This document shows positions 1 through 64,000 of a stretch of 64,000 nt of DNA, piece by piece. The notes beneath the pieces were generated by a model that was given only the letters and a program-made list of their open reading frames with translations, was not told the origin of the DNA and did not search any database. The stretch lies in sequence record OR924452; one strand, written 5' to 3'. Position numbers and translations under genes: made by a program. The DNA is from Escherichia phage 241. Within the stretch, counting starts at the first letter, position 1. The number at the start of each line of letters is the position of its first letter.

Positions 1-726
1 GGTGATAGGACAGCCGTTGATCTTTTTCTTTCCGTGCTTGGTCACCCAGTCGTCACGGTTTGACAAGAATGCCGCGCCGTTGCGGTTGGACTCACTACCA
101 TCACGGTCACGCAACATGAACCCAGGGACGTCGATCTGATACATGTTGCCGAATACCATGTTCAGGGCTTCCAGGAAGTTCCAGGCGCTCAGGCGACCGA
201 AGTATTTCCACCCCATAGCCGTGTCCCATAGCTTAACGAATTGATCACTTTGCAGTTTAGTCTCCAACAACGGACGGAAAGCATCCATCTGAGTACGACC
301 AGCCAGCCAATCAATGTAGGACTGAACACACGGGATCATCTTCGATTTGCGATAGCGGCAATCTGTATCGAATCGCATACGATCGAAGTTCAGGTTATAC
401 CAATCACAGAATCGCTTGAACTCTTGTGGTGACTGAGGCGGTACAGGAAACTCACTATAAATCGTCCATGGGCCAATCCCATTATAACAACAGCCCCAAA
501 GGAACGCCATCCAGATCTTGCGCTCGATCTTCTCAAGCTGCGTAATGCCTTCAGTGACTTCAATCGCATAATCCATCAGACGAACTTGTTGGTTGTGTTC
601 TTCCGTATACGACAGCGCCTCCACCCATGCTTTGAGCAGATACATCCGATTCTCTGGCTTACGATAATCGATTGACAAATCAATTGGGTACTTCCATTCA
701 GCCGGAGGCGTATAACCTGTCGGCAT
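1..726 (-). CDS. Hypothetical protein, N-terminal 242 codons only; gene continues past the window start. Possibly a DNA-modification enzyme (speculative).
   Basis: Reverse-strand ATG at 724-726 opens a frame running to position 1 without a stop (translation begins MPTGYTPPAEWKYPIDL). Not in the ORF track because it is truncated. Confidence 0.5.
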   Translation of the reverse strand, partial: MPTGYTPPAEWKYPIDLSIDYRKPENRMYLLKAWVEALSYTEEHNQQVRLMDYAIEVTEGITQLEKIERKIWMAFLWGCCYNGIGPWTIYSEFPVPPQSPQEFKRFCDWYNLNFDRMRFDTDCRYRKSKMIPCVQSYIDWLAGRTQMDAFRPLLETKLQSDQFVKLWDTAMGWKYFGRLSAWNFLEALNMVFGNMYQIDVPGFMLRDRDGSESNRNGAAFLSNRDDWVTKHGKKKINGCPIT

Positions 727-727
727 T

Positions 728-1078
728 TTAGATAGATGCGTCATCCTTCACCTCGGCTTCGAGTTGGATATCTTCAGGGTTTAAAACGGGCTGGCCCAAA
801 GACCAAATTGGAAGGAACCGACGGTCATTGGATACTACCCAGATTTGCTTGGCGGTTTTCGTTTTTTCAGAAATATAATGCTGGGCATTAACCTGAGTCC
901 GTGCCAGCCCAATTTGCCGCCATGCACCGAAATCTTTAGAAGATGGATTGGTGTTCAGCTGGAATTGGGGAATGATTTTATTCTGTTCCGGATAATATCG
1001 GACAGCGTTAATCATATTGGCATCGCCACGATAGTCAACAGCAATAGCAATGGCATTGCGTGGAATAAGAATTTTCAT
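728..1078 (-). CDS. Hypothetical protein
   Basis: Track ORF 728..1102; internal ATG at 1078 is preceded by AAAGGA; tightly packed with neighbours on the same strand. Confidence 0.4.
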   Translation of the reverse strand: MKILIPRNAIAIAVDYRGDANMINAVRYYPEQNKIIPQFQLNTNPSSKDFGAWRQIGLARTQVNAQHYISEKTKTAKQIWVVSNDRRFLPIWSLGQPVLNPEDIQLEAEVKDDASI

Positions 1079-1079
1079 T

Positions 1080-1283
1080 TTAATTCCTTTTGAAACTTTC
1101 AATTATGTTGTAAACGAACGGCGTTAATAAAGCAACACCGCCCGAATAATATAACGCGTAAACATTCAATATTTCGGTTGAGTCTAATTCAACGATGCCC
1201 AAATATTTCATAACACCGACAAGCATAGCTGAAAAGCACATCACCAGACCGACGAACACAAAATATTTAGACATCTTTTTCAT
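1080..1283 (-). CDS. Small hydrophobic (membrane) protein
   Basis: 67-aa ORF with a hydrophobic core (FVFVGLVMCFSAMLVGV) filling the gap between two minus-strand genes. Confidence 0.35.
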   Translation of the reverse strand: MKKMSKYFVFVGLVMCFSAMLVGVMKYLGIVELDSTEILNVYALYYSGGVALLTPFVYNIIESFKRN

Positions 1284-1286
1284 TAT

Positions 1287-2201
1287 CTACACCTTACGCA
1301 TTAGCCCCAGAAGGGACACGGATGAGGTCTTTGGTTCTTCCTTGGCGACGGCCTTGTTTTTAGTTTTGGATGCCTTCTGCGGCTTCTCAGGCACTCTGTG
1401 AGCCAAAGGATCCTGACCGCCGACTTCACGCGTCATCGGATTGGTTTCGCAATAGCCGTAGAAATCTTTCGACATCAGATTGTTAGCGCGGCAAACTGTG
1501 CCAAGCTGATGATAGATAGCATTACCCACCACCCACAACGGGGCGTCGAACGGCAACATAGCCAATTCGCTATCATTCCCAGTCTTGAATTCTTGGGTGT
1601 TCGTAACCGTTTGGTGGTACAAAACGTCTTGCCCACTGTAATCATCCACGGCAACATTCCAGCCCAGCGCCAGCATTTCAGATTTCGACTTCTCGAACTC
1701 CTTGGAGTAAGATTCGTTGCGTGACCAGCCGGAATCCCCCGCTTCTTTACCAGAGCGTCCACGGATGCGGGCATCGTACTGATAGCGATCAGGATATGCA
1801 AAGTACAGCAGCGCCAAAGAATCAATCGGATAGTTCTTGAACATCCATTCAGGACGCCACTTGTCCGACAGCATCAGGGGTTCGCCCTCACACACCAGGG
1901 TATATCCCTGAGCCAGCCAACCCTTGACGAGGTCGCGAGCAATATCCCCAGAGCCTGTGGCAGCATGAATGGCGTCCATAGAGGTCCAAGACGCCAGGCC
2001 GGATTTATTGGACACTGTGTATTGGCCGACGAAGATTAACTTCAGCTCTTCAAATTTCAGGCCGAAGGGGCGCGTCTTATCCCCAACAGTGTACGACAAT
2101 TCAGTCGGCTTCAGCTTAGTGCGGAGCCACTCGATGAACTGTACGACACGAGTGCCTTTACCCGTGCCGCTGGTTCCTTTGATTACAATGATCTTTGCCA
2201 T
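1287..2201 (-). CDS. P-loop kinase; candidate nucleotide or DNA 5-hydroxymethyl-dU kinase (function inferred)
   Basis: N-terminal Walker A IVIKGTSGTGKGT; 304 aa; same-strand cluster with PLP enzyme and polymerase. Confidence 0.7.
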   Translation of the reverse strand: MAKIIVIKGTSGTGKGTRVVQFIEWLRTKLKPTELSYTVGDKTRPFGLKFEELKLIFVGQYTVSNKSGLASWTSMDAIHAATGSGDIARDLVKGWLAQGYTLVCEGEPLMLSDKWRPEWMFKNYPIDSLALLYFAYPDRYQYDARIRGRSGKEAGDSGWSRNESYSKEFEKSKSEMLALGWNVAVDDYSGQDVLYHQTVTNTQEFKTGNDSELAMLPFDAPLWVVGNAIYHQLGTVCRANNLMSKDFYGYCETNPMTREVGGQDPLAHRVPEKPQKASKTKNKAVAKEEPKTSSVSLLGLMRKV

Positions 2202-2506
2202 TATGCAGCATCCTCAATGCGCCAACTCACTCCACCCAACCAAGGTGCCCAAAACACGGCAACTTGCGGATGACCATTCTCAACAAACTTCACTTTATAC
2301 TGGTCATCAAAGTTATAGAAAATTTCGTCGTCATCAGGTGCCATACCGTTTTCGATCAGAACTCGTTTTAATTCCAACGCTGCGCCAACGGAAGTTGGTG
2401 GATTCTGATTACGGATGAAGTTGTTTACATGGATAATGATACCATCCATATCACTGTCACCGGAACGCTTGTCAGGGCTTTCTACAACTTTATTTTGTTC
2501 TTGCAC
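2201..2506 (-). CDS. Hypothetical protein
   Basis: 101-aa ORF, start overlaps the stop of the upstream gene (translational coupling). Confidence 0.45.
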   Translation of the reverse strand: MQEQNKVVESPDKRSGDSDMDGIIIHVNNFIRNQNPPTSVGAALELKRVLIENGMAPDDDEIFYNFDDQYKVKFVENGHPQVAVFWAPWLGGVSWRIEDAA

Positions 2507-2515
2507 GATGTGCTC

Positions 2516-3358
2516 CTATCGGACATATTGATAATGAGAAACCAGGCGATTCACCACTTCATCGAGGTTACGATTCAAGAAGTCAAAGTGGTTTTGGCCT
2601 TCTACATGCTTAATATAAAGCATATCCTCGCAATTCGAAAGATCCAGTTTTTCATAATTGCCCTGAGGGACGAAGATGACGAAGATGTTATTCAGGGCAC
2701 ACGGCTCAACATACTTCGGATTGTCGTCGATCAGGACATCGCCAGCAAGCAGATGCTTTTCATCCGTGCTCACGAACCCATTAATCAACGATTCAAAGTG
2801 ATGGTATATGAACTGACGCTTGCTGCGTTCGTGTTCCGGTTCGCATTTTGTAACTGCCACCATTTCCACTTGCTCAAACTTCTGAAGGAGAGCGGCCTTT
2901 AAATTCGTAAGGAATTCAACAGCCCCTGGCAGTGGTGACATTCTGGAATACAGATCAGGCATACGCCACCAATCCATCGGATCACGTCCTGTTGGCGAAT
3001 CCATCCACTGACCAGCAACGAATACACGGCGCGTTAACCAGGCCGGATGCGCGCGTTCACGCATGAGGATCGCCAGATCACCAGCGTGTGACATATAACA
3101 CTCTTTGGTGATTGGTTGAAATTCAGATGGGTAGTCGTGACATCCCATATTTTCCGCAGCGGCTTTAGAATTAGAAATATTGAACCATTCAACCCACGGC
3201 GATAGGGAATCAACCAGAGTCAAATCCACATCCACCAGAACGCGATATAACCCGCCAATTTTAGAACATGCGTCATACACACCAACGTGATTATTCATCA
3301 GATTTCTCCACATTGTCATAACCCGTTGCGGTGCATTGTTCTTCGGTGCAATCGGCAT
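2516..3358 (-). CDS. Hypothetical protein with HAD-like DxDxT motif (possible phosphatase/nucleotidase); start codon uncertain
   Basis: 280-aa ORF; motif VDVDLTLVD near the N-terminus resembles HAD motif I; alternative starts at about 3319 or 3313. Confidence 0.5.
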   Translation of the reverse strand: MPIAPKNNAPQRVMTMWRNLMNNHVGVYDACSKIGGLYRVLVDVDLTLVDSLSPWVEWFNISNSKAAAENMGCHDYPSEFQPITKECYMSHAGDLAILMRERAHPAWLTRRVFVAGQWMDSPTGRDPMDWWRMPDLYSRMSPLPGAVEFLTNLKAALLQKFEQVEMVAVTKCEPEHERSKRQFIYHHFESLINGFVSTDEKHLLAGDVLIDDNPKYVEPCALNNIFVIFVPQGNYEKLDLSNCEDMLYIKHVEGQNHFDFLNRNLDEVVNRLVSHYQYVR

Positions 3359-3635
3359 ACAGAACCACAGAAGATTCCTTCACGTAAGTGGTGCAGTGAT
3401 AGGTTTCATCTTCCTGGATGGAATCATCATAATTGCAAACAGTTTGCAACGGACCAGGAGTCGTGTTGTCCAAAGCTGCATGTGCCTTGATGGTGTCTTC
3501 CATCTTATTCACCGCTTGCTGATTGGTGAACGTCGGCGCATCGAGGTCAACAGTAGACGCAACGTCCAGAAGGGTAGAGCATGCAGTGGTAGAGAAAGCC
3601 AGAGCACACACCAGAAGAATCTTATTGAGTTTCAT
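3291..3635 (-). CDS. Secreted Cys-rich protein with signal peptide
   Basis: Internal start MKLNKILLVCALAFSTTACS is a signal-peptide-like N-terminus; six Cys in the mature part. Confidence 0.5.
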   Translation of the reverse strand: MKLNKILLVCALAFSTTACSTLLDVASTVDLDAPTFTNQQAVNKMEDTIKAHAALDNTTPGPLQTVCNYDDSIQEDETYHCTTYVKESSVVLYADCTEEQCTATGYDNVEKSDE

Positions 3636-3654
3636 AACAATACCTGTTGTCAAA

Positions 3655-3692
3655 GGGATAACAGGGGGAATTATATCCCCCTTTGTTTTATT
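3655..3692 (-). terminator. Hairpin with T-tract downstream of the polymerase gene
   Basis: GGGGGATATAATTCCCCC stem-loop followed by a T-rich tract when read on the minus strand. Confidence 0.4.
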
Positions 3693-3695
3693 GAA

Positions 3696-6692
3696 TCAAC
3701 CTTTCTTGCCCATCATGGACAACAGATTAACTCGACGTTTGTGAGACCAACCAACCACGTCTAGAATAGACTGAATCGGCTCTATGAAGGTCTTTTCAAA
3801 CGTGGTGTGGTAATCTACCCACTTATCCAGCCCCAACTCCGGAGGGAGGAAGTCAGGGAAGGCTATGCGGTCGTTCCCCACAGGGTTCCCAGGTTTCAGG
3901 TTAATGATTTTAACCTTATCGCCAGATTCTATCGGCGGGAGACCGAGGTCTTCATGCTTGTCTATCAGCTTGTTGTACATAATACAAGCCTTGGCAGCAA
4001 AGTGTGTGCCACTGATATAATTTCCGTTGCCGTCTAACCACTTCTCAATATCACTAACGCCAGAGGCTTGAGCAATATCATCCACGGTTAATTCCATATA
4101 TTCCTTCTTATAACCCGCGATCAATTCCTGAACTTCAGCCTCCGTCCCCAGAAGAACTTTCTCATAGCATTTAACCAGACGCTCACGACACCATTCCGGC
4201 GTTGTAGATTTACGCGCTTCCAGACCTTTGAATTTTATCTTTGGCTTCTCATACTTGATGCCTTCGCTATCGTATACCGCCATGCAATACATCTTCTTGG
4301 CTCGCCATACAGCAGACGATGCGATGACCTCACGTTCCCAGACCATGCGCTGCTCAAACCCGTTCATGGTATTACATAACAACTGCGCCCATTCGCTGGT
4401 TTTTGGCTGGTAATTCTCTTTGATCCATTGGTCAATGTTATCAACGAGTTTGTGATGGTCCTTTTCTTCAGGCCACAATTGCTTGACCAGGCGTTCAATG
4501 CAAATGTAGTTGGAGTCAGTATCACCCGCGATAACAAAATCCTGACCAGTAGTGCCGCAAAGTTTGTTCAGATAATCATCGGTGTGGCGTTTGTTCCATT
4601 TGTTGATCAGCTGGCCGGAAGTGGTGATTGCTTCAGCGATGTTGATGTTGAAGTATTCTTTAAACCAGACGTTGGAGATTGCGCCATAACCTGCGTTCAT
4701 CAAGATCTTCAGACCTTGTTGTAACGTGTCTTGAGCAACCCCCAGATCTTCCCACTTGTGCATGACTTCAGTCAGGTGATCAAGATCGATGTGCTTGTGT
4801 TCTTCATACCATTCAGGATCGTAGAAACGAGACTTCATGGCGGACTCAAGGTGGAAATCACCTTTAGACATTTCCTTACACCAACCAGCCCATTGCTCAT
4901 ACTTCAGGCCAGTTGCTTTCTCTCCTTTACGGTCAGCGTATATGCCTCGCATAATTTCGGAAAGGAAGGACATCTTCTCATTACTGAAGAACTGAACGTT
5001 CGGGGTAAACGAAACGTTATATCGGCGTAGTGTTTCAAAATGGAATTCGCCCAGCGCGACCAATTCATCAACAACTTGTATGCGTTCATCAATAGCACGC
5101 TGCAACTTGTCGTGAAGATTTTTGAGATGACGACGTTTATTCATCGGCGTTGTCATATCATTCATCGCTTTGGTCAATTCCTCACACATAGCCTCAATAA
5201 TATCACGGCGTGTGTGCTTATCAGAAACGATAGTCTCTGGACCAAGGTTGTATTGCTGTATGATGTGGGGATACAGGGAGTTTAAGTCCTCAGAGAAGAC
5301 CCAGAAATATATCCCTGGTGCAACCTCCATGACATATGCGCCTTCAAAATCTGTTGGTCCATCATAGACGCGCTGGATTTTCGGGACAATCCCCTTCTCA
5401 TAAAGACGATAATAGCACATCGCCAGCCACGGTGCTACAGTGCCGAGACCGTCTTCATAGTTGGATTTAGTGCGATAAGCCAATACAAACATCAGCTGTA
5501 TCAAACGCAGTTTTTGTTCTAAGCGCCACACCAGCTTGACGTCTTTGATACCATATCGCGTATGCTTGCAATAATCATTGAAATAAAGGTCATACAATGA
5601 TTTGCTTTCACTATAATCCAACTTCTTCTCACCGAGTTCACAATAAGCGATCCAGTCCAGTGAGTATTTTTCGCGGGTGGTGTAAGTGTGTTTCTTGTAC
5701 ACTTGCATGTAGTCCATCATTGGACAACCCACAAACTGATAAGACGTGACGTCGCCTTTACGGTCTTTGATGAAACGTTTCTTCAGTTTACCCCAAGGAC
5801 TGAGACGCTGGGCTTCGGATTCACCAAGAACCTGCGTAATTCGTTCAACCAAATAGGGACTATCGAACGTTTCAATGTTCCACCCCGTCCAACCGTCAAA
5901 TTGACGCTGCGACCAGTAGTTAAGGAATGAACGCAACAGATCCTGCTCGGTGACGAACTCCATATACTCAACCTGAAGCCCACCGATTTCAGGATCGTTC
6001 TCATCATACCTGAACTTCGCGCGATCCTTGGAACACGGCATGCCCCAGACATAGAATTTATTGGTATTCATATCTTGGAGCTGTATCAGCGTAATAGGGA
6101 ACGCCGCATTCATGTTCTGTGTGATTTTACCGTTACTGTCAATTATAGGGAATTGGTCAGTCACGTTGTTGGAAATAAAGGAACCAGGGAAATGCTCCCG
6201 AACGAAATCATGGTTGGCCAGTACTTGCTTATGGAAACGACGAACCCGCGCCTCGCTGCCTTTAAACGTGTGAGATTCAATCGTTGCGTGCGGGAATGGA
6301 CCTTTAGTCATTTCTCCGTCACGCCAACCAGCCGAGAACACTTCGATATCCACGTTGGCGATGTGGATATTTGAATAATCAGGTGTGATCATCCCAGGAA
6401 AACTATGGGCGATGAATTGATATGCATAATCCGTTTGTCCATACACCGCAGCCCCTTCGACCTCCTTGTACTCCTCAAGATAGTTGTCAGCGTCGCGCAT
6501 TGATGCAAACTTTTTAGACACCAACGGTTCGTTGAGGAGGCCAATCTTTTCAACTTTGGAATAATCAGCTGTGGGTAAATACAAGGTGGGTTCGAATTTC
6601 TTACGCAACATGCGGCGATTGCCGTTGTCGTCTGCGATACGAATCAGAAGGTCGTTACCCTGTCGGGCAACGTTCGTATAGAAAACAGTCAT
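3696..6692 (-). CDS. gp43: Family B DNA polymerase (T4 gp43-like)
   Basis: Exo I motif NVDIEVF, motif A LNSLYPHII, motif C VIAGDTDSNYI; start reset to the ATG at 6692 (MTVFYTNV) which has a GGAGA RBS; 999 aa. Confidence 0.93.
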   Translation of the reverse strand: MTVFYTNVARQGNDLLIRIADDNGNRRMLRKKFEPTLYLPTADYSKVEKIGLLNEPLVSKKFASMRDADNYLEEYKEVEGAAVYGQTDYAYQFIAHSFPGMITPDYSNIHIANVDIEVFSAGWRDGEMTKGPFPHATIESHTFKGSEARVRRFHKQVLANHDFVREHFPGSFISNNVTDQFPIIDSNGKITQNMNAAFPITLIQLQDMNTNKFYVWGMPCSKDRAKFRYDENDPEIGGLQVEYMEFVTEQDLLRSFLNYWSQRQFDGWTGWNIETFDSPYLVERITQVLGESEAQRLSPWGKLKKRFIKDRKGDVTSYQFVGCPMMDYMQVYKKHTYTTREKYSLDWIAYCELGEKKLDYSESKSLYDLYFNDYCKHTRYGIKDVKLVWRLEQKLRLIQLMFVLAYRTKSNYEDGLGTVAPWLAMCYYRLYEKGIVPKIQRVYDGPTDFEGAYVMEVAPGIYFWVFSEDLNSLYPHIIQQYNLGPETIVSDKHTRRDIIEAMCEELTKAMNDMTTPMNKRRHLKNLHDKLQRAIDERIQVVDELVALGEFHFETLRRYNVSFTPNVQFFSNEKMSFLSEIMRGIYADRKGEKATGLKYEQWAGWCKEMSKGDFHLESAMKSRFYDPEWYEEHKHIDLDHLTEVMHKWEDLGVAQDTLQQGLKILMNAGYGAISNVWFKEYFNINIAEAITTSGQLINKWNKRHTDDYLNKLCGTTGQDFVIAGDTDSNYICIERLVKQLWPEEKDHHKLVDNIDQWIKENYQPKTSEWAQLLCNTMNGFEQRMVWEREVIASSAVWRAKKMYCMAVYDSEGIKYEKPKIKFKGLEARKSTTPEWCRERLVKCYEKVLLGTEAEVQELIAGYKKEYMELTVDDIAQASGVSDIEKWLDGNGNYISGTHFAAKACIMYNKLIDKHEDLGLPPIESGDKVKIINLKPGNPVGNDRIAFPDFLPPELGLDKWVDYHTTFEKTFIEPIQSILDVVGWSHKRRVNLLSMMGKKG

Positions 6693-6771
6693 TGTTTGTC
6701 TCCGGTTAACCGTGCCGTCAGCACGTCCCCGTAATTTAACCGAGGAACGTTCAATGACCAAGGAGTTTAAA

Positions 6772-7344
6772 ATGGCAATCCCCTTTGTGAGCATGATTCC
6801 AGGGGCGCTAAAGCAACTCTGGAATCTTGGGACTGATTTGGTGCAATATAAGCGGGAAATTGTTCAGGCTAAACACGATGTTAAACTGGAGGCAATAAAG
6901 TCTTCTTCAGAATGGGAACTTTCTAAGATTACCGAAGTCGGCGGATCTTGGAAAGATGAATTCTGGACAATCGTTTTGGCTGTTCCCGCTATCCTTGTTA
7001 TGATCGCTCCGGTTGTGGAACTTCTAATGTTCCCCACCGAGTATCATAAAGGGGATTTCATCAAAGCAGTAATTGATGGTATGCAAGCCCTTGAAACAGC
7101 GCCTGATTGGTATACTGCTTCGCTATTGACAGCAATTAGTGCATCATTCGGTATCAAGGGGTACAACCATTACAAAAGCAATAGCCGGAAGGCGCAAGCT
7201 GTGGATGCTCTCAAACAGTTTGGGGTCAAAGTGGTTAACAAAGATCCCACTGTTGTTACTCAGTCGGGTTCTCCCGATCTTGAGTCTGCTCCCCCAGCTG
7301 GGTCTACTGCGACCTCTGGTGCGTGGCCTGATCTGAAGAAATAA
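6772..7344 (+). CDS. Membrane protein (single TM segment)
   Basis: AAGGAG RBS 6 nt before the ATG at 6772; hydrophobic segment FWTIVLAVPAILVMIAPVV; terminator follows. Confidence 0.5.
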   Translation: MAIPFVSMIPGALKQLWNLGTDLVQYKREIVQAKHDVKLEAIKSSSEWELSKITEVGGSWKDEFWTIVLAVPAILVMIAPVVELLMFPTEYHKGDFIKAVIDGMQALETAPDWYTASLLTAISASFGIKGYNHYKSNSRKAQAVDALKQFGVKVVNKDPTVVTQSGSPDLESAPPAGSTATSGAWPDLKK

Positions 7345-7348
7345 GTTC

Positions 7349-7376
7349 AAGGGGAGGAAACTCCCCTTTCTTTTGG
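7349..7376 (+). terminator. Rho-independent terminator
   Basis: GGGGAGGAAACTCCCC hairpin followed by TTTCTTTTGG. Confidence 0.7.
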
Positions 7377-7385
7377 TGTTAGGGA

Positions 7386-7598
7386 ATGAAAGTGGTAAAC
7401 AAGAGATTGCTCGTCACCCAAGGCGGGGCGACGATAGTACGTGGACGGATATATGAACAAACCAAGCTGGGTGATCATAAGACTCGTCTGACGGTTAAAG
7501 CACCCGACGGTGGTTGGCCAACAAAGGTGATTGTCCCAGACGGCCTCATAGAACGAGGGACGGCGACGTATAAGGGTGCAGAGTTCAAAATTTATTAA
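7386..7598 (+). CDS. Hypothetical protein
   Basis: 70-aa ORF between a terminator and a promoter. Confidence 0.4.
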   Translation: MKVVNKRLLVTQGGATIVRGRIYEQTKLGDHKTRLTVKAPDGGWPTKVIVPDGLIERGTATYKGAEFKIY

Positions 7599-7604
7599 AA
7601 TATT

Positions 7605-7644
7605 TATTGAATAAAGTTTACTTCTTCAATAACTGGCGTATACT
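7605..7644 (+). promoter_or_regulatory. Sigma70-like early promoter (TTTACT-16 nt-TATACT) with upstream TTATTGAATAA palindrome
   Basis: -35-like TTTACT 7617-7622, -10-like TATACT 7639-7644, 16-nt spacer; the same architecture recurs at 53223-53267. Confidence 0.55.
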
Positions 7645-7693
7645 TCTAATTGTAGTACGAACAAACAACAATCTGAAGAGAAGGAAATACATC

Positions 7694-8251
7694 ATGGCAA
7701 TCGAAATTATCGCTCAATCAAAATCAGGCAAGACTGTAATGTACGGCACTGAAGAAGGCCGCTGCATCATCAACTACGGCACTATCACTGGCGAGTCTCC
7801 AGAGAAAGGTGGTCGCTATCTGGTTGAGTACGGTTCACGCCTCCTGATGGTAAGCAAAGTCGATGGTCGTGAAATCATGATTCCTCGTAAAGAATACTTT
7901 GACTCACGCTCTGCCGCGATGACTTTCTTCCTCTTCCAGAAACGCCACGAACTCTTCGTTGAAGCGAAAGACGCAGGTCTGGACGACGCGACGGCTGAGC
8001 TGATTGCCGAAGGTAAAATGACTCTCGAAGCTGCTCTGGGAGACATGGATTGCGAAGCCGAAGCACATTATATTGAATATTCCGCATATCAGAACGAATG
8101 TGAAGATGATCCGGAAGACGACGGATTCGACCCTGACCTCCACGGCGGCGAAGACGATAACACCCCTTCCTTAGAAGTTCTGATGGCTGGCGGCCAGGCC
8201 GCTTGGGAATGGCAGAACGAGAAGAACGCCTGGCTGGATTCCCGTATCTAA
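7694..8251 (+). CDS. Hypothetical acidic protein
   Basis: AAGGAAA RBS before ATG 7694 (MAIEIIAQ); strongly acidic C-terminus; terminator at 8258-8283. Confidence 0.55.
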   Translation: MAIEIIAQSKSGKTVMYGTEEGRCIINYGTITGESPEKGGRYLVEYGSRLLMVSKVDGREIMIPRKEYFDSRSAAMTFFLFQKRHELFVEAKDAGLDDATAELIAEGKMTLEAALGDMDCEAEAHYIEYSAYQNECEDDPEDDGFDPDLHGGEDDNTPSLEVLMAGGQAAWEWQNEKNAWLDSRI

Positions 8252-8257
8252 TTGACT

Positions 8258-8283
8258 GAAGCCCCTTCGGGGGCTTACTTTGA
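8258..8283 (+). terminator. Rho-independent terminator (moderate)
   Basis: AAGCCCCTTCGGGGGCTT hairpin then T-rich tract. Confidence 0.5.
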
Positions 8284-8299
8284 ACTGAAGGACTATATC

Positions 8300-8452
8300 A
8301 TGATTTTAATCTTATGGTTTGTATTCACATTTCTGGCCATGGCCGACATCGGCAAATATCACGTTCTCCCAAGCGACCTGACCGTCCTACTATACGGCAT
8401 AGTTTCGTTTGTGCTGGGTTCCTTGCGCGCCCATATGAGGACTATATCATGA
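8300..8452 (+). CDS. Small membrane protein (50 aa)
   Basis: GAAGGACTATATCATG initiation region; hydrophobic MILILWFVFTFLAMA; stop overlaps the next start (ATGA). Confidence 0.4.
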   Translation: MILILWFVFTFLAMADIGKYHVLPSDLTVLLYGIVSFVLGSLRAHMRTIS

Positions 8453-8994
8453 GCAACCCAAAAACTCCTGTCCGTATCGCTGTTGAGCCTCTGCTGGTTG
8501 ATGCTGAGAATGCTGCTGAGCAGTACGCGAACAAAGTCATCAAGAACATAATGGACGATCTGGCCTCCAACGGCTGGGACGTCGAGAAGTGCGCTCCGTG
8601 GCCGTCTTCGGTTGGCGTCAAGTTTGGTGATCCAGATTACCAACGAATGAAATCAAAACACGCGCTCTACCGTTCTTTAACCCAGGCAGTGAATCCTTCT
8701 TACACACCTGGGAAGCCGGATATTGTCAAAGCTGATCCTGAGCGCCATGCTCTGTTTGTCAAGGAAGCACGTCGAAACGCCGCGATGCAGTATGAGTCTT
8801 TCATTTGTAAACTGGAAAACAAAATTGGTGGTCACAGCGCGGCTGTACTGAATGGTTCCCATGTATGGGGTTATTCAATCCTGACCGTGACTACACCAGA
8901 GGGTATCGAGCGCTGGAAGACTCAGACGATCATCAATGTGTCCAAGCTGGGCAAACTCTTTAACCAATATCCAACGAGGAAGGTGAAGGAGTAA
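8449..8994 (+). CDS. Hypothetical protein
   Basis: GAGGACTATATCATG initiation region (near-duplicate of the one at 8287); 181 aa; terminator at 9007-9035. Confidence 0.55.
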   Translation: MSNPKTPVRIAVEPLLVDAENAAEQYANKVIKNIMDDLASNGWDVEKCAPWPSSVGVKFGDPDYQRMKSKHALYRSLTQAVNPSYTPGKPDIVKADPERHALFVKEARRNAAMQYESFICKLENKIGGHSAAVLNGSHVWGYSILTVTTPEGIERWKTQTIINVSKLGKLFNQYPTRKVKE

Positions 8995-9006
8995 AATTAG
9001 AACAAC

Positions 9007-9035
9007 AAAGGGGCTTAATGCCCCTTTGTTTATTT
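9007..9035. terminator. Bidirectional terminator hairpin
   Basis: AAAGGGGCTTAATGCCCCTTTG with T-tracts on both sides, between convergent genes. Confidence 0.6.
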
Positions 9036-17011: not shown

Positions 17012-17158
17012 CTACACTGCCCACAGCAGTGCGGACGAACCTTCACTCAAAACCGGATGCGCCGAAGTGGGCAACTGTTTACCGGACTGATCGGGTAGAC
17101 CCAGGAGAGAGCAGGTAATCCCGATCAGGAGGATGAGGAGTAACATCATGTAAAACAT
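17012..17158 (-). CDS. Small hydrophobic peptide (48 aa), not in the ORF track
   Basis: Strong RBS GGGAGGG 6 nt before the ATG; translation MFYMMLLLILLIGITCSLLGLPDQSGKQLPTSAHPVLSEGSSALLWAV. Confidence 0.35.
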   Translation of the reverse strand: MFYMMLLLILLIGITCSLLGLPDQSGKQLPTSAHPVLSEGSSALLWAV

Positions 17159-17215
17159 AGTGTTCCCTCCCTTCCATGCAACTAACTTTACTGCATTTAT
17201 TTATTGAATAAAGCG

Positions 17216-17785
17216 TTATTTTATCAATTCTAACTTCACAACGCGGCGCAGAAGATAAACATATTCATTAGATGCTTCATGCGACATATAATGCGTAGAA
17301 GGGGTGGAATGGTTGTTCTGGGTTTCTTTTAACCCAACGCGTTCAGCCCAACCATTAATGGAGTTCCCATAAAACCCGATAATCGCGCCGAAATAAATGC
17401 GCTGGCTCTCTGGTTCTAAAATATAGTTGACAGTGAAACAGATGTCAGAACGAATAGATTCTAATTTTATACCGACCCGACCTTCAGAGAATTCGTTGCG
17501 AACATACAAATGACGAAAACGATCGCGTCGCGCTTGTGATGACTCTTCCAATTCTTGGCGAAGTGAGGATGTTGCATCGATATTAAATGAAAATGTCGGG
17601 TTTTGCAAATCGGTACGGGCTAACTCTAATGCTGATTCAACAACACGGCGGAAATTAATATTTTTGCCAGTCAGACGTTTCACTTCTTCTGTAATTGTTC
17701 CGAAAGGGATTTTTACAACACGTTCCCCTTCGTATTTTGCTAACAAAGGGATGATGTGTTTCATTATTGCTGTATTAATGTGCAT
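17216..17785 (-). CDS. Hypothetical protein
   Basis: 189-aa ORF flanked by AT-rich intergenic regions carrying the TTATTGAATAA motif. Confidence 0.55.
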   Translation of the reverse strand: MHINTAIMKHIIPLLAKYEGERVVKIPFGTITEEVKRLTGKNINFRRVVESALELARTDLQNPTFSFNIDATSSLRQELEESSQARRDRFRHLYVRNEFSEGRVGIKLESIRSDICFTVNYILEPESQRIYFGAIIGFYGNSINGWAERVGLKETQNNHSTPSTHYMSHEASNEYVYLLRRVVKLELIK

Positions 17786-17939
17786 TTCCTGAGCCTCGTC
17801 AAATTAATTAAATGTCCCCACTATTATATTGGGAATATGTTTATTGAATATAACTCCAAGAAAGGCCAATAAAATAATGACAGCGATTATTAATAGGTAA
17901 AAACTACTTTTCTACAACATCAAGAAACTGTATCTTAAC

Positions 17940-18090
17940 GCGGTGCCCTTCGAGTTGTGAGTGTTAACGAACAACGAGAAGCAGCCTCCATGGCTGCGGA
18001 ATGGGACTGCCTGTCAAGGCGGTGTTACGAGCGAGGGCGTCAGCCCCCTCGCGAGTATATTCGAATAAATTAACGCGCGAGAGCGTTTTG
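17940..18090. repeat. GC-rich CGAG-repeat noncoding element (copy A)
   Basis: Contains CGAGTTGTGAG, AACGAG and ACGAGCGA words shared with a second copy at about 59985-60050. Confidence 0.4.
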
Positions 18091-18101
18091 ATTCCCTTTG
18101 G

Positions 18102-18108
18102 CTAAATA
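18102..18108 (+). promoter_or_regulatory. Late-promoter-like CTAAATA motif upstream of gp6
   Basis: CTAAATATCTTCAA about 45 nt before the start codon; same core as the motifs before gp14, gp18, gp22 and the tailspike genes. Confidence 0.45.
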
Positions 18109-18148
18109 TCTTCAACACCATATTCAAACTCAGGTGATGGAGATTATC

Positions 18149-19930
18149 ATGGCCACGCAAACAGTTCCTTCACTCGACGTCAGAGCCTTTGAGTACATTA
18201 TCAAACAGCGAATGAAAGCTGATCCCACCTTTAAAGATTATGACTTTGAAGGTTCCGGTCTTAGTGCTATTATTCGTTTGTTGGCATCTGATGCGAACGC
18301 CATAGCCTTTATGCAGAACATGCTTAATGGTGAAGGCCATTTAAAAACAGCAAATCAACGTTCTAATGTTGGTTTGTCTGCTGCTTTTCTTTCTTATACC
18401 CCCGACAACTATCGGGCGGCATACATGTATGCCAACATCAAAGTAACGCCGTATGACGCCAGTACAGCTCCTAATGAGATCATTATGGACCGCCGTGTGA
18501 TGTTCGTTGGGGCGAAGGATGGGAGTTCCTACAACTTTACTGTTGAAAAACCCGTGTCTGCCACGTTGACAACAGACGGTTATTACATGTTCAACAACGT
18601 GAAACTGATTCAGGGTAACTGGTTGTACAAGACATATGATGTTGAAGGAAGCGCGATTTCGACTTATACGATACCTTCGGAAAATGTTGATATCAATCAT
18701 CTGGTCGTACAGGTACAGGAATCAGAGTCCTCTGATGTTTCAACGACATACCAGAGATACAACAGTCCGTTCGACCTGAATCAATATGCATATCTCTATT
18801 TTGTGGAATTAGGGATAGATGGCCTGTATGTGTTTGAGTTCGGAGATGGTTATCTGTCTCGCCGAGTAGAAGATGGCAACGTTATTTTCCTCCAGTATTT
18901 AGAAACTTCTGGTGCTGAAGGTAATGACATCACTAGTTTATCTTCCGCATCTTCGATAGGCGGGTTTAACCAGGTTGATATAGAATTGGTTTCCGAACGC
19001 AGTGCGGGTGGGGGAGATCCGGAATCTATTGAAGATACGAAGCGTCTGGCACCTTTGGCTTATCAGGCTGATGGCGCTGCCGTTACGGAAACCGATTACG
19101 GTGTTTTAACTGAACGCTTGTTTTCTAACGTCGCCCGTGCTAAATCATATGGCGGCGATACGCTTTCCCCTCCGGATTCTGGTTACGTTTATATCGCTGT
19201 GATACCATCTGTTGGAGAGACTCTTTCAGACGCAGAGAAGGCTGATATCGTTGCCGCGTTGGACAAATACAACGTTGGGTCCATCACCCCCAAAGTGGTA
19301 GATTCTGAGATCACATATATCCAAGTCGCCACGACTATATTTTGGGATCCGACTTCAACGGTTTATGTTGAAGAACAAATGAAAGTGGTGGTGGGCAATA
19401 GTATCACCAAATGGGGTGAAAACAATCTCGGTGGTTTTGATCAGTTATTCGACAAAGAGATATTGCAGGAAGCAATTACGAAAATGGAACGTTCCATTAA
19501 CTCAAATATCACGTCTGTCGGTTATAAACGTCATTTCAAACCTGATTATGGTGTGTTGGATAGCTTTACTTTCAGTTATGGGAGAAGCATTAAACCTGGT
19601 TCTGTGAAAATAACAGGGTTTAAACCGCTTCCGGCCGAAGTTGATTTCACTTATTATATGCGCGATGACAATGGCGATTTGAACATGTATAAAGTGAACA
19701 ACAACGACACCACTAAAGAATTTTTGGTTCAAAAGACTGGTGTTGTGGATTACGCCAACGGCGTCGTAGATCTTCAGCAGATTACGGTTTCAAACTATAA
19801 TACTGAAGGAGTAACGATCGTTGTGCTACCAGATGGCCTGAATCAGAATATACAGGCTTCACAAAACCAGGTATTCAAAATCGGTGATGTGGTTGTTACG
19901 CCAGAGGTGCGCTATGTCCAAAGATCTTAA
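18149..19930 (+). CDS. gp6: Baseplate wedge protein (T4 gp6-like)
   Basis: Conserved DYDFEGS segment and overall N-terminal similarity to T4 gp6; start reset from the track's TTG at 18098 to the ATG at 18149 with a GGAG RBS. Confidence 0.75.
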   Translation: MATQTVPSLDVRAFEYIIKQRMKADPTFKDYDFEGSGLSAIIRLLASDANAIAFMQNMLNGEGHLKTANQRSNVGLSAAFLSYTPDNYRAAYMYANIKVTPYDASTAPNEIIMDRRVMFVGAKDGSSYNFTVEKPVSATLTTDGYYMFNNVKLIQGNWLYKTYDVEGSAISTYTIPSENVDINHLVVQVQESESSDVSTTYQRYNSPFDLNQYAYLYFVELGIDGLYVFEFGDGYLSRRVEDGNVIFLQYLETSGAEGNDITSLSSASSIGGFNQVDIELVSERSAGGGDPESIEDTKRLAPLAYQADGAAVTETDYGVLTERLFSNVARAKSYGGDTLSPPDSGYVYIAVIPSVGETLSDAEKADIVAALDKYNVGSITPKVVDSEITYIQVATTIFWDPTSTVYVEEQMKVVVGNSITKWGENNLGGFDQLFDKEILQEAITKMERSINSNITSVGYKRHFKPDYGVLDSFTFSYGRSIKPGSVKITGFKPLPAEVDFTYYMRDDNGDLNMYKVNNNDTTKEFLVQKTGVVDYANGVVDLQQITVSNYNTEGVTIVVLPDGLNQNIQASQNQVFKIGDVVVTPEVRYVQRS

Positions 19931-20768
19931 TAATGGTCACAATGGGGTTAAGTATGAAACCCCGTTGTTTTACCAAAACGATTTTCCTCTGTTCATCGAG
20001 TTCATGGACACGTTCTTTAATTGGCTGTATCGGCAGCAGGGCTTCACTCAAGAAGAAATTTTGGCATATCTGGCAGACACTTCGAGTTGGATGAATCCTG
20101 AGAGTGAAGATTCTCCTGTTAAACAACTCATAGATTTAAAGGCCGACAAAACGCCAGGCTCTGAAGCCAAAGATTATTTGTCAGATAAATTTTTGGTCAG
20201 AACATTTGAGAACATGATGGCTCTTGATGCCGAGACGCTGCTAGACGCTGATGGAAGGCCGTTGCTTTCTATTGAAGACAAGAACAAGCAGATAGACGAC
20301 TGGTATAATGATTTTGGGTTTCAACGAACTGTCGATAAATCATTTCAAGAATTTGGACATTTTATCCCAGTCGGTTCGGATTCTTTATTGACGGCCACGG
20401 GCGATACGTTCTCTGTTTATATTGAAGGAACTAAACGAAGAACTCTGGATCATCCGCGTTGGCTGAAATTGTTGAAACACATCTATAAAATACGTGGAAC
20501 AAAGAAAGCGATTGAATTGTTCTTTTGGATATATTTCGGTTGTCCAGTCAGCGTCTATTTTACGAAAGAAGACATAGGCGGTCTGGACGGAAATTTTGAA
20601 TGTGACGGCACGACAGGGATGCGTGATGATTACTATTATGATGAATACACTTATGTTATAGGAGTCCCAGGCGACGTATCTGATTTTGAAGGTGTGTTTG
20701 AGCGCGTCTTCCGTCAGCATTTCCATCCTGCTGGATTTACTGTATTCCTAGAAAGCACAAGGAGCTAA
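19911..20768 (+). CDS. Putative baseplate/structural protein
   Basis: Overlaps the gp6 stop (coupled); sits inside the structural operon. Confidence 0.5.
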   Translation, partial: AMSKDLNNGHNGVKYETPLFYQNDFPLFIEFMDTFFNWLYRQQGFTQEEILAYLADTSSWMNPESEDSPVKQLIDLKADKTPGSEAKDYLSDKFLVRTFENMMALDAETLLDADGRPLLSIEDKNKQIDDWYNDFGFQRTVDKSFQEFGHFIPVGSDSLLTATGDTFSVYIEGTKRRTLDHPRWLKLLKHIYKIRGTKKAIELFFWIYFGCPVSVYFTKEDIGGLDGNFECDGTTGMRDDYYYDEYTYVIGVPGDVSDFEGVFERVFRQHFHPAGFTVFLESTRS

Positions 20769-20770
20769 AA

Positions 20771-21961
20771 ATGGCCGATTTCCTGAGTCAATATACAGGT
20801 CAGCAGATAGATCAGATATTGGGTTCTGTTGACGACAAAGTAAGTAAAAACGACGTCATTGATGATTTTGAAGTCAGTGACCCATTGTTTCCGCCTTCTG
20901 CTCGCCTGACTTATGAGTTGAAAAGGTCTGTGGATACGATTAATGACACTCTGACCAACAAAGTTATAAGAACGGATAGTGGTGAACAGACAATCAACGG
21001 TAAGAAGACATTTAATGCGCTGTTGGTTACTAACGGGGGAATCCAAGTCCCCACTGGGAAATCTGTTTCAATCGCGGACGAACCAACCAACTCAACAGAC
21101 GGTGTCAACCTGAGTATGTTGAGGAAACATGGTGTCAGTGAAGACACCGCGCCAGATGGGTCTGGTTTGGCTGGGGAATTATTGACTTCCGGATATTACA
21201 AATTCAAACTGGATTTTAACAGATTGGCTGCGTATACGGAATTAACTCTCCCAACATCAGTTCCCGTGCAAACAGATTCTGGAGTTCGCACATGGTCAAT
21301 GACTGCATTTTTTAATGCGTTATTTGCCGACAACCGTTTTAACGGTTATGTAACGACGACCACGTATGATGCCGACATGTTGAGTCTGGAGTCTCAGCTT
21401 AACAATATCAACACGACGTTGAACGGAAAAGTCAACACGTCAACTTACAACACAAAAATGGCTTCGTTGGATTTGAGTATATCCAACATTAACACATCTT
21501 TGAGCAACAAGGTTGAGGTCAGCACATATAATACGAAGATGACTTCCTTGGACGGCAGTATCAGTTCTCTCACGACTGGTAAGGTCGATGTATCAACGTA
21601 TAATGCCAAAATGACCACAATTGATAACAGTTTGGGGAACGCTGTTTATCGCACCAAAACAAACTTGTCATCACTGACGGTATCGGCTTCTGGAACAACA
21701 GCTCTGCCAGACTTTGATTTGGTGAAACTTTGCCAGATATTGGTAACAGCACAATGGGGTACAGGAGATGTCGTAGACACATATCGAGTCACCATAACTC
21801 GAGATGGGACGATTAAGTCTGAGCTGCTGATCCAGAAAAGTACGAGCGGAACTGTGACGTTTACGGGTTCTGTAGTTGGTGGGAAACTGAGGATTTCTGT
21901 TGTCAATGCCAATACGACAACACCTTGCTCAGTCGATTATTCTATTACAGCATCTTTCTAA
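20771..21961 (+). CDS. Fiber-like structural protein with internal tandem repeats
   Basis: Four imperfect 24-27-aa repeats (VSTYNTKMxSLDxSIS...) in the middle of the protein. Confidence 0.6.
   Translation: MADFLSQYTGQQIDQILGSVDDKVSKNDVIDDFEVSDPLFPPSARLTYELKRSVDTINDTLTNKVIRTDSGEQTINGKKTFNALLVTNGGIQVPTGKSVSIADEPTNSTDGVNLSMLRKHGVSEDTAPDGSGLAGELLTSGYYKFKLDFNRLAAYTELTLPTSVPVQTDSGVRTWSMTAFFNALFADNRFNGYVTTTTYDADMLSLESQLNNINTTLNGKVNTSTYNTKMASLDLSISNINTSLSNKVEVSTYNTKMTSLDGSISSLTTGKVDVSTYNAKMTTIDNSLGNAVYRTKTNLSSLTVSASGTTALPDFDLVKLCQILVTAQWGTGDVVDTYRVTITRDGTIKSELLIQKSTSGTVTFTGSVVGGKLRISVVNANTTTPCSVDYSITASF
21355..21650 (+). repeat. In-frame tandem repeats (about 75 nt unit, 4 copies) inside the fiber gene
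   Basis: Repeated STYN(T/A)KM codon blocks visible at DNA and protein level. Confidence 0.6.
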
Positions 21962-21963
21962 AA

Positions 21964-22003
21964 CTAAATACCCCTAGATGACATGAATACATTTAGGGGT
22001 ATT
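21964..22003 (+). promoter_or_regulatory. Late-promoter-like motif plus hairpin (CTAAATACCCCT ... AGGGGTATT) before the tailspike start codon
   Basis: CTAAATACCCCT at 21964-21975 pairs with AGGGGTATT at 21995-22003; ATG at 22008. Confidence 0.5.
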
Positions 22004-22007
22004 ACAA

Positions 22008-25000
22008 ATGGCCAACAAACCAACACAGCCTCTTTTCCCTTTGGGTTTAGAAACTTCGGAGTCTTCTAACATAAAAGGCTTCAACAACTCCGGCACCATA
22101 GAGCATTCCCCTGGTGCAATATTGACGTTCCCTGAAGATACTGATGTTGCGGGTCTTCCATCTTCTGTGCGTTACAATCCTGTTAGTGATGAATTCGAAG
22201 GTTATTACGAAAATGGCGGGTGGCTGTCTTTGGGCGGCGGTGGAATACGCTGGGAAACGCTCCCATACGCTCCCTCTAGCAATTTGTTAGAAGGGCGCGG
22301 CTATCTCATTAATAACTCCACTGGGACTTCTACGGTGGTTCTTCCTTCCCCTACGCGCGTTGGTGACTCGGTTACAATTTGTGATGCCTATGGTAAATTC
22401 GCGACGTACCCATTGACTGTATCTCCAGCGGGAAATAACCTGTACGGCTCCACCGAAGATATGACGATATCCACCGATAACGTGTCGGCGACTTTCACTT
22501 GGTCTGGTGCTGAGCAGGGTTGGGTTGTTACATCTGGTGTTGGCCTAGGTCAAGGTCGTGTGTACAGTCGAGAGATTTTCACTCAAATTTTAGCATCTGA
22601 TACAAATGAAGTGACTCTCAACATCCCTCCGACAATTGTGGACGTGTACACTGATGGGAAACGCCTTACAGAATCCAAATATTCTTTAAATGGAAACGTA
22701 ATCACTTTCGACCCTTCTTTACCTGCTGGCACTGAATTGCAGGTAATAGAATATACTCCGATTCAGTTAGGTACTGGCGGCGGGGGTTCGGGCGCTTCTG
22801 CAATCACCTGGATTTACAATGGCGGATCCGCTATCGGCGGCGAAACCGAAATAACGCTAGACATCGTTGTAGATGATGTTCCGGCTATTGATATAAACGG
22901 GTCTCGTCAGTACAAAAATCTTGGATTCACGTTCGACCCATTGACGAGTAAAATCACTCTGACGCAAGAACTGGAACCAGAAGATGAAGTTGTTGTGGTT
23001 ATAAATGGGACACCAAACATTTATAACCAGATCGATCGTTCTTTACAGGAAGTTGCTCGCGCCTACAATTTTACAAATGCTCAAGTTATTTTGAGCAACG
23101 ATTATACTTCTGCGCTGGATAATAAAGTCGTTATTTATGATACAACATCCCAACGTTCTTGGGGGATTCCATCTGGAATTCCAGCAGGTTCTACAGTGGT
23201 TTCCGTCAATGGGGATCAACTGAAATACAAAAATGGATCAACTGAAACCACTGTTACATTGGTGAGTGTACCAGGTAGTGCAGAGAAGTTGAAGAACGAT
23301 CTGGCGTCGAACTCTGGCGCGGGCATGTTGAAAACTTCTAGAGGTGATACCGTAGAAGAAGAATTGACTTTTATTAATCAGAATATGGTCGTTCAAATTT
23401 CAGATTTCGCGAGCCTTAGAACTTTAGTGCCAGCCACAGCGGGCATCCGAGTCAAATTGAAAGGTTATTATTCTGGTTCTGAAATTGGTGGCGGAGAATT
23501 CATTTCCGTCGCTGGTGATGCTGTTGATGATGCTGGGATGATTGCTCGAGTGTCAAGCAGCTTCTATTGGAAGAGAATTATCGACAAACATATTACTCCT
23601 GGTATGTATGGCATCAAAGGGAATCTTCCAGAAGATCCGGCAGTGAAACTGAACGCTATGTTTACGGCTGCGGCTGCGGCTAACGCTTATGTCTTACTGA
23701 ACGATGTCGATACTCTGGTCTGTAAAAGCCCTGTCGTGATCCCAGCACATTCATTAGTGTACGGCAACAAGCGGACCATATTGAAACGTGATGCATCGTT
23801 GTCATATGCTAATGATTTCTTGACAATTATGAATGATTCATATGTCAAGGGGATCTATGTTGATGGTAGCCGTTTAGATTCTCAGACTCCGCTAGAAGCA
23901 GTTTTGGTGCGCATCGCTGGGAATGTGACTATCCATAAGAGCGAGATCCGAAACAATGCTGGCTATGGCGTTGTTGGTAACGCAGTCCCTGGCATTCGTA
24001 TCACCAAGAACATTTTTTCCAACTTCGCCAAAGGTTGTGTGGCTATGTTTGGCGACGGAACGGCGACGAGTGATGATCTGCAAATTAATGATAACAGATT
24101 CTTTAACCTGGGCGCGGGAACCATTTATGTTGGCGGTTACTCAAACTTCCTTGTCGACAAAAACGTCGGAAGAGGCACTTACGTGGGTTCTCCAGGAAAC
24201 CGTCTGTATGTTGTGACCAATACCAACGGGACTATCACCCAAAGCGCTGGGCCAGATTTTGGGGCGCTGAAAACGGGTATGTTCTTTGTATTGCCTGGTG
24301 GTTCTGAACATATGATAACGGCAGTCAACAGCCTTACAAGTGTGACAGTAACCCCAGCGCCTCCGTCGAATGCAACGGTTCGTGCAATTGCTGGGACAGG
24401 GGATCTTCTGGGCATCCAATCATGCTCCTACGGCACCATCAGCCGTAACAACCTGACCGATTGTGTGACTTACGGAACTGGTGGAGGCACGATGGAGGGG
24501 AGCACTCTGGGGTGCAATTATGTCACTTGGGAAGACAACTTCATCCGCAACACAGGTAAGAACGGAATCAACGTCGGGCAATCAGGCGCTGGGGTCGCCA
24601 CGTGTTCAATCCTGAGGAACACTCTGATACAGGTTGGTAACGGCGGTCAGGGCGTCGGCCCAGCGTATCTTCTGCCTTGGTTCGATACGGTAGGTATTGC
24701 TCTGTATCAGGGAAATCCAGGTTATATGGCGAATATGGACGTCAGTGATAACAACGTCTCTACATGGTCTGGCGATCTGAATGACGGCGCTGCTTGGTTT
24801 GGTATGAGCGGTTGTACGGAAGCCACTGTGACTTGTACAGGCAACAAATCTTCTGGTTATTCCGACGGCTATGTTCGTGGAGATATATTAGAAGTCACGT
24901 TGACAGGTTATGGTACAGGGGCGGCTGCGACTTCATTCGTTAGTGATGGTGAGTCTATACAGATAACCGTTCAAACAGGTACTTCACCAACAGCTTCTCC

Positions 25001-25181
25001 TTATTTTTCAGTGCGGAAGGCGATCCGCACCCGCCATCAACCGATGATAACGGCGCAGATCGTCACCACAACTGGGAACATGTCTCATTGTTGGGGCATG
25101 CAATCTAGTACAGCAGGAAACTGGATGGTGGGACAGAATACAACTCCTTCAGGGGTCACGACGTATTACGCAAAAGGGTAA
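22008..25181 (+). CDS. Tailspike protein (long form, multi-domain N-terminus, beta-helix-like C-terminal region)
   Basis: 1057 aa; N-terminal region shares a module with the 747-aa tailspike (RSLQEVARAYNF... versus RSIQEIARSANV...); Gly/Asn-rich repetitive C-terminal region. Confidence 0.75.
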   Translation: MANKPTQPLFPLGLETSESSNIKGFNNSGTIEHSPGAILTFPEDTDVAGLPSSVRYNPVSDEFEGYYENGGWLSLGGGGIRWETLPYAPSSNLLEGRGYLINNSTGTSTVVLPSPTRVGDSVTICDAYGKFATYPLTVSPAGNNLYGSTEDMTISTDNVSATFTWSGAEQGWVVTSGVGLGQGRVYSREIFTQILASDTNEVTLNIPPTIVDVYTDGKRLTESKYSLNGNVITFDPSLPAGTELQVIEYTPIQLGTGGGGSGASAITWIYNGGSAIGGETEITLDIVVDDVPAIDINGSRQYKNLGFTFDPLTSKITLTQELEPEDEVVVVINGTPNIYNQIDRSLQEVARAYNFTNAQVILSNDYTSALDNKVVIYDTTSQRSWGIPSGIPAGSTVVSVNGDQLKYKNGSTETTVTLVSVPGSAEKLKNDLASNSGAGMLKTSRGDTVEEELTFINQNMVVQISDFASLRTLVPATAGIRVKLKGYYSGSEIGGGEFISVAGDAVDDAGMIARVSSSFYWKRIIDKHITPGMYGIKGNLPEDPAVKLNAMFTAAAAANAYVLLNDVDTLVCKSPVVIPAHSLVYGNKRTILKRDASLSYANDFLTIMNDSYVKGIYVDGSRLDSQTPLEAVLVRIAGNVTIHKSEIRNNAGYGVVGNAVPGIRITKNIFSNFAKGCVAMFGDGTATSDDLQINDNRFFNLGAGTIYVGGYSNFLVDKNVGRGTYVGSPGNRLYVVTNTNGTITQSAGPDFGALKTGMFFVLPGGSEHMITAVNSLTSVTVTPAPPSNATVRAIAGTGDLLGIQSCSYGTISRNNLTDCVTYGTGGGTMEGSTLGCNYVTWEDNFIRNTGKNGINVGQSGAGVATCSILRNTLIQVGNGGQGVGPAYLLPWFDTVGIALYQGNPGYMANMDVSDNNVSTWSGDLNDGAAWFGMSGCTEATVTCTGNKSSGYSDGYVRGDILEVTLTGYGTGAAATSFVSDGESIQITVQTGTSPTASPYFSVRKAIRTRHQPMITAQIVTTTGNMSHCWGMQSSTAGNWMVGQNTTPSGVTTYYAKG

Positions 25182-25190
25182 TATTGAATG

Positions 25191-25228
25191 CCTAAATACC
25201 CCATATTGGACATCCTTTATGGGGTATT
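25191..25228 (+). promoter_or_regulatory. Late-promoter-like motif plus hairpin (TAAATACCCCAT ... ATGGGGTATT)
   Basis: 10-bp perfect stem AATACCCCAT/ATGGGGTATT with a 14-nt loop, 3 nt before the ATG at 25232. Confidence 0.5.
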
Positions 25229-25231
25229 ATC

Positions 25232-27235
25232 ATGATTTCTCAATTCAATCAGCCACACGGCTCCACTTCAATATTTGTTAACAAACAATCTATCGCTCTG
25301 AATTTCGGTGTCACCAAAGACGAAGTTGTTTATTTCGCTGCTGGCATTGACCTTAGCGGATACAAAGTAATCTATGATGAATCGACTCAACGGGCTTATT
25401 CTCTTCCAGCTGGGATTGTTTCAGGAACTACTGCCATCAGTCTGGACGAAAAAGCCATTTTGACCCATTCGGCTGGCTCTGTTGATCTTGGAGAACTGGC
25501 TGTGCAACGCGGAGAGTTTGTTACTGTACCTGGTTCTTTTAATTTCGGCCATACCATTAATGTGAAAAATGAACTTCTTGTTCACGATGATGAAAAATAT
25601 CGATGGGATGGTTCTTTGCCAAAGGTAGTTGCCGCTGGTTCTACACCCGATAACTCAGGCGGTGTTGGCACAGGCGCGTGGGTTAGCGTTGGGGATGCGT
25701 CATTAAGGAATGAGTTAGCAAGTCCTTCAGGATCATCACTTTCAGGTCATTCAAATGGCCTTTCGGTAGCTGAAAACCTGAATAACCTCTTAGCAAAAGC
25801 ACAATTCATCACACCAGAGCAATTTTACAGCAATCATCCTGGTGAAACTGACTGGGCTGTGATGATTAACGAGGCATATTCCTATGCTCGCGATCATAAT
25901 AGTTCTGTGTTGCTTGCTAATGACTACCACACTGCGTCAACAATTGTTCACTTAGACGGTGTTACTGTTATTTGTACCGGGCGTATTATTGCATCGCCAA
26001 CAGGAACATATTCATACACCACCGCATTAGGTAATGAAGAGGAGGCTGCTTATGTAATTACTACTGAAAATGGTGTGTTTAACAATGCAAAATCTTCATC
26101 TCTTTACGGTCTAACATTGACATATACAGACAATAGAGAACCATCAGGATATACCGACCCTCACATACTAGCTAAAGGCGTTGTCATTACTGATACGGCT
26201 AATGTTTACATAAACAACCTGCAAACATTTGGGTTCTTAAATGGCGGTGTCGATGTTGGTGGAATTTCTGGTAATGGGTTTGAGATTGTAATAAATAAAT
26301 GTTTAGCCTGGATTTACGCATGGACGGATTCGGAGAAGATAGGATTCCGATGCAACGTTACAGACTCTACATTCTATGATGTCGTAACTGTAGCATATGG
26401 AATTGGAATTCATAATGTTAAAGGTGGTGGAAACGTCTATTTTAACGCGCACCCATGGGGGTATCCTTTAACCGCCGCTAATCTATACCCAAACAGACAG
26501 TGTAAAATTCAATTTCTGTTAACAGGGGGTGGCACAACTTTCTTCAGGCCGTATGCCGATACAATCACAAAATTAGACAGCAGTCAAAACGCTAGTCGGG
26601 CCAATGGTGGTGTTGGGTTTTACATCGACAACTGGAGAAATAAAATTATCGCAGCAGAGGTGGCGATACATAATGATGAGATTAGCACTGGAATGTCATT
26701 AGCTTACCTGGTAGGCGATGCCTCGCGTAATGAAATTGAATTCACAAACATAAACAACACATCGAAACTTGGGAATGAAAGAGTTTCATATGATTCAGGA
26801 TATCAAACCGCTTTATTTACAAACATTGTCAGAATTCCTGAGTATAACGCAGGTAATTTAAGCAACCTTACAGGAAGCATATCATTCAATGGTACAGGAG
26901 TTACTTCTTCTGGCACGTACAGTTTACGCAGAAGTGGTGAGTATATAGACATTCTTTTAACTATAGGAGTGACTTCAATATCAAGCCCATCCGGACCATT
27001 ATCAATCACGCTACCACGTGGTCTTGTGTGTAGATTTGGGCCATCAGCAGAGCCTGAGCAGACTTCGTGCTTTGGTAACATCAGTTCAATCAATATAGGT
27101 GTAATTGCAGTTCTAAACGGAAGCTCTATAGAGTTCTATTACAAGACAGCAAATGGGGCAAGGGTCCTTATTAATGCAGCTGGAGTATCAGTCGGGACTC
27201 TTGAGTTATTTTTAAGAGGTAAAATTTCGAATTAA
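25232..27235 (+). CDS. Tailspike protein (short N-terminal anchor type)
   Basis: 667 aa; first 160 aa are homologous to the N-terminus of the 826-aa tailspike; divergent C-terminal domain. Confidence 0.75.
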   Translation: MISQFNQPHGSTSIFVNKQSIALNFGVTKDEVVYFAAGIDLSGYKVIYDESTQRAYSLPAGIVSGTTAISLDEKAILTHSAGSVDLGELAVQRGEFVTVPGSFNFGHTINVKNELLVHDDEKYRWDGSLPKVVAAGSTPDNSGGVGTGAWVSVGDASLRNELASPSGSSLSGHSNGLSVAENLNNLLAKAQFITPEQFYSNHPGETDWAVMINEAYSYARDHNSSVLLANDYHTASTIVHLDGVTVICTGRIIASPTGTYSYTTALGNEEEAAYVITTENGVFNNAKSSSLYGLTLTYTDNREPSGYTDPHILAKGVVITDTANVYINNLQTFGFLNGGVDVGGISGNGFEIVINKCLAWIYAWTDSEKIGFRCNVTDSTFYDVVTVAYGIGIHNVKGGGNVYFNAHPWGYPLTAANLYPNRQCKIQFLLTGGGTTFFRPYADTITKLDSSQNASRANGGVGFYIDNWRNKIIAAEVAIHNDEISTGMSLAYLVGDASRNEIEFTNINNTSKLGNERVSYDSGYQTALFTNIVRIPEYNAGNLSNLTGSISFNGTGVTSSGTYSLRRSGEYIDILLTIGVTSISSPSGPLSITLPRGLVCRFGPSAEPEQTSCFGNISSINIGVIAVLNGSSIEFYYKTANGARVLINAAGVSVGTLELFLRGKISN

Positions 27236-27237
27236 AA

Positions 27238-27270
27238 TAACCCCGCTTCGGCGGGGTTTTGTTATTTTCT
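27238..27270 (+). terminator. Rho-independent terminator
   Basis: CCCCGCTTCGGCGGGG hairpin plus TTTTGTTATTTT. Confidence 0.8.
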
Positions 27271-27403
27271 CTTATCGTGGCATATAATTTGTTTATTCAA
27301 AGATTCTTCTAATTCAGGATGAAACCCATTTCATAAATTTTGTTGTGTAGACTATGTTAAGAGGAAGAGTATAAACATAGATAAACTCAACATATTGATA
27401 CTC

Positions 27404-27441
27404 ACTAAATACCCCATATTGGCAAATCCTTTATGGGGTAT
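27404..27441 (+). promoter_or_regulatory. Late-promoter-like motif plus hairpin (CTAAATACCCCAT ... ATGGGGTATT)
   Basis: Same element as at 25191; the track's start at 27433 lies inside the 3' arm of the hairpin. Confidence 0.5.
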
Positions 27442-27447
27442 TTTCAA

Positions 27448-29676
27448 ATGACCAGAAATGTAGAAGAATTATTCGGCGGCGTAGTCACAGCTCCCCACCA
27501 GATTCCTTTCACTTATAAATCAAGTGTCGGTGGAGAAACTTTCATTTCTCTACCTTTCTATCCTGTCACTGGTGTTGTCACAATTAACGGCGGCATGCAA
27601 GTTCCGTTAGACAACTTCGAGATAGACGGGAATACGTTAAACCTCGGGCGCGCATTGTCTAAAGATGACGTGGTTTATTGCCTGTTCGACAAAATCCTTT
27701 CACCAGAAGATACTTCTAAAGGCATTCGAATATACAAATTTCAAGCCGTGGGTGGGGAAACTGAATTCACGCCTGACTTTACTTCTTATGGTGTACAGTC
27801 TCTTTATATCGGTGGCGAGTACAAAACCCCAGATATAGAATATTCATACAACAGTACGACTGGGAAAGTTTCCCTACAAACTGCTCTGACTGCAGGGGTG
27901 TGGGTTGTTGCGGAGATGTCTGTTAAACAACCGAATATCAGTCCGGCGTTCGATCGCAGTATCCAAGAAATTGCCCGTTCGGCTAACGTAAAAGACTCTG
28001 AAGTCATTGTCAGCACTGATACCATATCTTTACTCGACGACAAGAAAGTTGTTTATGATTCAGCAGCGCAGGTTATTTATGGTTTACCAACTATTCCTGA
28101 TGGTTCAGTGATTTCTTCTGTATCTGATGGAAAATTGACTTATAATCCAGGTGATGTGCAGGTTGATCTGTTACCATTACCAGATTCTGCCCAGGCAGTT
28201 AAATTATTCTATTTGCAACCAAGTGGCGCAGAAAATATTAAAGTTTCCAGTGGCGACACAGTACAAGATATTCTGAATAATATCAATAAACACCGTGTTG
28301 TAAGCAGCATTTCAGAACTTTTGAATATATCTCCAACAGAAACGTCAGTTGTATTCGTGGCATCTTTCCATCCATCAACCAATTACGGGGGTGGATTCTT
28401 CCGTTGGGATCCGTCTGGAAACAAGGCAACCCACAATGGTGGTACGATTATTGATCCTGATAAAACGTTTCCGACTTGGGACAGCGCAGGTAAAACTTCT
28501 TGGTTTACCGCAAGCGGGACGGGTACTGGTGTTTGGCGTCGGCAAGACGTGATGGGTCATTACCGTGCTGAAGATTTCGGTGCACTCCCTTGGAACGTCG
28601 GGGACGCGCATGACAGTACCAAAGAATTCCAACAAGTGGCTAATGTGGCTTATCGGGGCGGTTGCTGGAGATGGACAGGTCGCCATCGCATTACGAGTTA
28701 TATCGATATCCCCAATAAACAGACTTTTGGTTCATACGCCCAAATGACTTCTGTTTATTCTGAATTATTCCAGCCTAGCAATTTCCAGGGGGTGCACGTT
28801 ATTTCTGATCCTTCTTTAGCGCGTTCTGTGCAAAATGCAGTCTTCTTTGATGCTGCGACCGGAGAAGCATTCCGTTGTGGGGAAGGTGCATCCCCGACCG
28901 ATTTTTTGGTGTACGGAAGAGGGTTTACAACTACTGGGATGGATTTGGCAACATCATTACCTTCGGCGGCGTCGTATTGTGACACCCAAGCATTCCGTCA
29001 TGGGAAGGCTATTAACGTGCGAAATGTTACTGTTGCGCTTATGAAGTACGCATTGGATTCTAATCCATGGGATGCCAGCAAAGGTGATTATTATTCCACA
29101 ACGGATCATATGACGATTTTGTATTGTTATTGCATTAGTCGTGTACCAACTGGCCAGGATATAACATTTAACACCAAGCATATCAATATGCGTGCATATG
29201 TAAACCAGATTGGCGATTATGGATTGGCAGTCCGAAATGTGGTGTTTATCGGTGGATCCATAGAAGGATATAACACTTCAACATTCTTACGATCCAGTAC
29301 TCAACTTTCTTTCAAAGGCACATATTTTGAAACGGGTGACACGTCATTCAATGGTACAGTATTCAGCCTTGTTGGTTGGTGTACTCTTAACTTTGAAGAA
29401 TGTCTTGTTTATTTGAACAACACCACAAACTTCGTGTCTTCTGGTGGTTCTGGGCAATCTGCTGGCGTCTTGGGTCTAACGATTAAATCTCAAGGTAACG
29501 TGTGGCGTAAAACTGACGCGGGGACAACCACAGTGTTTGCAGTTGACCCAGTCACTAATAAACAAGCCTTAGTTGGATCCGAAATATTGAATGCTGCGAG
29601 TGGGGCAACTATCGCATATTGGGCTGGTGCCGTCCCACCTGGCACATACACGGCTCCAATCAGTGTTGCATTTTAA
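27448..29676 (+). CDS. Tailspike protein (long form)
   Basis: Start moved to the ATG at 27448 (MTRNVEEL) by analogy with the 25232 gene; N-terminal modules shared with the 1057-aa tailspike. Confidence 0.7.
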   Translation: MTRNVEELFGGVVTAPHQIPFTYKSSVGGETFISLPFYPVTGVVTINGGMQVPLDNFEIDGNTLNLGRALSKDDVVYCLFDKILSPEDTSKGIRIYKFQAVGGETEFTPDFTSYGVQSLYIGGEYKTPDIEYSYNSTTGKVSLQTALTAGVWVVAEMSVKQPNISPAFDRSIQEIARSANVKDSEVIVSTDTISLLDDKKVVYDSAAQVIYGLPTIPDGSVISSVSDGKLTYNPGDVQVDLLPLPDSAQAVKLFYLQPSGAENIKVSSGDTVQDILNNINKHRVVSSISELLNISPTETSVVFVASFHPSTNYGGGFFRWDPSGNKATHNGGTIIDPDKTFPTWDSAGKTSWFTASGTGTGVWRRQDVMGHYRAEDFGALPWNVGDAHDSTKEFQQVANVAYRGGCWRWTGRHRITSYIDIPNKQTFGSYAQMTSVYSELFQPSNFQGVHVISDPSLARSVQNAVFFDAATGEAFRCGEGASPTDFLVYGRGFTTTGMDLATSLPSAASYCDTQAFRHGKAINVRNVTVALMKYALDSNPWDASKGDYYSTTDHMTILYCYCISRVPTGQDITFNTKHINMRAYVNQIGDYGLAVRNVVFIGGSIEGYNTSTFLRSSTQLSFKGTYFETGDTSFNGTVFSLVGWCTLNFEECLVYLNNTTNFVSSGGSGQSAGVLGLTIKSQGNVWRKTDAGTTTVFAVDPVTNKQALVGSEILNAASGATIAYWAGAVPPGTYTAPISVAF

Positions 29677-29679
29677 TTT

Positions 29680-29703
29680 CCCCCTCCTTCGGGAGGGTTT
29701 ATT
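29680..29703 (+). terminator. Rho-independent terminator
   Basis: CCCCCTCCTTCGGGAGGG hairpin plus TTTATT. Confidence 0.7.
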
Positions 29704-29723
29704 AGAAAAACAGGAGATTCATC

Positions 29724-32204
29724 ATGAATCCGCAATTTGCTCAACCGAAAGGTTCTACTTCAAAAGAAACGAACAAAGATAGCATCGCCCGTAAATTTGG
29801 GTGCAAAAAGTCGGAAGTCGTTTATGCCAAAGCGGGACAGTCTTTGTCTGGTTATAAAGTGATCTACGATAAGGTGTCTCAACGTGCCTACGCTCTCCCT
29901 TCTAACATTGGTGCTGTAACGGTCACCAGTTTAGTTGACGGCATCCTCACGCACTCTGGAGGCACTGTAGATTTGGGTGCGCTGGCGGTGTTGCGTGAGG
30001 AATACGTCATTCTGATAGAAAATTTCACTTCCGGATTTACGATTCGTGTCAAGAACGAAGTCGTGAGCGATGGAGTGAATTTATACCGCTGGGGTGGTGG
30101 TTTACCAAAGACTGTCAATGCTGGTGAAGATCTAGACTCCACTGGAGGGATTAGCGTGGGGGCGTGGATTAGCGCGGGCGTTGCTTCATTGAGGAACGAT
30201 CTTGCTGCTAATGATGGGTTTAAATTTATTGGGCAATGTCCAGATATAGCAACATTAAGGACAATTGAACCTGGCGTCAATGGTCAAAGAATTATATTAC
30301 GGCAACATACGGCTGGAACTGGTCTTGGCGGCGGTTCATTTAGGGCTGTAGTTGATGGCACCGGATATGAAGACGATAACGGAGTGGTTATTAAAACAAC
30401 TGGCGGTGCCGCCTGGCTACGCCTCAACGCAGATAGAGTTAATCCGTTTATGTTTGGGGCAACAGGTGGTGTGGACGACACTGTGGCTGTTCAGGCCAGC
30501 GTAGATAGTGGTCGAGCCACCGAACTAACTGCGCCATTCAACGTCACTTCCATTAAGCTGAAGAAAAAATCTGCAAGTATCTACGGGTCAGGTATGCACA
30601 TCTCAAGGCTAGTGCAAAAACCAGGGGTGGCTGGTGACTGTGTGGTTATTGAAGATACCTGCTCGCTTATTAAATTGGATAATTTCGGTATTTACGGAAC
30701 TGGTGCACAGCAAGATACTGCATTCACTGCGGGAACGCGTGGATTAGTTGTTCCAACCCCCACCGGACTTTCTACAAACTACCCATTTAACACATCAGCA
30801 GACCCACGAAGGGATTTGTGTATCAACAACGTGCATATTGCTGGGTTTGATGAGTATGGACTTAAAATCGAAAATGGAAACTTTTCAGTATCAACGACAA
30901 ACCTTCTTATTAACCACATTAATCAAGTTGGTGCGTATTGCGCAACAACAGACTGGACTTGGACAAATATCCAGATAAATACCTGTGGTAAGGAGTGTCT
31001 TGTCTTAGATGGCGCTGGCAACGCCCGTATTATTGGTGCTAAACTTATTTGGGCTAACTGGCAACCATATGCTGCTTCAGGTAGTTACCCTGGATTGAAG
31101 ATAAACAATTGTCAAAACATTACTATGAGTGCTACAGAGGTTCAGGACTGCGGTTCTGATGGCATAATCTTTAAAGACAGTTATTCTATTTCAATTTCAG
31201 GACTAAACACGAACAGAAACAGCATAAACAGCAACTACTCATATAACAACTGCGTATTTGATAGTTGCGACGTTACAATTGATGGGTTCGTTGGTCTTAA
31301 CTATTCTTCAAACTCAGGTTCGGGGATACCTTCCAGTGCCGCTAATTTTAGATTCCTGTCTTCAGATTGTACCGTAGTCGTAAACGGAAATGTAGAGTCA
31401 GAGTATCTCGGTATCTTGTTCCGTGGTGATAACAATATTATTCAGCCAACGAATTCAGACCTTAAAATAAATGGATTGATTAATTACGATAAAACAAGCA
31501 TTACATTTCAAAATGTAATGCCTTCATTCGATGGTGTTAGTACCACTCCTGTATTCGTTCCCGCCCCATCAATTATAGGCCAGGCAAACGGACTTCGTTT
31601 GTCACAAGGAAATAAAGACAAAATCAGGTATACAACATCCAGAGTTCCAGCTGGTGGCGTGTCACTATCTGCAATTCTAATACCAACAATAACTGGCGCT
31701 GAAACGTTTAATATTATTGTTCTGGGTACTGGATTTGGCTCTACCAACAATAGCCTCTACTTTCAGTTAAATGTCGACTCATCAGGAAATCAAAGCGTTG
31801 CATTACTTATCAGTGGCGATGGTCAAACACAAGTTCTTTCTGGGGTGATTCCGGATGAATTTAAGATACAAAGTGGAGTTCCGTACCATTTTGCATTGGG
31901 TGCTGCTCCTGGGAGATTCTGGTGGAGTATATTAAATATTCAAACAGGTTCACGTATAAGAAGGGCATTTAGACGTGATTACTTAAGCGCTCCATTTAAC
32001 AGCTTATTTGGTAATGATGTTTCTATAAATTTCTTCTCAGGTGAAGGTTCATCAGATGAAGCATGCTCTGGGATTGGGGCAAAAGTTTATGCTGGAGCAT
32101 TCAGTTCTGAATCTGATTATTGCGCAAGCAGATACTACAGTTTGTACAATCCTATAGACCCATCTAAAATGTTTAGCTATAGAACACTTGATGGCTCCAT
32201 ATAA
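29724..32204 (+). CDS. Tailspike protein (short N-terminal anchor type)
   Basis: 826 aa; AGGAG RBS; N-terminal 160 aa paralogous to the 667-aa tailspike; beta-helix-like repeats. Confidence 0.75.
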   Translation: MNPQFAQPKGSTSKETNKDSIARKFGCKKSEVVYAKAGQSLSGYKVIYDKVSQRAYALPSNIGAVTVTSLVDGILTHSGGTVDLGALAVLREEYVILIENFTSGFTIRVKNEVVSDGVNLYRWGGGLPKTVNAGEDLDSTGGISVGAWISAGVASLRNDLAANDGFKFIGQCPDIATLRTIEPGVNGQRIILRQHTAGTGLGGGSFRAVVDGTGYEDDNGVVIKTTGGAAWLRLNADRVNPFMFGATGGVDDTVAVQASVDSGRATELTAPFNVTSIKLKKKSASIYGSGMHISRLVQKPGVAGDCVVIEDTCSLIKLDNFGIYGTGAQQDTAFTAGTRGLVVPTPTGLSTNYPFNTSADPRRDLCINNVHIAGFDEYGLKIENGNFSVSTTNLLINHINQVGAYCATTDWTWTNIQINTCGKECLVLDGAGNARIIGAKLIWANWQPYAASGSYPGLKINNCQNITMSATEVQDCGSDGIIFKDSYSISISGLNTNRNSINSNYSYNNCVFDSCDVTIDGFVGLNYSSNSGSGIPSSAANFRFLSSDCTVVVNGNVESEYLGILFRGDNNIIQPTNSDLKINGLINYDKTSITFQNVMPSFDGVSTTPVFVPAPSIIGQANGLRLSQGNKDKIRYTTSRVPAGGVSLSAILIPTITGAETFNIIVLGTGFGSTNNSLYFQLNVDSSGNQSVALLISGDGQTQVLSGVIPDEFKIQSGVPYHFALGAAPGRFWWSILNIQTGSRIRRAFRRDYLSAPFNSLFGNDVSINFFSGEGSSDEACSGIGAKVYAGAFSSESDYCASRYYSLYNPIDPSKMFSYRTLDGSI

Positions 32205-32207
32205 CAA

Positions 32208-32236
32208 AAACCCCGCTTCAGCGGGGTTTTTATTTC
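32208..32236 (+). terminator. Rho-independent terminator
   Basis: CCCCGCTTCAGCGGGG hairpin plus TTTTTATTTCT. Confidence 0.8.
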
Positions 32237-32296
32237 TATCTGTCTGTTGGCTGTATACTAAATATCTCTATAAATGGCACTCGATGGAGCATCAAA

Positions 32297-35200
32297 ATGC
32301 AATCTACAAATCTAAACCGTCGCCCGTATTGGGACGACTGGAATCCTGGAAAACGGTTTTCACGGATTCTTTTTCGCCCGATGCCTATTAAAGTTCAGAC
32401 TCGTGAACTAAACCAGATGCAGACTATTCTGCAAGATCAGATTGAAAAGCTGGGAAACCATTTGTTCAAAGATGGATCTATGGTTATCCCTGGTGGTCTG
32501 ACGATTACCAACGCCGCTGTATCTATGAAATTCACTCTGGCTGGCGGTACTGAGTTTACTGATCTGGAAGGGATTACTGAACTTTATGTTCTGGGAAAAG
32601 ACAATAATGCCAAAGCGCGTGTGCTATCTCTTGAACGTGATCTGTCTGCTCCGGATACGATGTTGGCCATCCTTGAAATGACAGAAGTGGGTAATGCAGA
32701 TGGCTTCCACGTCAACGACAATCTGTATTTCCAAACCTATGACGTCAATGACAACTTCATTCGTATTGGTTATGGTATCGCAGCTGCGGTGACTGGTTCT
32801 ATCGTCGCTCGTATGACGAAGGGCGTTTACTTCATTCGTGGGATGTTCCTTGATGTTGATGACGCGACTCTCATCGTCGATAAAACTTCAAACACTTCTT
32901 CCCATCGCGTCGGGTTTAAAGTCACTGAAACCATCGTGACTGAATCTGAAGACGAATCCCTTTATTCAAACGCTCAGGGAACGATTAACTCCAAAGCCCC
33001 AGGCGCTCATCGTCTTCGAATAGATCTGGTCTTATCTCGATTTGATTATGATGCTGTGGTTGAAGACTTTGTTGAACTGGCCAAAGTTCGTGATGGTAAA
33101 ATCCAGTCTATGGTGACTCAGTCCACCTATAATATTCTGGAAGACACGTTGGCTCAACGGACGTATGAAACCAACGGCGATTACAACGTTTCAACGCATC
33201 AGATCGACATCCGCGAACACCTGAAAGTCAATAACAATGGTGGTGTATTCAATGCTGCTGATGGCGGCGACGAAAGTAAATTCGTGTCTGTAATGAAACC
33301 AGGTATTTCCTATGTTCGCGGTCGTCGTATCGAAAACGTCGGGGAAGAGTTGGTGATCGTTGACAAGGCACGGGATACCGATGTCCTGAATAACACGCCT
33401 GTCGCAGTTGCTACAGGGAATTATCTGGTCACCAAGAACTCCAAAGGTGTTCCAGTAATATCTCGCACTGTGCGATACAAGTTATTGAACGCATCTGGCG
33501 CTGCTCAAGCCACGGCGTTGTGTATATCCGCTGAACGCAATTCAACTGAATTCCGTCTGTACATGCGTGATTTGGTTGTGACTGGGGACGCGTCCACTAT
33601 CACCAAAGTGTCTTATGAAGAAAGTGGTATCACCATGTTCTCTGCTGAACTGGAATCCAACCAGTTTAACCAGAGTTCTATGGTAGACTTGATCTTCTCT
33701 CTTCCGGTCTTCGGTGTTAAAACATTAGCGCCAACAGGTTCCGTGGATATCAACTACACAGTCCTCAGAACTTATAAGGTGACGCTAGACAGCAGCGGTT
33801 CTGGTTCTATTTCAGCTCCGCTGGGATATAGTTTCTCTCCTGAATTTTCGTTGTATTCTTCTGCGAAATCCGATGGTTCAGAAGCGCAATTTGATATCTC
33901 TGGCTCTTTGTCACTGACTGGTTCTCCGGTGGGTTCGGCTTTGCAGATTTCCCTGGGTAGCGGTAATGCTAACCAGTCAATCAATTTGCTGGCACTGATG
34001 ATCCGCACTACGGCCACGATCAAAACGAAGACGATAACTGAAACCACAGAGTCTGTGACTTTTACTTCCCAAACCAGTAGACCTCTGGCAAATCACGACG
34101 GCTGGAAATTGGTATCTGTCAAAAATGATACTGGCGCGGACGTGACTTCGAGCTTCACCCTCGACGGTGGCCAACGCGATGCGGGATATTACAAGGCTAA
34201 TCTGTTATCCACCGCTGGAGCCATTTCAGGGACGTATACGGTGGTGTATCAATACTTCGCGCATAGTTCGGGGGATTTCTTCTCAGCGGATTCGTATACT
34301 TCAATGGATTACAAAGATATCCCGAATTATACATCCTCCACATCAGGGGCGGTGTATGGTTTGGCCGATAGCCTTGATTTCCGTCCGAAAATTACCAACG
34401 GGACATCCGACACTGATATGGTTCGCCCGAATACGGCTGTCATCCTGGACACAGAGTATTATTTGCCTCGTATCGACGCGATTTATCTGGCAGATAATGG
34501 CGTGTTTGGTGTAGCCCGTGGCATCAGTTCCAACAACCTGGCGTCCCCAGCAATACCTGCAAACTCCATGCGTTTGTATGAACTGTTGATTCCCCCATAC
34601 ACGCCGAATATCGATGATATACAAATTCGCACCATCGATAACCGTCGTTATACGATGCGTGATATCGGTAAACTGGAAACGCGTATTTCCAACGTTGAAT
34701 ACTACACCTCTCTGTCGCAGCTGGAATCTTCGGCGATGACACAACAGGTATTTGATCCAATCACGGGTAATCCGCGATTCAAAAACGGTATCGCCGCCGA
34801 TCCATTCAAAGACTTCCGTCTTATTGATGATCTGTCTGAAGATTGGATGGGATCTATCGATACGGAAAATGGACGTTTGCGTCCGTTTGTTCAACAGAAC
34901 GCCGTTGACATGACTCCAGTAGGCTGGAACAAAGTGATGGATGGTATGGTGGTTTGTAACTACACGCCTGAAATCTCCGTGAACCAAGAATACGCGACGA
35001 CGACGATCAACGTTAACCCGTATGCTGTATTCAACTGGGAAGGTTTCTTGAAGATTAACCCGACCACGGATTACTGGTTTGAAAACTACTATGTCGCCCC
35101 GCGTGTTATCAATGAAACGATCAACACTCGTGGTACTGTACAAGAAGGTTCGGTGTACGGGACGTGGCGTACTGTTTCTGTTTCTGATCGTGTTTGGGAG

Positions 35201-37135
35201 CCGCATGGCGCTGGTGGTGTGTGGTGGGGATACCGCTATCGCACGACTGTTTCTGCCCGTGATGTCACCACATACACATACACGGACAAAACAACCACGA
35301 CCATGACTGGCGAACAGATTGTGGAAACGCAGGTTATCCCATACATGCGCGAAATTGATATTTCTTTCGACGCTTCTGGGTTGCGACCTTTCACTCGCAT
35401 GTATGCATTCTTCTCAGGTCGTGATGTGAATCTGTATTGCAAGCCGAATGGTGGTAATTTTGGTGACCCAATCACCACTGATGCCAATGGCGCAGTCAAA
35501 GGCGTGTTCCGCGTTCCTCAGAACGATACGATCAAGTTCAACACAGGTGACAACGTGTTCCGCTTGACGGATAGCCCCGTTGACAGTAAATCTGCGGATG
35601 ATACGCTGACTAATGCTGAAATTGTTCACAAATCTTTCGGTAAGAAACAAGGGATTCAAAAGACCTTTGTCAATACTCGAGTTCTGGGTTATACCGCAAG
35701 CACCAGCACCGAAACCAGCACTTCTGAAGTTGTGGTCGACCAATGGCGTGATCCAATTGCCCAATCGTTTATGGTGGCAACTAAGATCGGTGGTGAATAT
35801 ATCGAAGGCGTGGAAGTATTCTTCTCCACCAAGTCACGTGATGTTCCGATCACCCTGGAAATTCGCGAGATGGAGAATGGCTTACCATCCCATACCGTCA
35901 TAACTCGTAAAACTTTGAACCCATCTGAGGTGACGATCTCTACAGACTCGTCTGGCGGTACGAAGTTCACCTTCGATTATCCGGTATACTTGCAAGCATC
36001 GACTGAGTTTGCTATTGTTCTGTTGGCGAATACTCAGGATTACAACGCGTATATCGCGGAAATGGGCAAGAAAAACCTTCTGTCCAACGAATATATCGCC
36101 AAACAACCGTATACAGGGGTGTTCTTCACTTCTTCAAACGGTTCTACATGGTCTCCCAACCAGATGGCAGATATGAAGTTCCGTGTTTATCGTTGTAACT
36201 TTGCTGCTGGTCAGAACGTTGTAACATTTGATCCGAAACTTGGACCGAAACAACGTCCGCTGGGGTTGAACACTCTCAACTGTGTGAGCGGGTCTTCTGT
36301 CGTGACCGTGTTTGCACCTGGTCATGGTTTGGTTGCTGGGAACAATGTCACTCTGTCTGAATTGACAGGCGGTTGTGGCTTTACTCCTGAACAACTTAAC
36401 AAAACGTTTACTGTGACAGATGCGAGCTATACTTCATTCAAGATTGACGTCGGTTCAGCAGCAGACAGCAACGGGCAAATCGGCGGGGATAATGCTTCGT
36501 TCTTGGGCAATTATCTGGTTGATATGTTCTATGCGAGTGTTACAAATTCAGCTCTGGAAGGTTCGATTCTGAAATTGGAATACCGTTATCGCGATGCCAC
36601 TTCAAATTCTATGTCTGATTGGGCTGAGTTTGAAACTGACACTGACGTGGCGTTGCCGACTGAAGGGATCTATCGTCAGGTTGGGGATTTCCAGATCCGA
36701 GCCACCATGACGCGCAGTGAAAACAACGTGTACACCGCTCCAATGATTGATGGCGATGACCTGAGCGTAATCTTCAACTCATACGGCGTGGATCCATTTG
36801 AAGATGTCTTCAAATATGTGACAAAAGACATCGGATTTGATAACCCATGTTCGACTGTGAAGTTGTTCTTTGGTGCAATGCTCCCATCTCAGTCTTCTAT
36901 GAAGGTGCAGGTGAAACTTCTTAGAGCAGGTCAGGAGATGGATAGTGTGGCTTGGGAAGATGTTACTCCAACGTCGCCTCTGGTCAACGACGGTTCTACA
37001 TTCTTTGAATATGAATACGACAAGACTGTGGCGAGCAATAACCCGTTTGTTGGCCTGAAAGTCCGAGCGCTTGTACGGGGGAACCGCGTTGCTCCTCCAT
37101 CATTCAAAGACTTCCGTCTTATTGCTCTGGCATAA
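32297..37135 (+). CDS. Giant virion structural protein (1612 aa), probably baseplate or tail associated
   Basis: Single uninterrupted 4.8-kb ORF in the structural operon, between the tailspikes and the neck genes. Confidence 0.8.
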   Translation: MQSTNLNRRPYWDDWNPGKRFSRILFRPMPIKVQTRELNQMQTILQDQIEKLGNHLFKDGSMVIPGGLTITNAAVSMKFTLAGGTEFTDLEGITELYVLGKDNNAKARVLSLERDLSAPDTMLAILEMTEVGNADGFHVNDNLYFQTYDVNDNFIRIGYGIAAAVTGSIVARMTKGVYFIRGMFLDVDDATLIVDKTSNTSSHRVGFKVTETIVTESEDESLYSNAQGTINSKAPGAHRLRIDLVLSRFDYDAVVEDFVELAKVRDGKIQSMVTQSTYNILEDTLAQRTYETNGDYNVSTHQIDIREHLKVNNNGGVFNAADGGDESKFVSVMKPGISYVRGRRIENVGEELVIVDKARDTDVLNNTPVAVATGNYLVTKNSKGVPVISRTVRYKLLNASGAAQATALCISAERNSTEFRLYMRDLVVTGDASTITKVSYEESGITMFSAELESNQFNQSSMVDLIFSLPVFGVKTLAPTGSVDINYTVLRTYKVTLDSSGSGSISAPLGYSFSPEFSLYSSAKSDGSEAQFDISGSLSLTGSPVGSALQISLGSGNANQSINLLALMIRTTATIKTKTITETTESVTFTSQTSRPLANHDGWKLVSVKNDTGADVTSSFTLDGGQRDAGYYKANLLSTAGAISGTYTVVYQYFAHSSGDFFSADSYTSMDYKDIPNYTSSTSGAVYGLADSLDFRPKITNGTSDTDMVRPNTAVILDTEYYLPRIDAIYLADNGVFGVARGISSNNLASPAIPANSMRLYELLIPPYTPNIDDIQIRTIDNRRYTMRDIGKLETRISNVEYYTSLSQLESSAMTQQVFDPITGNPRFKNGIAADPFKDFRLIDDLSEDWMGSIDTENGRLRPFVQQNAVDMTPVGWNKVMDGMVVCNYTPEISVNQEYATTTINVNPYAVFNWEGFLKINPTTDYWFENYYVAPRVINETINTRGTVQEGSVYGTWRTVSVSDRVWEPHGAGGVWWGYRYRTTVSARDVTTYTYTDKTTTTMTGEQIVETQVIPYMREIDISFDASGLRPFTRMYAFFSGRDVNLYCKPNGGNFGDPITTDANGAVKGVFRVPQNDTIKFNTGDNVFRLTDSPVDSKSADDTLTNAEIVHKSFGKKQGIQKTFVNTRVLGYTASTSTETSTSEVVVDQWRDPIAQSFMVATKIGGEYIEGVEVFFSTKSRDVPITLEIREMENGLPSHTVITRKTLNPSEVTISTDSSGGTKFTFDYPVYLQASTEFAIVLLANTQDYNAYIAEMGKKNLLSNEYIAKQPYTGVFFTSSNGSTWSPNQMADMKFRVYRCNFAAGQNVVTFDPKLGPKQRPLGLNTLNCVSGSSVVTVFAPGHGLVAGNNVTLSELTGGCGFTPEQLNKTFTVTDASYTSFKIDVGSAADSNGQIGGDNASFLGNYLVDMFYASVTNSALEGSILKLEYRYRDATSNSMSDWAEFETDTDVALPTEGIYRQVGDFQIRATMTRSENNVYTAPMIDGDDLSVIFNSYGVDPFEDVFKYVTKDIGFDNPCSTVKLFFGAMLPSQSSMKVQVKLLRAGQEMDSVAWEDVTPTSPLVNDGSTFFEYEYDKTVASNNPFVGLKVRALVRGNRVAPPSFKDFRLIALA

Positions 37136-37187
37136 ATAATGTTGAAAGGTGGGCGTAAAGCCCACCAAACCAATAGAGGATAAAGAT

Positions 37188-37436
37188 ATGCGTGGAATGA
37201 AAGTACAGGGGCACGCATCCATGTTGAGAAGCAGTTCTTGTCCAGGCGCGATCATTTGTACTGATCATGCTGCAGGTATGGCTGCATTGCAAGCCCGTCA
37301 ACGCAACGAAACCCGTGAAGCCACCATTGTTGAACAATCAAACCAGATATCGAATCTGGAGGCGACGATCAAAATGATGGCTGAAAAGTTGGGGATAGAA
37401 ATCCCCGAAGGAGGTCAGAATGGCGACGCAAGCTGA
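37188..37436 (+). CDS. Small coiled-coil protein (position equivalent to T4 wac)
   Basis: AGAGGA RBS before the ATG at 37188; heptad-like sequence. Confidence 0.4.
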   Translation: MRGMKVQGHASMLRSSSCPGAIICTDHAAGMAALQARQRNETREATIVEQSNQISNLEATIKMMAEKLGIEIPEGGQNGDAS

Positions 37437-37761
37437 AAGATCTGGGCTTGATATCCGTGGTATCTTGACTGCTGTCGTGGCTTCTGCATTGGTCTCGGCG
37501 GCGTCGTTCCTTTGGTTTATGGGTGGGATGGAAACACGCGTGAATGTATTGGAGCGAGATTCTAATAAAATGGATCAGGTCCTTCAAAAGGTGAATGACA
37601 TGAGTGAGCGCATGGCGATCATGAATACAGACCTCGCATATGTCAAACAAAATATGGCTGAGTTAAAACTCAATAGCAGCAGCCTATCAGACGATGTCCG
37701 CACATTGCGGATTACTGTATCTGATTTGCAGCAACGAGGGAATAACAATGGCCGTCAATAA
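37420..37761 (+). CDS. Small coiled-coil protein with N-terminal TM segment
   Basis: GGAGG RBS; hydrophobic ILTAVVASALVSAASFLWF then coiled-coil-like region. Confidence 0.45.
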   Translation: MATQAERSGLDIRGILTAVVASALVSAASFLWFMGGMETRVNVLERDSNKMDQVLQKVNDMSERMAIMNTDLAYVKQNMAELKLNSSSLSDDVRTLRITVSDLQQRGNNNGRQ

Positions 37762-38500
37762 AATTCGCGACAAGAAATCTTTTATGAACTATGTCTTGCG
37801 TAAATTGGGCGCTCCGGTCATCCAAATTAACCTTGACAGTTCACAAGTAGAAGATGCTGTTGATGATGCTCTACAGAAGTTTTGGGAATATCATCGCGAC
37901 GGTAGCCAAGATGCGTTCTTCCTGTACCAAGTTAAGCAAGAAGATATCGACAAGGGTTATATTGAATTCCCAGAAGATATTGACGATGTGATTGAAGTTA
38001 TCCCTGGACCTCCTATTGAGTCAATTGGAAACTGGGCAACTCCTCAATGGCAAATGGCCCAAGCCATGCTTGTACCAAAAGCGGCGCTTGTGTCTATTCG
38101 TCTCATTGATTACGTTTCCATGCAACAGCGCCTGTCTGATATCACAAGCGTCTTGAATGTTCGTCGTAATTTTGTGTACAAGAAGTTCCAGCGACGCCTT
38201 TACCCGCAATTTGCTGCCACCATTGATGAAACTCTGGCTTTCCGTTGTTATCAGAATATCGACCCCGAATCGGAAGAAAACGCTGAAGCATGGAATGACA
38301 TGTGGTTGAAAGCGTATGCGACTGCATTGGTTAAGCGCCGTTGGGCTGAGGTGCTTAAGAAGGCAAGAGGCATCCGTCTCCCAGGTGGTATCGAACTGGA
38401 TGGTGATAGTATGTTCAGTGAGGCCGAGACCGAGATAGAGCGGTTGGAGGAAGAATTGCGTACTGGTCAGCAATACCCTATCGATTTTATGATGGGATAA
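37748..38500 (+). CDS. gp13: Neck protein (T4 gp13-like)
   Basis: LRKLGAPVIQINLDSSQVEDAVDDALQKFWEYHRDG aligns with the T4 gp13 N-terminus; start at the ATG at 37748. Confidence 0.8.
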   Translation: MAVNKIRDKKSFMNYVLRKLGAPVIQINLDSSQVEDAVDDALQKFWEYHRDGSQDAFFLYQVKQEDIDKGYIEFPEDIDDVIEVIPGPPIESIGNWATPQWQMAQAMLVPKAALVSIRLIDYVSMQQRLSDITSVLNVRRNFVYKKFQRRLYPQFAATIDETLAFRCYQNIDPESEENAEAWNDMWLKAYATALVKRRWAEVLKKARGIRLPGGIELDGDSMFSEAETEIERLEEELRTGQQYPIDFMMG

Positions 38501-38503
38501 GAG

Positions 38504-38531
38504 AAGGCGGGTTATCCCGCCTTTCTTTTTA
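38504..38531. terminator. Terminator hairpin (probably bidirectional)
   Basis: GGCGGGTTATCCCGCC plus TTTCTTTTT; lies between convergent genes. Confidence 0.7.
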
Positions 38532-38741
38532 TAACTTGATGTCGCGGTCGGAAGGATTTGAATTTGCTAGAATATAACCATCAACCAAGTTCTTTTCATC
38601 CCACCATTCAATAAAATCATTTCCCTTTTCGTCTTTGATAAGACCCACAATGTTATATGAACCATCGGCGATTTTAGCGTCTACACAGATAATTCTCACA
38701 CGCCTTCCGTCACGAGTTTCTTTAATATCTTCAACCTTCAT
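38529..38741 (-). CDS. Hypothetical protein on the opposite strand
   Basis: 70-aa ORF convergent with gp13. Confidence 0.4.
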   Translation of the reverse strand: MKVEDIKETRDGRRVRIICVDAKIADGSYNIVGLIKDEKGNDFIEWWDEKNLVDGYILANSNPSDRDIKL

Positions 38742-38772
38742 TTATCAATTCCTCAAAAGAATTAATGATTGA

Positions 38773-38780
38773 CTAAATAC
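38773..38780 (+). promoter_or_regulatory. Late-promoter-like CTAAATAC motif upstream of gp14
   Basis: CTAAATACCTTCAAAATTGAG; near-identical downstream sequence to the motif before gp18. Confidence 0.45.
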
Positions 38781-38802
38781 CTTCAAAATTGAGGGTAAAG
38801 TC

Positions 38803-39444
38803 ATGGCTACTTCGAAATATTTCAATTATACAGCACACCAAGGTACTCAGAAATTAATTGACGACTTGGTGGTCGAGATGATACAACTACGTGGGATTGA
38901 CGTCAAGTATATTCCACGTTCCATCGTTGAAAAATACCCAATTTTAAACGAGGCTGAACATAAATTCGACCAGGCGTTCGATATCGAAGTATACATGCAA
39001 GATTACCAAGGCTTTAACACCCAAATGTGGGAGAAGTTTGGCGGTATTCAATTACAAGATGAAGTGACGTTCACCATTGCTCGTCGCCGTTTTTCAGAAG
39101 TGATTGGTAATGGGCCAGGACTTGAGCAGATGCCTCAAGAAGGTGATTTGATATACCTCCCAATGGCGAACAAGATATTCAAAGTGAATAACCCGAATAA
39201 CGACGAAGAATTTATGCAATTCGGTAAATGGTACACATATTCCTTACCGTGCACGTTGTTCCAATATGGTAATGAAGATTTTGATACTGGTGTATCTGAA
39301 ATTGACGACATCGATAAACGTTTACAAGATCTAGACGGCGATGGTGTCTACAAAGATGCCAGTCTACAGACAGATAACCAATTTGCGGACGAAATAGAGA
39401 AAGATCTTTCGCCCAATAAAATGAAGATAGACTTCGGGGAATAA
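38803..39444 (+). CDS. gp14: Neck protein (T4 gp14-like, by synteny)
   Basis: 213-aa ORF between the gp13-like and gp15-like genes. Confidence 0.6.
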   Translation: MATSKYFNYTAHQGTQKLIDDLVVEMIQLRGIDVKYIPRSIVEKYPILNEAEHKFDQAFDIEVYMQDYQGFNTQMWEKFGGIQLQDEVTFTIARRRFSEVIGNGPGLEQMPQEGDLIYLPMANKIFKVNNPNNDEEFMQFGKWYTYSLPCTLFQYGNEDFDTGVSEIDDIDKRLQDLDGDGVYKDASLQTDNQFADEIEKDLSPNKMKIDFGE

Positions 39445-39446
39445 TC

Positions 39447-40145
39447 ATGGCCAGACCATTTGAAAAATATTTCTACCATGAATCGTTGTTGAAATACATT
39501 CATGTCTTCAACGCTATCATGTCAGATTTAAAAGTCAAAACCGAACGTGGCTTGATGGAAATCCCGCTGCATATGGCTATTGGCCGTCGCAATGACCTCA
39601 ACAGGAACGTGCCAGCCAATATGCTGCCATTTGCGACTATGTCCTTCGGTCAATTTGAAATTAATAAACAAGTGACCAAGTCGTATCATAATCAGATATC
39701 GACTGCAACTGCGCGGTCCAAACAACGAATTCCGATCATTATAGATTTTGAATATAACATCAGAACGAAGAAACTGGTCGAAATGCTACAGGTGTTGGAA
39801 CAAATTTATTCTGTGTTCACTCCTTCTATTGATTGTCAGATAAAAGACAACGATACGTTATCTCAAGATCAAAACGTGAAGATTATGTTGACGTCCCATA
39901 CCATTTCCGATAACTGGGAAGGGGATGCCGCTGAATCACCCCATATAGATTGCACCTTTAATTTTCAATTACATGGGCACATTTATGGCGAAGATTATTG
40001 GGTCGATGACGGCTCTGGCGGTGGTGATCCGAACGTTATCAAAGAGATAATTATTGAAATGTCTAATGATTTGAACACGCCATGGTCGGAACTGCCTGAG
40101 TGGTTCCGAGTTGACAAAGATGGCATACATCATCCGGAGGATTGA
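39447..40145 (+). CDS. gp15: Tail sheath stabiliser / tail completion protein (T4 gp15-like, by synteny)
   Basis: 232-aa ORF coupled to its neighbours in T4 order. Confidence 0.6.
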   Translation: MARPFEKYFYHESLLKYIHVFNAIMSDLKVKTERGLMEIPLHMAIGRRNDLNRNVPANMLPFATMSFGQFEINKQVTKSYHNQISTATARSKQRIPIIIDFEYNIRTKKLVEMLQVLEQIYSVFTPSIDCQIKDNDTLSQDQNVKIMLTSHTISDNWEGDAAESPHIDCTFNFQLHGHIYGEDYWVDDGSGGGDPNVIKEIIIEMSNDLNTPWSELPEWFRVDKDGIHHPED

Positions 40146-40828
40146 TCATGAGCAATATGTCAGAAAGGTTACTTGCGACGCTAGACGCGGTGACTGCCAG
40201 AGATGAAGTTGGTAAGGAGGCGATGGAAGCCGTCTCTCCACGTCCAGGTATTGACTTCGATGAAAAAACGGGCGAGTGGTTTGGTGAACGCCCAGAAGGT
40301 TATCAGCCGATTCCAGAACCTCCATCATTGGAAGATATCGCGTCCAAAGAATCCAAGGTTCCGGAGTTTGCGGATACTGATGCCACAACAGATTACAAGC
40401 GAATACGCGATACGACATACGCCATGCAGGAAGCCACGATGTTCATGATGGGGCAAGCTGCTAAATTAGCTGCATCTACCGAAGCCCCAAGAGCGTTTTC
40501 TGTGTTTCGTGAATTGGGCGAACTCATGCGCGGCCTGAACAAAGACCTGATGGAAAACCAAAAAACCATCAAAGCTGTGACAGGGGATAAAGAACCGCCG
40601 ACTGATGACACAACCGTGGATGTTACCACTTCACCCGACGGGACCACAACAGTATCTGTTGGGAAGAAAGCGAGATCTTCGCGCGATTTATTGAAAACGA
40701 TCGAAGATGCACGCCGCCGCGCTGAAGAACGCGCTCAGGCAAAAGCCACCCAACAAACCGAAGATGAAATTATCGACGGTGAAACGGTTGACGTGAAGGA
40801 AAAAGACGATGGCGTATCAGAAGCGTGA
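40142..40828 (+). CDS. gp16: Terminase small subunit (T4 gp16-like)
   Basis: Position directly before the large terminase; central segment similar to T4 gp16. Confidence 0.65.
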   Translation: MIMSNMSERLLATLDAVTARDEVGKEAMEAVSPRPGIDFDEKTGEWFGERPEGYQPIPEPPSLEDIASKESKVPEFADTDATTDYKRIRDTTYAMQEATMFMMGQAAKLAASTEAPRAFSVFRELGELMRGLNKDLMENQKTIKAVTGDKEPPTDDTTVDVTTSPDGTTTVSVGKKARSSRDLLKTIEDARRRAEERAQAKATQQTEDEIIDGETVDVKEKDDGVSEA

Positions 40829-43019
40829 TATAGAATATGCTCCGATAAAAACGGGGTTTAAAATCGACGACGTGAAATTGCGTATGGACCAGACGTTCAT
40901 GCGCAAGCCTTCTGTGCGCGCTCCACGAGTCGAGTTGATGCTAACAGATGAACAAGAAGACGAATTTGTTGAATGTTCAATGGACGCACATTACTTCGCT
41001 GCCAATTACTACAAGATAACGACAATCGATAAAGGCTTTATCCTTTTCGATATGCATGATTATCAGAAACAATTATTTCACGATTTTCAAGATTATCGTT
41101 TCAATGCCGTTGTCCAGGCGCGTCAGTCCGGTAAATGCGTCCGTGGTGATACTCTTGTTTATGTCTATGATACAGTCAGTCAACAAGAGTTGCATCTCAC
41201 CATAGAAGAGCTTCACAAGCGCTTCGAAGGACCGAACCATGCTGTGCCACTGAATACCATTGGCAACCACAATAAGTTTGTAGACAGCCGTTTCGGGAAA
41301 CGATATTTTGTTGAGTCCGACACTGGCTGGGTTCCGGTTATTGCCGCTCATAAAACGAAAGAATACGCTGAATACGTGGTCAGGACTGAAACCGGACGCA
41401 CAATTCATGTCGCAGATGAGCACATGTTCTTCAATGAATATGGGCGCGAAGTATTTGCTAAAGACATGGAGGCCGGAGATGCCATAATGACCCAGGAGGG
41501 AATAGAATTCATCTCTGAGATCTGGGAGACTGGTGAGTACCACCACATGTATGACTTGCAAGTCAAGTCCAGCGATCAACGTTATTACACGAATGGGTTC
41601 CTCAGCCATAATACCACGGTCGTGGCTGCGTTTCTTCTTTGGTATGCGATGTTCCACTCAGACAAAGAAATCGCGGTACTGGCAAACAAAGAGAAACAAG
41701 CGATTGAAATTCTTGACCGTATCAGGAAGGCGTATCAGGACCTCCCATTCTTCCTTCAGCAGGGTTGTGAGAAGTTTGGTTCTACACTGATAGAGTTTGA
41801 GAACGGCTCTAAGATATATGCTTATGCAACGTCTTCGGACTCTATTCGTGGTCGTTCTGTATCTCTCTTGTACGTGGACGAAGTCGCGTTCATCGAAAAT
41901 GACTTTGAATTTTGGGAATCAACATTCCCAGCGATCGCATCTGCTGATACTTCACGTTGTATTCTTACCAGTACTCCGAAAGGCCAGCGAGGGTTGTTCT
42001 ATGATATCGTCACCAAAGCAGACCCGCGCCATCCACAATACAACGATTTCCATCTTACCGAAGTCCCTTGGTACAAGGTTCCGGCGTACACCAAAGACCC
42101 TGATTGGGAAACCAAACAACGCGCTCGTCTGGGGGATGCCCGTTTTGACCAGGAATTTGGAATCAAGTTCCGTGGTTCTGTAGGTTCATTGATACCAGCC
42201 AAATGCTTGGATAAAATGACATCCAAGTTATATCGAGAGCCTAATGAGTTCACCAAAATTTACAAGGAATATGACCCGCAACGCATCTACTTCGGGATTG
42301 CAGATACGGGGAAAGGTGTTGAAGGAGATTATTCGGTTCTGACAATTCTGGATATAACGGAATACCCGCATGTCATAGCGGCCAAGTACAGGAACAATAC
42401 AATACCTCCGATGATGTATGCATACACGATAGCTGATATGTGTACTGAATACGGGGAGTGTCCAGTCCTTGTAGAAACCAACAACGACGTTGGTGGACAG
42501 GTTATTACAATCTTGTATCAAGAAATTGAGTATCCAGAGATTATATTCACGTCGACGGATAACAAAGGGACAGGGAAACGGATTGGTGGTCGTAAACCAG
42601 AGCCAGGCATTAACACCAACAGGAAAGTGCGATCTATTGGTTGTGCTAACCTGAAAGCGCTTATTGAGAAAGAAATGTTGGTGATCGAAGACCAAGACAC
42701 GATAGATGAACTCAGCACATTCGTGTTCCGTGGTGCGCGTTATGAAGCAGATGATGGATGTCACGACGACTGCGTTATGCCGTTGGTATTATATTCTTGG
42801 GCAGTTAAACAAGAATGGTTCAGTGATCTGACTTCTACCAGTATTTCTCAAGACATGAGAAATAGAATGTCTTCGACTGAGTCACAACAAGTATTCCCAT
42901 TTGGTGGTTTAGTCGTGGGAGACACTCCATCTGGAACTGAGCATCTCCCTGGGTTCGGTGGTGTTCAAGTCTTCGACGAACGTTCAGGGATGACAATGGA
43001 CGAGTGGTTTAAGAATTGA
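40809..43019 (+). CDS. gp17: Terminase large subunit (T4 gp17-like), interrupted by a mini-intein in the Walker A P-loop
   Basis: Extein sequence ARQSGK then TTVVAAFLLWYA matches T4 gp17 SRQLGKTTVVAIFLAHF; 736 aa including a 159-aa insertion. Confidence 0.9.
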   Translation: MAYQKRDIEYAPIKTGFKIDDVKLRMDQTFMRKPSVRAPRVELMLTDEQEDEFVECSMDAHYFAANYYKITTIDKGFILFDMHDYQKQLFHDFQDYRFNAVVQARQSGKCVRGDTLVYVYDTVSQQELHLTIEELHKRFEGPNHAVPLNTIGNHNKFVDSRFGKRYFVESDTGWVPVIAAHKTKEYAEYVVRTETGRTIHVADEHMFFNEYGREVFAKDMEAGDAIMTQEGIEFISEIWETGEYHHMYDLQVKSSDQRYYTNGFLSHNTTVVAAFLLWYAMFHSDKEIAVLANKEKQAIEILDRIRKAYQDLPFFLQQGCEKFGSTLIEFENGSKIYAYATSSDSIRGRSVSLLYVDEVAFIENDFEFWESTFPAIASADTSRCILTSTPKGQRGLFYDIVTKADPRHPQYNDFHLTEVPWYKVPAYTKDPDWETKQRARLGDARFDQEFGIKFRGSVGSLIPAKCLDKMTSKLYREPNEFTKIYKEYDPQRIYFGIADTGKGVEGDYSVLTILDITEYPHVIAAKYRNNTIPPMMYAYTIADMCTEYGECPVLVETNNDVGGQVITILYQEIEYPEIIFTSTDNKGTGKRIGGRKPEPGINTNRKVRSIGCANLKALIEKEMLVIEDQDTIDELSTFVFRGARYEADDGCHDDCVMPLVLYSWAVKQEWFSDLTSTSISQDMRNRMSSTESQQVFPFGGLVVGDTPSGTEHLPGFGGVQVFDERSGMTMDEWFKN
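41136..41612 (+). mobile_element. Mini-intein (159 aa, Hint domain only) in the terminase ATPase P-loop
   Basis: Begins with Cys (CVRGDTLVYV), ends with His-Asn, next extein residue Thr; inserted between the Lys and Thr of the GK[T] Walker A motif; too short for a homing endonuclease domain. Confidence 0.8.
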
Positions 43020-43022
43020 TCA

Positions 43023-43030
43023 CTAAATAT
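43023..43030 (+). promoter_or_regulatory. Late-promoter-like CTAAATAT motif upstream of gp18
   Basis: CTAAATATCTTTCAAATTGAG, paralleling the gp14 upstream element. Confidence 0.45.
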
Positions 43031-43071
43031 CTTTCAAATTGAGCGAAACTCTACCGAGAAGGAATAACATT

Positions 43072-44967
43072 ATGGCAACTCAAAGCTTCAGCGTTGCGCC
43101 GTCCGTACAGTGGACTGAGCGTGATGCCACGCTTCAGACTTCTCCGTCCGTGGTTGTTCAGGGCGCGACAGTCGGCAAATTTCAATGGGGTGAAGTCGAA
43201 CTCCCAGTGCTGGTGACTGGTGGTGAGACGGGTTTGGTGAAGAAATTCTTCAAACCTAATGACAGCACTGCGACAGATTTCCTTGTGATTGCAGACTTTT
43301 TGTCTTACAGCTCTATGGCATGGGTGACTCGTGTTGTTGGTCCTCTGGCCAAGAACTCTGTCACCAAAGGCCAGACAGCCATCACGATCAAAAACAAGCT
43401 GGATTTTGAAACAGCAAGTCCGTCAGCGTCTATCACTTGGGCTGGTCGTTATCCAGGATCTCTGGGAAATGACATCGCCATCAATGTTTGTGACTCCGCT
43501 GGATTTCCGACCTGGGAATTCCGTAACAACTTTGCGTACGCACCTCAATCTGGTGAATTCCATGTTGTGGTTGTAGACAAAGTTGGGCGCATTACTGACT
43601 CTGCAGGCGCAGTCGGTCAGGTTGATCGTATATCTGTTTCTGGCACGGCAACTGCAGCTGGCACCATCAGTGTGGCAGGTGAAGATATTGCATATCTGGA
43701 TACTGATACTCCGGCCACTTTGGCGACCAAAATCGGCGCGGCGCTGACGGCGCTGACAGATGTTTATTCTTCTGTCGTTGTTAAGTCTAACACTGTCATC
43801 GTGACCCATAAAGCTATTGGTCCCCAGACAGTTACTGCTATTGTTCCAGATGATAAGGGGCTGACTGCAACCGCCGTGATTACCACTGTTGGCGCATCTG
43901 GTTCTATTATCGAAAAATACGAACTCATGCAGAACACACAGGGTTCCAAAAAGTCCGATGGCGCGAATGCGTACTTCAAAGATGTCATCAATGATACATC
44001 AAATTGGGTGTACACCTTCGCTACCGCTCTGGCCGCAGGTGTTGTTGAATTAGAAGGCGGCGTAGACGACTACAATATCAACCGTGTCGCGGCTATCCAA
44101 GTTCTGAACAACGCCGAAGCATATGATGCGAAGCCAGTATTTGCATACTGTGAAGAGTTGATTGAACAACAGGCATTAATCGACTTGTCTACCGAGCGAA
44201 AAGACACCGTTTCCTTCGTGTCGCCTTTGCGTGATACTGTGGTCGGCAACCGTGGCCGTGAGATGGACGATGTGGTCGCTTGGCGTGAAAGTCTGGTGCG
44301 CGACTCCTCCTATTTCTTCATGGACGACAACTGGGCATACGTGTACGATAAATACAACGATAAGATGCGCTGGATCCCTGCTTGCGGCGGTACAGCGGGT
44401 GTTTGGGCACGTAGTATTGAAATCGCGGGTATCTACAAATCTCCTGCGTTCCACAACCGTGGCAAATACAACAACTACAATCGAATGGCGTGGTCTGCGT
44501 CTTCCGATGAACGTGCCGTGTTGTACCGCAACCAGATTAACAGCATCGTGACCTTCTCCAATGAAGGTATCGTGTTGTATGGTGACAAAACTGGTCTGAC
44601 TCGTCCGTCTGCTTTCGATCGTATCAATGTTCGCGGTCTGTTTATTATGGCAGAACAGAACATCGCTGCAATCGCCAAATATTACCTTGGTGAGAACAAT
44701 GATGCGTTCACTCGCAGTCTGTTCAGCAACGCTGTTCGTCCTTATATTCGCCAGCTGGCAAATATGGGTGCGATCTACGATGGTAAAGTCAAGTGTGACG
44801 AAGATAACAACACTGCTGACGTCATCGCGGCAAATCAGATGGTCGCTGGTATCTGGCTGAAACCGGAATACAGCATCAATTGGGTGTATCTTGACTTTGC
44901 TGCAGTTCGTCCGGATATGGAGTTCTCTGAAATTGAATCCGGCGGCGGCATCGTTGCTGCTTCTTAA
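43072..44967 (+). CDS. gp18: Tail sheath protein (T4 gp18-like)
   Basis: GKFQWGEVELPV matches the T4 gp18 N-terminus; AAGGAA RBS; start at the ATG at 43072. Confidence 0.85.
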   Translation: MATQSFSVAPSVQWTERDATLQTSPSVVVQGATVGKFQWGEVELPVLVTGGETGLVKKFFKPNDSTATDFLVIADFLSYSSMAWVTRVVGPLAKNSVTKGQTAITIKNKLDFETASPSASITWAGRYPGSLGNDIAINVCDSAGFPTWEFRNNFAYAPQSGEFHVVVVDKVGRITDSAGAVGQVDRISVSGTATAAGTISVAGEDIAYLDTDTPATLATKIGAALTALTDVYSSVVVKSNTVIVTHKAIGPQTVTAIVPDDKGLTATAVITTVGASGSIIEKYELMQNTQGSKKSDGANAYFKDVINDTSNWVYTFATALAAGVVELEGGVDDYNINRVAAIQVLNNAEAYDAKPVFAYCEELIEQQALIDLSTERKDTVSFVSPLRDTVVGNRGREMDDVVAWRESLVRDSSYFFMDDNWAYVYDKYNDKMRWIPACGGTAGVWARSIEIAGIYKSPAFHNRGKYNNYNRMAWSASSDERAVLYRNQINSIVTFSNEGIVLYGDKTGLTRPSAFDRINVRGLFIMAEQNIAAIAKYYLGENNDAFTRSLFSNAVRPYIRQLANMGAIYDGKVKCDEDNNTADVIAANQMVAGIWLKPEYSINWVYLDFAAVRPDMEFSEIESGGGIVAAS

Positions 44968-44973
44968 AAGATC

Positions 44974-45000
44974 AACCCCGCTTCGGCGGGGTTTTCCTTT
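44974..45000 (+). terminator. Rho-independent terminator
   Basis: AACCCCGCTTCGGCGGGGTT hairpin plus TTTCCTTT. Confidence 0.8.
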
Positions 45001-45023
45001 ATCCCACATATTTGAGTTATTGA

Positions 45024-45482
45024 ATGATATACGCATACAAAATTGAAATGGTTTGTAATGGAAAGGTCTACATCGGTGTGACCAATGACCCACAACGAAG
45101 ATATGATCAGCATTTTGCGAATGCCTTTCATCATGGAGTCCAAAGTGAATTGTATGACGCCATGCGTAAGTATGGAACATCTGGATTTACTTTCGTTGTA
45201 ATTGCTCAGACCGATGAAGTCCATAAATGGGAATTAGAGAAGCAACTCATCGCTCAATATAATTCTTATGAGATGGGTTACAACATGAATAAAGGCGGTA
45301 ATGATGGAAGTCATATGCTGGGTAAAACTGCAGCAAAATTGACATCCACAGGTGAACACATTGGTCTTGTTTCTCTCATAGATCCCCGTTGGGAATTGTG
45401 TGAAATCGAACCTGTTTCAAGTAATGTTCACCATGGTTTCGATCTTTCTTCTATGAAGATTAAAAGATTGACGACTAATTAG
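45024..45482 (+). CDS. GIY-YIG homing endonuclease (Seg-like), free-standing
   Basis: N-terminal MIYAYKIEMVCNGKVYIGVTNDPQRRYDQH carries the GIY...YIG...R signature; inserted between the tail sheath and tail tube genes. Confidence 0.8.
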   Translation: MIYAYKIEMVCNGKVYIGVTNDPQRRYDQHFANAFHHGVQSELYDAMRKYGTSGFTFVVIAQTDEVHKWELEKQLIAQYNSYEMGYNMNKGGNDGSHMLGKTAAKLTSTGEHIGLVSLIDPRWELCEIEPVSSNVHHGFDLSSMKIKRLTTN

Positions 45483-45512
45483 AATTGTGTACTCTTATTT
45501 GGAGATATAAAA

Positions 45513-46046
45513 ATGGCGACAGTCAATGAGTTTCGCGCAGCCATGTCACGAGGGGGCGGCGTACAACGCCAACACCGCTGGCGTGTGACTGTAAACTTTC
45601 CTTCTTTTGTTGCTGGTTCCGACACAATTCGCGACGTGTCCTTGCTGGCTGTAACTACCAACACCCCGACAGGTCAGCTGGGTGAAATTCTGGTGCCCTG
45701 GGGTGGTCGTGAACTTCCATTCCCAGGCGACCGTCGTTTCGAAGCACTGCCTGTAACATTCATTAACGTTGTGAACAACGCGCCGTACAACGCATTTGAA
45801 GTGTGGCAGCAATTCATCAATGGTAGTGAAAACAACCGCGCCAGCGCGAATCCAGATGATTATTTCCGTGATATCATCATGGAGCTTCTGGATGCGAATG
45901 ACAATGTCACCAAGACATGGACTTTGCAGGGTGGCTGGCCTCAAAACCTCGGCCAATTGGAACTCGATATGTCTGCGATGGACTCTTATACACAGTTCAC
46001 CGTCGATCTGCGTTATTTCCAAGCCGTGTCAGACAAATCTTTATAA
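45513..46046 (+). CDS. gp19: Tail tube protein (T4 gp19-like)
   Basis: C-terminus GGWPQNLGQLELDMSAMDSYTQFTVDLRYFQ matches T4 gp19 GLWPTNVGELQLDWDSNNEIQTFEVTLALDYWE. Confidence 0.85.
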   Translation: MATVNEFRAAMSRGGGVQRQHRWRVTVNFPSFVAGSDTIRDVSLLAVTTNTPTGQLGEILVPWGGRELPFPGDRRFEALPVTFINVVNNAPYNAFEVWQQFINGSENNRASANPDDYFRDIIMELLDANDNVTKTWTLQGGWPQNLGQLELDMSAMDSYTQFTVDLRYFQAVSDKSL

Positions 46047-46113
46047 TGTCCTCGGTGCTGGGGGAATCATATTCCCCCTCACTAATTACAAGAAAATGTT
46101 GAGGACTTAGATC

Positions 46114-47796
46114 ATGGCTGGATACGGCAGAGGGTTCTTCGGTTTGTTTGGCGGCGGCGGTTTGGTGAACGCTAAAGTCGACACCGATAAGTTAGCCCAA
46201 AAACAAGATGAACGGTTGCTAACCAAAGCGACAGTTGTTGCTCTGGACGACGCTCAAGACGGTTCTATAATCCTTCAGGGTGGTGCGAACACCTACAACT
46301 ATGTTGGCGTTGAAAGTGAACTTCTCAGCGTTAAAACAGTTGTGGAAGAATATCAGTCCATGGCTCAACAGCCTGAAATTCGCAAAGCGGTGGACATTAT
46401 TGTCAATGATGTTGTCACCTGTGAGGAAGATGAAACTCCAGTGACAGTAAACCTTGACAAAGTTGAAGGGATATCTGATACTGTTAAAGAATCTATCACT
46501 GAATGCTTCAAAGAAGTTATGCACTTGATGGACTTTGACAATACGGCATATCAGAAGATCCGGAAATGGTATGTTGACGGTCGACAAGCATATCATGTCA
46601 TCGTTGATCCCACGAATAAAAAAGGCGGGATCAAGAAATTGGTTATGCTTGATTCTCGTTGCATTCGTCCTGTCTATATCGTTGAGAAGGCGATGCGTGA
46701 AGGTGGTATCGAAGCAATAGAATCTGTAACGCTGAAATATTATTACAACCCGAATTACAACCGGAACCAATTCACTGGTCAGTCAGGGACTTCTCAAAAC
46801 TTCCAGCCTTCACAACAAGAACTCGTATTCGATGACGAAAGCATTGTTTACATCGATAGTGGTGAAGAGCCATTGGCCAATGGTATTGTCCCAGGCCTTT
46901 TAAATCCTGCTATCCGTCCGTTGAACAACCTGGTTACGACTGAAGATGCGACTGTAATTTATGCCATCACTCGCGCCCCTGAGAAACGCGCATTCTATCT
47001 TGACGTCGGTACTCTCGGTAAGAAATCTGCTGAAGAATACATGACCATGATGATGGGTAAATTCAAAAACCGCAACGCATATGACCGCACCACTGGTAAG
47101 ATAACAGGTAATGCCCATCTTATGGGTATTGCAGAGGATTATTGGTTGCCGCGCCGCGAAGGTCAGAATGCTACAGAGATCGCGACTGTTGGTGGTGGGA
47201 ATCAATTGGGCGAAATGGATCACGTGAACTATTTCCGTGAAAAACTCTATGATGCTCTAATGATCCCTAAGAGCCGCCTCCAAGAGGAAGGATCTATTAA
47301 CATTGGGGGTTCTAACCTTGCGGAGATTACACAGGAAGAGCTGCGTTTCAGCAAGTTCTGTGCTGGGTTACGTCGTCGTTACTCCCATTTCTTTATGGAG
47401 TTTTTACGTCGCCAATTAATTTTGAAAGGCGTGACTGACGAAAAAGATTGGAATGAAAAAATCAAGCCGTTTATTAAGTTTGAATTCACTTCTGATAGCT
47501 ATATTCGTGAGCAACAAGAAAACGCCATATTAAATGATCGCCTGGCTTCTCTGAACACTGTTGAGCCTTTTGTTGGTTCTATATTCTCCATCGATTATGT
47601 CATGCGGAATGTTCTGCGTATGTCAGACGAAGAAGTTAAAGAACAACAGGCTAAGATCGCGGAAGAGAAGAAGAAAGGTCTCTATCCGAAGGTTCAAGCA
47701 GATGAAACTGGCAATTATAGTGGTTCAGATGTTAGTCCGTTGAAGTTTAAACCTGAGACTATCCCATTCTCCGGTTCAACAGACGATAGTATTTAA
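46114..47796 (+). CDS. gp20: Portal protein (T4 gp20-like)
   Basis: Segments RKWYVDGRQAYHVIVDP, IYAITRAPEKRAFYLDVGTL and EDYWLPRREGQNATEIATV align with T4 gp20. Confidence 0.9.
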   Translation: MAGYGRGFFGLFGGGGLVNAKVDTDKLAQKQDERLLTKATVVALDDAQDGSIILQGGANTYNYVGVESELLSVKTVVEEYQSMAQQPEIRKAVDIIVNDVVTCEEDETPVTVNLDKVEGISDTVKESITECFKEVMHLMDFDNTAYQKIRKWYVDGRQAYHVIVDPTNKKGGIKKLVMLDSRCIRPVYIVEKAMREGGIEAIESVTLKYYYNPNYNRNQFTGQSGTSQNFQPSQQELVFDDESIVYIDSGEEPLANGIVPGLLNPAIRPLNNLVTTEDATVIYAITRAPEKRAFYLDVGTLGKKSAEEYMTMMMGKFKNRNAYDRTTGKITGNAHLMGIAEDYWLPRREGQNATEIATVGGGNQLGEMDHVNYFREKLYDALMIPKSRLQEEGSINIGGSNLAEITQEELRFSKFCAGLRRRYSHFFMEFLRRQLILKGVTDEKDWNEKIKPFIKFEFTSDSYIREQQENAILNDRLASLNTVEPFVGSIFSIDYVMRNVLRMSDEEVKEQQAKIAEEKKKGLYPKVQADETGNYSGSDVSPLKFKPETIPFSGSTDDSI

Positions 47797-47837
47797 AGTT
47801 CAACTAAATATAGAAAATTAATTCGGAGATCAAAATC

Positions 47838-48008
47838 ATGAGCGCAATTGATATCGTTCGTGCAGTAATTGACGGTGACACTGAAACTGCTGTTGCAGAA
47901 TGCAACATGGAACTTGATGCACGTAGTCAAGAACTATTGAACCAAGGCACAGCATATGTTCTGGATTCTATCGCAGCCGATATGAATTCAAACAACAACG
48001 GCCAGTAA
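47838..48008 (+). CDS. gp67: Prohead core protein (T4 gp67-like, by synteny)
   Basis: 56-aa ORF (below the track's length cutoff) between the portal and gp68-like genes. Confidence 0.5.
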   Translation: MSAIDIVRAVIDGDTETAVAECNMELDARSQELLNQGTAYVLDSIAADMNSNNNGQ

Positions 48009-48016
48009 GGAGATGC

Positions 48017-48334
48017 ATGATGGAAATCACAGAGATCGCCACGTTCGCTGATTTCCTGGCCTCTCGTATGGACGAGCAGCGAGTCATCGATAAAGTGAAC
48101 GCTCGTGGTAAACGCCGCCGCCGCTTGAAATGTGCCCCTGGGTTCAAATTGTCGGCTGATGGTTCACGTTGTGAAGTTATGGACGCCAGCGAACGTCGTG
48201 TTCGCAAGATCGGCAACCGCAAAGCCCTCCGCTCTAAAAAGCGTATGGGAATGGGCTATCAACGTAAAATCGAGCGCCGCAAGAAAAAGGCTATGAAGTT
48301 CCGCAAAATGATGGGACTGAGTAAGAACAAGTAA
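48017..48334 (+). CDS. gp68: Prohead core protein (T4 gp68-like, by synteny)
   Basis: 105-aa basic protein; AAGGAG RBS. Confidence 0.55.
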   Translation: MMEITEIATFADFLASRMDEQRVIDKVNARGKRRRRLKCAPGFKLSADGSRCEVMDASERRVRKIGNRKALRSKKRMGMGYQRKIERRKKKAMKFRKMMGLSKNK

Positions 48335-48341
48335 GGAGTTT

Positions 48342-49010
48342 ATGATGAAACTGTTGCGTGAGATCACAGCGATAGGGAAGGATCTTCAAATCGGTGAGGC
48401 CACAACCTCAACTGGTGGGAAGGCCATGTTCATCGAAGGTCCGTTTGTGATGTGTAACCAAGTCAACCGTAACGGGCGTAACTATGATCTACAGAAAGTG
48501 GGTATTCCTGCTGTCGAAGCATACGACAAAGAGTATATCCAAGATCGTCGCGCAATCGGTGAAGTCACACATCCTGACTATCCTTTCCCTAATTTAGTGG
48601 AAGCTGCGCTCAAAACCGAATCCCTTCGCTGGGAAGGCACTAATGCCATCGGTCGGGCGAGAATTTTAAACACACCAAAAGGCCAAATCATTCGTGCATT
48701 GGCCGAAGCAGACTTCAATCTGGCCGTATCTACTCGTGGCCTGGGTGAGACTAAGTCGGTAAGCGGTTATGATGATGTTCAGCCTGGCTTTATGCTTACC
48801 GCCGTTGACGCAGTTGACCGTCCTTCTGGACAAGTTTGTTATGTTAAGGCTGTGAGTGAATCTGTTGAATGGCAGCTGGACGAGGCTTCGGGTATTTGGA
48901 TGCCTCGTGATGTTAAAGGGAAAGTTGTAGACCAGTTGGTGAAAGCCAATATCCAGGTTGAAGACGATTTCCTGCGCCGCCTTGATGCAGCATTGAATCA
49001 TCTGGGCTGA
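48342..49010 (+). CDS. gp21: Prohead protease (T4 gp21-like)
   Basis: FIEGPFVMCNQVNRNGRNYDL and GEVTHP align with T4 gp21. Confidence 0.85.
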   Translation: MMKLLREITAIGKDLQIGEATTSTGGKAMFIEGPFVMCNQVNRNGRNYDLQKVGIPAVEAYDKEYIQDRRAIGEVTHPDYPFPNLVEAALKTESLRWEGTNAIGRARILNTPKGQIIRALAEADFNLAVSTRGLGETKSVSGYDDVQPGFMLTAVDAVDRPSGQVCYVKAVSESVEWQLDEASGIWMPRDVKGKVVDQLVKANIQVEDDFLRRLDAALNHLG

Positions 49011-49056
49011 ATTTCAGCTCACTAAATACTGAAAAATCGTTCAGAAGGAAACTATC

Positions 49057-49896
49057 ATGAAACCTGAATTGCAAAATCTGTTTGAAGGCGTTAACGGCAT
49101 CAGCCCAGATTTCCTGGATAAAGTATCCAATTTGCTGGAATCGAAAGTTGAAGCGGCTCGTCTGAAAGCTATCCAAGAAACCGAAGCAGCTGGCAACGTC
49201 GAGCGCCTGAATCTGGTAGAATCTCACCAGAAAGAAATCGCCGACCTGAAAGAAAATTTCATTCTGCAATTGGCTGGGAAAGTTGACTCATTCCTCAACG
49301 CGGTGGTTGAAGAATGGGCTAACAAAAATGCCCCAGCTATTGACGCTCAGATCAAAACTGAAGCTGCTGAACGCTTCCTCACTGGTTTCTCCAACGTGCT
49401 GAAAGAAGCAGGTGTGAGTTTCGCTACTGACCCAGACGGTCAGATTGCCGCCCTCACCAGTCGCCTTGCTGAAGCAGAACAACGCGCCAACATGGCTAAT
49501 ACAGAGTTGAGCCAACTCAAAGAAAGCGAGACTAAACGCCAGCGCACCGACGTAATTGATCGCATTTGTGAAGGTATGGTTGACACCAAGAAAGACACTG
49601 TTGTCAACCTGCTGGAAGGTATTGAATTCCAGACCGAGTCTGAATTCGAATCGCGTGTTCGCACCTTCCGTAATCTGGTAGAAGGTAAAGATGACTTCTC
49701 TGACAAAGTCGGTAAAGACAATGAAAAGGGTAAGCCAGATGGCGACAAGGCTGAAAAAGACATCAAAGAAGGTAAGAAACAGAAAAAAGAAGGTGATGTT
49801 GTTGACGACGATAAAGACGACGACGACAGAGACGAAGTTGGCAAAGAAGTCAACGAAGCCGTCCGTCGCCAGATCAGCGCCATTCTGAACGGCTAA
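49057..49896 (+). CDS. gp22: Prohead scaffold protein (T4 gp22-like)
   Basis: Highly charged, coiled-coil-like 279-aa protein between the protease and major capsid genes; CTAAATACT motif upstream. Confidence 0.7.
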   Translation: MKPELQNLFEGVNGISPDFLDKVSNLLESKVEAARLKAIQETEAAGNVERLNLVESHQKEIADLKENFILQLAGKVDSFLNAVVEEWANKNAPAIDAQIKTEAAERFLTGFSNVLKEAGVSFATDPDGQIAALTSRLAEAEQRANMANTELSQLKESETKRQRTDVIDRICEGMVDTKKDTVVNLLEGIEFQTESEFESRVRTFRNLVEGKDDFSDKVGKDNEKGKPDGDKAEKDIKEGKKQKKEGDVVDDDKDDDDRDEVGKEVNEAVRRQISAILNG

Positions 49897-49908
49897 TTTT
49901 AGCAGCCA

Positions 49909-49935
49909 CAGCCCTCGAAAGGGGGCTTGATTTTG
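49909..49935 (+). terminator. Possible attenuating terminator before the capsid gene
   Basis: GCCCTCGAAAGGGGGC hairpin plus TTGATTTTG. Confidence 0.4.
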
Positions 49936-49987
49936 AACTACTAAGTAATTTCAACTTAACTGAATATCAATGTAAGGAACGAGCATC

Positions 49988-51310
49988 ATGACTAAGAAAC
50001 TTGTAACCGAAGAAATGCGCAAACAGTGGCTGCCAGTTCTCCAAAAAGAATCTGAAGCCATCCAACCTCTGTCTGCCGAAAACGTAACCATCCGTCTGAT
50101 GCAAAACCAGGCCGAGTGGAACGCTAAAAACCTGGGCGAATCCGACGCTCCTGGTTCTGTAAACAGCACTGTCGGTAAATGGCAGCCAGTCCTGATCGAC
50201 ATGGCAAAACGTCTGGCGCCGATCAACATCGCAATGGACTTCTTCGGCGTTCAGCCGCTGTCTGGTCCTGATGGTCAGATCTTCGCACTGCGTGCTCGCC
50301 AAGGCGTTGGTGACGGTTCTACTACCGCTCAGGCGCGTAAAGAACTGTTCATGAACGAAGCCGATTCCGGCTACTCTGGTGATGGCACTGTACAGGCTGG
50401 TGACCCGTCAGGCTTCAGTCAGGCTGAGATCGAAGGTTCCGGCTCTGTCGTGACCACTATCGGTAAAGGTATGCCGTCAACCGACGCGGAACTGCTGGGT
50501 ACTACCACCAATCCGTGGGCGCGTGTTGGTATCACCGTTCAGAAAGCGACCGTTACTGCCAAGTCTCGCGGCCTGTATGCTGATTACAGCCATGAACTGC
50601 GTCAGGATATGATGGCAATTCACGGCGAAGACGTGGACAATATCCTGTCTGACGTGATGGTAACTGAAATTCAGGCGGAAATGAACCGTGAATTCATCCG
50701 CACCATGAACTTCAGTGCTGTTCGTTTCAAAAAATTCGGCACCAACGGTGTTGTTGATATCGCGCAGGACATCTCCGGTCGTTGGGCGCTGGAAAAATGG
50801 AAATTCCTGACTTTCATGCTGGAAGTCGAAGCGAATGGTATCGGCGTTGACACCCGTCGTGGTAAAGGCAACCGTGTTCTGTGTTCTCCGAACGTGGCGT
50901 CTGCTCTGGCGATGTCCGGCATGCTGGACTATGCTCCGGTTCTGCAGGAAAACACCAAACTGGCTGTTGACCCGACTGGTCAGACCTTCGCGGGTGTTCT
51001 GTCCAACGGTATGCGCGTCTATGTTGACCCGTATGCTGTAGCAGAATATATCACCCTGGCGTACAAAGGCGCGACTGCGCTGGATGCTGGTATCTTCTTC
51101 GCACCGTATGTGCCGCTGGAAATGTACCGCACCCAGGGTGAAACCACCTTCGCTCCGCGTATGGCGTTCAAAACCCGTTACGGCATCTGTGCTAACCCGT
51201 TCGTTCAGATTCCGGCTAACCAAGACCCGCAGGTTTACGTGACTGCTGACGGTATTGCTCAAGACAGCAACCCATACTTCCGTAAAGGTCTCATCAAATC
51301 TCTGTTCTAA
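49988..51310 (+). CDS. gp23: Major capsid protein (T4 gp23-like)
   Basis: GVQPLSGPDGQIFALRARQG, YVDPYAVAEYITLAYKG and MAFKTRYGICANPF align with T4 gp23. Confidence 0.9.
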   Translation: MTKKLVTEEMRKQWLPVLQKESEAIQPLSAENVTIRLMQNQAEWNAKNLGESDAPGSVNSTVGKWQPVLIDMAKRLAPINIAMDFFGVQPLSGPDGQIFALRARQGVGDGSTTAQARKELFMNEADSGYSGDGTVQAGDPSGFSQAEIEGSGSVVTTIGKGMPSTDAELLGTTTNPWARVGITVQKATVTAKSRGLYADYSHELRQDMMAIHGEDVDNILSDVMVTEIQAEMNREFIRTMNFSAVRFKKFGTNGVVDIAQDISGRWALEKWKFLTFMLEVEANGIGVDTRRGKGNRVLCSPNVASALAMSGMLDYAPVLQENTKLAVDPTGQTFAGVLSNGMRVYVDPYAVAEYITLAYKGATALDAGIFFAPYVPLEMYRTQGETTFAPRMAFKTRYGICANPFVQIPANQDPQVYVTADGIAQDSNPYFRKGLIKSLF

Positions 51311-51330
51311 TCAACAGGTTTTGATAAACA

Positions 51331-51358
51331 AACCCCGCCATGTGCGGGGTTTTTCTTT
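51331..51358 (+). terminator. Rho-independent terminator
   Basis: CCCCGCCATGTGCGGGG hairpin plus TTTTTCTTT. Confidence 0.8.
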
Positions 51359-51406
51359 ATAGGGATATGTAAGATAATAAAGCCTCATTTATCAAAGGAG
51401 GTTAAA

Positions 51407-51643
51407 ATGTCTCATCAATTATCCGGCGGTGCCATCGATACTCTATTCGTTCTTTTCTGGTTTGGACCTCGTGAAGCTGGGGAAATACCTGCTAAATCTG
51501 GAGAAGCCGAATTGGCATCCCTGGGGTTTTGTAAACGAGTTGATGTTAAAAACGTACCAAAAGGTCGAGATACACATCTGTGTGTACTCACCGAGGAAGG
51601 TTACAAATACGCATATCTGAAATATGTTTCTCAAAATACGTGA
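51407..51643 (+). CDS. Hypothetical small protein
   Basis: 78-aa ORF with AGGAGG RBS. Confidence 0.5.
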   Translation: MSHQLSGGAIDTLFVLFWFGPREAGEIPAKSGEAELASLGFCKRVDVKNVPKGRDTHLCVLTEEGYKYAYLKYVSQNT

Positions 51644-51730
51644 TTGTTTATCGTAACGATTTAATACGCGAATAGTTCAATAACAATTCCTGTTGTACGA
51701 TATAACTTTCTTACAACAGGAGTATCAGTC

Positions 51731-52045
51731 ATGACAACCCGAAATATTACCTCTGAACAATCCGTGTCACAAATCCTCATTAATTCCCGCACCCAAAAAG
51801 AACGTCTTTTTGACATCCTCACTAATGTGATCAATATTCGTCGACAATTAGATGGTGAATTTCCCGAATCTGATTCTGAAGAAAAATCAACATACAATCC
51901 AGGTCTTGTTGGTGCTATCCTTAACATACAAGGAGAGCAGGACGATATCATCGATAGAATCAATGCCCACATGGACGTCATCCATACTAAACTGGGAACG
52001 TTTTATCACCCAAATTGTGAAGACGAGTCTAAAGATAATTGTTAA
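51731..52045 (+). CDS. Hypothetical protein
   Basis: 104-aa ORF with AGGAG RBS. Confidence 0.5.
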   Translation: MTTRNITSEQSVSQILINSRTQKERLFDILTNVINIRRQLDGEFPESDSEEKSTYNPGLVGAILNIQGEQDDIIDRINAHMDVIHTKLGTFYHPNCEDESKDNC

Positions 52046-52106
52046 TGTTTTCAATAAATGGGTAATGAACCATCATTACCCAACTTTCACAATAGGAATA
52101 CAACTC

Positions 52107-52301
52107 ATGGCAAAAGAAACTCTTAACAATGAAAACTCCAACTTTGCAGAATGGCATACCGAATTAGAGCGCGTTGCCCGTTCTCAACATGGTTCTGCCG
52201 CTGATGCAGATGCTTGGCGTGAAGATTATGAATCTGGCAAAACTCCACGTCAGGCTTGGGAAGACGAATGGGGGTGGGATGATGCCGACTCTAATCCGTA
52301 A
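52107..52301 (+). CDS. Hypothetical small acidic protein
   Basis: Internal ATG (MAKETLNN) with AGGAAT RBS inside track ORF 51852..52301. Confidence 0.35.
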   Translation: MAKETLNNENSNFAEWHTELERVARSQHGSAADADAWREDYESGKTPRQAWEDEWGWDDADSNP

Positions 52302-52512
52302 GATATATCTGGATAAGAACTATTTGGAATCTAAAATCGAAATTTTCACGGCTCAAAAAATATTTGAAGACGGTGAAACGAGATATTATCTGAAGCCAGA
52401 TCTTTATCTACCAGGAAGTAATTTGAATTGCGACATAACCCAAATGGACGGCACGATCATTCGTTGGGAGTTGGCAAGTCAAGAAGACTCATGCAACCAT
52501 TTATCACTTTGA
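52279..52512 (+). CDS. Hypothetical small protein
   Basis: ATG-ATG start overlapping the end of the previous gene; 77 aa. Confidence 0.35.
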   Translation: MMPTLIRKIYLDKNYLESKIEIFTAQKIFEDGETRYYLKPDLYLPGSNLNCDITQMDGTIIRWELASQEDSCNHLSL

Positions 52513-52527
52513 AGAGAGAACTACATC

Positions 52528-52968
52528 ATGTCAAAAGGAAAATACATATTCATCAGCCCCGCCACGAAAGAGTTCTTCATCTCCGACGTGAAAGATCGTG
52601 TTGAGAAGTTCCGCTACATGCGCAGCTATGGTTTGCCATCTGGTGATATTGATTATCAGTCACTGGACAATGATCGCCAGGATCTGATTGATGACGGCTG
52701 GCGTTTAGTCCCCTCCCCTCAGTACATCCACATCAAGCTGTACTACATGAAGGACAGCGGGAAGTATTATTCTGAAGGCGAACTTGTCCTCAATCGCGGC
52801 GAGGCCGAGGCCGAACCTGCTAAGAACTGGATGATGGCAATGGATCAAATCCGTGGACTGCTAGATTCCGGCAATCTGCCTGGCCTGATCAAGGGTTCTA
52901 AATTCGACGTGTTCGTTACTGGCCAGGGTCATCCTGGTGGTTATCCGCATTTGTTCCGTATTAACTGA
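52528..52968 (+). CDS. Hypothetical protein
   Basis: 146-aa ORF with GAGAGA RBS-like sequence. Confidence 0.5.
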   Translation: MSKGKYIFISPATKEFFISDVKDRVEKFRYMRSYGLPSGDIDYQSLDNDRQDLIDDGWRLVPSPQYIHIKLYYMKDSGKYYSEGELVLNRGEAEAEPAKNWMMAMDQIRGLLDSGNLPGLIKGSKFDVFVTGQGHPGGYPHLFRIN

Positions 52969-52976
52969 GGTCCGAT

Positions 52977-53213
52977 ATGAGAATCAAAAAGATTGGAGCA
53001 AGCCCGTTGACGGGCACTATCTTCCAAGGTACATTGAATACCAAAACCAGTATGTGGGTAGGTGAGAAGACCGACGTGACTAACGACTGTGTAGCGGCTA
53101 CGGCTGAACACATGCGCCACATCAAGAAAGACTACTGCTTCCCTACTAAAGACGGCAAGTTCCTGGTGCTGAGCGCTGAGGTTCACGACACTCTTCCTGA
53201 TCGCTTCAAATAA
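52977..53213 (+). CDS. Hypothetical small protein
   Basis: 78-aa ORF closely following the previous gene. Confidence 0.45.
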   Translation: MRIKKIGASPLTGTIFQGTLNTKTSMWVGEKTDVTNDCVAATAEHMRHIKKDYCFPTKDGKFLVLSAEVHDTLPDRFK

Positions 53214-53222
53214 ATTTAAAAT

Positions 53223-53267
53223 TTATTCAATAAACGGGGTTTACTTCTTCAATAAACCCCGTATACT
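53223..53267 (+). promoter_or_regulatory. Sigma70-like early promoter (TTTACT-16 nt-TATACT) with upstream TTATTCAATAA palindrome
   Basis: -35-like TTTACT 53240-53245 and -10-like TATACT 53262-53267; near-identical to the 7605-7644 element. Confidence 0.55.
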
Positions 53268-53316
53268 TCATTCCATAAGCAGCACAACACTGACTCTGAA
53301 ATGAAGGAACTACATC

Positions 53317-53781
53317 ATGACAACCGTAAAAATCTCCGTCTGGGCATTCAACAATTTCACCAAATTTGACGCGTTTGTTAAAAACGCTCTGGGCATCACC
53401 AACATAGAATCTTTCACTTCTTATGACCGCGAAGATCAGGTCAAAATGCTTCGTCCTGAAATCGACCTTGACGCAATGCTGAACGCCATCAAGAATCACG
53501 ATGACAATCTGGCTGAATTCGAAAACCTCCGCACCTCTATCTTCAAAAAGAATGGCGGCATCCGTAAGCTGAGCAACAAAACCATCAAATATGTCACCGA
53601 AGGGTTCTTTGTGGTGTTCGACTTCATAGAAACCAAGCCGAACGAACTTCGTAAAGATTTAGACGGCAACGTTATCACCCTGAAAATGTTTGGCGAAGCC
53701 AAGGCCGATATGATGCGTGATGGCCTGTGTGATGAGACATTCACATACGACGAATATTGCGATCAGTGCCAAGATCTGTAA
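53317..53781 (+). CDS. Hypothetical protein
   Basis: 154-aa ORF with AAGGAA RBS downstream of the promoter. Confidence 0.5.
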   Translation: MTTVKISVWAFNNFTKFDAFVKNALGITNIESFTSYDREDQVKMLRPEIDLDAMLNAIKNHDDNLAEFENLRTSIFKKNGGIRKLSNKTIKYVTEGFFVVFDFIETKPNELRKDLDGNVITLKMFGEAKADMMRDGLCDETFTYDEYCDQCQDL

Positions 53782-53849
53782 TTTGTTCTAAACCATTTGA
53801 ACGGGTATGTTAAAATCATACCCAACCCCTACAAATAGAGGACTATAAC

Positions 53850-54167
53850 ATGGCTTGTAAAACACCAGAAATGAAATTAGTTGTTTCTTCAAAGGGGCGT
53901 CGCAGCCGCAGTCGAAATCTCATCACCCGTTTAGATATTCTACGTCAAAAATATCAAGCCCACAGCGTATTCACACGCATCCGTAACGCATTAAAGGAAG
54001 GGCGAACCGAGTTGGAGCTATATCGTCCAAACGGTTCGACTCGTGCGTATCAGACCACCGACGGCTTGCTGGAACTGATCCGCCTGAGTGGGATGACAAT
54101 CGAACCCCGCTCGTCAGGGACTCCCCTGTGCTCCCTTTATGTCATCGGCAATCTTGGGGCGCTGTGA
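53850..54167 (+). CDS. Hypothetical basic protein
   Basis: 105-aa ORF with GAGGA RBS; Arg/Lys-rich N-terminus. Confidence 0.45.
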   Translation: MACKTPEMKLVVSSKGRRSRSRNLITRLDILRQKYQAHSVFTRIRNALKEGRTELELYRPNGSTRAYQTTDGLLELIRLSGMTIEPRSSGTPLCSLYVIGNLGAL

Positions 54168-54172
54168 GTTCT

Positions 54173-54595
54173 ATGAAGAAATATGTCGTGCTCATTACAG
54201 GTTCCCGCTCAATAACCGAGCGGGATAAAATCTTCGCCAAACTGGATGAACTGTTAGATCCCCACGAGATCGAAACTTTTATAGAAGGTGAAGCGGTTGG
54301 TGTGGACTTGATATCTCGTGATTGGTGTGAAATCAATTATGTCCATGTTACGCCAATGGGGATCCCTAAGGATTATCACACGATATATGGGAAAGGCGCA
54401 GGAAACCAACGTAACAAAGATATGTTAGACAAAGCTACAACCCTGGCCAAACAAAAAGGTCTTGAGGTCTTTGGAATTGCGTTATGGGATGGTTCGTCTA
54501 CTGGGACGCAAGACATGATTACCCGCATGAAAAAAGCAGGAGTCAATGTCAATATCACTCTCATGGGCAAACCCAAAACCAAACGATTGTTATAA
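54173..54595 (+). CDS. Hypothetical protein; weak resemblance to DUF2493/SLOG-type Rossmann proteins
   Basis: N-terminal KKYVVLITGSRS, a Rossmann-like glycine motif (weak). Confidence 0.5.
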   Translation: MKKYVVLITGSRSITERDKIFAKLDELLDPHEIETFIEGEAVGVDLISRDWCEINYVHVTPMGIPKDYHTIYGKGAGNQRNKDMLDKATTLAKQKGLEVFGIALWDGSSTGTQDMITRMKKAGVNVNITLMGKPKTKRLL

Positions 54596-54617
54596 ATATG
54601 TTTGCCTTCACACCCAT

Positions 54618-54800
54618 ATGGAGTTAGCTATGCTGCAATTAATTTTGATTCTTTGCGTCGCTTTTACCATGTACTTTCTGGCGCGAATCAGTTATATCAC
54701 ACTAAATGATCTGAAAAATACACCACGCGAACCTAAATTTATATTTCTAAAGAAATACACCAAAAAGTTCTGCGAGAATTTTATCTATCATCTTCCATGA
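54618..54800 (+). CDS. Small membrane protein
   Basis: Hydrophobic MELAMLQLILILCVAFTMYF. Confidence 0.35.
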   Translation: MELAMLQLILILCVAFTMYFLARISYITLNDLKNTPREPKFIFLKKYTKKFCENFIYHLP

Positions 54801-54802
54801 TT

Positions 54803-54829
54803 ATAAATACCCCCAAAATTGGGGGTATT
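54803..54829 (+). promoter_or_regulatory. Late-promoter-like TATAAATACCCCC plus hairpin (AATACCCCC ... GGGGGTATT)
   Basis: Contains the T4 late-promoter core TATAAATA; 9-bp stem with a 6-nt loop, 2 nt before the ATG at 54832. Confidence 0.5.
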
Positions 54830-54831
54830 TT

Positions 54832-55560
54832 ATGAACGCACAAATCTACGATGTCCTTTCCTCTGGTAACGCATTTAGCAACCCGCTTCCGTCCCTCTCC
54901 GGTCCCTCACAGGATTTAATCACCAGTGGTAGTACCAATATACCATTGATAACTGCCAACGCGACTCCGGAAATGCAGTTGGCTATGTCAGCAGGTGGAT
55001 TAACACCAGATAAACTTACAGCAGCCACAAACATGTATAGCTCTGCCAACACGGGGATAACGACACTGAACACATATGGCGACCAGAGCATAAATGAAGC
55101 GTATTCAAGAATTGGGACTTCCGTTTCATATAAATCAGGTTTGAAAAGTATATCACGGGAACCAAACAATTGTGACCTGATCAACAAAGCATTCGGTGTT
55201 GTTCAGGATCTAGGCCGCCAATGGTTAAACGCTATGGAAGGCGCTCTCCAGACTGTGACTAACAAGATATCGGAATTGTATGACATGATTATGGAAGGTG
55301 CCTCAGAAGGTATGGCAAAACTACAGCAATTGGCTGCTGAAGTAACAGGACATATCAATGAGGCAATAACCGCCGTCAATGGAGTTATAAACGATATCAC
55401 CGATGGGATAGCTGCAGAACTTGCTCATATTGAAAGTATGATCAAAGAATGTCTAAACTTCTCTTTTGCGAATGTTCTTGGAGAATGGGCCAAAGATCTC
55501 TGTGCTGGAGGCGTTATTGATAAAATAGGGACTCCAGAATTAAAAGAGTCCCTGAAATAA
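54832..55560 (+). CDS. Hypothetical protein
   Basis: 242-aa ORF directly after the promoter-hairpin element. Confidence 0.55.
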   Translation: MNAQIYDVLSSGNAFSNPLPSLSGPSQDLITSGSTNIPLITANATPEMQLAMSAGGLTPDKLTAATNMYSSANTGITTLNTYGDQSINEAYSRIGTSVSYKSGLKSISREPNNCDLINKAFGVVQDLGRQWLNAMEGALQTVTNKISELYDMIMEGASEGMAKLQQLAAEVTGHINEAITAVNGVINDITDGIAAELAHIESMIKECLNFSFANVLGEWAKDLCAGGVIDKIGTPELKESLK

Positions 55561-56181
55561 TCAATGTCTAGCGGGGAGAACTCCCACTGGTTCGATACCT
55601 TCCATCACCAGGGAGTTCACCCCAACATCACTCATTCGAATCCATACTTTACCGCCTGGTCTTATTTCATAGATGTTCATTTCATTACCCACAGCAGATC
55701 CATTAACGAAAACACCCTGAGTGGCAATTCGGATCGGAGATTTGGTGTTATTAACTATCTGAAATGATATTGCAACGTCTCTGGTGATTTCTACGTCCCT
55801 TGCTTGAGTATTCCTTCTAAGTTTGTCAAAGAAAGAAGGATTGAAAGTCGCTATGATGCTATTATTCTGAGAGTAATAAATACTTGCGGATAGATATGGG
55901 ATCTTTCCTTCGTCACCTTTCCTCAATAGGGGAATCGTGGTTTTCCAGTATGGTCTCAGTGACTGGTTGTTATCATCAAAACAACCAACAGCTTGAAGAG
56001 TCTGGAAGTTCTGAAAATCAGATACTACTTGATTCAGAATATTTTTATTGCATTTATCAATGTCGGCTGAGATGTTAACAGGTATGGTTCTGATTTCAGG
56101 ATCCCAGAGGTCGGTTACAGAAATGACGGACGTGACAAAGATACGGCAACTTGTGAGTGCAAGCACCATTATCATCGTCAT
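55561..56181 (-). CDS. Lipoprotein (candidate superinfection-exclusion or envelope protein), antisense to neighbouring genes
   Basis: Signal peptide with lipobox MIMVLALTSC; about 200 aa mature protein; only minus-strand gene in this block. Confidence 0.5.
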   Translation of the reverse strand: MTMIMVLALTSCRIFVTSVISVTDLWDPEIRTIPVNISADIDKCNKNILNQVVSDFQNFQTLQAVGCFDDNNQSLRPYWKTTIPLLRKGDEGKIPYLSASIYYSQNNSIIATFNPSFFDKLRRNTQARDVEITRDVAISFQIVNNTKSPIRIATQGVFVNGSAVGNEMNIYEIRPGGKVWIRMSDVGVNSLVMEGIEPVGVLPARH

Positions 56182-56244
56182 GATCCATTTTCTGAATCCG
56201 CGTATCAGGAACACTAAAACGTTCTCCACAGCAAAGGTGCTAAC

Positions 56245-56742
56245 ATGACAGGTGTACAATTCAAAAACGAAAATCCTAATTTCGCGGCTTCCGATAAATG
56301 GCGCTTAACTATCGGAGACCTGATATTGCTTACTCGTTCAATACATGACTTCAGTATTCCTGGAGTGTATTCTGAAGGTATCGAGGGACCATCCCCTGGC
56401 GATGTGCTCAACTCCATACCTTCAGAACGTCTCACGTATGACCCCATCGTATTTACGTTCGTTATCGATGAGAGTTGGTACAACTGGGAACAGATTTACA
56501 ATTGGATTGCGTCTAATGCTGGATCTGATTTAGCTGTCAGCCGCGACATCACCATCGACCTTCTTGATAACATGAATCGACCTGTTGGTCTACAATTGTT
56601 GTTGGAAGAAGCCCGTCCCACAGCTTTGGATAACGTATTGGTGGATGTGGATGCTGCGGTTCCCCAACTGGTCACGACTGTCACGTTCAAATATTTGAAA
56701 CTGACTCCGACTCGCGTCACCCGCGAAATTGATAAACAATAA
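56245..56742 (+). CDS. Hypothetical protein
   Basis: 165-aa ORF with AAAGGTG RBS. Confidence 0.5.
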   Translation: MTGVQFKNENPNFAASDKWRLTIGDLILLTRSIHDFSIPGVYSEGIEGPSPGDVLNSIPSERLTYDPIVFTFVIDESWYNWEQIYNWIASNAGSDLAVSRDITIDLLDNMNRPVGLQLLLEEARPTALDNVLVDVDAAVPQLVTTVTFKYLKLTPTRVTREIDKQ

Positions 56743-56780
56743 GTTATAATACAGAGAGTTGAAACAGCAGGGAATAAATC

Positions 56781-57236
56781 ATGAGCGAAACAAAACTTGA
56801 AACGATGAAAACCGAAGATATAATGGCAGAATTGGAACCTCTTATTTCGGTAAATCCTGAAGACATGAACTTAGACCAAATGTCATTGAAAATTGGTCGT
56901 TCGTGGATGACTGTGCAACGCCATTATATTCGTGAAGGAAGATATCTGGAGTATCTAACTGGCAAATTCCGCCAAATAGATCTCTATTTACGCCGATTTT
57001 ATGCAGGGGAATTGCCGCCCAACGTTTATGTTGAACGCCCATTAAAAGTTCGACCCCTGAAATCTGATATAGACGTATGGGTAAAAGCAGATGATGATTA
57101 TATCGAATTGTCTAGCATGCTTCAAGAGCAGAAAGCCAAAGTCAAGTTCATCGAAAGTTGCTTAGATCGTTTGAACAAACTCGGATATGAAGTGAAGAAT
57201 GCTATTGATTGGCGAAAATATTTGGATGGGATGTAA
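56781..57236 (+). CDS. Hypothetical protein
   Basis: 151-aa ORF with AGGGAA RBS. Confidence 0.5.
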   Translation: MSETKLETMKTEDIMAELEPLISVNPEDMNLDQMSLKIGRSWMTVQRHYIREGRYLEYLTGKFRQIDLYLRRFYAGELPPNVYVERPLKVRPLKSDIDVWVKADDDYIELSSMLQEQKAKVKFIESCLDRLNKLGYEVKNAIDWRKYLDGM

Positions 57237-57982
57237 TGGTTTCTCTACAGGCTTTGCGCAAACTTAATGACTTTGAAAATCGTCATCATACATTTCAGCA
57301 ATATTCCTTGCCGTTTAAGGAACTGACTTGCGTAACTACCGAAAATGGTCGTCACTATGTTTCTCCCACTGGAGTCAAACTAACTTCAGTGACGACCATG
57401 TTAGGGCGTACTGGTGACCACACATGGTTAGAAGCCTGGCGGGACAAGTTGGGGCATGAAGCTGCTGATATAGAAACACATCGTTGCGCAGACCGTGGGG
57501 AAAAACTTCATTTGGCTTGTGAGTTGTATCTCAAAAACAGACCAATGAAGGAAGTTCTGGAAGCTGCAGGGGAATACGTGTTTATGTTCAAACAGGTTTT
57601 CCCCTACCTTAACAAAATGAGCAAGATATATGCACAAGAGATTCCATTATATAGCGAAGTCCTGGGTCTTGCTGGTCGTGTTGACCTTATCGGGGTTTAC
57701 GAAGGAATTCCAAGCATAATCGATTTCAAAACATCCAACACCCTGAAAACTCGGAGCATGATAGAAGATTACAGCATTCAACTATGCCTGTACTCAGTCA
57801 TGTTTCAACAGATGTTTAATGTTAAGATCGAACGTTTGGTCAATATTATATCTAATGAAAATTCTCTTGTCCCGACTATAATCGAATTTAATCGAAAAGA
57901 CGTTATTTCTAAAATGTTTGATCGTGTTCGCCTGTATCATAAAATGGATAAAGAACAGAACGGGATCTGGGCGGATCGCTAA
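57236..57982 (+). CDS. PD-(D/E)XK family nuclease (RecB / lambda-exonuclease-like)
   Basis: Motifs GRVDLIGV and IIDFKTS fit the D...(D/E)xK catalytic core; start overlaps the previous stop (TAATG). Confidence 0.55.
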   Translation: MVSLQALRKLNDFENRHHTFQQYSLPFKELTCVTTENGRHYVSPTGVKLTSVTTMLGRTGDHTWLEAWRDKLGHEAADIETHRCADRGEKLHLACELYLKNRPMKEVLEAAGEYVFMFKQVFPYLNKMSKIYAQEIPLYSEVLGLAGRVDLIGVYEGIPSIIDFKTSNTLKTRSMIEDYSIQLCLYSVMFQQMFNVKIERLVNIISNENSLVPTIIEFNRKDVISKMFDRVRLYHKMDKEQNGIWADR

Positions 57983-57985
57983 ATA
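57979..57985 (+). promoter_or_regulatory. Late-promoter-like CTAAATA motif upstream of uvsW
   Basis: GCTAAATACTCCAT about 25 nt before the start codon. Confidence 0.4.
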
Positions 57986-58010
57986 CTCCATAATATTGGG
58001 GGAATTAGTG

Positions 58011-59516
58011 ATGTCAGAAATTCAAATAATCAAAGTTAACGAAGTGCGCATGCGAATCTTGGCGGAGGACTATATCCGCGAAGAACTCAATGATTACTTC
58101 AAATTTGAAGATCCTAATTTCCAACCGAATCCCTTCAGTAAATGGGATGGCGTGGTACGCTTGTTCACAAAGAGTTCTGGTCTTATAGACATCGGTCTGT
58201 TGTTTGAGGTGTTTAAGTTCTGTAAGATGAATGGTTACACCATCAAATTAGATCCCGCCTTAAAATATATCCAAGATATACCAGACGAAGAGATACATAC
58301 ATTTATCAATTCCCTGAACGCTGTTTACCGTGATGAAAACAAGCAATACCAAATCGCAACAGTGCGGGACTATCAATTCGACTCAGTGGCCACAGCAATA
58401 CGCCAATCCAGATGCGTGCTAGAAGCGGCTACGAGCGCGGGTAAATCGTTTATTTTGTACATCATGGCGCGTTACTACAGGCAACGCAGAGAGGCACTGG
58501 AAAGCAATCTCAAGACGTTGATCGTTGTACCTTCCATTCACTTGGTGACTCAGTTGTATGACAACTTTGAGGAATACAGCCATGGCACAAATTGGAATAC
58601 CATGATGAATGTCCAGATGATATGTGAAGGCGCAACAAAGGACATATTCAAGCCCATAGTCATTTCTACATGGCAGGGTATTCAGAATCAGCCCAAAGAA
58701 TGGTTCCATCAATTTGGGGATATTGTTGTCGACGAAGTACACACATCTAAATCTGAAAAGCTATCTTATATCCTGAACAACTGCATTAATGCTGACCAAA
58801 GATTGGGAGTAACCGGAACCCTCGCGAATACAAAGGTTGCAGGGTTGCAGGTCGTTGCCCATTTTGGAGCATACCATAAAATTATTACAGCACGTGATTT
58901 AATAAATCTTGGTTATGCCACAGATATCCATGTCAACATGATTGAAGTCATACATCCCATGGCGGATTGTATAGAAATGCATGGTGCTGAGTATCAAAAG
59001 GAAATAGAATTCCTCATAGCGAATGAACGTCGAAACGAGTTAATAGCCAGAATGGCATTGTCTTTGAAAGGTAACGTGGCCGTTATGTTCGAACGCATTG
59101 ACGCCCATATGATGATTGTTTATGAAATGCTTTCAGCCGTTAAGAAAAACGTATTTGTCATTAACGGCGAAGTTAAGACAGAAGTTCGTAAACAAATTCA
59201 GGCAGCGATGGAAGAGGGTGAAGATATAACACTGCTGGCATCTTATGGGACCATGCAACAGGGAGTGTCGATCAAAAAACTTCATCATTTGATATTGGCA
59301 CACCCGAGTAAATCCTATATCCGTGTCATACAGACTTTAGGGCGTCTCATGCGCCAGCACTCTTCAAAGGATGTCGCCAAGATCTGGGATTTAGTAGACA
59401 ACTTGCGTTACAATGGATTCTCGTACAACCATGCTCTCAGACATTCGCATGAGAGATATAAATTTTATCTTATGGAGCGACACCCTGTACAAATGAAGAA
59501 AGTGTCGCTCCAGTAA
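58011..59516 (+). CDS. uvsW: UvsW-like SF2 DNA helicase
   Basis: Walker A TSAGKS, DExH box VVDEVH, and C-terminal NLHHLILAHP matching T4 UvsW; start at the ATG at 58011 with GGGGGAA RBS. Confidence 0.85.
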   Translation: MSEIQIIKVNEVRMRILAEDYIREELNDYFKFEDPNFQPNPFSKWDGVVRLFTKSSGLIDIGLLFEVFKFCKMNGYTIKLDPALKYIQDIPDEEIHTFINSLNAVYRDENKQYQIATVRDYQFDSVATAIRQSRCVLEAATSAGKSFILYIMARYYRQRREALESNLKTLIVVPSIHLVTQLYDNFEEYSHGTNWNTMMNVQMICEGATKDIFKPIVISTWQGIQNQPKEWFHQFGDIVVDEVHTSKSEKLSYILNNCINADQRLGVTGTLANTKVAGLQVVAHFGAYHKIITARDLINLGYATDIHVNMIEVIHPMADCIEMHGAEYQKEIEFLIANERRNELIARMALSLKGNVAVMFERIDAHMMIVYEMLSAVKKNVFVINGEVKTEVRKQIQAAMEEGEDITLLASYGTMQQGVSIKKLHHLILAHPSKSYIRVIQTLGRLMRQHSSKDVAKIWDLVDNLRYNGFSYNHALRHSHERYKFYLMERHPVQMKKVSLQ

Positions 59517-59517
59517 T

Positions 59518-59862
59518 TCATTTGTCTTGGTTCACATAGGCGGGGGTCGCCTCGCCTTCTTTGTCAGAACCGAATAAACAACCCATCGTGCTGATGCATT
59601 GTTGTAGAACTTCTGGATCCAGAATCTGACACAACAGTTGTTCATTACATTCCAGCAATGGGACAACTTTCACTTCCCGCGCCTGTCCTTGTTGAATAAT
59701 GCCGACATATAGACCTTTGGTGTCTGGCAGTAACGGGATCACCATCATTGGTGTCACAACAAACTTAGAAGTGCAATAGAGGCTGTGTAGGTAAACACCT
59801 TTCAATGCCGGACATGCTTCTTGTTCTTCCCCCACTGCATATAAACCCACGAATTGTTTCAT
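59518..59862 (-). CDS. Hypothetical Cys-containing protein
   Basis: 114-aa ORF convergent with uvsW. Confidence 0.45.
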   Translation of the reverse strand: MKQFVGLYAVGEEQEACPALKGVYLHSLYCTSKFVVTPMMVIPLLPDTKGLYVGIIQQGQAREVKVVPLLECNEQLLCQILDPEVLQQCISTMGCLFGSDKEGEATPAYVNQDK

Positions 59863-59979
59863 ATATTACTCTCTTGTTAGTAAACATGACTACATAATAA
59901 TTTCATGCTGTGTTTAGACCAAATAAATTATTTTGCTAGTTGAATAAAAATCGCTTTCTTGTTGAACAAACCGTGCGTA

Positions 59980-60060
59980 ATATACGAGTTGTGAGCTTTG
60001 CGAGCAACGAGTATTATCACGAGCGAAGCGAGTAGACTAATAAAGAAAGGTTTATTAAAA
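59980..60060. repeat. CGAG-repeat noncoding element (copy B) in the divergent region before gp45
   Basis: ACGAGTTGTGAG, CAACGAG and CACGAGCGAAGCGAG words shared with the element at 17940-18090. Confidence 0.4.
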
Positions 60061-60197
60061 CAGAATACTATAAATGCCGTCAGGCATTTATTTATCGCGC
60101 GTAGGGCATTTTAACACTTGTTCTATAACTGCAAACACGCGATACTAATTTGCGTCAAACATGACTTGAACCCCACTATATTTTGAGGATATAAACA

Positions 60198-60866
60198 ATG
60201 CAAGAGATCACTCTCTCTGAACGTACTTTACAACTGCTGGCCAACTTTGAAACCATTTGCCCTTCTATCGTTCTGGCACCTGGTAAAAAGCTGCGCACTG
60301 TTAACGACTCCAGCACCGTCATCGCTATCGCTGACATCGACGAAGACTTCCCGTTTGAATTCCCTATTTTGGATCTGACCAAACTTCTGGCCATTCAGCG
60401 TCTGCCTAGTTTCAAAGGCGGTAAAATCGAAATGTCGGAAGATCATATTTTACTGAAAGGTGAAAACTCGCAGCTGCAATTCTGGCGCTCAGCAAAAGAA
60501 TTGACTGTCGTTCCTGCCGACAGCATTGATCTCCCGTCCGTTGAATTCGAAGCGACGGTCACTCCTGAAAAAATGAAAGAGCTGACCCGCGCCTGTTCTA
60601 CTCTGGGACACAAAACTGTTCGTCTGGTTGCCAGCGGCGGTAAAACCCGTCTGGTCGGTACGACTACGACTATCGATAATTCCAACGATTACACCGTTGA
60701 ATTGGGTGAAACTGCTCTGGCTGATTTCGCTATGCCTGTCGACGTTGTTAACCTGAAAATGATCGAAGGCAACTATGTGATCCGCGCCTGTGCTGAAATG
60801 CAGCTTGTTAACTTCCAGTCGGCTGACGGCACCATCAACTACTACGTTGGCATGCAGCTGGATTAA
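60198..60866 (+). CDS. gp45: Sliding clamp (T4 gp45-like)
   Basis: LLANFETICPSIVL and NLKMIEGNYVI align with T4 gp45; 222 aa. Confidence 0.85.
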   Translation: MQEITLSERTLQLLANFETICPSIVLAPGKKLRTVNDSSTVIAIADIDEDFPFEFPILDLTKLLAIQRLPSFKGGKIEMSEDHILLKGENSQLQFWRSAKELTVVPADSIDLPSVEFEATVTPEKMKELTRACSTLGHKTVRLVASGGKTRLVGTTTTIDNSNDYTVELGETALADFAMPVDVVNLKMIEGNYVIRACAEMQLVNFQSADGTINYYVGMQLD

Positions 60867-60946
60867 TCAATATCGCTTCGGCGCTTTATTATCGGTGGCG
60901 GGGTTATTATCCCGCCCTTTGAAATGTTTTATCTAAAGAGGCTGCA

Positions 60947-61936
60947 ATGTCCAACATTACTATCGTTACAGACCAATACGCGTGGGAAAACAAATATCGT
61001 CCTGATAATTTAGATGAGATCGTTCTCCCCTCAGACGTCCGTGCCAAGATCCATGGTTATGTTACCTCTGGCAACGGAAACATCCCCTCTATGCTGTTCT
61101 ACTCCCCTCAGCCTGGTACGGGTAAAACTACTTCTGCTCTGGCCGTGTGCAATGAAATCGGTTGTGTGAAACCTCTGATGATCAACGCATCGCTTGACAA
61201 CAGCATTGATGTGATTCGCGATCGTGTTATTCAATATGCTACTGGCGTCAGCGTTTTCGGTGGTCGGAAAGTCGTCATCCTCGACGAAGTTGAGCGTCTT
61301 TCTATGGCGGCTCAGGAATCATTGAAAGGTATCGTGGAAAAGGTTTCCAAGAACTGCTCGTTTATCCTGACCACCAACGCCAAACAGCGTGTCAATGAGC
61401 CTCTGCGTTCTCGTTGCCGTGAAATTGATTTCATCTGGTCCGAAAAAGAAGCCGACGAAGTTAAACTTCAATTTATGCGTCGTTGTGCCGCTATCCTGAC
61501 AGAAGAAGGCATTCCATACGAAGCTGGTGTTATTGCGTCGATTGTCAAGTCGTATTTCCCCGACAACCGTAAGATTATGGGCACCCTTCAGGATAATGCC
61601 ACCACGTTTGGTAAAATCGATGAACGTGCTTTAGCTCAGGTGAAAGCGGGTGAATTCCAGGCGCTGGTCGATTTCTTAAAGGCCAATGATTGGGCTGGTA
61701 TGAAGCAATGGGTGACCGACAACCAAAACTACATTACAGAGGACTTCTACTCTCGGTTTTTCCATTTCTGTGTCCCACAGAACAAAGAGAAGACTCCTTT
61801 GATTCAGAACGAATCTATCCCAGATTTGGTCTGCGTTTGTGGTCAGTCACAGATTGAACATCGTTCAGTTGGAGACGTCTGGTTACACGGCGTTTACTTC
61901 CTGACCAACGTCATGCTCAACATCAAGTGGAAGTGA
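60947..61936 (+). CDS. gp44: Clamp loader large subunit (T4 gp44-like AAA+ ATPase)
   Basis: Walker A PQPGTGKTT, Walker B ILDEVERL, SRC motif RSRC. Confidence 0.9.
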   Translation: MSNITIVTDQYAWENKYRPDNLDEIVLPSDVRAKIHGYVTSGNGNIPSMLFYSPQPGTGKTTSALAVCNEIGCVKPLMINASLDNSIDVIRDRVIQYATGVSVFGGRKVVILDEVERLSMAAQESLKGIVEKVSKNCSFILTTNAKQRVNEPLRSRCREIDFIWSEKEADEVKLQFMRRCAAILTEEGIPYEAGVIASIVKSYFPDNRKIMGTLQDNATTFGKIDERALAQVKAGEFQALVDFLKANDWAGMKQWVTDNQNYITEDFYSRFFHFCVPQNKEKTPLIQNESIPDLVCVCGQSQIEHRSVGDVWLHGVYFLTNVMLNIKWK

Positions 61937-61940
61937 TATT

Positions 61941-62363
61941 ATGGCCGCTCCGTCACTGTTCGATTACCTGGGTGCTCTGAACAGCACCAAAGAGAATCTG
62001 TTGTTGACCGAAGACCCCGAAATCAGAAAGGCATTTGATCCTTTCATGACTCGGCGCGGCCTTGCCCAGAGTAAAGACACGTTGGTGGTTGCAGAACGAA
62101 TGAACCACTTTCATGCCATTACTCCTTGGATGCAATGGAACCTTGCGTTTCATAGCATTCCGGCGAAACGCCGTTATGGCAAATGGTCTAAGAAAGGAGC
62201 CATGGACCCTGATGTAAAATTGATTTCTGAGTATTACTACATCAGTCCTGAAAAGGCTTCTGAGTATGTTCGATTCCTGCCGAAAGAAGTCCTGGCTGAA
62301 ATCAAGGCGAAGGTCGAACGTTCCAACAGCAACGAAAAAGCTAAACCGCGCAAGGCTAAGTAA
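61941..62363 (+). CDS. gp62: Clamp loader small subunit (T4 gp62-like, by synteny)
   Basis: 140-aa ORF coupled to the gp44 stop, in the T4-conserved 45-44-62-regA order. Confidence 0.65.
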   Translation: MAAPSLFDYLGALNSTKENLLLTEDPEIRKAFDPFMTRRGLAQSKDTLVVAERMNHFHAITPWMQWNLAFHSIPAKRRYGKWSKKGAMDPDVKLISEYYYISPEKASEYVRFLPKEVLAEIKAKVERSNSNEKAKPRKAK

Positions 62364-62392
62364 TTCAAATTATTGTTAAAGGGGTACGAGTC

Positions 62393-62857
62393 ATGGCGCG
62401 TAATACGCTGGACATCTTGAAACTTTCAGCTGTTAACGATGAGGCCAGCATCGTTGATTGTATGGTTGAAGTTCAATTGAACCAAGATAAACCAGGAATT
62501 TTCCTGGGTATCAAGGAAACGCTGAGCCGCATCGGGGTGAACACTCGTCAAGAGCCGAATACCCTGTACCAAACATGTCATATTCTGCATAAATTTGGCA
62601 GATATCACATCGTGCACTTCAAGCATCTTTTCATGCTGGATGGGCATTACAACGGCTTTACGCGTGAAGATGTCCTGCGTATGAATCGGATTATTCGGCT
62701 TTTGGAGCAGTGGAATATGGTTAAAATACTGCATCCGGAACAGATTACCGAAGTTGCTGATATGTCTCGAATCAAAGTTGTAAAACATGACCAAGTTTCT
62801 GATTGGAAACTGGTTCCAAAATATACCATCCGCCCGAGTCGGGCGAAAAGCGAATAA
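62393..62857 (+). CDS. regA: Translational repressor RegA
   Basis: LYQTCHILHKFGRYHIVHFKHLFMLDG and WKLVPKYTI align with T4 RegA. Confidence 0.85.
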   Translation: MARNTLDILKLSAVNDEASIVDCMVEVQLNQDKPGIFLGIKETLSRIGVNTRQEPNTLYQTCHILHKFGRYHIVHFKHLFMLDGHYNGFTREDVLRMNRIIRLLEQWNMVKILHPEQITEVADMSRIKVVKHDQVSDWKLVPKYTIRPSRAKSE

Positions 62858-62873
62858 CTGGAGTCGCTATATT

Positions 62874-64000: not shown

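Follow-up and report, generated by a model that had tools for sequence, protein, structure and literature searches.

A candidate late promoter joined to a hairpin that may mask the ribosome-binding site in Escherichia phage 241 and other Ackermannviridae

In Escherichia phage 241, a promoter-like box together with the bases that immediately follow it recurs ahead of a number of genes, and is there complementary to a G-rich segment found at the ribosome-binding site (RBS). The resulting stem, as considered across related phages, is supported as being under selection. We consider it reasonably probable that this combination, here described as a 'cassette', represents a gp55-type late promoter that is fused to an RBS-masking hairpin, with translation of the downstream gene gated as a consequence by that gene's own late promoter. 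The DNA analyzed is a single stretch of 64,000 nucleotides (sequence record OR924452), referred to as the window, which is from a Vi01-like Kuttervirus (Ackermannviridae) and is 96% identical to Salmonella phage Maynard/PS5.

Occurrence of the cassette

An earlier note on this DNA described a repeated promoter-plus-hairpin element before the starts at 22008, 25232, 27448, 54832 and, on the minus strand, 9973. All five indeed are present, and with a common layout, CTAAATACCCC…GGGGTAT(T)-N2-5-ATG, i.e., with the complementary GGGGTAT(T) found 2-5 nt 5' of each start. Folding energies of these five as RNA range from -18 to -19.5 kcal/mol (z -4.0 to -5.7), and equal stability was not seen in any of 200 shuffles. 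Exact copies of CTAAATACCCC are found at 21964(+), 25192(+), 27405(+) and 10006(-), and one-mismatch variants at 54803(+) (ATAAATACCCC), 57979(+) (CTAAATACTCC) and 9527(-) (CTAAATATCCC), that is, seven in total versus 0.72 expected, a number reached by none of 100 shuffles. The 8-mer GGGGTATT/AATACCCC, across all 64 kb, falls solely inside cassette arms.

The shorter CTAAATA is seen 15 times in the window versus 7.1 expected, and precedes gp6 (18102), gp14 (38773), gp18 (43023), a small head gene (47804), gp22 (49022) and the UvsW homologue (57979). The note had taken the box to be bare before these six genes. It is present at all of them, but at gp14 and uvsW it is accompanied by weaker hairpins of the same design. 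A search of the window with Rfam 15 at gathering score returned three tRNAs only, i.e., no match to the hairpins. Individual sites are as follows (SD, Shine-Dalgarno sequence; TSP, tailspike).

21964..22010, plus strand: TSP1 cassette; box CTAAATA 21964-21970, 5' arm 21967-21980, loop 21981-21989, 3' arm 21990-22003 (includes GGGG, the SD), ATG 22008; -19.1 kcal/mol, z -5.7
25192..25234, plus strand: TSP2 cassette; box 25192-25198, 5' arm 25195-25205, 3' arm 25218-25228, ATG 25232; -19.5 kcal/mol, z -4.0
27405..27450, plus strand: TSP3 cassette; box 27405-27411, 5' arm 27407-27418, 3' arm 27432-27443, ATG 27448; -18.8 kcal/mol, z -4.8
54803..54834, plus strand: cassette of a 242-aa protein (Maynard_68 homologue); box ATAAATA 54803-54809, 5' arm about 54805-54815, 3' arm about 54820-54830, ATG 54832; -18 kcal/mol, z -4.3
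9971..10006, minus strand: cassette of a 149-aa protein (Maynard_27 homologue); box 10006-10000, 5' arm 10002-9992, 3' arm 9986-9976, ATG 9973; -18.1 kcal/mol, z -5.0
57975..58013, plus strand: weaker cassette of the UvsW helicase homologue; box 57979-57985, inner helix CTCCA 57986-57990 with TGGGG 57997-58001, outer helix 57975-57982 with 58005-58012, ATG 58011; -15 kcal/mol, z -4.4
38773..38805, plus strand: gp14 promoter with a shorter hairpin, CCTTCAA : TTGAGGG; SD GAGGG; -10.9 kcal/mol
9486..9527, minus strand: promoter box CTAAATATCCC without a hairpin, before a 152-aa gene; canonical SD GAGGAA; -5.2 kcal/mol, z -0.3
18102..18151, plus strand: gp6 promoter CTAAATA; promoter-proximal ATCTTC, with possible long-range pairing to SD GGAGAT
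32258..32299, plus strand: CTAAATA promoter of a 1612-aa VrlC-like gene; no hairpin, canonical terminator upstream (32206-32231)
43023..43074, plus strand: CTAAATA promoter of the tail sheath gene (gp18), without a strong hairpin
47804..47840, plus strand: CTAAATA promoter of a 56-aa head-region gene, without a hairpin
49022..49059, plus strand: CTAAATA promoter of the scaffold gene (gp22), without an SD-masking hairpin

The 9527(-) promoter supplies an internal contrast, possessing the box and a canonical SD but no hairpin. With TSP3, an in-frame ATG (27433) falls within the 3' arm, the annotated start being found instead at 27448. The Maynard_27-homologue cassette is located downstream of a gene for a 397-aa enzyme that is annotated as PLP-dependent, and the UvsW homologue is so named based on its match to T4 UvsW 2OCA (E 2e-78).

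Promoter geometry and proposed gating

That the 5' arm contains a T4-late-type promoter core, as the note also had suggested, is borne out by position, with the box found 28-56 nt ahead of tailspike, baseplate, sheath, scaffold, neck and endolysin starts, and on the correct strand. The box, (C/A/T)TAAATA, does not vary among 20 cassette copies while sequence 5' of it is not conserved, so there is no conserved -35; nor was any consistent sigma-70 match found at the cassettes. The T4 late promoter, TATAAATA (gp55/gp33/gp45; PMC2988020, PMC7892883), similarly is an 8-bp, -10-like box that lacks a -35 and is found upstream of late genes. Factors of the same kind may be encoded as well: Maynard, in its GenBank annotation, possesses a gp55-like 'late sigma transcription factor' (the gene lies outside the window), homologues of the sliding clamp and clamp loader are found in the window region, also based on GenBank annotation, and a 'late promoter transcription accessory protein' has been reported for a related Kuttervirus. 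The segment following the box, however, is C-rich here versus AT-rich in T4.

In T4, the non-template bases that gp55 flips are -12, -9 and -8 of the promoter, the box of which spans -13 to -6 (PMC7892883). By that geometry the late RNA would begin about 6 nt past the box, and would lack the 5' arm because that arm consists of the -10-like box plus bases to about -1. Of the 26 promoters, 18 have a purine as the sixth base past the box, and every one has a purine at some position from base 5 to base 7. The -13 to -6 span is taken from T4, where an A at -12 inserts into a gp55 pocket, whereas Ackermannviridae at -12 have mostly C; a mapped transcription start for any Ackermannviridae phage was not found in the literature. 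Should the late mRNA lack the 5' arm, then only RNA arriving from farther upstream would be able to form the hairpin.

A different perspective, and that of the earlier note, is that the late transcript possesses both arms, such that its 5' untranslated region (UTR) folds back on itself and thereby tunes its own translation. There is indeed a hairpin, and it does overlap the SD. Nevertheless, given T4 geometry, the box and the 4-7 bases which follow it, CCCC included, would lie outside of an RNA that starts at the sixth base, and the universally present purine is suited to initiation at about that point. Such self-folding consequently strikes us as very improbable. What endures of the note's proposal is the type of promoter along with the place of the G-rich arm, with the stem itself also supported as under selection, whereas self-regulation by late mRNA is not supported.

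Gating by the late promoter, the preferred reading, may be envisaged in the following manner. The 5' arm would be supplied by the box plus its next 4-7 bases, while the SD (GGGG, GGAGG, GGG...) would lie in the 3' arm, at a distance of 2-9 nt from the start codon that follows. The note's placement of a G-rich arm at the RBS position is in agreement, as this arm is the sole SD candidate there. RNA started upstream would carry both arms and fold, with its SD hidden, and might in part terminate as well where a U-rich tail follows. RNA from the embedded late promoter, starting about 6 nt past the box, would possess no 5' arm and its SD would remain accessible. The downstream gene thereby would be translated only in step with the firing of its own late promoter. 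The hairpin's role, that is, likely is one of distinguishing read-through RNA from late-initiated RNA. We infer that read-through transcripts exist and are translation-blocked, with only those messages that begin at the embedded promoter probably translatable.

Other late structural genes are found upstream of tailspikes 1 and 2, such that early-versus-late gating is not obviously applicable to these two. An association of hairpin-type promoters with non-late upstream genes is only suggestive (Fisher p = 0.13, with timing classes hand-assigned from annotation). No early-type promoter (TTCAAT-N14-TATAAT) that might feed the Maynard_68 cassette was found near 53.2 kb.

Pairing with the Shine-Dalgarno sequence, and alternatives to its masking

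With the box included in the RNA, the SD has a probability of being unpaired, P(unpaired), of less than 0.2 in 12 of 26 promoters (range 0.00-0.15). For these hairpin-type promoters, mean P(unpaired) goes from 0.07 to 0.58 once the RNA begins at the sixth base, versus from 0.57 to 0.65 in the remaining 14 given the same shortening. Promoter-proximal segments pair with their own SD at a mean of -7.6 kcal/mol versus -4.10 ± 0.42 kcal/mol as permuted (p ≤ 1e-5, n=26), an excess that persists without the TSP3 duplicate. Across the 20 cassette copies, 86.5% of cells are paired versus 75.0% in shuffles, both-side changes are seen in 33 cells versus 13.6, and the covariation score is 0.342 versus 0.126 (0/500 shuffles in each case), while slid controls are 36-53% paired. 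Arms vary together, e.g., as CCCC:GGGG, CCTC:GAGG or CCCA:TGGG, with both-side changes at 7/13 stem positions and with G·U pairs confined to the sense-strand reading.

By folding and DNA alignment of selected sites, stems are conserved while loops vary in six phage lineages representing at least four genera. Unchanged stems with variable loops are seen in Kuttervirus, Limestonevirus, Agtrevirus and Miltonvirus as well as in unclassified Ackermannviridae that infect Klebsiella, Yersinia and Escherichia. The TSP1 cassette thus is present in Klebsiella, Dickeya and Yersinia phages; at the Maynard_68 site stems are unchanged across 15 phages as the loop varies; the Maynard_27-homologue cassette is kept, with a different loop, in Dickeya and Yersinia phages; and a short YCCCA:TGGGR helix is seen at uvsW in other genera as well. 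The gp14 hairpin is retained in 5/6 lineages, having been lost in Dickeya. Maynard possesses cassettes also before its endolysin (-18 kcal/mol, z -6.1) and RuvC-like resolvase (-15.7 kcal/mol) genes, with the former found too in Agtrevirus, Taipeivirus and a second Kuttervirus species. None of four divergent-intergenic promoters (gp6, gp2, M131, M170) has a full box-anchored cassette, yet at gp6 a 6-bp long-range pairing still reduces SD accessibility (P 0.14); divergent context does not cleanly separate hairpin from non-hairpin classes.

Might this complementarity instead be without function, with CCCC merely an extended promoter or discriminator and GGGG merely an unusual SD? YCYY is found past the box even in hairpin-less promoters, T4 P23 reads TATAAATACTCC, and the Maynard_26 promoter of Dickeya and Yersinia phages has CCCC after the box with no GGGG partner, so that CCCC may in part be a promoter feature itself. 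But cognate pairing exceeds non-cognate pairing, stem positions change on both sides, and stems reach well beyond CCCC:GGGG into gene-specific bases, all of which leaves chance complementarity extremely improbable. Alternatively, the hairpin may be mainly an intrinsic terminator or 3'-end stabilizer of the upstream gene, one which late RNA escapes and for which SD masking is secondary. In its favor, the complement of the box yields a TATTT(T) tail behind a GC stem, GenBank marks the Maynard_68 and endolysin hairpins of Maynard as terminators overlapping the RBS (and likewise the Maynard_68 site in Mooltan), and tailspike-tailspike junctions that possess a canonical terminator lack the hairpin, displaying a bare promoter and SD GGAG. 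No cassette in the window, however, passes a simple terminator scan (≥5 T in 8 bases), and termination is therefore kept as a secondary role only. Tails in several cassettes are not U-rich (TATTACAA, TATTATCA, TATCTATG, AATTAGTG), with no Rho-independent-type U run following the stem in TATTACAA, TATTATCA, TATTTTCA or TATTTTAT, and the phage's real terminators form a separate family, AACCCCGC-loop-GCGGGGTT and then a T run. The 3' arm, furthermore, tracks the position of the SD and covaries with SD variants, which a terminator does not need. A primarily terminating hairpin thus seems unlikely. A strict either/or relation of hairpin cassettes to canonical terminators is contradicted by a terminator at 27239-27258, which lies upstream of the TSP3 cassette by 150 nt; that stretch belongs to a swapped-in module.

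Tailspike exchange provides still another perspective, i.e., of the cassette as chiefly a conserved recombination module to which regulation is incidental. PeSLs, composite promoter/stem-loop motifs, are linked to modular shuffling in T4-like phages (PMC4122927), and the cassette could be their late-gene analogue. TSP2 and TSP3 cassettes are near-identical, loop included, and are alike across genera, while homology between the window and Maynard, lost at 25707, returns exactly at 27404, the edge of the TSP3 cassette. That, though, is one breakpoint of four and from one genome pair, and left breakpoints (25707, 30152) are found within genes, away from cassettes. The same design, moreover, is seen at single-copy, non-exchangeable genes (endolysin, resolvase, uvsW, gp14, gp5), with arms that differ but are compensated. 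Recombination as chief function appears quite improbable. More tentatively, and as a possibility which we would rate as doubtful, the cassette may be a portable late-expression module combining promoter, read-through insulator and RBS, one which isolates tailspike expression and provides a right-hand homology arm for receptor-binding-module exchange, with 'cCcc' then an anti-SD arm rather than something the late sigma needs.

Relation to known systems, and implications

Late-promoter gating by a hairpin is an already known design, to which the cassette probably belongs. An RBS-sequestering hairpin combined with a late promoter internal to it has been described (Uzan & Miller 2010, PMC3014915) for four genes of T4, i.e., e (lysozyme), soc, 49 (endonuclease VII) and I-TevI. 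There too a helix holds the SD and/or AUG, and the late promoter is just 5' of the RBS; the 5' part of that helix is absent from late transcripts, while longer ones are poorly translated, as is predicted of the cassette. The genes concerned also correspond, in that T4 so gates e and 49 (PMC3014915) and the endolysin and RuvC-like resolvase genes of Maynard carry the cassette. Unlike in T4, the 5' arm here consists of the promoter box plus CCCC, a stereotyped, repeated 11-mer that is kept across genera, and it occurs at about 12 of 26 predicted late promoters, three tailspikes included, rather than at four named genes. Gating in the present case, further, is a prediction from sequence. PeSLs (PMC2839356, PMC4122927) resemble the cassette as short, repeated, intergenic modules of promoter plus stem-loop, and in that a cassette marks the exact end of one tailspike module swap. 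PeSLs, though, carry sigma-70 early promoters and terminator stem-loops within hyperplastic regions, whereas with the cassette a late promoter is found within the stem and the RBS in the opposite arm.

The 11-mer itself is not new. CTAAATAcCcc is among the 'two unique regulatory motifs' given for the Ackermannviridae (PMC7283392), and is the cassette 11-mer, found in the same kind of place. In the accessible part of that paper the motif is merely listed, with no mention of a 3' arm, SD overlap or a reason for the 'cCcc' (PMC7283392). A description of the hairpin was not found in the literature covered. The motif reportedly originates with Adriaenssens et al. 2012, Arch Virol 157:2035. According to the CBA120 paper (2011), the late promoter had yet to be identified, the LIMEstone1 paper reports 33 late promoters but does not give the motif, and a 2024 Ackermannviridae review never mentions promoters or transcription.

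Control of transcription and translation in the Ackermannviridae is, that is, essentially unstudied. Ackermannviridae phages nevertheless are in wide use in biocontrol and in tailspike engineering. Late-promoter gating, if true, would explain half of the family's signature motif, and would predict a strict late-promoter dependence of endolysin, resolvase, UvsW and tailspikes. Swapping or inserting a tailspike without an intact cassette thus could silence that gene or instead free it from timing control. Gating of the T4-lysozyme type, too, would then be old, and broadly used in a distant T4 relative, i.e., well beyond a few T4 genes.

Cassettes and the genes behind them

A 'cassette' is here a late promoter box, (C/A/T)TAAATA, lying in the 5' arm of a hairpin, along with a 3' arm which carries the Shine-Dalgarno sequence (SD), all before a start codon. 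Over the 8 kb surrounding the finding, identity to Vi01-like phages of Salmonella and Escherichia (Kuttervirus, Ackermannviridae; PS5, Maynard, Marshall, and Vi01 among them) is 93-98%, and cassette starts were assigned to genes by mapping from the annotation of Maynard (genes of which are written Maynard_n).

Genes behind cassettes, and tRNA genes, in the window
Starts 22008, 25232 and 27448: three tailspike or tail-fibre genes, TSP1 to TSP3 (Maynard annotation)
Start 54832: Maynard_68 homologue, 242-aa protein (Maynard annotation)
Start 9973, minus strand: Maynard_27 homologue, 149-aa protein (Maynard annotation)
Gene after 57979: UvsW homologue (E 2e-78 to T4 UvsW, PDB 2OCA)
13072-13144, 13502-13582 and 14595-14667, minus strand: three tRNA genes, between two structural-gene blocks

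The 242-aa protein of the window has a match at 100% identity encoded in record OR844942.1 ('Enterococcus phage Efm 3-10'), which probably is a mislabelled or contaminated Kuttervirus assembly.

The cassette is real. Its 5' motif, CTAAATACCCC, has seven matches in the window with at most one mismatch, versus 0.72 expected, and GGGGTAT(T) is found 2-5 nt before the start codon downstream of four exact copies as well as of ATAAATACCCC at 54803. The recurrent motif and complementary 3' arm that the earlier note described before five named starts thus are present at 5/5. These five cassettes fold at -18 to -19.5 kcal/mol (z -4.0 to -5.7), and all window copies of GGGGTATT/AATACCCC are inside cassette arms; folding of the motif copy at 9527 (minus strand) gave no hairpin. 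That note had also listed genes preceded by a bare CTAAATA, and the box is indeed seen upstream of gp6, gp14, gp18, gp22, and a head gene of 56 aa, as well as of a 1612-aa VrlC-like gene. The uvsW copy of the motif folds in another register, at -15 kcal/mol.

The promoter half of the cassette is a known motif, CTAAATAcCcc, which reportedly comes first from the 2012 paper proposing the genus Viunalikevirus. The hairpin half appears to be previously undescribed, with no mention of a complementary arm or hairpin found in the accessible literature on CTAAATAcCcc. The words promoter, transcription, hairpin, and terminator are absent from a 2024 Ackermannviridae review, and a literature search found no papers with mapped start sites for this family. 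PMC7283392 lists CTAAATAcCcc and TTCAAT[N14]TATAAT as two unique regulatory motifs of Ackermannviridae.

Pairing of the arms and masking of the SD

Pairing was assessed between the 11 nt from AATA onward and the cognate SD region, with a cognate mean of -7.6 kcal/mol versus -4.10 ± 0.42 kcal/mol for permuted pairs (p ≤ 1e-5), a result which is the same without the TSP3 duplicate. The arms change together, as CCCC:GGGG, CCTC:GAGG, CCCA:TGGG, ACCC:GGGT, TCCTT:GAGGA, and CCTTCAA:TTGAGGG. Over a 13-bp helix scored in 20 aligned copies, paralogues and orthologues together, 86.5% of cells are paired versus 75.0% in shuffles (0/500), 7/13 pairs display both-side changes (2/500 shuffles), 33 cells are changed on both sides versus 13.6 expected (0/500), and the covariation score is 0.342 versus 0.126 (0/500), with these shuffle counts overstating independence as the rows are related sequences. 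Slid partners, as a control, are 36-53% paired. Fifteen phages of six lineages have invariant stems at the Maynard_68 site, with a U·G pair in a Serratia phage and a loop varying in both length and sequence. Conservation extends to the hairpins of Maynard_27, gp14, and the endolysin, whose changes preserve G·U pairs; such pairs are tolerated in the sense-strand RNA reading only.

Twenty-six candidate late promoters were assembled from the window and Maynard, with an SD described as masked given P(unpaired) < 0.2 in RNA including the box. Twelve are masked, their mean SD P(unpaired) rising from 0.07 to 0.58 once the RNA starts at the sixth base after the box, versus from 0.57 to 0.65 for the 14 others upon the same shortening; gp6 has 6-bp long-range pairing only, yet is among the 12. 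Outside of the window, Maynard possesses cassettes at its endolysin (TTAAATACCTCTGCA-ATCAC-TGCGGAGGTATTTTCTTATG, -18 kcal/mol, z -6.1) and RuvC-like resolvase genes (CTAAATACCCATAAC…GTTATGGGTATTTTTATG, -15.7 kcal/mol), and variants are seen at Maynard_12, a small gene, and at the homologue of gp5. In this type of phage the design is a general one.

Predicted start site and the T4 parallel

The T4 late promoter is an 8-bp TATA box set back from the start by approximately one helical turn (PMC2988020), and gp55 flips non-template positions -12, -9, and -8 in the T4 cryo-EM open complex (PMC7892883). Given those flipped positions, TATAAATA spans -13 to -6 in T4, with +1 at the sixth base after the box; carried over to the cassettes, this would put CCCC at -5 to -2. 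A purine occupies that sixth base in 18/26 predicted late promoters, and base 5, 6 or 7 in 26/26. By this geometry a transcript from the cassette promoter would lack the 5' arm, AAATACCCC, and what the earlier note viewed as a late transcript's own 5' UTR folding on itself would instead be a hairpin forming only in RNA arriving from upstream. The start position, predicted by analogy with T4, is the key step of the model.

With T4 e, soc, 49, and I-TevI, long transcripts have the SD and/or AUG sequestered, while transcripts from late promoters placed shortly before the RBS lack the helix's 5' part and are translated well (PMC3014915). The cassette's late promoter is likewise placed such that the predicted late RNA drops the 5' arm, and the endolysin and resolvase of Maynard correspond in function to T4 e and 49. 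The cassette hairpin may be viewed as working like this well-known T4 device. The pyrimidine-rich segment behind the box may, judging from sequence, be older than Ackermannviridae, as the T4 gene 23 late promoter is TATAAATACTCC (P23 scaffold, PMC7892883) alongside CTAAATACTCC in the uvsW cassette (57979-57989).

Termination, module exchange, and context

From a different perspective, the cassette hairpin plausibly attenuates read-through in part. In GenBank, the hairpins at Maynard_68 and the endolysin are annotated as RBS-overlapping terminators, and a TATTT tail arises from the complement of the box. None of the window's cassettes passes a simple terminator scan, however, and the real terminators are a separate repeated family, so that partial attenuation would plausibly be a second effect rather than the primary one.

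Canonical terminators, AACCCCGC-loop-GCGGGGTT then a T run, distinct from cassette hairpins
27239-27258 (a terminator in either orientation)
32206-32231
about 44972-44995
about 51330-51351

Another way to join terminator and late promoter is seen in Maynard (L019:25946-25990), upstream of an rI.-1-like gene, where an annotated terminator (ATCCCCC-TAAATAC-AGGGGGAT, then a T run) holds a CTAAATA box in its loop.

Aligned to Maynard, the window ceases to be homologous at 25707, inside TSP2, and becomes so again precisely where the TSP3 cassette starts (27404); this cassette thus forms the boundary of one exchanged receptor-binding module. A second swap spans 30152, inside TSP4, to 32201, ending at a terminator. 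By these alignments, receptor-binding modules have been exchanged, and a conserved intergenic element marks the junction on the right. The TSP3 cassette resembles PeSLs (PMC4122927) in edging an exchanged module; as a swap boundary the cassette is a single case, and non-exchangeable genes are preceded by the same design. The 146-nt spacer from the TSP2 terminator to the TSP3 cassette (27259-27404) has no Maynard homologue and contains a sigma-70-like match, TTGTTA-18-TATAAT (27259-27288). The stretches 53226-53270 and 7601-7646 form a 46-nt direct repeat with 76% identity, with an inverted repeat, AAACGGGGTTTA…TAAACCCCGT, within the 53226 copy.

To return to a hairpin masking the SD in RNA arriving from upstream, some cassettes have non-structural genes before them: that of Maynard_27 comes after a gene with a PLP-dependent enzyme annotation, that of uvsW after an exonuclease gene, and that of the endolysin after small genes downstream of primase. 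The full box-anchored cassette is seen at 0/4 promoters in divergent intergenic regions, and it is likewise absent at Maynard_26, whose preceding gene, Maynard_27, is late. Among other lineages, a bare CTAAATA with a GGAG SD is seen where a tailspike junction possesses a canonical GC-rich terminator, and the cassette is seen where it does not. Overall, hairpin type has no significant association with a non-late gene upstream (p = 0.13). TSP4 (start 29724; 29650-29729) has a terminator upstream, a GGAG SD, and no CTAAATA box in the window, with a Klebsiella phage having CTAAATA at the equivalent place (L013:29745-29833).

TTCAAT-N14-TATAAT, the presumed early promoter, in the window (five matches versus 0.6 expected)
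3670-3695 and 17823-17848, minus strand: matches
7625, plus strand: one mismatch
11986 and 14470, minus strand: one mismatch each

The 11986 copy would drive an operon reading into the cassette at 10006 (minus strand). TSP1 and TSP2 are downstream of late genes, and pure early/late gating therefore is not their explanation. The most that can be offered is that their cassettes may insulate each tailspike's expression from the preceding gene's transcript.

Follow-up and report, generated by a model that had tools for sequence, protein, structure and literature searches.

The tailspike locus of phage Φ241

The window analysed here (64,000 nucleotides of sequence record OR924452) carries four tandem open reading frames of 1057, 667, 747 and 826 amino acids on its plus strand, at 22008-25181, 25232-27235, 27433-29676 and 29724-32204, coordinates that stand as first described. 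All four products exactly match consecutive GenBank entries (WQZ19204.1-WQZ19207.1) of Escherichia phage 241 (Φ241), a published E. coli O157:H7 phage of the genus Kuttervirus in the Ackermannviridae, and on this sequence identity we assign the frames, in order, to TSP4, TSP3, TSP2 and TSP1. The three tRNAs of the window (Ile, Tyr and Met) are the same three listed in the Φ241 genome announcement, which reports 157,291 bp from a PacBio assembly with a coverage of about 3,991x (PMC11320906). The cluster sits between the baseplate-wedge genes and vriC, a gene order that matches the annotated PS5, Vi01, pSC20, AV101 and ECML-4 loci and the layout given in PMC8432352, and the DNA flanking it is 97-98% identical to that of Kutterviruses such as Mooltan, Matapan and ECML-4. 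The locus is the canonical TSP4-TSP3-TSP2-TSP1 cluster, real but ordinary, with an architecture that is already known. Its coding features are:

22008..23024, plus strand: TSP4 N-terminal assembly region, aa 1-339 (phmmer to 7rej, linkers, domain limits of PMC8825819)
23025..23648, plus strand: TSP4 head/neck/D3'-like region, aa 340 to about 547 (TSP2-like)
23649..25181, plus strand: TSP4 receptor-binding module, beta-helix and C-terminal part (Pfam, homologues)
25232..25705, plus strand: TSP3 N-terminal anchor, aa 1-158 (D1-D2 head, neck helix start ...ASLRNELAS...)
25706..27235, plus strand: TSP3 receptor-binding module, aa 159-667 (beta-helix and C-terminal beta-sandwich)
27433..28452, plus strand: TSP2 N-terminal assembly region, aa 1-340 (XD2-XD3-D1-neck-D3'; 6w4q, ECML-4)
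28453..29676, plus strand: TSP2 receptor-binding module, aa 341-747, right-handed parallel beta-helix (AF2 model)
29724..30188, plus strand: TSP1 N-terminal anchor, aa 1-155 (D1-D2 head; Pfam, CBA120 heads)
30189..32204, plus strand: TSP1 receptor-binding module, aa 156-826 (neck-D3'-D3 beta-helix-D4), O157-type, predicted endoglycosidase
32297-37135: vriC (synteny with annotated PS5, pSC20 and AV101 loci)

Conserved N-terminal assembly modules

Residues 1-339 of TSP4 match residues 1-338 of the CBA120 TSP4-N crystal structure 7rej (phmmer E 2.4e-204). With linkers read in the translation and domain limits taken from PMC8825819, the baseplate anchor domain (AD) spans aa 1-75 and is followed by a GGGG linker (76-79), XD1 (80-178), a GLGQGRVYSR linker (179-188), XD2 (189-249), a Gly-rich linker and XD3 (about 266-336); this AD-XD1-XD2-XD3 arrangement is near-identical to that of CBA120, with all three linkers conserved. 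The region that follows is 35% identical to residues 105-323 of the window's TSP2 and 30% identical to residues 100-348 of ECML-4 TSP2, and structure 6w4q matches TSP4 aa 274-544; a Pfam search of TSP4 gave no match to Tail_spike_N (PF18668, D2), and no D2 is recognisable. Because the head is TSP2-like and apparently lacks D2, unlike that of CBA120 TSP4, some of its contacts may differ from the CBA120 model.

In TSP2, aa 6-340 correspond to residues 1-318 of the CBA120 TSP2 structure 6w4q (E 1.7e-149), with 76% identity across the XD2-XD3-D1 region when measured on residues 1-318 of the near-identical ECML-4 protein. The 747-aa frame probably begins at its sixth codon, the ATG at 27448, giving a protein of 742 aa: the ATG at 27433 falls within the conserved upstream element ...ATGGGGTATT..., the CBA120 and ECML-4 TSP2 proteins begin MTRNVEELF, and TSP2 is annotated as 742 aa in several phages.

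TSP3 and TSP1 carry D1-D2 heads, as do the CBA120 spikes. Residues 1-164 of TSP3 match CBA120 TSP3 (6nw9/5w6f) at E 1.8e-88, the TSP1 anchor matches the N-termini of CBA120 TSP3 and TSP1 at E about 1e-46, and Pfam places Tail_spike_N at aa 91-155 of TSP3 and aa 90-152 of TSP1. The two anchors are 53% identical (aa 1-173 of TSP3, 1-171 of TSP1; E 9e-47), in keeping with the anchor of about 160 aa that a sequence-only reading of this DNA had ascribed to the pair. That reading had also given TSP4 and TSP2 a common N-terminus; the two do share a segment (35% identity across 225 aa, E 8e-31), but it is internal in both, linking TSP4 aa 275-498 to TSP2 aa 105-323, and some 270 N-terminal residues of TSP4 have no counterpart in TSP2. 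Sorting the proteins into these two pairs is itself a simplification, since weaker similarity through one head domain, D1, joins all four (TSP4 347-432 with TSP3 19-115; TSP4 349-547 with TSP1 21-257; TSP2 166-249 with TSP1 7-89).

Divergent C-terminal receptor-binding modules

Outside the shared segments, pairwise comparison of the four C-terminal parts gave no significant similarity, as the sequence-only reading had proposed, and support for a beta-helix was found in every one: a solved homologue for TSP1-C, models for TSP2-C and TSP3-C, and a Pfam match for TSP4-C. The reading therefore withstands the check proposed with it, a lack of beta-helix or other enzyme folds in these domains. The TSP1 module (aa 156-826) is homologous to CBA120 TSP2 residues 251-921 (phmmer 1012.8 bits to 6w4q) and 64.6% identical to ECML-4 TSP2 over 670 aa; the catalytic and supporting residues D506, E568, D571, R594 and Y623 correspond to D410, E472, D475, R498 and Y527 of TSP1, all of which are kept. 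For TSP2-C and TSP3-C, AF2 models are confident right-handed beta-helices, placed by fold comparison chiefly among tailspike depolymerases, lyases and glycosidases; the TSP3-C model has a pLDDT of 89.4 and its best fold match is the Det7 gp208 tailspike 6f7k (E 2.6e-12). In TSP4, Beta_helix (PF13229) matches aa 631-719 with E 6.5e-7, above the gathering threshold, and homologues at 48-57% identity, several on contigs of about 71 kb, have PF13229/PF27114.

The expectation that these C-terminal domains would be novel did not hold, even setting aside the deposited Φ241 proteins that all four match exactly. Other sequenced Kutterviruses carry three of the four modules at 97-99.9% identity; TSP1-C, which is homologous to the CBA120-type TSP2 module of solved structure, reaches 99.7-99.9% against Marshall and PS5 TSP1. 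The whole of TSP4 is 99.7% identical to ECML-4 TSP4 and falls in a single 90% cluster with Vi01, PS5, Maynard and Matapan; the TSP2 type is common to Marshall, PS5 and SeF3a; and TSP4 and TSP2 are 97-99.7% conserved in many independently isolated phages. The fourth module, TSP3-C, shares 71% identity with the AV101 TSP2 module, whose specificity was typed by experiment.

Among Kutterviruses, only the C-terminal cassette of tsp3 (25708-27403, about 1.7 kb) is unusual. It is the sole gap in an alignment to PS5 that is otherwise 97% identical across the region, and its GC content is 0.397 against 0.453 for the window. The Salmonella phages PS5, Marshall, Matapan and Mooltan, whose tsp4, tsp2 and tsp1 are 97% identical to those of Φ241 at the nucleotide level, carry a P22-like O:4/O:9 TSP3-1 module (PMC8432352) where Φ241 has this cassette. 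Megablast against 50,697 phage records returned no nucleotide match for the TSP3 receptor-binding module, and the nearest relatives of the cassette are spikes on E. coli prophage-like contigs (84-85% nucleotide identity; 85-89% for the TSP3-C protein). With its lower GC content, such a cassette could be an assembly chimera in which prophage-derived host DNA was joined to the phage contig. We regard this as highly improbable: the reading frame runs continuously through the left junction, which lies inside the neck-coding region; the right junction falls exactly at a conserved intergenic element, with similarity to PS5, Vi01, pSC20 and AV101 restarting at 27404/27405; and the depth of the PacBio assembly argues against it. 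The prophage-like copies are only 84-85% identical, and the cassette is therefore not contaminating host DNA. The same module is moreover found on the Ackermannviridae TSP2 scaffolds of pSC20, A221 and AV101 (71-76% identity by tblastn).

In Φ241 the module is carried by a TSP3 scaffold (D1-D2), whereas in the Agtrevirus AV101 and Salmonella phage pSC20 its homologue is joined to a TSP2 scaffold (XD2-XD3). Residues 178-667 of TSP3 are 70-76% identical to these modules at full coverage, at or below the subtype cut-off of 75%, so that equal specificity is not assured. AV101 TSP2 (WJJ54143.1), a beta-helix by AlphaFold2, has been shown experimentally to recognise E. coli O82 and to produce translucent zones on O82 lawns (PMC10791037). 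Since TSP3-C is 70-71% identical to it, under the 75% cut-off for transferring specificity in PMC8432352, O82 is a lead for TSP3 rather than an assignment.

It is quite unlikely that any of the four C-terminal modules is a non-enzymatic adhesin or an enzyme of another class, for example an acetyl esterase, instead of a beta-helix glycosidase or lyase. Vi01 has an esterase-type, Vi-specific spike annotated at the TSP2 position, and catalytic residues were identified in TSP1-C but in none of the other three modules; but similarity of the window's TSP2 to Vi01 TSP2 ends at 28175 (about aa 248), the Vi01 C-terminal module being absent, and the beta-helix models with their enzymatic neighbours, the intact catalytic set of TSP1-C and the clearing of O82 lawns by AV101 TSP2 all favour polysaccharide-cleaving modules.

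Intergenic elements

The motif CTAAATACCCC occurs as seven exact matches against 0.72 expected. It is the known ViI-like regulatory motif, a putative late promoter, and is named as family-specific in PMC7283392. An exact motif search found one copy upstream of each of tsp4, tsp3 and tsp2 and none upstream of tsp1. The copy ahead of tsp4 is followed by an inverted repeat, AATACCCC...GGGGTATT, directly 5' of the start codon.

21964..21974, plus strand: CTAAATACCCC upstream of tsp4 (exact motif match)
25192..25202, plus strand: CTAAATACCCC upstream of tsp3 (exact motif match)
27239..27258, plus strand: intrinsic-terminator-like hairpin past tsp3 (AACCCCGCTTCGGCGGGGTT then T-run), within the cassette
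27405..27415, plus strand: CTAAATACCCC upstream of tsp2, at the right edge of the swapped tsp3 cassette
29682..29697, plus strand: short GC hairpin and T-run in the tsp2/tsp1 gap
32206..32231, plus strand: strong terminator-like hairpin past tsp1, ahead of vriC

TSP1 and the O157 dependence of Φ241

Plaques of Φ241 are confined to strains that express the O157 antigen, as was established by mutation of per and its complementation; lysis was recorded on 48 O157:H7 strains, while 18 non-O157 E. coli strains all proved refractory (PMC4330901). Because TSP1-C is homologous to the O157-specific TSP2 module and retains its catalytic residues, the TSP1 module most likely accounts for this dependence. 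O157-specific spikes of Kagunavirus-type siphophages (Rogue1, AHS24, AKS96, C119) and of O157 typing phage 9 align with 90-99% of TSP1 aa 156-826 at 49-55% identity; receptor-binding proteins at least 30% identical across the binding domain form one subtype, and the O157 subtype spans genera (PMC10408124). Unlike the Φ241 proteins, these spikes have other N-terminal anchors, belong to virions of other morphology and act as single spikes rather than in a branched complex.

The same host range could mean that TSP1 is the sole working receptor-binding protein, with TSP2, TSP3 and TSP4 as structural passengers or hostless relics and the phage effectively of one specificity, and the related phages SPTD1 and EP75 do have some tailspikes that could not be linked to known hosts (PMC9965104). 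The host panel, however, comprised E. coli only and was without O82 strains, Salmonella and Citrobacter. All four frames are intact, TSP4 and TSP2 are strongly conserved across independent isolates, tsp4, tsp3 and tsp2 each keep their own CTAAATACCCC, and the nearest receptor-tested relative of TSP3-C is a functional O82 spike; on these grounds we consider a single specificity unlikely.

A proposed mosaic branched receptor-binding complex

A branched TSP1-4 receptor-binding complex was reportedly described for Kuttervirus CBA120 by Plattner et al. in 2019. Experiments on CBA120 established the binding topology: TSP4 is fixed to the baseplate, its gp10-like XD domains dock TSP2 and TSP1, and TSP3 joins via TSP2 (Chao et al. 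2022, PMC8825819; see also Greenfield et al. [quoted passage not shown] The two phages differ in their receptor modules, which also occupy different positions: the O157-type module lies on TSP1 in Φ241 and on TSP2 in CBA120, at just 64.6% identity, and the modules of Φ241 TSP2, TSP3 and TSP4 have no relationship to those that CBA120 carries for O157, O77 and O78.

We put at roughly 93% the probability that the tsp4-tsp3-tsp2-tsp1 cluster encodes a branched receptor-binding complex with one specificity per spike that has become mosaic by recombination. What the analysis demonstrates is a set of sequence identities, domain homologies, folds and conserved catalytic residues, from which we infer the physical assembly, enzymatic activity and receptors of the Φ241 spikes. 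By homology with CBA120, four homotrimeric tailspikes would form one branched complex at each baseplate corner, attached through the TSP4 anchor domain; the T4-gp10-like XD2 of TSP4 would dock TSP2 via the XD2 of TSP2, XD3 of TSP4 would dock the TSP1 head, and TSP3 would join the preformed TSP4:TSP2, probably on XD3 of TSP2.

The affinities of the locus are themselves mosaic, tsp4 grouping with ECML-4 and Vi01, tsp2 and tsp1 with PS5, Marshall and Matapan, and the tsp3 cassette with the prophage-like spikes. The earlier picture of shuffled N-terminal modules has the direction reversed: it is the N-terminal anchors that stay in place as a scaffold, while the C-terminal modules move from one scaffold to another. 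Such exchange would proceed by recombination at conserved sequences, namely the neck-encoding region and the intergenic CTAAATACCCC elements. Each spike would end in a different right-handed beta-helix module that has a single surface polysaccharide, most likely an O-antigen, as its ligand and probably also as its substrate, with an O157-type endoglycosidase module on TSP1 and a module related to the O82-specific AV101 TSP2 on TSP3. Because each spike ends in a different module, the virion would carry four specificities.

Four tailspike genes at a conserved Kuttervirus locus

The sequence-only reading of this region had proposed four tandem tailspike genes with shuffled N-terminal modules and divergent C-terminal domains, and all four open reading frames lie on the plus strand exactly where that reading had placed them:

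Tailspike (TSP) genes of Escherichia phage 241 (Φ241), in window order
22008-25181, plus strand, tsp4 ORF (1057 aa)
25232-27235, plus strand, tsp3 ORF (667 aa)
27433-29676, plus strand, tsp2 ORF (747 aa)
29724-32204, plus strand, tsp1 ORF (826 aa)

Each of the four products has a perfect match in a consecutive series of GenBank entries from Escherichia phage 241 (WQZ19204.1-WQZ19207.1), a phage whose tailspikes were not analysed in its genome announcement (PMC11320906, GenBank OR924452). In the ORF map, the cluster sits between baseplate-wedge genes and vriC (1612 aa), as in Kutterviruses with a branched tailspike complex; a family survey describes the same layout, with baseplate-wedge genes on one side of the clustered tsp genes and vriC on the other (PMC8432352), and the locus is syntenic with those annotated in PS5, Vi01, pSC20, AV101 and ECML-4. 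The DNA around the cluster is 97-98% identical to that of Ackermannviridae Kutterviruses such as Mooltan, Matapan and ECML-4. The left flank (20771-21961) encodes a 396-aa protein of phrog_3838 (function unknown), whose PS5 and Vi01 counterparts are annotated 'putative tail fiber'; the right flank (32297-37135) encodes a 1612-aa VriC/VrlC-like protein. Elsewhere in the window, three tRNA genes (Ile-GAT, Tyr-GTA and Met-CAT; 13069-14667, minus strand) make up the same set as in the Φ241 announcement (PMC11320906).

An all-against-all comparison of the four proteins bears out most of the proposed modularity. The 667- and 826-aa proteins (TSP3 and TSP1) share an N-terminus (53% identity over the first 171-173 residues, E 9e-47), and no two of the C-terminal parts resemble one another. 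The long N-terminus ascribed to the 1057- and 747-aa pair (TSP4 and TSP2) proved to be a genuine similarity (35% identity over 225 residues, E 8e-31) that was misplaced, as it joins internal segments, aa 275-498 of the former and aa 105-323 of the latter. Both pairwise similarities are real and far above chance, and a weaker head domain is common to all four proteins.

The annotated first ATG of tsp2 (window 27433-27450) falls inside a conserved upstream element and hairpin. The TSP2 orthologues of CBA120, the Kuttervirus with a structurally worked-out TSP1-4 complex, and of ECML-4 begin MTRNVEELF, matching an ATG at 27448, and TSP2 is annotated at 742 aa in several phages (Marshall, Maynard and Se-J). 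The real start is thus probably five codons downstream, giving a 742-aa protein.

Assembly domains resemble those of the CBA120 branched complex

In CBA120, analytical ultracentrifugation and structures have been used to dissect the complex (PMC8825819): the proposed link to the baseplate is the TSP4 anchor domain, TSP2 docks by its own XD2 onto XD2 of TSP4, the TSP1 head is bound by TSP4 XD3, and TSP3 is recruited only by the preformed TSP4:TSP2 complex. The corresponding domains are present in Φ241. TSP4 aa 1-339 match the CBA120 TSP4 N-terminal crystal structure 7rej (E 2.4e-204) across the assembly domains AD and the gp10-like XD1, XD2 and XD3, and the inter-domain linkers described for that structure (PMC8825819) occur at the same positions (GGGG at 76-79, GLGQGRVYSR at 179-188 and a Gly-rich T250-A265). 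TSP2 aa 6-340 match residues 1-318 of CBA120 TSP2 (6w4q; E 1.7e-149), comprising XD2-XD3 and a single head domain, D1; a Pfam search of the protein found no match to Tail_spike_N, the D2 head domain. The N-termini of TSP1 and TSP3 match the D1-D2 heads of CBA120 TSP1 and TSP3, forming short docking heads with Pfam PF18668 (Tail_spike_N) matches at E 1.2e-28 and 4.4e-15. All four spikes terminate in a receptor-binding or depolymerase module with a right-handed beta-helix fold.

Because these assembly domains are so similar to those measured in CBA120, a CBA120-like topology appears to be the best supported for Φ241, in which four trimers would assemble into one virion complex. One difference concerns the TSP4 head: whereas CBA120 TSP4 carries D2, the equivalent region of Φ241 TSP4 (aa 340-547, window 23025-23648) has a TSP2-like head, neck and D3' with no detectable D2, and shows no sequence match to the CBA120 TSP4 delta-N structure 5w6h. 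This D2-less type of TSP4 is widespread, occurring in Vi01, ECML-4 and PS5.

A putative late promoter precedes three of the genes

Motif CTAAATACCCC occurs seven times in the window against 0.72 expected:

Occurrences of CTAAATACCCC
21964-21974, plus strand, upstream of tsp4
25192-25202, plus strand, upstream of tsp3
27405-27415, plus strand, upstream of tsp2
9996-10006, minus strand, elsewhere in the window
9517, minus strand, one-mismatch copy (motif search)
54803, plus strand, one-mismatch copy (motif search)
57979, plus strand, one-mismatch copy (motif search)

Listed previously as a ViI-like regulatory motif (PMC7283392), the element is a putative late promoter. At tsp3 and tsp2 it is followed by the inverted repeat AATACCCC...GGGGTATT, and at tsp4 by a variant form, the repeat ending a few bases 5' of the start codon. 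No CTAAATACCCC element precedes tsp1; in the intervening DNA (29677-29723), a short GC hairpin with a T-run is accompanied by a good AGGAG ribosome-binding site, an arrangement that suggests expression of tsp1 by read-through from tsp2. A sigma-70 promoter scan gave 22 matches against 23.4 expected from shuffles and, showing no enrichment, was disregarded.

TSP1 carries an O157-type receptor-binding module

TSP1 aa 156-826 are homologous to residues 251-921 of CBA120 TSP2, a solved O157-specific endoglycosidase (1012.8 bits to 6w4q), and share 64.6% identity over 670 aa with the CBA120-type TSP2 of ECML-4; the homology spans the whole receptor-binding part (neck-D3'-D3-D4). The catalytic residues of the CBA120 enzyme, Asp506 and Asp571, together with the alternative pair Glu568 and Tyr623 and with Arg594 (PMC7506556), are all kept (D410, D475, E472, Y527 and R498 of TSP1). 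Two ligand residues differ, the chloride ligand N565 being replaced by S469 and the sulfate ligand K465 by N369. Marshall and PS5 encode the same module at 99.7-99.9% identity.

Φ241 is known to require the O157 antigen, in that per mutants resist the phage and a complemented strain gives plaques (PMC4330901). Searches of all four proteins revealed no second O157-like module in the cluster, and TSP1 is therefore the probable O157 determinant of Φ241, in place of the usual TSP2.

The 90%-identity protein cluster containing TSP1 (window 29724-32201) also includes 796-801-aa proteins from contigs of ~48.6 kb, as well as an incomplete protein, labelled 'effector protein', of a Citrobacter portucalensis metagenome-assembled genome (MAG), members which indicate that the O157-type variant is present outside Kuttervirus genomes too.

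The TSP3 module is related to O82-type and prophage-like spikes

By megablast against 50,697 phage records, the tsp3 C-terminal cassette returned no nucleotide match, and TSP3 aa 159-667 are the only part of the cluster of which this is true. Searching by tblastn was needed to reveal relatives, which proved to be the TSP2 C-termini of pSC20, A221 and the Agtrevirus AV101 (about 70-76% identity). Experiments have shown that AV101 TSP2 recognises E. coli O82 (PMC10791037). There is no doubt about the homology (E about 1e-235); identity is 70-71% to AV101 TSP2 and 74-76% to pSC20 TSP2, and the cut-off for transferring specificity in PMC8432352 is at least 75% in the receptor-binding module. At these identities, O82 specificity would not be transferable to TSP3 with confidence. 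An AlphaFold2 model of the module (pLDDT 89.4) shows a beta-helix followed by a C-terminal beta-sandwich, with the Det7 gp208 tailspike as its nearest structure (E 2.6e-12), then the HK620, Sf6 and P22 tailspikes.

Spikes on E. coli prophage-like contigs come closest to the TSP3 module (85-89% protein identity), and one of these spikes adjoins a lambda-like tail gene set. Both prophage-like spikes that were examined are followed by an opposite-strand gene for a 363-aa Acyl_transf_3 protein (contig L006, 9955-11046; contig L008, 8204-9295), whose product could be an O-antigen acetyltransferase that keeps phages with this receptor from infecting the lysogen.

TSP2 and TSP4 belong to recurrent Kuttervirus types

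The C-terminal part of TSP2 (aa 341-747) belongs to a type that SeF3a, Marshall, PS5 and Maynard also carry, at 97% identity to the representative of the cluster; further relatives are encoded by a P22-like prophage (71%) and by Citrobacter genomes (55-56%). We considered whether TSP2 might be a Vi-capsule acetyl esterase spike of the Vi01 type. Its C-terminal model is a beta-helix, and at the nucleotide level Vi01 tsp2 resembles it no further than 28175 (about aa 248), so the module is not that of Vi01. Identity of type with SPTD1 TSP2, which confers Citrobacter recognition, is likewise unsupported, as the SPTD1 protein has 729 aa and the phages in which its C-terminus is conserved are other ones.

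Taken whole, TSP4 is 99.7% identical to its ECML-4 counterpart and falls into one cluster with those of Vi01, PS5 and Maynard. Its C-terminal part has an above-threshold Pfam Beta_helix match, and its homologues at 48-57% identity, among the matches listed, belong to beta-helix families, several coming from contigs of ~71 kb; this search scored the 8000 candidates sharing most words, near-identical Kuttervirus proteins being recovered by cluster look-up. PDB profile searches with three alignments were dominated by the homologues' N-terminal columns and added little on the beta-helices. Our reading of the literature turned up no receptor for either the TSP2 or the TSP4 type, and Table 3 of PMC8432352 gives none for the PS5/Marshall group.

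A mosaic cluster with possible movement of modules between scaffolds

PS5 aligns at ~97% over the whole region except for 25708-27403, a cassette comprising the tsp3 C-terminal module, its own terminator and ~145 nt of intergenic DNA (27260-27403). Its left junction lies inside the neck-coding region of tsp3, and its right junction exactly at the CTAAATACCCC element preceding tsp2. GC content is 0.397, compared with 0.453 for the window, and nucleotide identity to the E. coli prophage-like copies is 84-85%; the intergenic stretch matched none of the loci compared. With ECML-4, the closest phage according to the announcement (PMC11320906), only tsp4 is fully common to both. These alignment breaks and the differing relatives of the parts indicate that the cluster was assembled from at least three sources, in agreement with module exchange already described in the family (PMC8432352; PMC10791037; PMC10408124).

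Two modules that other phages carry on TSP2 reside on different spikes in Φ241, the O157-type module on TSP1 and the O82-type module on TSP3, each joined at the neck. The 2021 Kuttervirus survey reports exchange only among TSP1, TSP3 and TSP4, the TSP2 TD1 region being dissimilar (PMC8432352). Since tsp2/tsp1 exchange has already been noted in Agtrevirus, the Φ241 case is a minor extension. We put at roughly one in two the probability of the joint reading that receptor modules transfer naturally between TSP2 and TSP1/TSP3 scaffolds and that Φ241 has additional, undetected hosts through TSP3, TSP2 and TSP4.

Discussion

The substance of the sequence-only reading stands, while the novelty it expected of the C-terminal domains does not, as the region is a deposited, annotated example of a well-characterised system and is already known. 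Kutter et al. (2011) described the same pattern in CBA120, with N-termini in common and divergent C-termini; structures, receptors and assembly of the CBA120 type have since been worked out (PMC7506556, PMC8825819), and chimeric spike engineering is now routine. No multi-spike system of myoviruses has been studied better than this one, and for that reason the present example carries little weight for basic biology.

The residual value is small and lies in the assignment of O157 to TSP1, in the O82-related module on TSP3, and in the limits of the 'O157-specific' label. The panel behind that label could not have revealed three other specificities (PMC4330901). Φ241, promoted as a strictly O157-specific phage for food biocontrol, is predicted to carry three further spikes with targets outside the tested panel, and TSP3, TSP2 and TSP4 may extend its hosts to E. 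coli with an O82-like O-antigen and to Salmonella or Citrobacter serogroups. Natural movement of modules from TSP2 to TSP1 and TSP3 would also be relevant to groups building chimeric Ackermannviridae spikes.

Follow-up and report, generated by a model that had tools for sequence, protein, structure and literature searches.

The VriC locus

The window, a 64,000-nucleotide stretch of Escherichia phage 241 (record OR924452), belongs to Kuttervirus (Ackermannviridae). A single intact reading frame occupies positions 32297..37135 of the plus strand, starting at ATG and encoding 1612 residues with no internal stops. The product is the already catalogued VriC/VrlC of Vi01-like (Kuttervirus) phages. 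The gene is 98.5% identical at the nucleotide level to Vi01_169c, a gene type annotated as VriC/VrlC in many Kuttervirus records, and the protein is 100% identical to that of Escherichia phage Sa157lw. The features of the locus are as follows.

22008-25181, 25232-27235, 27433-29676 and 29724-32204: four tailspike genes 5' of VriC, from the ORF list and comparison with Vi01
32206..32231, plus strand: strong intrinsic-terminator-like hairpin (11-bp stem, T-run) that ends the last tailspike gene just 5' of VriC, from a terminator scan and the sequence
32269..32276, plus strand: candidate late promoter TATAAATG, similar to the T4-type TATAAATA
32286..32289, plus strand: GGAG ribosome-binding site (Shine-Dalgarno), 7 nt 5' of the VriC ATG, read from the sequence
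32297..37135, plus strand: VriC/VrlC gene, 1612 aa, 177.5 kDa, pI 4.9; DUF4815/tripod-family baseplate protein
37188..37436, plus strand: 82-aa ORF directly 3' of VriC, annotated 'virion structural protein' in Vi01 and KpS110

The assignment of TATAAATG as a late promoter is an assumption based on T4-type late promoters (TATAAATA); six late-promoter-like sites are observed in the window, compared with 4.5 expected by chance.

An earlier sequence-only reading had described a single 4.8-kb ORF between the tailspike set and the neck genes. Both points are borne out, the first by the uninterrupted translation from the ATG and the full-length database relatives, the second by the order of the ORFs and the Vi01 annotation, in which the 82-aa ORF and a 113-aa ORF precede the gp13 neck gene. 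More than 100 database proteins of 1570-1720 residues align across 100% of the length of VriC, with 31-98% identity. With these full-length matches and the identical protein of Sa157lw, the frame is no artefact, and the undetected frameshift considered in that reading does not apply. By tblastn, VriC has homologues in 1708 phage records; the groups listed for these matches do not include T4-like coliphages. In agreement with the proposed lack of an obvious T4 counterpart, VrlC is missing from T4 and its closest relatives (PMC4621102).

Relationship to the tripod of Staphylococcus phage 812

A Pfam scan, one of the checks suggested by the sequence-only reading, identifies DUF4815 (PF16075) in three stretches of VriC (E = 6.3e-60), scoring 203.5 bits where the cut-off is 30. 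The same family is precomputed on all 120 homologues among the matches listed. In a phmmer search of the PDB, the sole match is a 1152-residue DUF4815 chain of the Staphylococcus phage 812 baseplate (E = 3.7e-51). Gene order and lengths identify this chain as the tripod protein gp119 of phage 812 (Kayvirus, Herelleviridae), represented in PDB 9EUF, 9EUI, 9EUJ, 9TIC and other entries (EMBO J 2026; PMC13433997). The phage 812 tripod (PDB 9EUF) is the only solved relative of VriC. Comparison of the family HMM with the intact Kayvirus tripod of RuSa1 yields four collinear blocks that take in both proteins end to end, at tripod residues 2 to about 59-69, 72 to about 252-268, 383-951, and 959-1145.

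Structure prediction in segments, also suggested beforehand, gave two AlphaFold2 (AF2) monomer models with pLDDT values of 84 (aa 1-720) and 76 (aa 690-1612), both of which have the tripod as their best Foldseek match (9eui_Q for the N-terminal part, E = 4.2e-13; 9euf_0 for the C-terminal part, E = 5.6e-35, TMq 0.49). By this comparison, the fold of VriC is the tripod fold. Like gp119, VriC has three long helices scattered among beta-rich domains, and the CBM-like (CBM16/CBM61) and Cwp84 lectin-like beta-sandwich domains are kept. The two proteins share 19-26% identity and differ in length (1612 against 1152 residues), with three beta-rich insertions added in VriC (about aa 61-170, 375-712, and 1327-1421 in the comparison with gp119) that together amount to ~460 residues. 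The domain map of VriC reads as follows, all on the plus strand.

32297..32509, plus strand: aa 1-71, conserved N-terminal part containing the first long helix (aa 32-56, putative 'spine helix 1'); tripod residues 2-69
32510..32803, plus strand: insertion 1, about aa 72-169, all-beta; lowest conservation within the N-terminal half
32804..33406, plus strand: aa 170-370, conserved beta domain and second helix (aa 281-293); tripod residues 72-268
33407..34396, plus strand: insertion 2, about aa 371-700, ~330 residues compared with ~130 in the tripod; confidently modelled beta-sandwich domains
34397..35086, plus strand: aa 701-930, core region where conservation is highest; contains the third long helix (aa 787-815) and the C-terminal half of DUF4815
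35087..35326, plus strand: aa 931-1010, long beta-hairpin region; low pLDDT, gappy, poorly conserved
35327..35761, plus strand: aa 1011-1155, CBM-like beta-sandwich, then a linker rich in Ser/Thr and modelled with low confidence (aa 1122-1152)
35762..36235, plus strand: aa 1156-1313, phrog_5986, the most widely shared module
36236..36559, plus strand: insertion 3, about aa 1314-1421, probable beta-barrel; all sequence matches under Pfam thresholds
36560..37132, plus strand: aa 1422-1612, C-terminal beta-sandwich domains; tripod residues 959-1145 (anchor/hook region)

Residue 701 opens the long block aligned to tripod residues 383-951. A fold search with insertion 2 gave no significant match except the tripod, while insertion 3 is probably an endosialidase-type beta-barrel resembling the non-catalytic barrel. 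The hairpin region at aa 931-1010 is possibly a 'fiber' element whose structure would depend on the trimer. The module at aa 1156-1313, the sole part of VriC that matches Wolbachia WO VrlC and some rhizobiophage tail proteins, may be the counterpart of the lectin-like 'leg' domain of the tripod.

In the DUF4815 baseplate family, named 'tripod' or 'pyramid', VriC represents the Ackermannviridae, alongside gp106 of Listeria phage A511 and the phage 812 tripod. Bacillus phage Deep-Blue gp176 and Vp4 gp120 belong to the same family. A511 gp106, the 'pyramid', is named VrlC in the literature and has been immunolocalised to the baseplate; P100/A511-type Listeria phages match aa 676-1312 of VriC by tblastn. 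Members of the A511 gp106 group have ~1150-1175 residues, lack the three insertions, infect Gram-positive hosts, and carry lectin-like and CBM domains predicted to touch the cell surface. More distant DUF4815 homologues, with ~26-33% identity over aa 2-1300, are found in T4-like cyanophages (for example S-RIM50 R290704_098, 2476 aa) and in the rhizobiophages PhiM9 and PhiM12, under the names VrlC or 'virion structural protein'. These VrlC proteins are also encoded in the baseplate gene block, 5' of the neck gene, and that of PhiM12 is abundant in the phage proteome. They have larger or differently extended C-termini, and only ~65-75% of VriC is covered.

Papers of 2015 and 2024 already connected VrlC with A511 gp106 and with the baseplate of phage 812, and put forward the tripod-type hypothesis for VrlC/VriC (PMC4621102, PMC11721090). 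Our analysis refines this published hypothesis and is not a discovery of it.

Position of VriC in the virion and alternative functions

The sequence-only reading had suggested a giant structural protein, a multi-domain baseplate hub or fiber-network protein that possibly serves as scaffold for the four tailspikes. The first part holds: VriC is a structural virion protein of the tail-end apparatus, large and built of several domains, for which T4 has no homologue. In published mass spectrometry of CsCl-purified virions, the orthologue gp140 of Sajous1, whose gene is 93.2% identical at the nucleotide level to the VriC gene described here, accounts for 311 spectra, second only to the major capsid protein; absence from virions, which would have spoken against a structural role, thus does not apply. 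The hub assignment finds no support. No similarity of the gp5, gp27 or gp29 type is observed, and Pfam, PHROGs, PDB sequence and fold searches found no gp27-like or gp5-like hub, OB-fold or beta-helix domains in VriC. The absence of hub domains, together with the position of the solved homologue as peripheral cargo on the arms of the phage 812 baseplate, speaks against this identity.

As a scaffold or adaptor, VriC would receive the N-terminal anchor of TSP4 and so connect the branched complex of tailspikes with the baseplate. The VriC gene and the tailspike cluster are neighbours in every enterobacterial member of the Ackermannviridae, VriC is a candidate partner for the TSP4 anchor at the baseplate, and an early immunolocalisation in A511, as cited in PMC4621102, was taken to show the receptor-binding protein gp108 bound to the VrlC homologue. 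However, published biochemistry shows the TSP1-4 complex assembling in vitro through the N-terminal XD domains of TSP4 and of TSP2 in the absence of VriC, and for attachment to the baseplate TSP4 brings an anchor domain of its own (PMC8825819). In the solved phage 812 baseplate, the tripods carry nothing; they and the receptor-binding proteins are joined to the arm scaffold protein independently of each other. Moreover, VriC homologues are equally conserved in phages without the four-tailspike cluster, namely the Vibrio Ackermannviridae phage SD25, cyanophages, and Herelleviridae. In SD25 the VriC gene follows the wedge genes with only two small ORFs between. We consider a scaffold function distinctly unlikely.

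A host-range-setting primary receptor-binding protein or polysaccharide depolymerase, akin to a fifth tailspike, is very unlikely. This role is suggested by the lectin- and CBM-like domains and the possible endosialidase-type barrel, by a paper that mentions an earlier association of the protein with host range, and by the labels 'virulence-associated protein', 'tail fiber protein' and 'adsorption associated tail protein' on homologues. The 'virulence' label goes back to homology with the vrl locus of Dichelobacter nodosus and is not known to rest on any assay. The endosialidase likeness concerns a non-catalytic barrel under the Pfam threshold, and no beta-helix, beta-propeller or other catalytic domain was found in VriC by Pfam, PDB and fold searches. 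Right-handed beta-helix or beta-propeller domains and Tail_spike_N or XD-type N-termini occur in the four upstream genes and not in VriC. True specificity determinants get swapped, and the tailspike cluster adjoining VriC is a mosaic, whereas VriC is 83-99% conserved at the amino acid level among phages whose hosts are Salmonella, E. coli, Klebsiella, and Dickeya, with ~84-85% identity in the Klebsiella and Dickeya phages and no hypervariable block. Unlikely, too, is a purely architectural part, a builder of a double layer or 'skirt' that serves assembly or stabilises the contracted baseplate and makes no receptor contact. The abundance of the VriC orthologue in virions, the correlation of VrlC with large double-ringed baseplates (PMC4621102), and the tripod-tripod contacts that stabilise the post-contraction baseplate of phage 812 are all compatible with such a part, but several CBM- and lectin-type domains have been kept over very long evolutionary distances while further lectin-like insertions were gained, and the density beneath the tripods extends to the cell wall in phages 812 and A511.

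A proposed role in cell-surface binding

From the comparison with its homologues, VriC is most likely a cell-surface-binding baseplate appendage. In the full reading, which we regard as probable, trimeric VriC tripods would sit at the baseplate periphery, bind a conserved glycan, and rearrange on contraction. Homotrimers would hang off the periphery and possibly correspond to the 'prong-like' structures seen by EM. The variable O or K antigen would be read by the swappable tailspikes and not by VriC; once these have cleared the polysaccharide, the CBM, lectin, and beta-barrel domains would bind a conserved surface glycan. Rearrangement of VriC during the baseplate transformation would then lock the contracted baseplate to the cell. 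VriC would thereby take the role of the T4 short tail fibres (gp12), and Ackermannviridae lack gp9-gp12 (PMC11721090). The parallel would be one of function only, with VriC, like gp12, acting as a trimer on the baseplate that engages a conserved surface structure once primary recognition has taken place and keeps the baseplate in position while the tail contracts; gp12 is a thin triple beta-helical fibre, and no sequence or fold relationship to VriC was detected.

The trimer and its conformational switch are extrapolated from a homologue at about 23-26% identity, and the CBM-like folds are generic jelly-rolls, which are no proof of sugar binding. In contrast to phage 812, the host is Gram-negative, and the proposed targets of the tripod (wall glycans, peptidoglycan) are not directly transferable. 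The locus also differs in that genes for an arm scaffold or arm segments are not recognisable close by: sequence and profile searches of the adjoining baseplate genes found no homologues of these proteins, which bear the tripod docking loops in phage 812, and the neighbouring baseplate proteins of 294 residues (PF23786) and 396 residues show no sequence or profile similarity to phage 812 or A511 chains. The 'prongs' could equally well be the 396-aa coiled-coil protein encoded at 20771-21961. We hold only tentatively a wider proposal, in which the tripod machine, described in 2026 for Herelleviridae of Gram-positive hosts, would be an ancient, portable baseplate module at work also in cyanophages and in Ackermannviridae, whose hosts are Gram-negative, and the Kuttervirus VriC trimers would be the prongs, acting through their lectin-type insertions, an endosialidase-like barrel among them, as secondary irreversible receptor binder and contraction trigger in place of the T4 gp9-gp12 periphery.

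Ackermannviridae are widely used in biocontrol and engineered detection, and their tailspikes are well studied. VriC is their largest tail protein, among the most abundant, and conserved across the family. Its residue-level tie to the phage 812 tripod provides a concrete structural template, and the three insertions, the lectin-like leg, and the C-terminal sandwiches are testable domains in a search for the secondary receptor. If the tripod module does operate in Ackermannviridae, VriC alone would lead to the conserved secondary receptor of a therapeutically important phage family.

The gene order around VriC recurs in its relatives. In Kuttervirus, Taipeivirus, Vibrio Ackermannviridae, cyanophage S-RIM50, and Kayvirus, the VriC-type gene lies in the baseplate block 3' of the wedge genes, and the next ORF after it is very small; gp119 of phage 812 has this arrangement too, unlike VriC without four tailspike genes between the wedge genes and its own. 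The 63-64-aa putative chaperone next 3' in the A511 gp106 group has no sequence similarity to the 82-aa ORF. More generally, no sequence similarity was found between the small ORFs 3' of tripod homologues; position, size, and helical character are common to them, and a small helical ORF occupies the equivalent place in four lineages.

The VriC gene and its surroundings

The gene at 32297..37135 (+) is an uninterrupted ORF of 1612 codons with an ATG start, as seen in the ORF listing and the translation of the window, which confirms the 1612-aa frame proposed in the sequence-only reading. A GGAG is located 7 nt 5' of the ATG. The predicted product, VriC, is acidic (177.5 kDa, pI 4.9), and self-BLAST revealed no internal repeats. 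More than 100 proteins of ~1570–1720 aa align with VriC over its full length at 31–98% identity, and its GenBank counterpart in Escherichia phage Sa157lw shows 100% identity, so that the frame is genuine. The gene is split in some Kuttervirus records, namely those of Salmonella phage 38 (five pieces) and vB_Sen_ST2 (two).

By megablast the gene belongs to Kuttervirus (Ackermannviridae): it shares 98.5% nt identity with Vi01_169c ("conserved phage associated protein") and 92–98% with ~130 further phages of Salmonella and E. coli, whose records often name it "VrlC" or "virulence-associated VriC protein". Neither the gene nor its placement in the family is new. The gene order agrees with the Vi01 map, and the location proposed earlier, between the tailspike set and the neck genes, is right.

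Genes around the VriC gene, in agreement with the Vi01 map
18098–19930: gp6-like wedge
19884–20768: PF23786 wedge subunit, 294 aa
20771–21961 (+): 396-aa "putative tail fibre"
22008–32204: four tailspike genes
32297–37135 (+): VriC gene
37188–37436: 82-aa ORF, directly 3' of the VriC gene
37420–37761 (+): 113-aa ORF
Downstream of the 113-aa ORF: gp13/gp14 neck, gp15, terminase, sheath, tube

Between the sheath and tube genes, a 152-aa ORF (45024–45482, +) corresponds to an ORF that the Vi01 annotation lists as a GIY-YIG homing endonuclease; the homing endonuclease of Vibrio phage SD25 is a different, larger one and lies beside the tube gene on the opposite strand.

The tailspike cluster is a mosaic: PS5, Matapan and Marshall, the phages that match it best in the database, cover only 82–83% of it at ~97% identity. 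Unlike the adjacent tailspikes, the VriC gene is closest to Sa157lw and Vi01 (98.5%). These different nearest relatives suggest a recombination boundary near a strong terminator-like hairpin (32206–32231), which a terminator scan located at the end of the gene preceding VriC. The motif TATAAATG upstream of the VriC gene is not enriched across the window, and we therefore infer only a putative late promoter.

An antisense ORF of 287 aa (34343–35206, −) lies within the VriC gene and is also open in Vi01 and Taipeivirus KpS110. In codon-shuffled VriC genes, the antisense strand stays free of stops for 207 ± 58 codons, and the observed 356 codons are attained in 3% of them; the translation of the antisense ORF is rich in Arg and has diverged more quickly than that of the sense frame. 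For these reasons we rejected it as a real gene and treat it as a by-product of codon usage.

Homology of VriC to the phage 812 tripod protein

VriC belongs to the DUF4815 family in sequence, fold and domain content. Pfam assigns DUF4815 with 203.5 bits (cut-off 30), while PHROGs matches are confined to families without known function. Among all PDB sequences, there was a single real match (E = 3.7e-51): the 1152-aa chain named "DUF4815 domain-containing protein / ORF65", which occurs in 15 entries, all of the Staphylococcus phage 812 baseplate (EMBO J 2026, PMC13433997). No literature on one of the matching identifiers, 9EUF, was found. In the phage 812 genome, the corresponding gene follows those of the 1019-aa arm scaffold and the 173-aa arm segment and precedes a 52-aa ORF, RBP1 (640 aa), the coupler (124 aa) and RBP2 (458 aa). 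This gene order and these lengths identify the chain as the tripod protein gp119, present as twelve trimers per baseplate (PMC13433997).

A family HMM built from 43 full-length VriC-type proteins was aligned to an intact Kayvirus tripod. It matched in four blocks, all collinear, and VriC and the tripod are therefore homologous end to end.

Collinear blocks between the VriC family HMM and the Kayvirus tripod
HMM 3–60: tripod residues 2–59
HMM 171–374: tripod residues 72–252
HMM 713–1326: tripod residues 383–951
HMM 1422–1619: tripod residues 959–1145

The 460 residues by which VriC exceeds the tripod are located in three insertions (approximately aa 61–170, 375–712 and 1327–1421). A Pfam match to Phage_spike_2 at aa 1351–1421 fell under the cut-off (E = 0.05) and was discarded; in homologues, this region gives sub-threshold matches to End_beta_barrel instead.

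In the 812 host-range mutant 812F1, a poly-A tract is 1 nt shorter than in phage RuSa1, and the tripod gene is for that reason annotated as two ORFs, Gp122 and Gp123 (~9740–9775 of the 812F1 record). The missing nucleotide may reflect a sequencing error in the homopolymer or, in this mutant, a true frameshift.

VriC was modelled with AF2 in two parts that overlap, from an alignment of 43 sequences. The model of aa 1–720 has a mean pLDDT of 84.4 and that of aa 690–1612 a mean of 76.4, its confidence being low only at aa 932–1008 and 1122–1152. In Foldseek searches against the PDB, phage 812 baseplate chains were the top matches for both halves (N-terminal, 9eui_Q, E = 4.2e-13; C-terminal, 9euf_0, E = 5.6e-35, TMq 0.49 over 918 columns), and for the N-terminal half nothing else scored below 1e-3. 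The C-terminal model is far closer to the pre-contraction tripod conformer (TMq 0.49) than to the post-contraction one (TMq 0.21). Three long helices in the models (aa 32–56, 281–293 and 787–815) may correspond to the tripod "spine" helices. This fold-level confirmation against the newly solved tripod, together with the domain map with three insertions, is the contribution of the present analysis.

Distribution and role of VriC

Of 50,697 phage records searched by tblastn, 1708 contain a family member, among them T4-like cyanophages, Ackermannviridae, Vibrio phages, rhizobiophages, Wolbachia WO and Herelleviridae of Staphylococcus, Bacillus, Listeria and Enterococcus; the groups listed do not include T4-like coliphages. 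The most widely shared module, from PHROGs and tblastn, is aa 1156–1313. Klebsiella and Dickeya phages retain ~84–85% aa identity, and within Ackermannviridae conservation is even, with no hypervariable block.

In the Ackermannviridae member Vibrio phage vB_VpaS_SD25 (5695–16203), the VriC homologue lies behind gp6-like and PF23786 wedge genes, separated from them only by two small ORFs (312 and 241 aa). This phage lacks the four-tailspike cluster, which is therefore not universal among Ackermannviridae. In cyanophage S-RIM50, gp8 precedes a 2476-aa homologue. The VriC gene is thus part of a conserved baseplate block, separated from the wedge genes by the tailspike genes in enterobacterial Ackermannviridae.

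VrlC has been described in cyanophages, Viuna-like phages and phages of Gram-positive hosts, but not in T4; immunolocalisation placed the A511 homologue at the baseplate, and double-ringed baseplates correlate with the presence of vrlC (PMC4621102, 2015). A 2024 review of Ackermannviridae notes that the family lacks T4 gp9–gp12 and that VriC is similar in silico to baseplate proteins of A511 and phi812 and may form "prong-like structures", its function being given as unknown. Published mass spectrometry places VriC in the virion: CsCl-purified Sajous1 yielded 311 spectra for gp140 (VriC), behind only the capsid protein. No Ackermannviridae baseplate structure was found in the literature or the PDB.

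VriC is very probably a peripheral baseplate protein of the tripod family. The sequence-only reading is partly supported: a large multi-domain structural protein of the tail-end apparatus agrees with it, while its hub and tailspike-carrier parts lack support. For a hub there is no evidence, as Pfam, PHROGs and fold searches returned no domain supporting it, nor one supporting tailspike membership. A scaffold carrying the tailspikes is disfavoured, since the TSP complex self-assembles on the N-terminal XD domains of TSP4 and TSP2, TSP4 has its own anchor domain, phage 812 tripods carry nothing, and the family is conserved in phages without tailspikes (SD25, S-RIM50). Against a depolymerase or primary receptor-binding protein, VriC shows no catalytic domain in Pfam, PDB or fold searches, and its sequence is too conserved across hosts. 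A purely architectural VriC is possible, but fits poorly with lectin-type domains long retained and gained.

A role in receptor binding and switching, argued by analogy, has about an even chance of being correct. Trimers of VriC would sit at the baseplate periphery. The swappable tailspikes would recognise and digest the variable O/K antigen, after which the conserved VriC could contact a conserved surface glycan through its CBM, lectin or barrel domains. It would then reorient during baseplate transformation like the 812 tripods, stabilising the contracted baseplate, and might functionally substitute for the missing short tail fibres. [quoted passage not shown]

Neighbouring proteins

In a search for the tripod's docking partner, the 294-aa neighbour proved to be the PF23786 wedge subunit, with no sequence or profile similarity to the phage 812 arm proteins. 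The 396-aa protein, encoded just before TSP4, was searched alone and as a profile of 14 sequences. Neither search linked it to the arm scaffold or arm segment; the only matches, all weak, were to the needle coiled coil of P22 gp26 and the N-terminus of TP901-1 BPP. Its coiled-coil segments are repeated (consensus KVxTSTYNTKMxSLD), its C-terminal beta domain is conserved, and the 139 proteins of its family (at least 50% identity) are confined to enterobacterial Ackermannviridae. As an alternative to VriC, it is a candidate for the "prong-like" structures.

Directly 3' of tripod homologues in Kuttervirus, Kayvirus, Vibrio Ackermannviridae and one cyanophage is a very small ORF (52–82 aa) with a charged helical C-terminus.

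Sites of the small ORF
37188–37436: window
4919–5077: Kayvirus (L003)
14917–15120: SD25 (L004)
15425–15876: cyanophage (L005)

When tested for homology, the 82-aa ORF showed no detectable sequence similarity to the ORFs of Kayvirus (52 aa), the Vibrio phage (67 aa) or the cyanophage (78/72 aa). The equivalent in A511, gp107, has been proposed as a chaperone or binding element. The 113-aa ORF, whose ends overlap both neighbours, is hydrophobic in its N-terminal segment and coiled-coil-like after it; its SD25 counterpart keeps position and size and, weakly, sequence (E = 3e-5).

Follow-up and report, generated by a model that had tools for sequence, protein, structure and literature searches.

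Insertion between the Lys and the Thr of the P-loop of terminases is a textbook intein site. Mycobacteriophage TerL1-a inteins occupy this K/T position, termed a 'classic' intein insertion site, with Thr as the +1 nucleophile and a packaging ATPase as the host (Kelley et al. 2016, mBio, PMC5050341). Mycobacteriophage TerL inteins at sites TerL1-b, -c and -e, TerL6-f and Pham3880-g spliced efficiently (five of the five tested), TerL1-a itself standing outside the splicing assays (PMC5050341).

Genome announcements have described the large terminase of close relatives of the phage analysed here as intein-interrupted, unlike that of T4, on the strength of Hint and splice-site signatures in InterPro (PMC3853055, PMC3868846, PMC6486243). 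These papers date from 2013 (Luna et al., Tatsch et al., Genome Announc.; phages Marshall and Maynard, KF669653/KF669654) and 2019. The record of Marshall (KF669653) reads 'intein-containing terminase large subunit; intein from Cys110 to Asn268', and the intein is annotated likewise in the records of Mooltan and Klebsiella phage Magnus. Many records of the same gene, including those of Vi01, CBA120 and Det7, give only 'terminase large subunit' and leave the intein unmentioned.

The window analysed here is the whole stretch of 64,000 nucleotides taken from Escherichia phage 241 (OR924452). The phage is a Vi01-like Kuttervirus (Ackermannviridae). Its terL DNA was 99.7% identical to that of Salmonella phages Marshall, Maynard and Mooltan and 99.3% identical to that of Vi01 (all genus Kuttervirus, Ackermannviridae), and its intein DNA was 100% identical to that of Marshall. 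The intein mat_peptide of KF669653 corresponds exactly to the interval of the insert in the window, and the TerL inteins of Marshall, Maynard and Mooltan are the same element (Cys110-Asn268), with no substantive difference. The intein of Magnus is orthologous (84.3% aa identity) and annotated at the same position. The intein was already known, with the same boundaries in GenBank and in publications since 2013; its detection from the raw sequence is a correct rediscovery and carries little weight as a discovery.

The host of the mycobacteriophage TerL1-a inteins is Terminase_1, whereas the host in the window is a T4-type Terminase_6, and the likeness is one of site and host function. The lone TerL6 intein of the mycobacteriophage study (site f) lies in the C-motif, whereas that of the window lies in the P-loop (PMC5050341). 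Homologous inteins occur in the T4-like TerL of Campylobacter phages vB_CcoM-IBB_35 and CP21 and of Vibrio phage VP-1 (33-38% identical across some 70% of the length), and the VP-1 site matches that of the window (SRQSGK/C...SHN/TT). The terL of IBB_35 is interrupted a second time, by an intron that carries an HNH endonuclease (PMC3322345). In that of VP-1 the ATPase domain is followed in frame by a GIY-YIG domain, and the nuclease domain has a separate CDS, whereas terL of the window has the intein only. Pfam labels on VP-1-like TerLs hinted at a GIY-YIG endonuclease within the intein; this was rejected because the domain lies at residues ~500-590, beyond both the intein and the ATPase domain, and terL of the window lacks it.

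Host gene and position of the insert

The terL product is a T4 gp17-type (Terminase_6) large terminase, with an N-terminal ATPase carrying the Walker A motif and a C-terminal RNase H-like nuclease. Pfam PF03237 (Terminase_6N) matched TerL residues 269-460 (E-value in Table 1), and PF17289 (Terminase_6C) matched weakly (20.1 bits, just below the GA of 22.6). The order of genes around terL is that of T4 (gp15-gp16-gp17-gp18).

Table 1. Positions of terL, its intein and neighbouring genes in the window
Feature	Position	Strand	Basis or remark
Small terminase ORF	40142..40828		Neighbour of terL
terL precursor CDS (intein-containing T4 gp17-type large terminase), 736 aa plus stop	40809..43019	+	Pfam Terminase_6N E 3e-16; T4 gp17 structures; start and stop as in Marshall_50, KF669653
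N-extein, residues 1-109; its last residues, ARQSGK (41118-41135), open the Walker A motif	40809..41135	+	Alignment to T4 gp17 85-166 (...SRQLGK166)
Predicted class 1 mini-intein, 159 aa, Cys1-Asn159 (precursor Cys110-Asn268)	41136..41612	+	Profiles, conservation, predicted fold; same as 'intein' mat_peptide of KF669653 and MH688040
Block A (CVRGDTLVYVYDT); Cys1 as N-terminal nucleophile	41136..41174	+	C1, V2 invariant; D5, T6 conserved in 90% or more of the 13 homologues
Block B (GRTIHVADEHMFF); conserved His96; Ala93 in place of the TxxH Thr (ADxH)	41394..41432	+	A93, D94, H96, F99 invariant; aligns to gp41-1 'CSEEHLF'
Block F (MYDLQVKSSDQRYYTNG) with Asp140	41547..41597	+	M138, D140, L141 invariant; aligns to block F of VidaL and gp41-1
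Block G (FLSHN); penultimate His158, terminal Asn159	41598..41612	+	L156, S157, H158, N159 invariant
Thr269, +1 splice nucleophile and Walker A Thr	41613-41615	+	T269, T270 invariant in 24 TerLs
C-extein, residues 269-736: remaining ATPase domain and nuclease domain	41613..43016	+	Alignment to T4 gp17 from Thr167 onward
Tail sheath ORF	43039..44967		Neighbour of terL

The insert is 477 nt long and in frame. Its boundary codons are TGC (Cys110; 41136-41138) and CAT AAT (His267-Asn268; 41607-41612), followed by ACC (Thr269). It splits Walker A between Lys and Thr (ARQSGK/C...SHN/TTVV), and the sequence runs from YRFNAVVQARQSGK (to residue 109) through CVRGDTLVYV...YYTNGFLSHN (to residue 268) to TTVVAAFLLWY.

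The Walker A motif of T4 gp17 is SRQLGKT (residues 161-167) and is reported to be essential for packaging (Rao and Mitchell). T4 gp17 (PDB 3ezk, 3cpe) aligned to TerL in two blocks (E ~1e-68 to 2e-68). The first paired TerL 28-109 with gp17 85-166 and ended ...SRQLGK at the Walker A Lys166, and the second paired TerL 268/269-675 with gp17 166/167-563 and started (K)TTVVAIFL. TerL residues 110-268 had no counterpart in gp17 in this alignment, Lys166 and Thr167 being contiguous, and because the alignment breaks there the insertion was placed exactly between the Walker A Lys and Thr. The preliminary description, made from the sequence, had proposed an insertion of 159 aa at this very point, starting with Cys and ending with His-Asn, and both its coordinates and its residues were confirmed in the ORF and in the gp17 alignment; chance does not account for the pattern.

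The exteins of intein-less terminases were contiguous across the site (QSGK/TT). Five intein-less metagenomic TerLs (P0015-P0019; 74-85% extein identity) had no residues inserted (length 0), their site reading QARQSGK/TTVVAAFLLWYA, and the Vibrio-phage TerL group (P0028-P0030) likewise had an insert length of 0 (QSGK/TT). Inserts of 159-181 aa were found at the same point in 12 further TerLs, all of them starting with CV and ending with LSHN. The metagenomic contig that encodes P0015 (L005) has the same gp15-gp16-gp17-gp18 order as the window, and its empty-site DNA (GGTAAG/ACAACT) reads ...CAGTCAGGTAAG/ACAACTGTCGTG..., the matching site in the window reading ...CAGTCCGGTAAA/(477 nt)/ACCACGGTCGTG.... 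The diversity of homologues with and without the insert came from the full precursor as the query; the isolated intein of 159 aa gave 2 matches in a set of 5.8 billion proteins, the word index apparently having gathered few candidates.

An antisense ORF of 194 aa (41073..41657, minus strand) lies almost exactly over the intein. In CBA120 and Magnus this frame is interrupted, at points that differ between the two, and shuffling terL with synonymous codons yielded an antisense open stretch of at least 194 codons in 41% of cases; the ORF was put down to chance. Base composition was uninformative as to a foreign origin of the intein (GC of 46.5% in the intein, 44.7% in the extein and 45.3% in the window).

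Intein blocks, profiles and predicted fold

Conservation was scored over 13 homologous inserts of 159-181 aa, with identity down to 33%. The class 1 residues C1, H96, D140, H158 and N159 were invariant in 13 of 13 inserts, and Thr+1 was invariant in 24 of 24 TerLs. The sole deviation from the canonical intein motifs was the Ala for Thr in block B (ADxH vs TxxH), which occurs family-wide; His96 itself aligned with its block B counterpart in gp41-1.

Pfam Intein_splicing (PF14890) matched the isolated insert with an E-value of 3.9e-8 (33.7 bits vs a GA of 35.8). TIGR01445 (intein_Nterm) reached 26.8 bits on the isolated insert and 22.1 bits on the whole protein (cutoff 24.5), and TIGR01443 (intein_Cterm) reached 11.9-13.4 bits, below its cutoff of 15.6. 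A family profile built from the 13 inserts matched the solved inteins VidaL (6e-11), gp41-1 (2e-9) and NrdJ-1 and lined up their blocks B, F and G. Blocks A, B, F and G are all present, block B in the ADxH form, and the Hint search on the whole favoured the intein that had been proposed.

An AlphaFold2 model made from the insert alignment (pLDDT 93.6, pTM 0.86) had a single, mostly-beta domain, and the insert is predicted to have the Hint fold. The best 50 Foldseek matches in the PDB were all inteins or intein-like BIL (BIL2) domains, headed by VidaL (6vgv; E 1e-10, TMq 0.76) and including PhoCDC21-1, Mtu RecA, Npu and Ssp DnaB, gp41-1 and Pho RadA. The modelled fold is shared (TMq 0.66-0.76) with VidaL, gp41-1 (6qaz), NrdJ-1 (8ubs) and Npu and Ssp DnaB (4o1r, 1mi8). 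These solved inteins are of similar size (127-172 aa) and free of endonuclease, but are only 13-24% identical to the intein of the window and sit in other hosts at other sites. VidaL, gp41-1 (cyanophage-like) and NrdJ-1 are naturally split, whereas the intein of the window is contiguous. Compared with the solved inteins, the model has about 20 extra residues in the N-terminal lobe, as two short helices (residues 23-43).

No endonuclease domain (LAGLIDADG, HNH or other) was matched by a profile in the insert, and only 43 residues lie between His96 and Asp140. The insert is classed as a mini-intein because of its 159 aa, the absence of an endonuclease profile match and the single-domain model, which bears out the earlier view that it had no room for a LAGLIDADG or HNH domain.

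Distribution and recombination

The intein was found at no less than 60% aa identity in ~278 records of the phage collection, and the extein at the same identity in 283 records. The phages that carry the intein infect Salmonella, Escherichia, Klebsiella, Dickeya, Serratia, Shigella, Enterobacter and Erwinia. The intein is all but fixed among cultured enterobacterial Ackermannviridae. Isolates without it in the phage collection came no nearer than Vibrio phages (56% identity), and intein-less alleles of up to 85% identity occur in metagenome assemblies.

In Klebsiella phage TTM-TASP117 the intein matched in two pieces over 680 nt. This record is a 'partial genome' with fragmented CDSs, and the split match was taken as a draft-assembly problem.

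Presence in nearly all cultured enterobacterial Ackermannviridae would also suit a Hint-derived, lineage-specific insertion domain that does not splice and is kept in the mature terminase. The insert, having no endonuclease, looks fixed and not actively mobile, and its PF14890 and TIGR01443 scores below the curated thresholds fit such a domain as well. Retention is nonetheless very unlikely: it would leave 159 folded residues between a P-loop Lys and Thr that are contiguous in T4 gp17, and the residues with a role in splicing only (C1, H96, D140, H158 and N159) are invariant despite an overall identity of 33%. A contiguous homologous segment in related terminases had been named beforehand as the mark of a lineage-specific domain; some relatives do carry the segment, but in close relatives it is missing with its edges exactly at Cys1 and Asn159, which is the behaviour of an intein and not of a lineage-specific domain.

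Between the window and CBA120 (both Kuttervirus), identity was 98.7-100% (aa) and 88-89% (nt) in the exteins and 78.6% (aa) and 72% (nt) in the intein. Between CBA120 and Escherichia phage AV101 (Aglimvirinae), identity was 86-94% (aa) and 76-85% (nt; 76% in the C-extein) in the exteins and 96% (aa) and 93.5% (nt) in the intein. In a sliding window, CBA120 and AV101 shared a tract of 95-100% identity from about nucleotide 240 to 690 of the gene, the intein being nucleotides 328-804. The histories of intein and exteins disagree, and intein alleles have passed between Ackermannviridae subfamilies by recombination. The ends of the tract differ from those of the intein, which points to ordinary recombination during co-infection rather than to precise endonuclease-driven homing, in agreement with the missing endonuclease.

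Predicted splicing and the packaging ATPase

The insert most probably encodes a functional class 1 mini-intein in the P-loop of TerL that is spliced out of the precursor (probability about 0.93). The class 1 assignment of the preliminary description was upheld by Cys1, the block F Asp and the invariance of the catalytic residues in the 13 homologues. The precursor has a calculated mass of 84.7 kDa, and its splicing would yield ligated exteins of 66.2 kDa and an intein of 18.6 kDa; the ~84 and ~66 kDa that had been anticipated for precursor and spliced product agree with these values.

By analogy with intein biochemistry, the precursor would be translated as a single chain, and Cys1 would undergo an N-S acyl shift aided by the block B His96. 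The Thr+1 hydroxyl would then attack the thioester (transesterification), and Asn159 would cyclise with the help of His158 and free the intein. An O-N shift would leave a normal Lys-Thr peptide bond, so that the P-loop would be restored in an active terminase of 66.2 kDa carrying the junction NAVVQARQSGKTTVVAAF (QARQSGK-TTVVAAF). Because a folded domain of 159 residues splits the P-loop before splicing, ATP binding, ATPase activity and DNA packaging should require splicing, as judged from T4 gp17 biochemistry. The insert is carried by ~280 viable cultured isolates, and a working Walker A must therefore be regenerated in them, from which we infer splicing. No experimental work on this particular intein was found in the searchable literature.

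The dN/dS between the window and Magnus was ~0.04 for the intein and 0.03 for the exteins, which indicates that purifying selection on the intein has been as strong as on the exteins. The dS was saturated for several intein pairs, for which identities and dN only were used.

Thr is a weaker +1 nucleophile than Cys. Together with the change from Thr to Ala in block B (ADxH) across the whole family, this would be compatible with a decayed intein that splices poorly or cleaves at its N- or C-terminus without ligation, the terminase then working as two associated fragments. Decay of this kind is highly improbable: neither the +1 nucleophile nor the terminal Asn varies, and the low intein dN/dS, like that of the exteins, speaks for purifying selection across the entire domain. 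Cleavage would, moreover, leave the P-loop with unjoined Lys carboxylate and Thr amine groups at a point where its fold depends on a peptide bond.

Class 3 inteins lack the nucleophile at position 1 and use a block F Cys (WCT triplet). A class 2 or class 3 intein with a non-canonical mechanism is extremely unlikely here, even with class 3 represented among mycobacteriophage TerL inteins (PMC5050341), and both classes were excluded because position 1 is an invariant Cys and position 4 of block F is an invariant Asp, not Cys.

Implications

The class 1 mini-intein reading bears on annotation and phylogeny. Most of the ~280 Ackermannviridae records name the gene 'terminase large subunit' only. 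The intein should be stripped before trees are built from terL, a standard phylogenetic marker, because intein and exteins have had different histories. Being compact and naturally contiguous, with Cys1 and Thr+1, and coming from a mesophilic enterobacterial phage, this mini-intein is a candidate tool for protein engineering.

It is conceivable, if rather unlikely, that the retained endonuclease-free mini-intein gates the packaging ATPase post-translationally (by timing, temperature or another condition), and that divergent alleles influence the outcome of co-infection or recombination at terL. This would fit the near-universal presence of the intein in cultured enterobacterial Ackermannviridae and the swapping of alleles between subfamilies. 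The intein sequence had no sign of a specific splicing trigger, and its single Cys makes a disulfide trap impossible.

The exchange of alleles across subfamilies is one small addition beyond the known intein. Combined with the presence/absence polymorphism of the intein, it would make these phages a clean natural system for the persistence and spread of endonuclease-free inteins.

Divergence of the intein and its exteins

Between phage 241 and CBA120, the terL exteins had 98.7-100% amino acid identity, but the inteins only 78.6% (pairwise comparison; loci in Table). Between CBA120 and AV101 (Aglimvirinae) the intein had 93.5% nucleotide identity and the exteins 76-85%, with a tract of 95-100% identity that started about 90 nt 5' of the intein and stopped about three quarters into it. 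By sequence comparison, terL intein and exteins have discordant histories.

Table. Coordinates of loci compared and features examined.
Feature	Sequence	Coordinates	Strand	Remarks
Locus compared	Window	41050-41500
Locus compared	CBA120 (L003)	2174-4384
Locus compared	AV101 (L006)	1501-3711
Intein-less terL allele	Metagenomic contig (L005)	1660-3390		Logan ERR11172903; proteins P0015-P0019
VP-1 terL region	Vibrio phage VP-1 (L007)	2485-5827		MH363700; proteins P0084, P0053, P0080, P0111
Intein match in two pieces	Klebsiella phage TTM-TASP117 (L008)	1501-2180		PV588649, partial genome
Small terminase gene	Window	40142-40828
Overlap with terL start	Window	40809-40828		20 nt
Antisense ORF, 194 aa	Window	41073-41657	-	Extent nearly that of the intein
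tRNA genes	Window	13069-14667	-	Ile(GAT), Tyr(GTA), Met(CAT)

Other terL alleles

Alleles of terL that lacked the intein and whose exteins were 74-85% identical to those of the window came from metagenome assemblies only (homologues P0015-P0019), whereas all cultured relatives at comparable distances carried the intein, including the more distant P0012-P0014 (75-82%). In Vapseptimavirus-like Vibrio phages, terL was interrupted twice, first by a homologous P-loop intein and then, C-terminal to the ATPase domain, by an in-frame GIY-YIG endonuclease domain; the nuclease domain of the terminase was encoded by its own downstream CDS, labelled 'terminase like family protein'. The homologue P0111 had the GIY-YIG fusion without the intein.

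The intein match in TTM-TASP117 extended over 680 nt, compared with 477 expected, and its terL was annotated as fragmented hypothetical proteins. An artefact of draft assembly or a frameshift would be the probable cause of the split match; less probably, it reflects an insertion inside the intein.

Surroundings of terL

The small terminase gene ran 20 nt into the start of terL, as also annotated in Salmonella phage Marshall. No free-standing homing endonuclease gene was found beside terL in the window; in phage selz (OL964738), by contrast, a NUMOD3 protein adjoins terL according to the record. The antisense ORF over the intein was rejected as a gene and considered a chance ORF, being unconserved in CBA120 and Magnus and matched by 41% of synonymous-codon shuffles of terL. 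Elsewhere in the window, 3 tRNA genes lay within 1.6 kb.

Evolutionary interpretation

The occurrence of intein-less alleles at distances where cultured relatives all carry the intein suggests its precise loss or repeated gain. The discordant identities, together with the 95-100% tract, imply that intein alleles would have been exchanged by recombination between Ackermannviridae subfamilies.

Follow-up and report, generated by a model that had tools for sequence, protein, structure and literature searches.

Escherichia phage 241 is represented here by a window of 64,000 nucleotides, the whole stretch of DNA that was analysed. Its local gene order is large terminase (40809–43019), tail sheath (43072–44967), an open reading frame (ORF) of 152 amino acids, tail tube (45513–46046) and portal (46114–47796). 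The ORF was read directly from the sequence at 45024–45482 on the plus strand, with an ATG start and a TAG stop. Over the 2.5 kb around it the DNA is 99.9% identical to the Salmonella phages Marshall, PS5 and Mooltan and 99.7% identical to Vi01, all four of which are members of Kuttervirus within the family Ackermannviridae. The gene itself is ordinary in kind. It was already annotated as 'GIY-YIG endonuclease' in Vi01 (Vi01_159c, in an accession of the 2010 era) and likewise in many later records, the CBA120 copy is annotated as 'putative homing endonuclease SegD', and in the PhiSH19 genome paper of 2011 it is listed as a GIY-YIG endonuclease of 152 aa, located between tube and sheath (PMC3220722). 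The following features were assigned:

43022–43029, plus strand: late-promoter-like motif ACTAAATA upstream of the sheath gene, a putative promoter (ACTAAWTA scan)
43072–44967, plus strand: tail sheath gene, gp18 homologue (Phage_sheath_1C, E=2.5e-13; PHROG 23, E=1e-113; Vi01 annotation)
44974–45003, plus strand: intrinsic-terminator-like hairpin with T-rich tail, left border of the insertion site (terminator scan)
44994–45023, no strand: spacer between terminator and ORF (gap-state classification, junction sequences, direct reading)
45024–45482, plus strand: GIY-YIG endonuclease ORF, 'short152' form (Pfam, PHROG, Vi01 annotation, family alignment)
45024–45308, plus strand: GIY-YIG catalytic domain, aa 1–95 (PF01541, I-TevI alignment, Foldseek match to 1LN0, invariant residues)
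45315–45416, plus strand: single 'DPRW' module, aa 98–131, GKTAAKLTSTGEHIGLVSLIDPRWELCEIEPV (invariant residues, repeats in other nucleases)
45417–45479, plus strand: family-specific tail of 21 aa, aa 132–152, standing in place of a NUMOD3/HTH-type region of about 100 aa (alignment)
45474–45481, plus strand: late-promoter-like motif ACTAATTA of the tube gene, right border of the insertion site (ACTAAWTA scan)
45513–46046, plus strand: tail tube gene, gp19 homologue (PHROG 45, E=6e-57; Pfam Phage_T4_gp19)

For the sheath gene the ATG at 43072 was used as annotated in Vi01; the mechanically derived ORF starts from a TTG at 43039. Two long ORFs on the minus strand, 44176–45180 and 44964–45224, were dismissed as unsupported and antisense to the sheath and endonuclease genes. 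With 38.6% the GC content of the endonuclease ORF lies below that of the flanking genes (49.5% and 50.7%). The ORF is intergenic, neither within an intron nor within an intein, and both neighbouring genes are intact; the earlier note on this DNA, made from the sequence alone, had rightly called it free-standing.

The catalytic domain and the reduced C-terminal part

A GIY-YIG N-terminus had been proposed for the 152-aa ORF, together with a search against the profile PF01541 as a check. This search gives a significant match over residues 2–87 (E=2e-10; 41.2 bits against a cut-off of 22.6), and the protein is covered from end to end by PHROG 5123, 'homing endonuclease with GIY-YIG motif' (E=4e-94). 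In the alignment with I-TevI, its residues Y6, Y17, R27, H31, E75 and N90 correspond to Y5, Y16, R26, H30, E72 and N87 of the ORF protein, where the pairing of the glutamates (E72/E75) was obtained by moving the register by eye by one residue relative to the HMMER alignment. All six residues are invariant in nine of nine family clusters, down to about 54–55% identity. An AF2 model, computed from the alignment of the nine family sequences, is weak as a whole (pLDDT 55), with values of 70–80 in the N-terminal domain and below 50 beyond aa 78. The N-terminal domain of this low-confidence model shows the GIY-YIG alpha/beta fold, and its sole significant Foldseek match in the PDB is the catalytic domain of I-TevI, 1LN0 (E=5e-4, probability 1.00, TM 0.69). 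The ORF protein is confirmed as a member of the GIY-YIG nuclease superfamily (PF01541). The NCBIfam profile for group I intron endonucleases, TIGR01453, reaches 47.2 bits with it and hence stays below the cut-off of 56.05 (profile positions 5–93 of 215); a Menlow-type homologue (P0010) passes with 57.6 bits over positions 5–181.

The catalytic domain is followed by a single DPRW module, in which G100, T109-G110-E111, D120-P121-R122-W123 and E127-I128-E129 are invariant in the family alignment. The unit of about 35 aa has the consensus GxxAAxxxxTGExLGxVxxxDPRWxTGEI. It is present also in the full-length homologues of the ORF protein, and the proteins P0012, P0016, P0019 and P0106 carry four to six tandem copies; phage nucleases with such repeats have GIY-YIG, SegE-like or HNH-like heads. 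Possibly, the unit is a so far undescribed DNA-binding module that contacts DNA. Pfam and NCBIfam searches gave no match for it, nor for anything beyond aa 96 of the ORF protein, its fold is not resolved in the AF2 model (pLDDT <50), and a literature search for 'DPRW' returned nothing relevant. A profile made from 23 copies detected weak similarity to blade turns of the Kelch/PQQ type among PDB sequences (E=4e-4 to 0.3, in 15-residue stretches); homology to beta-propeller blades was rejected as a mere resemblance of beta-hairpin motifs.

Beyond the module the protein has only its tail, in which V135, F139 and R148 do not vary among the members of the short family. The full-length genes found in the same gap of relatives (Menlow, SKML-39, barely, fGh-Ecl02 and, on the opposite strand, GOT) share insertion site, catalytic domain and DPRW module with the short form, and their proteins can be aligned with it through aa ~131. 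Unlike the short form, they then run on for about 100 aa, with a NUMOD3-like stretch, 'SPxGxxYE', a weak HTH match and the ending NTTGWQLIRIV. This ending is encoded by the tube promoter block, through which the short form passes in another frame, where it stops. Over aa ~5–131 the identity to the ORF protein is 58% for Menlow, 41–42% for the K-type and 28–31% for the G-type proteins. The short family is narrow, consisting of nine 90% clusters, eight with 151–174 aa and one 105-aa fragment (P0005), and a search of 1.84 billion cluster representatives yielded no more than two clusters at E<1e-30, the short one and the Menlow-type one of 230 aa.

A neighbour-joining distance tree of the shared 131 residues places the short and the Menlow-type proteins together, the K-type as their sister and the G-type as outgroup. 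The short forms are nested among full-length forms in this tree, which suggests that the long architecture is ancestral, and the private tail common to the short forms of all three genera in which they occur points to one truncation event. To look for a trace of the lost C-terminus, the DNA encoding aa 132–152 and its translations in the three frames were set against the 3' portions of the genes from Menlow, SKML-39 and barely; the scores did not exceed those of shuffles. We infer the truncation from the architecture and the distance tree only.

The earlier note had seen in the ORF a textbook case, typical of Seg-like endonucleases. Its catalytic domain and intergenic location agree with that description; its C-terminus does not, since the NUMOD3/HTH region of the 230–262-aa homologues is missing. 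As in the T4 Seg enzymes (SegA–SegG), an N-terminal GIY-YIG domain is encoded between conserved genes, with a patchy distribution and signs of co-conversion of the flanks. Seg proteins have about 190–225 aa, including a C-terminal DNA-binding region. The ORF protein, in contrast, ends at 152 aa, one short module after the catalytic domain: in place of the modular DNA-binding domain of NUMOD/HTH type that characterizes Seg-like endonucleases, 21 aa follow the DPRW module. In I-TevI-type enzymes the DNA affinity comes mostly from the C-terminal domain. Because this domain is missing, autonomous site-specific cleavage by the 152-aa protein appears uncertain. I-TevI, the endonuclease of the T4 td intron (1LN0/1MK0), is the best match among solved structures by sequence as well as by fold. 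It is an intron-encoded protein of 245 aa with a 75-aa linker, a zinc finger, a minor-groove helix and an HTH (PMC2988022), whereas the ORF protein has none of these four elements and is not intron-encoded.

Borders of the insertion site and signals for expression

On its left side the insertion site is bordered by the hairpin AACCCCGC-TTCG-GCGGGGTT, followed by TTTTCCTTT. Its stem, 44974–44993, consists of 8 bp with 6 GC pairs and is located 7 nt past the sheath stop, so the ORF indeed lies just downstream of a gp18 terminator, as had been claimed. The terminator scan returned three sites where 0.4 were expected. A hairpin is kept at this position in all relatives in two allelic forms, AACCCCGCTTCGGCGGGGTT and ATGCCCTCTTCGGAGGGCAT; these alleles cut across genus boundaries, as 3M, S118, SKML-39 and AG3 all have the second form. 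On the right side, the tube gene is preceded, whatever occupies the gap and also where the gap is empty, by a block ACTAATTAGAATTGTGTAA, which contains ACTAATTA. The TAG stop of the ORF (45480–45482) falls inside ACTAATTA. In the alignment of all states, every insert begins directly after the sheath terminator and ends about 10 nt before ACTAATTAGAATTGTGTAA. The inserted unit of the window thus reaches from just past the terminator to about 10 nt before ACTAATTAG, which is intact in the empty sites of AG3 and P46FS4. The position of the spacer 44994–45023 is the place at which relatives have extra full-length GIY-YIG genes, the K-type on the plus and the G-type on the minus strand.

The motif ACTAAWTA has nine matches in the window, at 21963, 27404, 32257, 38772, 43022, 45474, 46081, 47803 and 49021, where 3.4 would be expected on both strands. 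All of them are on the plus strand, none on the minus strand, and each precedes a late structural gene at a short distance. A late-promoter variant, CTAAATA, has been described from the T4-like phage Aeh1 (PMC1524935), and ACTAAWTA is probably the T4-type late promoter of the phage studied here, corresponding to the same variant. Based on this distribution and on the variant in Aeh1, we read ACTAATTAGAATTGTGTAA as the putative late promoter of the tube gene. Upstream of the ORF, in the region 44968–45023, no late-promoter motif was found; a sigma-70-type scan detected nothing upstream of the ORF and matches at chance level inside it. The ribosome-binding site, by direct reading, is a weak GAG. 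Without a promoter motif of its own and with such a ribosome-binding site, the ORF would need read-through of the sheath terminator for its expression, and the motif at 43022 is the probable source of any transcript reaching it. The T4 gene mobE is promoterless and expressed by read-through (PMC2790892).

Occupancy of the sheath-tube gap and distribution of the short gene

We classified the state of the gap over 40 loci. One empty and at least seven occupied states were found, that is, at least eight occupancy states:

Empty (77–78 bp): Shigella phage AG3, Salmonella phage P46FS4, Erwinia phage Bue1 (164,037 bp)
Short 152-aa gene alone: the window, Vi01, CBA120, SJ3, PLL1, KP6F1, IME250, 3M
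262-aa GIY-YIG gene on the opposite strand plus short gene: GEC_vB_GOT, bering, EP75
'K-type' GIY-YIG gene of 231–236 aa in tandem with the short gene: S118, STML-13-1, KpS110, a Miltonvirus
K-type gene alone (232–237 aa): SKML-39, barely, fGh-Ecl02
'Menlow-type' gene of 230 aa alone: Klebsiella phage Menlow
262-like gene alone, intact or frameshifted: L035 (Se-J), UTK0004
Hef-like gene of about 590 aa on the opposite strand: Limestone phages (F-LimVIII; PMC3296691), maane

The earlier note had described the gp18-gp19 junction as interrupted and had named a comparison across relatives as the way to check this. The junction is uninterrupted in AG3, P46FS4 and Bue1, and the comparison reveals a presence/absence polymorphism. 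By tblastn at ≥58% aa identity the short ORF was detected in about 199 phage records, and about 282 records have an enterobacterial-type tube gene, both counts being inflated by GenBank/RefSeq duplicates. Within Kuttervirus it is found in about 150 of 172 records (~87%). Roughly 30% of the related records lack it or have a replacement, among them some Kutterviruses and, in Agtrevirus and Limestonevirus, entire species; in barely, maane, UTK0004, SKML-39 and Limestone other endonuclease genes take its place. This patchy distribution, together with the relatives with empty sites, shows that the ORF was inserted and does not belong to the core genes.

Its position is conserved nonetheless over long distances. 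The short ORF has the same place and orientation in most Kuttervirus, in most Taipeivirus and in Miltonvirus, and also the most divergent members, with 55–60% identity (metagenomic contigs, P0009, P0007), are located between sheath and tube. Between Kuttervirus and Taipeivirus its dS is 1.3–1.4, compared to 1.2–1.9 for sheath and tube. Siblings that are 98–99% identical to the window differ solely by an additional endonuclease gene of 700–830 bp, inserted past the terminator and ahead of the short ORF. The events of recent date at this locus thus involve these neighbouring genes and not the short ORF. Tandem arrangements of K-type plus short and G-type plus short genes occur in many relatives; most carriers have the short gene alone. 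No paralogues of the K, G, M or Hef-like types, which might act in trans, were found elsewhere in the 64-kb window.

Two further observations on the occupants of the gap were made. Directly upstream of the tube gene of Dickeya phage JA15 (L007, 6892–6999), and likewise of LIMEstone1 (L032), there is a relic of 36 codons from a Menlow-type C-terminus. It adjoins the Hef-like F-LimVIII, so an earlier occupant was apparently overwritten. In L020 and L026 (2990–3015), the K-type gene ends with ...GWRLERI, and its TGA overlaps the ATG of the short gene (ATATGA); these last codons of the tandem K-type genes resemble the promoter-derived ...GWQLIRIV of the lone K-type genes.

Selection, probable gene conversion and possible histories of the short gene

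For the ORF, dN/dS is 0.15–0.19 within Kuttervirus and 0.08–0.12 between genera, and the C-terminal third is constrained as well. Judged by these ratios, the ORF is under purifying selection and is not decaying. A different signal comes from its diversity. In ten Kuttervirus loci just two alleles of the ORF were found, about 4% apart, and their distribution is discordant with both flanks. The identity at third codon positions is 0.92–1.00 in the ORF, but goes down to 0.61 in the 3' end of the sheath gene and to 0.78 in the tube gene (p = 1e-8 to 6e-16 in Fisher tests that set the ORF against the two flanks together). Constraint does not explain this uniformity, because at the protein level the ORF evolves faster than the flanks. 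According to the sliding-window identity and the table of variable sites, the block of high identity extends from about 45050 to 45650, i.e. into the first ~120–140 nt of the tube gene. Spread by break-induced gene conversion is expected to leave such patterns (PMC2988022), and the two near-uniform alleles on diverged, discordant flanks indicate that the gene spread in this way within Kuttervirus. The double-strand break could have been made by its own nuclease or by a neighbour in trans, as the pattern is compatible with both. Allele A was seen with K-type and allele B with G-type neighbours. Moreover, an identical tube 5' end exists also in Kutterviruses without the short ORF (barely, UTK0004 and L035 (Se-J)), and recombination mosaics are common throughout the sheath-tube region; hence, the low diversity need not stem from the product of the ORF.

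A related observation was made at loci with other occupants. In maane and its relatives (L017/L019/L024) the tube gene is Limestone-like up to about nt 200 and then returns to the Kuttervirus sequence, and fGh-Ecl02 (L014) and L029 have a Limestone-like tube 5' end with a mosaic beyond. This looks like a co-conversion tract that arrived with a Hef-like or K-type gene; for the seg genes, co-conversion and marker exclusion have been described (PMC2988022).

Taking these data together, we consider it rather probable that the ORF is a reduced but functional free-standing GIY-YIG endonuclease gene, an old resident of this landing pad that is expressed by read-through and still spreads by gene conversion. 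It would represent an endonuclease of the I-TevI/Seg class in reduced form, with an intact catalytic domain and one DPRW module. Its ancestor would have inserted between the sheath terminator and the late promoter of the tube gene, either before Kuttervirus, Taipeivirus and Miltonvirus split or with ancient transfer among them, and a single truncation would have been followed by retention under purifying selection. Transcripts starting from the late promoter at 43022 would read through the sheath terminator and give low expression. Together with the initial ~120 nt of the tube gene, the ORF would move between co-infecting Kuttervirus genomes via double-strand-break repair and gene conversion, following presumed cleavage by the ORF's own nuclease or, in trans, by adjoining full-length endonucleases.

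That the insertion is a recent one, as the earlier note had thought likely, is not supported for this genome, in view of its conserved place across genera and a divergence equal to that of the flanks (dS of about 1.3). The empty sites in AG3, P46FS4 and Bue1 and a GC content 11 points below that of the flanks would fit the arrival of an ordinary Seg-like endonuclease gene in this particular genome; with the same gene at the same place in about 200 records from three genera, and with an architecture that is truncated and not that of an ordinary Seg-like gene, we regard this as very improbable. A defunct relic deserves more attention. In this case, targeting would have been lost with the truncation and homing with it, and the gene would be dragged along through co-conversion from its full-length neighbours (K-type, G-type, Hef-like). 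The missing HTH-type C-terminal region, the many tandems with K-type and G-type genes, each with its own allele of the ORF, and the clear co-conversion tracts of other endonucleases at this site, such as the first ~200 nt of the maane tube gene, are in line with this. There is also a precedent in T4, where mobE mobilises in trans the truncated, defunct I-TevIII (PMC2790892), likewise a shortened endonuclease gene that persists near active ones and can be spread by their gene conversion. However, I-TevIII is an HNH enzyme located in an intron and was inactivated by a large deletion, whereas the catalytic domain of the ORF is complete and under purifying selection. A relic should decay, yet all family members examined except the 105-aa P0005 have their full length of 151–174 aa, the six catalytic residues remain unchanged down to ~55% identity, dN/dS is 0.08–0.19 with the C-terminal third included, and most carriers have no adjoining helper. 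We therefore judge the relic to be unlikely.

The same purifying selection, combined with near-fixation in three genera across saturating synonymous divergence and a conserved family-specific tail, could also be understood if the gene was domesticated, i.e. kept, after the loss of its targeting domain, as a small nuclease for the benefit of the phage, which might cut unmodified DNA of host or competitor and spare the modified DNA of the phage itself, in the manner of T4 endonuclease II, or might exclude co-infecting relatives. Some small GIY-YIG enzymes, for instance T4 EndoII (136 aa) and Hpy188I, do without a separate DNA-binding domain, and Vi01-like phages have hypermodified thymidines; both facts would suit such a role. 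In size and catalytic superfamily the ORF protein resembles T4 endonuclease II (DenA) and other small GIY-YIG nucleases. Unlike DenA, with which it has no specific similarity in sequence or fold beyond the superfamily, it has homing-type genes in the same gap as its closest relatives and I-TevI as its best solved match. Furthermore, the gene is dispensable, being absent or replaced in ~30% of related records, and the low GC content, the site just past the sheath terminator and the lack of a promoter motif fit a selfish element. Domestication is thus quite unlikely in our opinion. Equally doubtful is its extended form, in which the 152-aa protein would be a minimal nuclease under selection in three Ackermannviridae genera for a job beneficial to the phage and its DPRW module a copy of an undescribed DNA-binding repeat. 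If this were true, cutting of unmodified host or rival-phage DNA or guarding of the sheath-tube junction during co-infection might be among its tasks.

What goes beyond the existing annotation is that a truncated form has stayed intact and constrained across genera, which is unusual for the cycle of invasion, decay and loss of homing endonuclease genes. The sheath-tube gap of the Ackermannviridae offers a compact natural test bed for endonuclease competition, trans-mobilisation and co-conversion. As such phages serve in biocontrol, recombination hot spots in their structural modules are also of practical interest.

A minor observation concerns the large terminase gene (40809–43019) upstream of the sheath gene. 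At 41136–41612 on the plus strand, a mini-intein-like insert of 159 aa splits the Walker A loop. Its junctions read ...QARQSGK / CVRGDTLVY...FLSHN / TTVVAAFLLW, with Cys as the first residue and His-Asn as the last ones, followed by Thr. The NCBIfam profile intein_Nterm matches aa 110–208 with E=2e-4, just below its cut-off, intein_Cterm reaches E=0.07, and Pfam Intein_splicing E=4e-6, again below its cut-off. The terminase coding sequence has 2211 bp here and likewise in Vi01, GEC_vB_GOT, CBA120, AG3, KP6F1 and IME250, where it is annotated simply as terminase.
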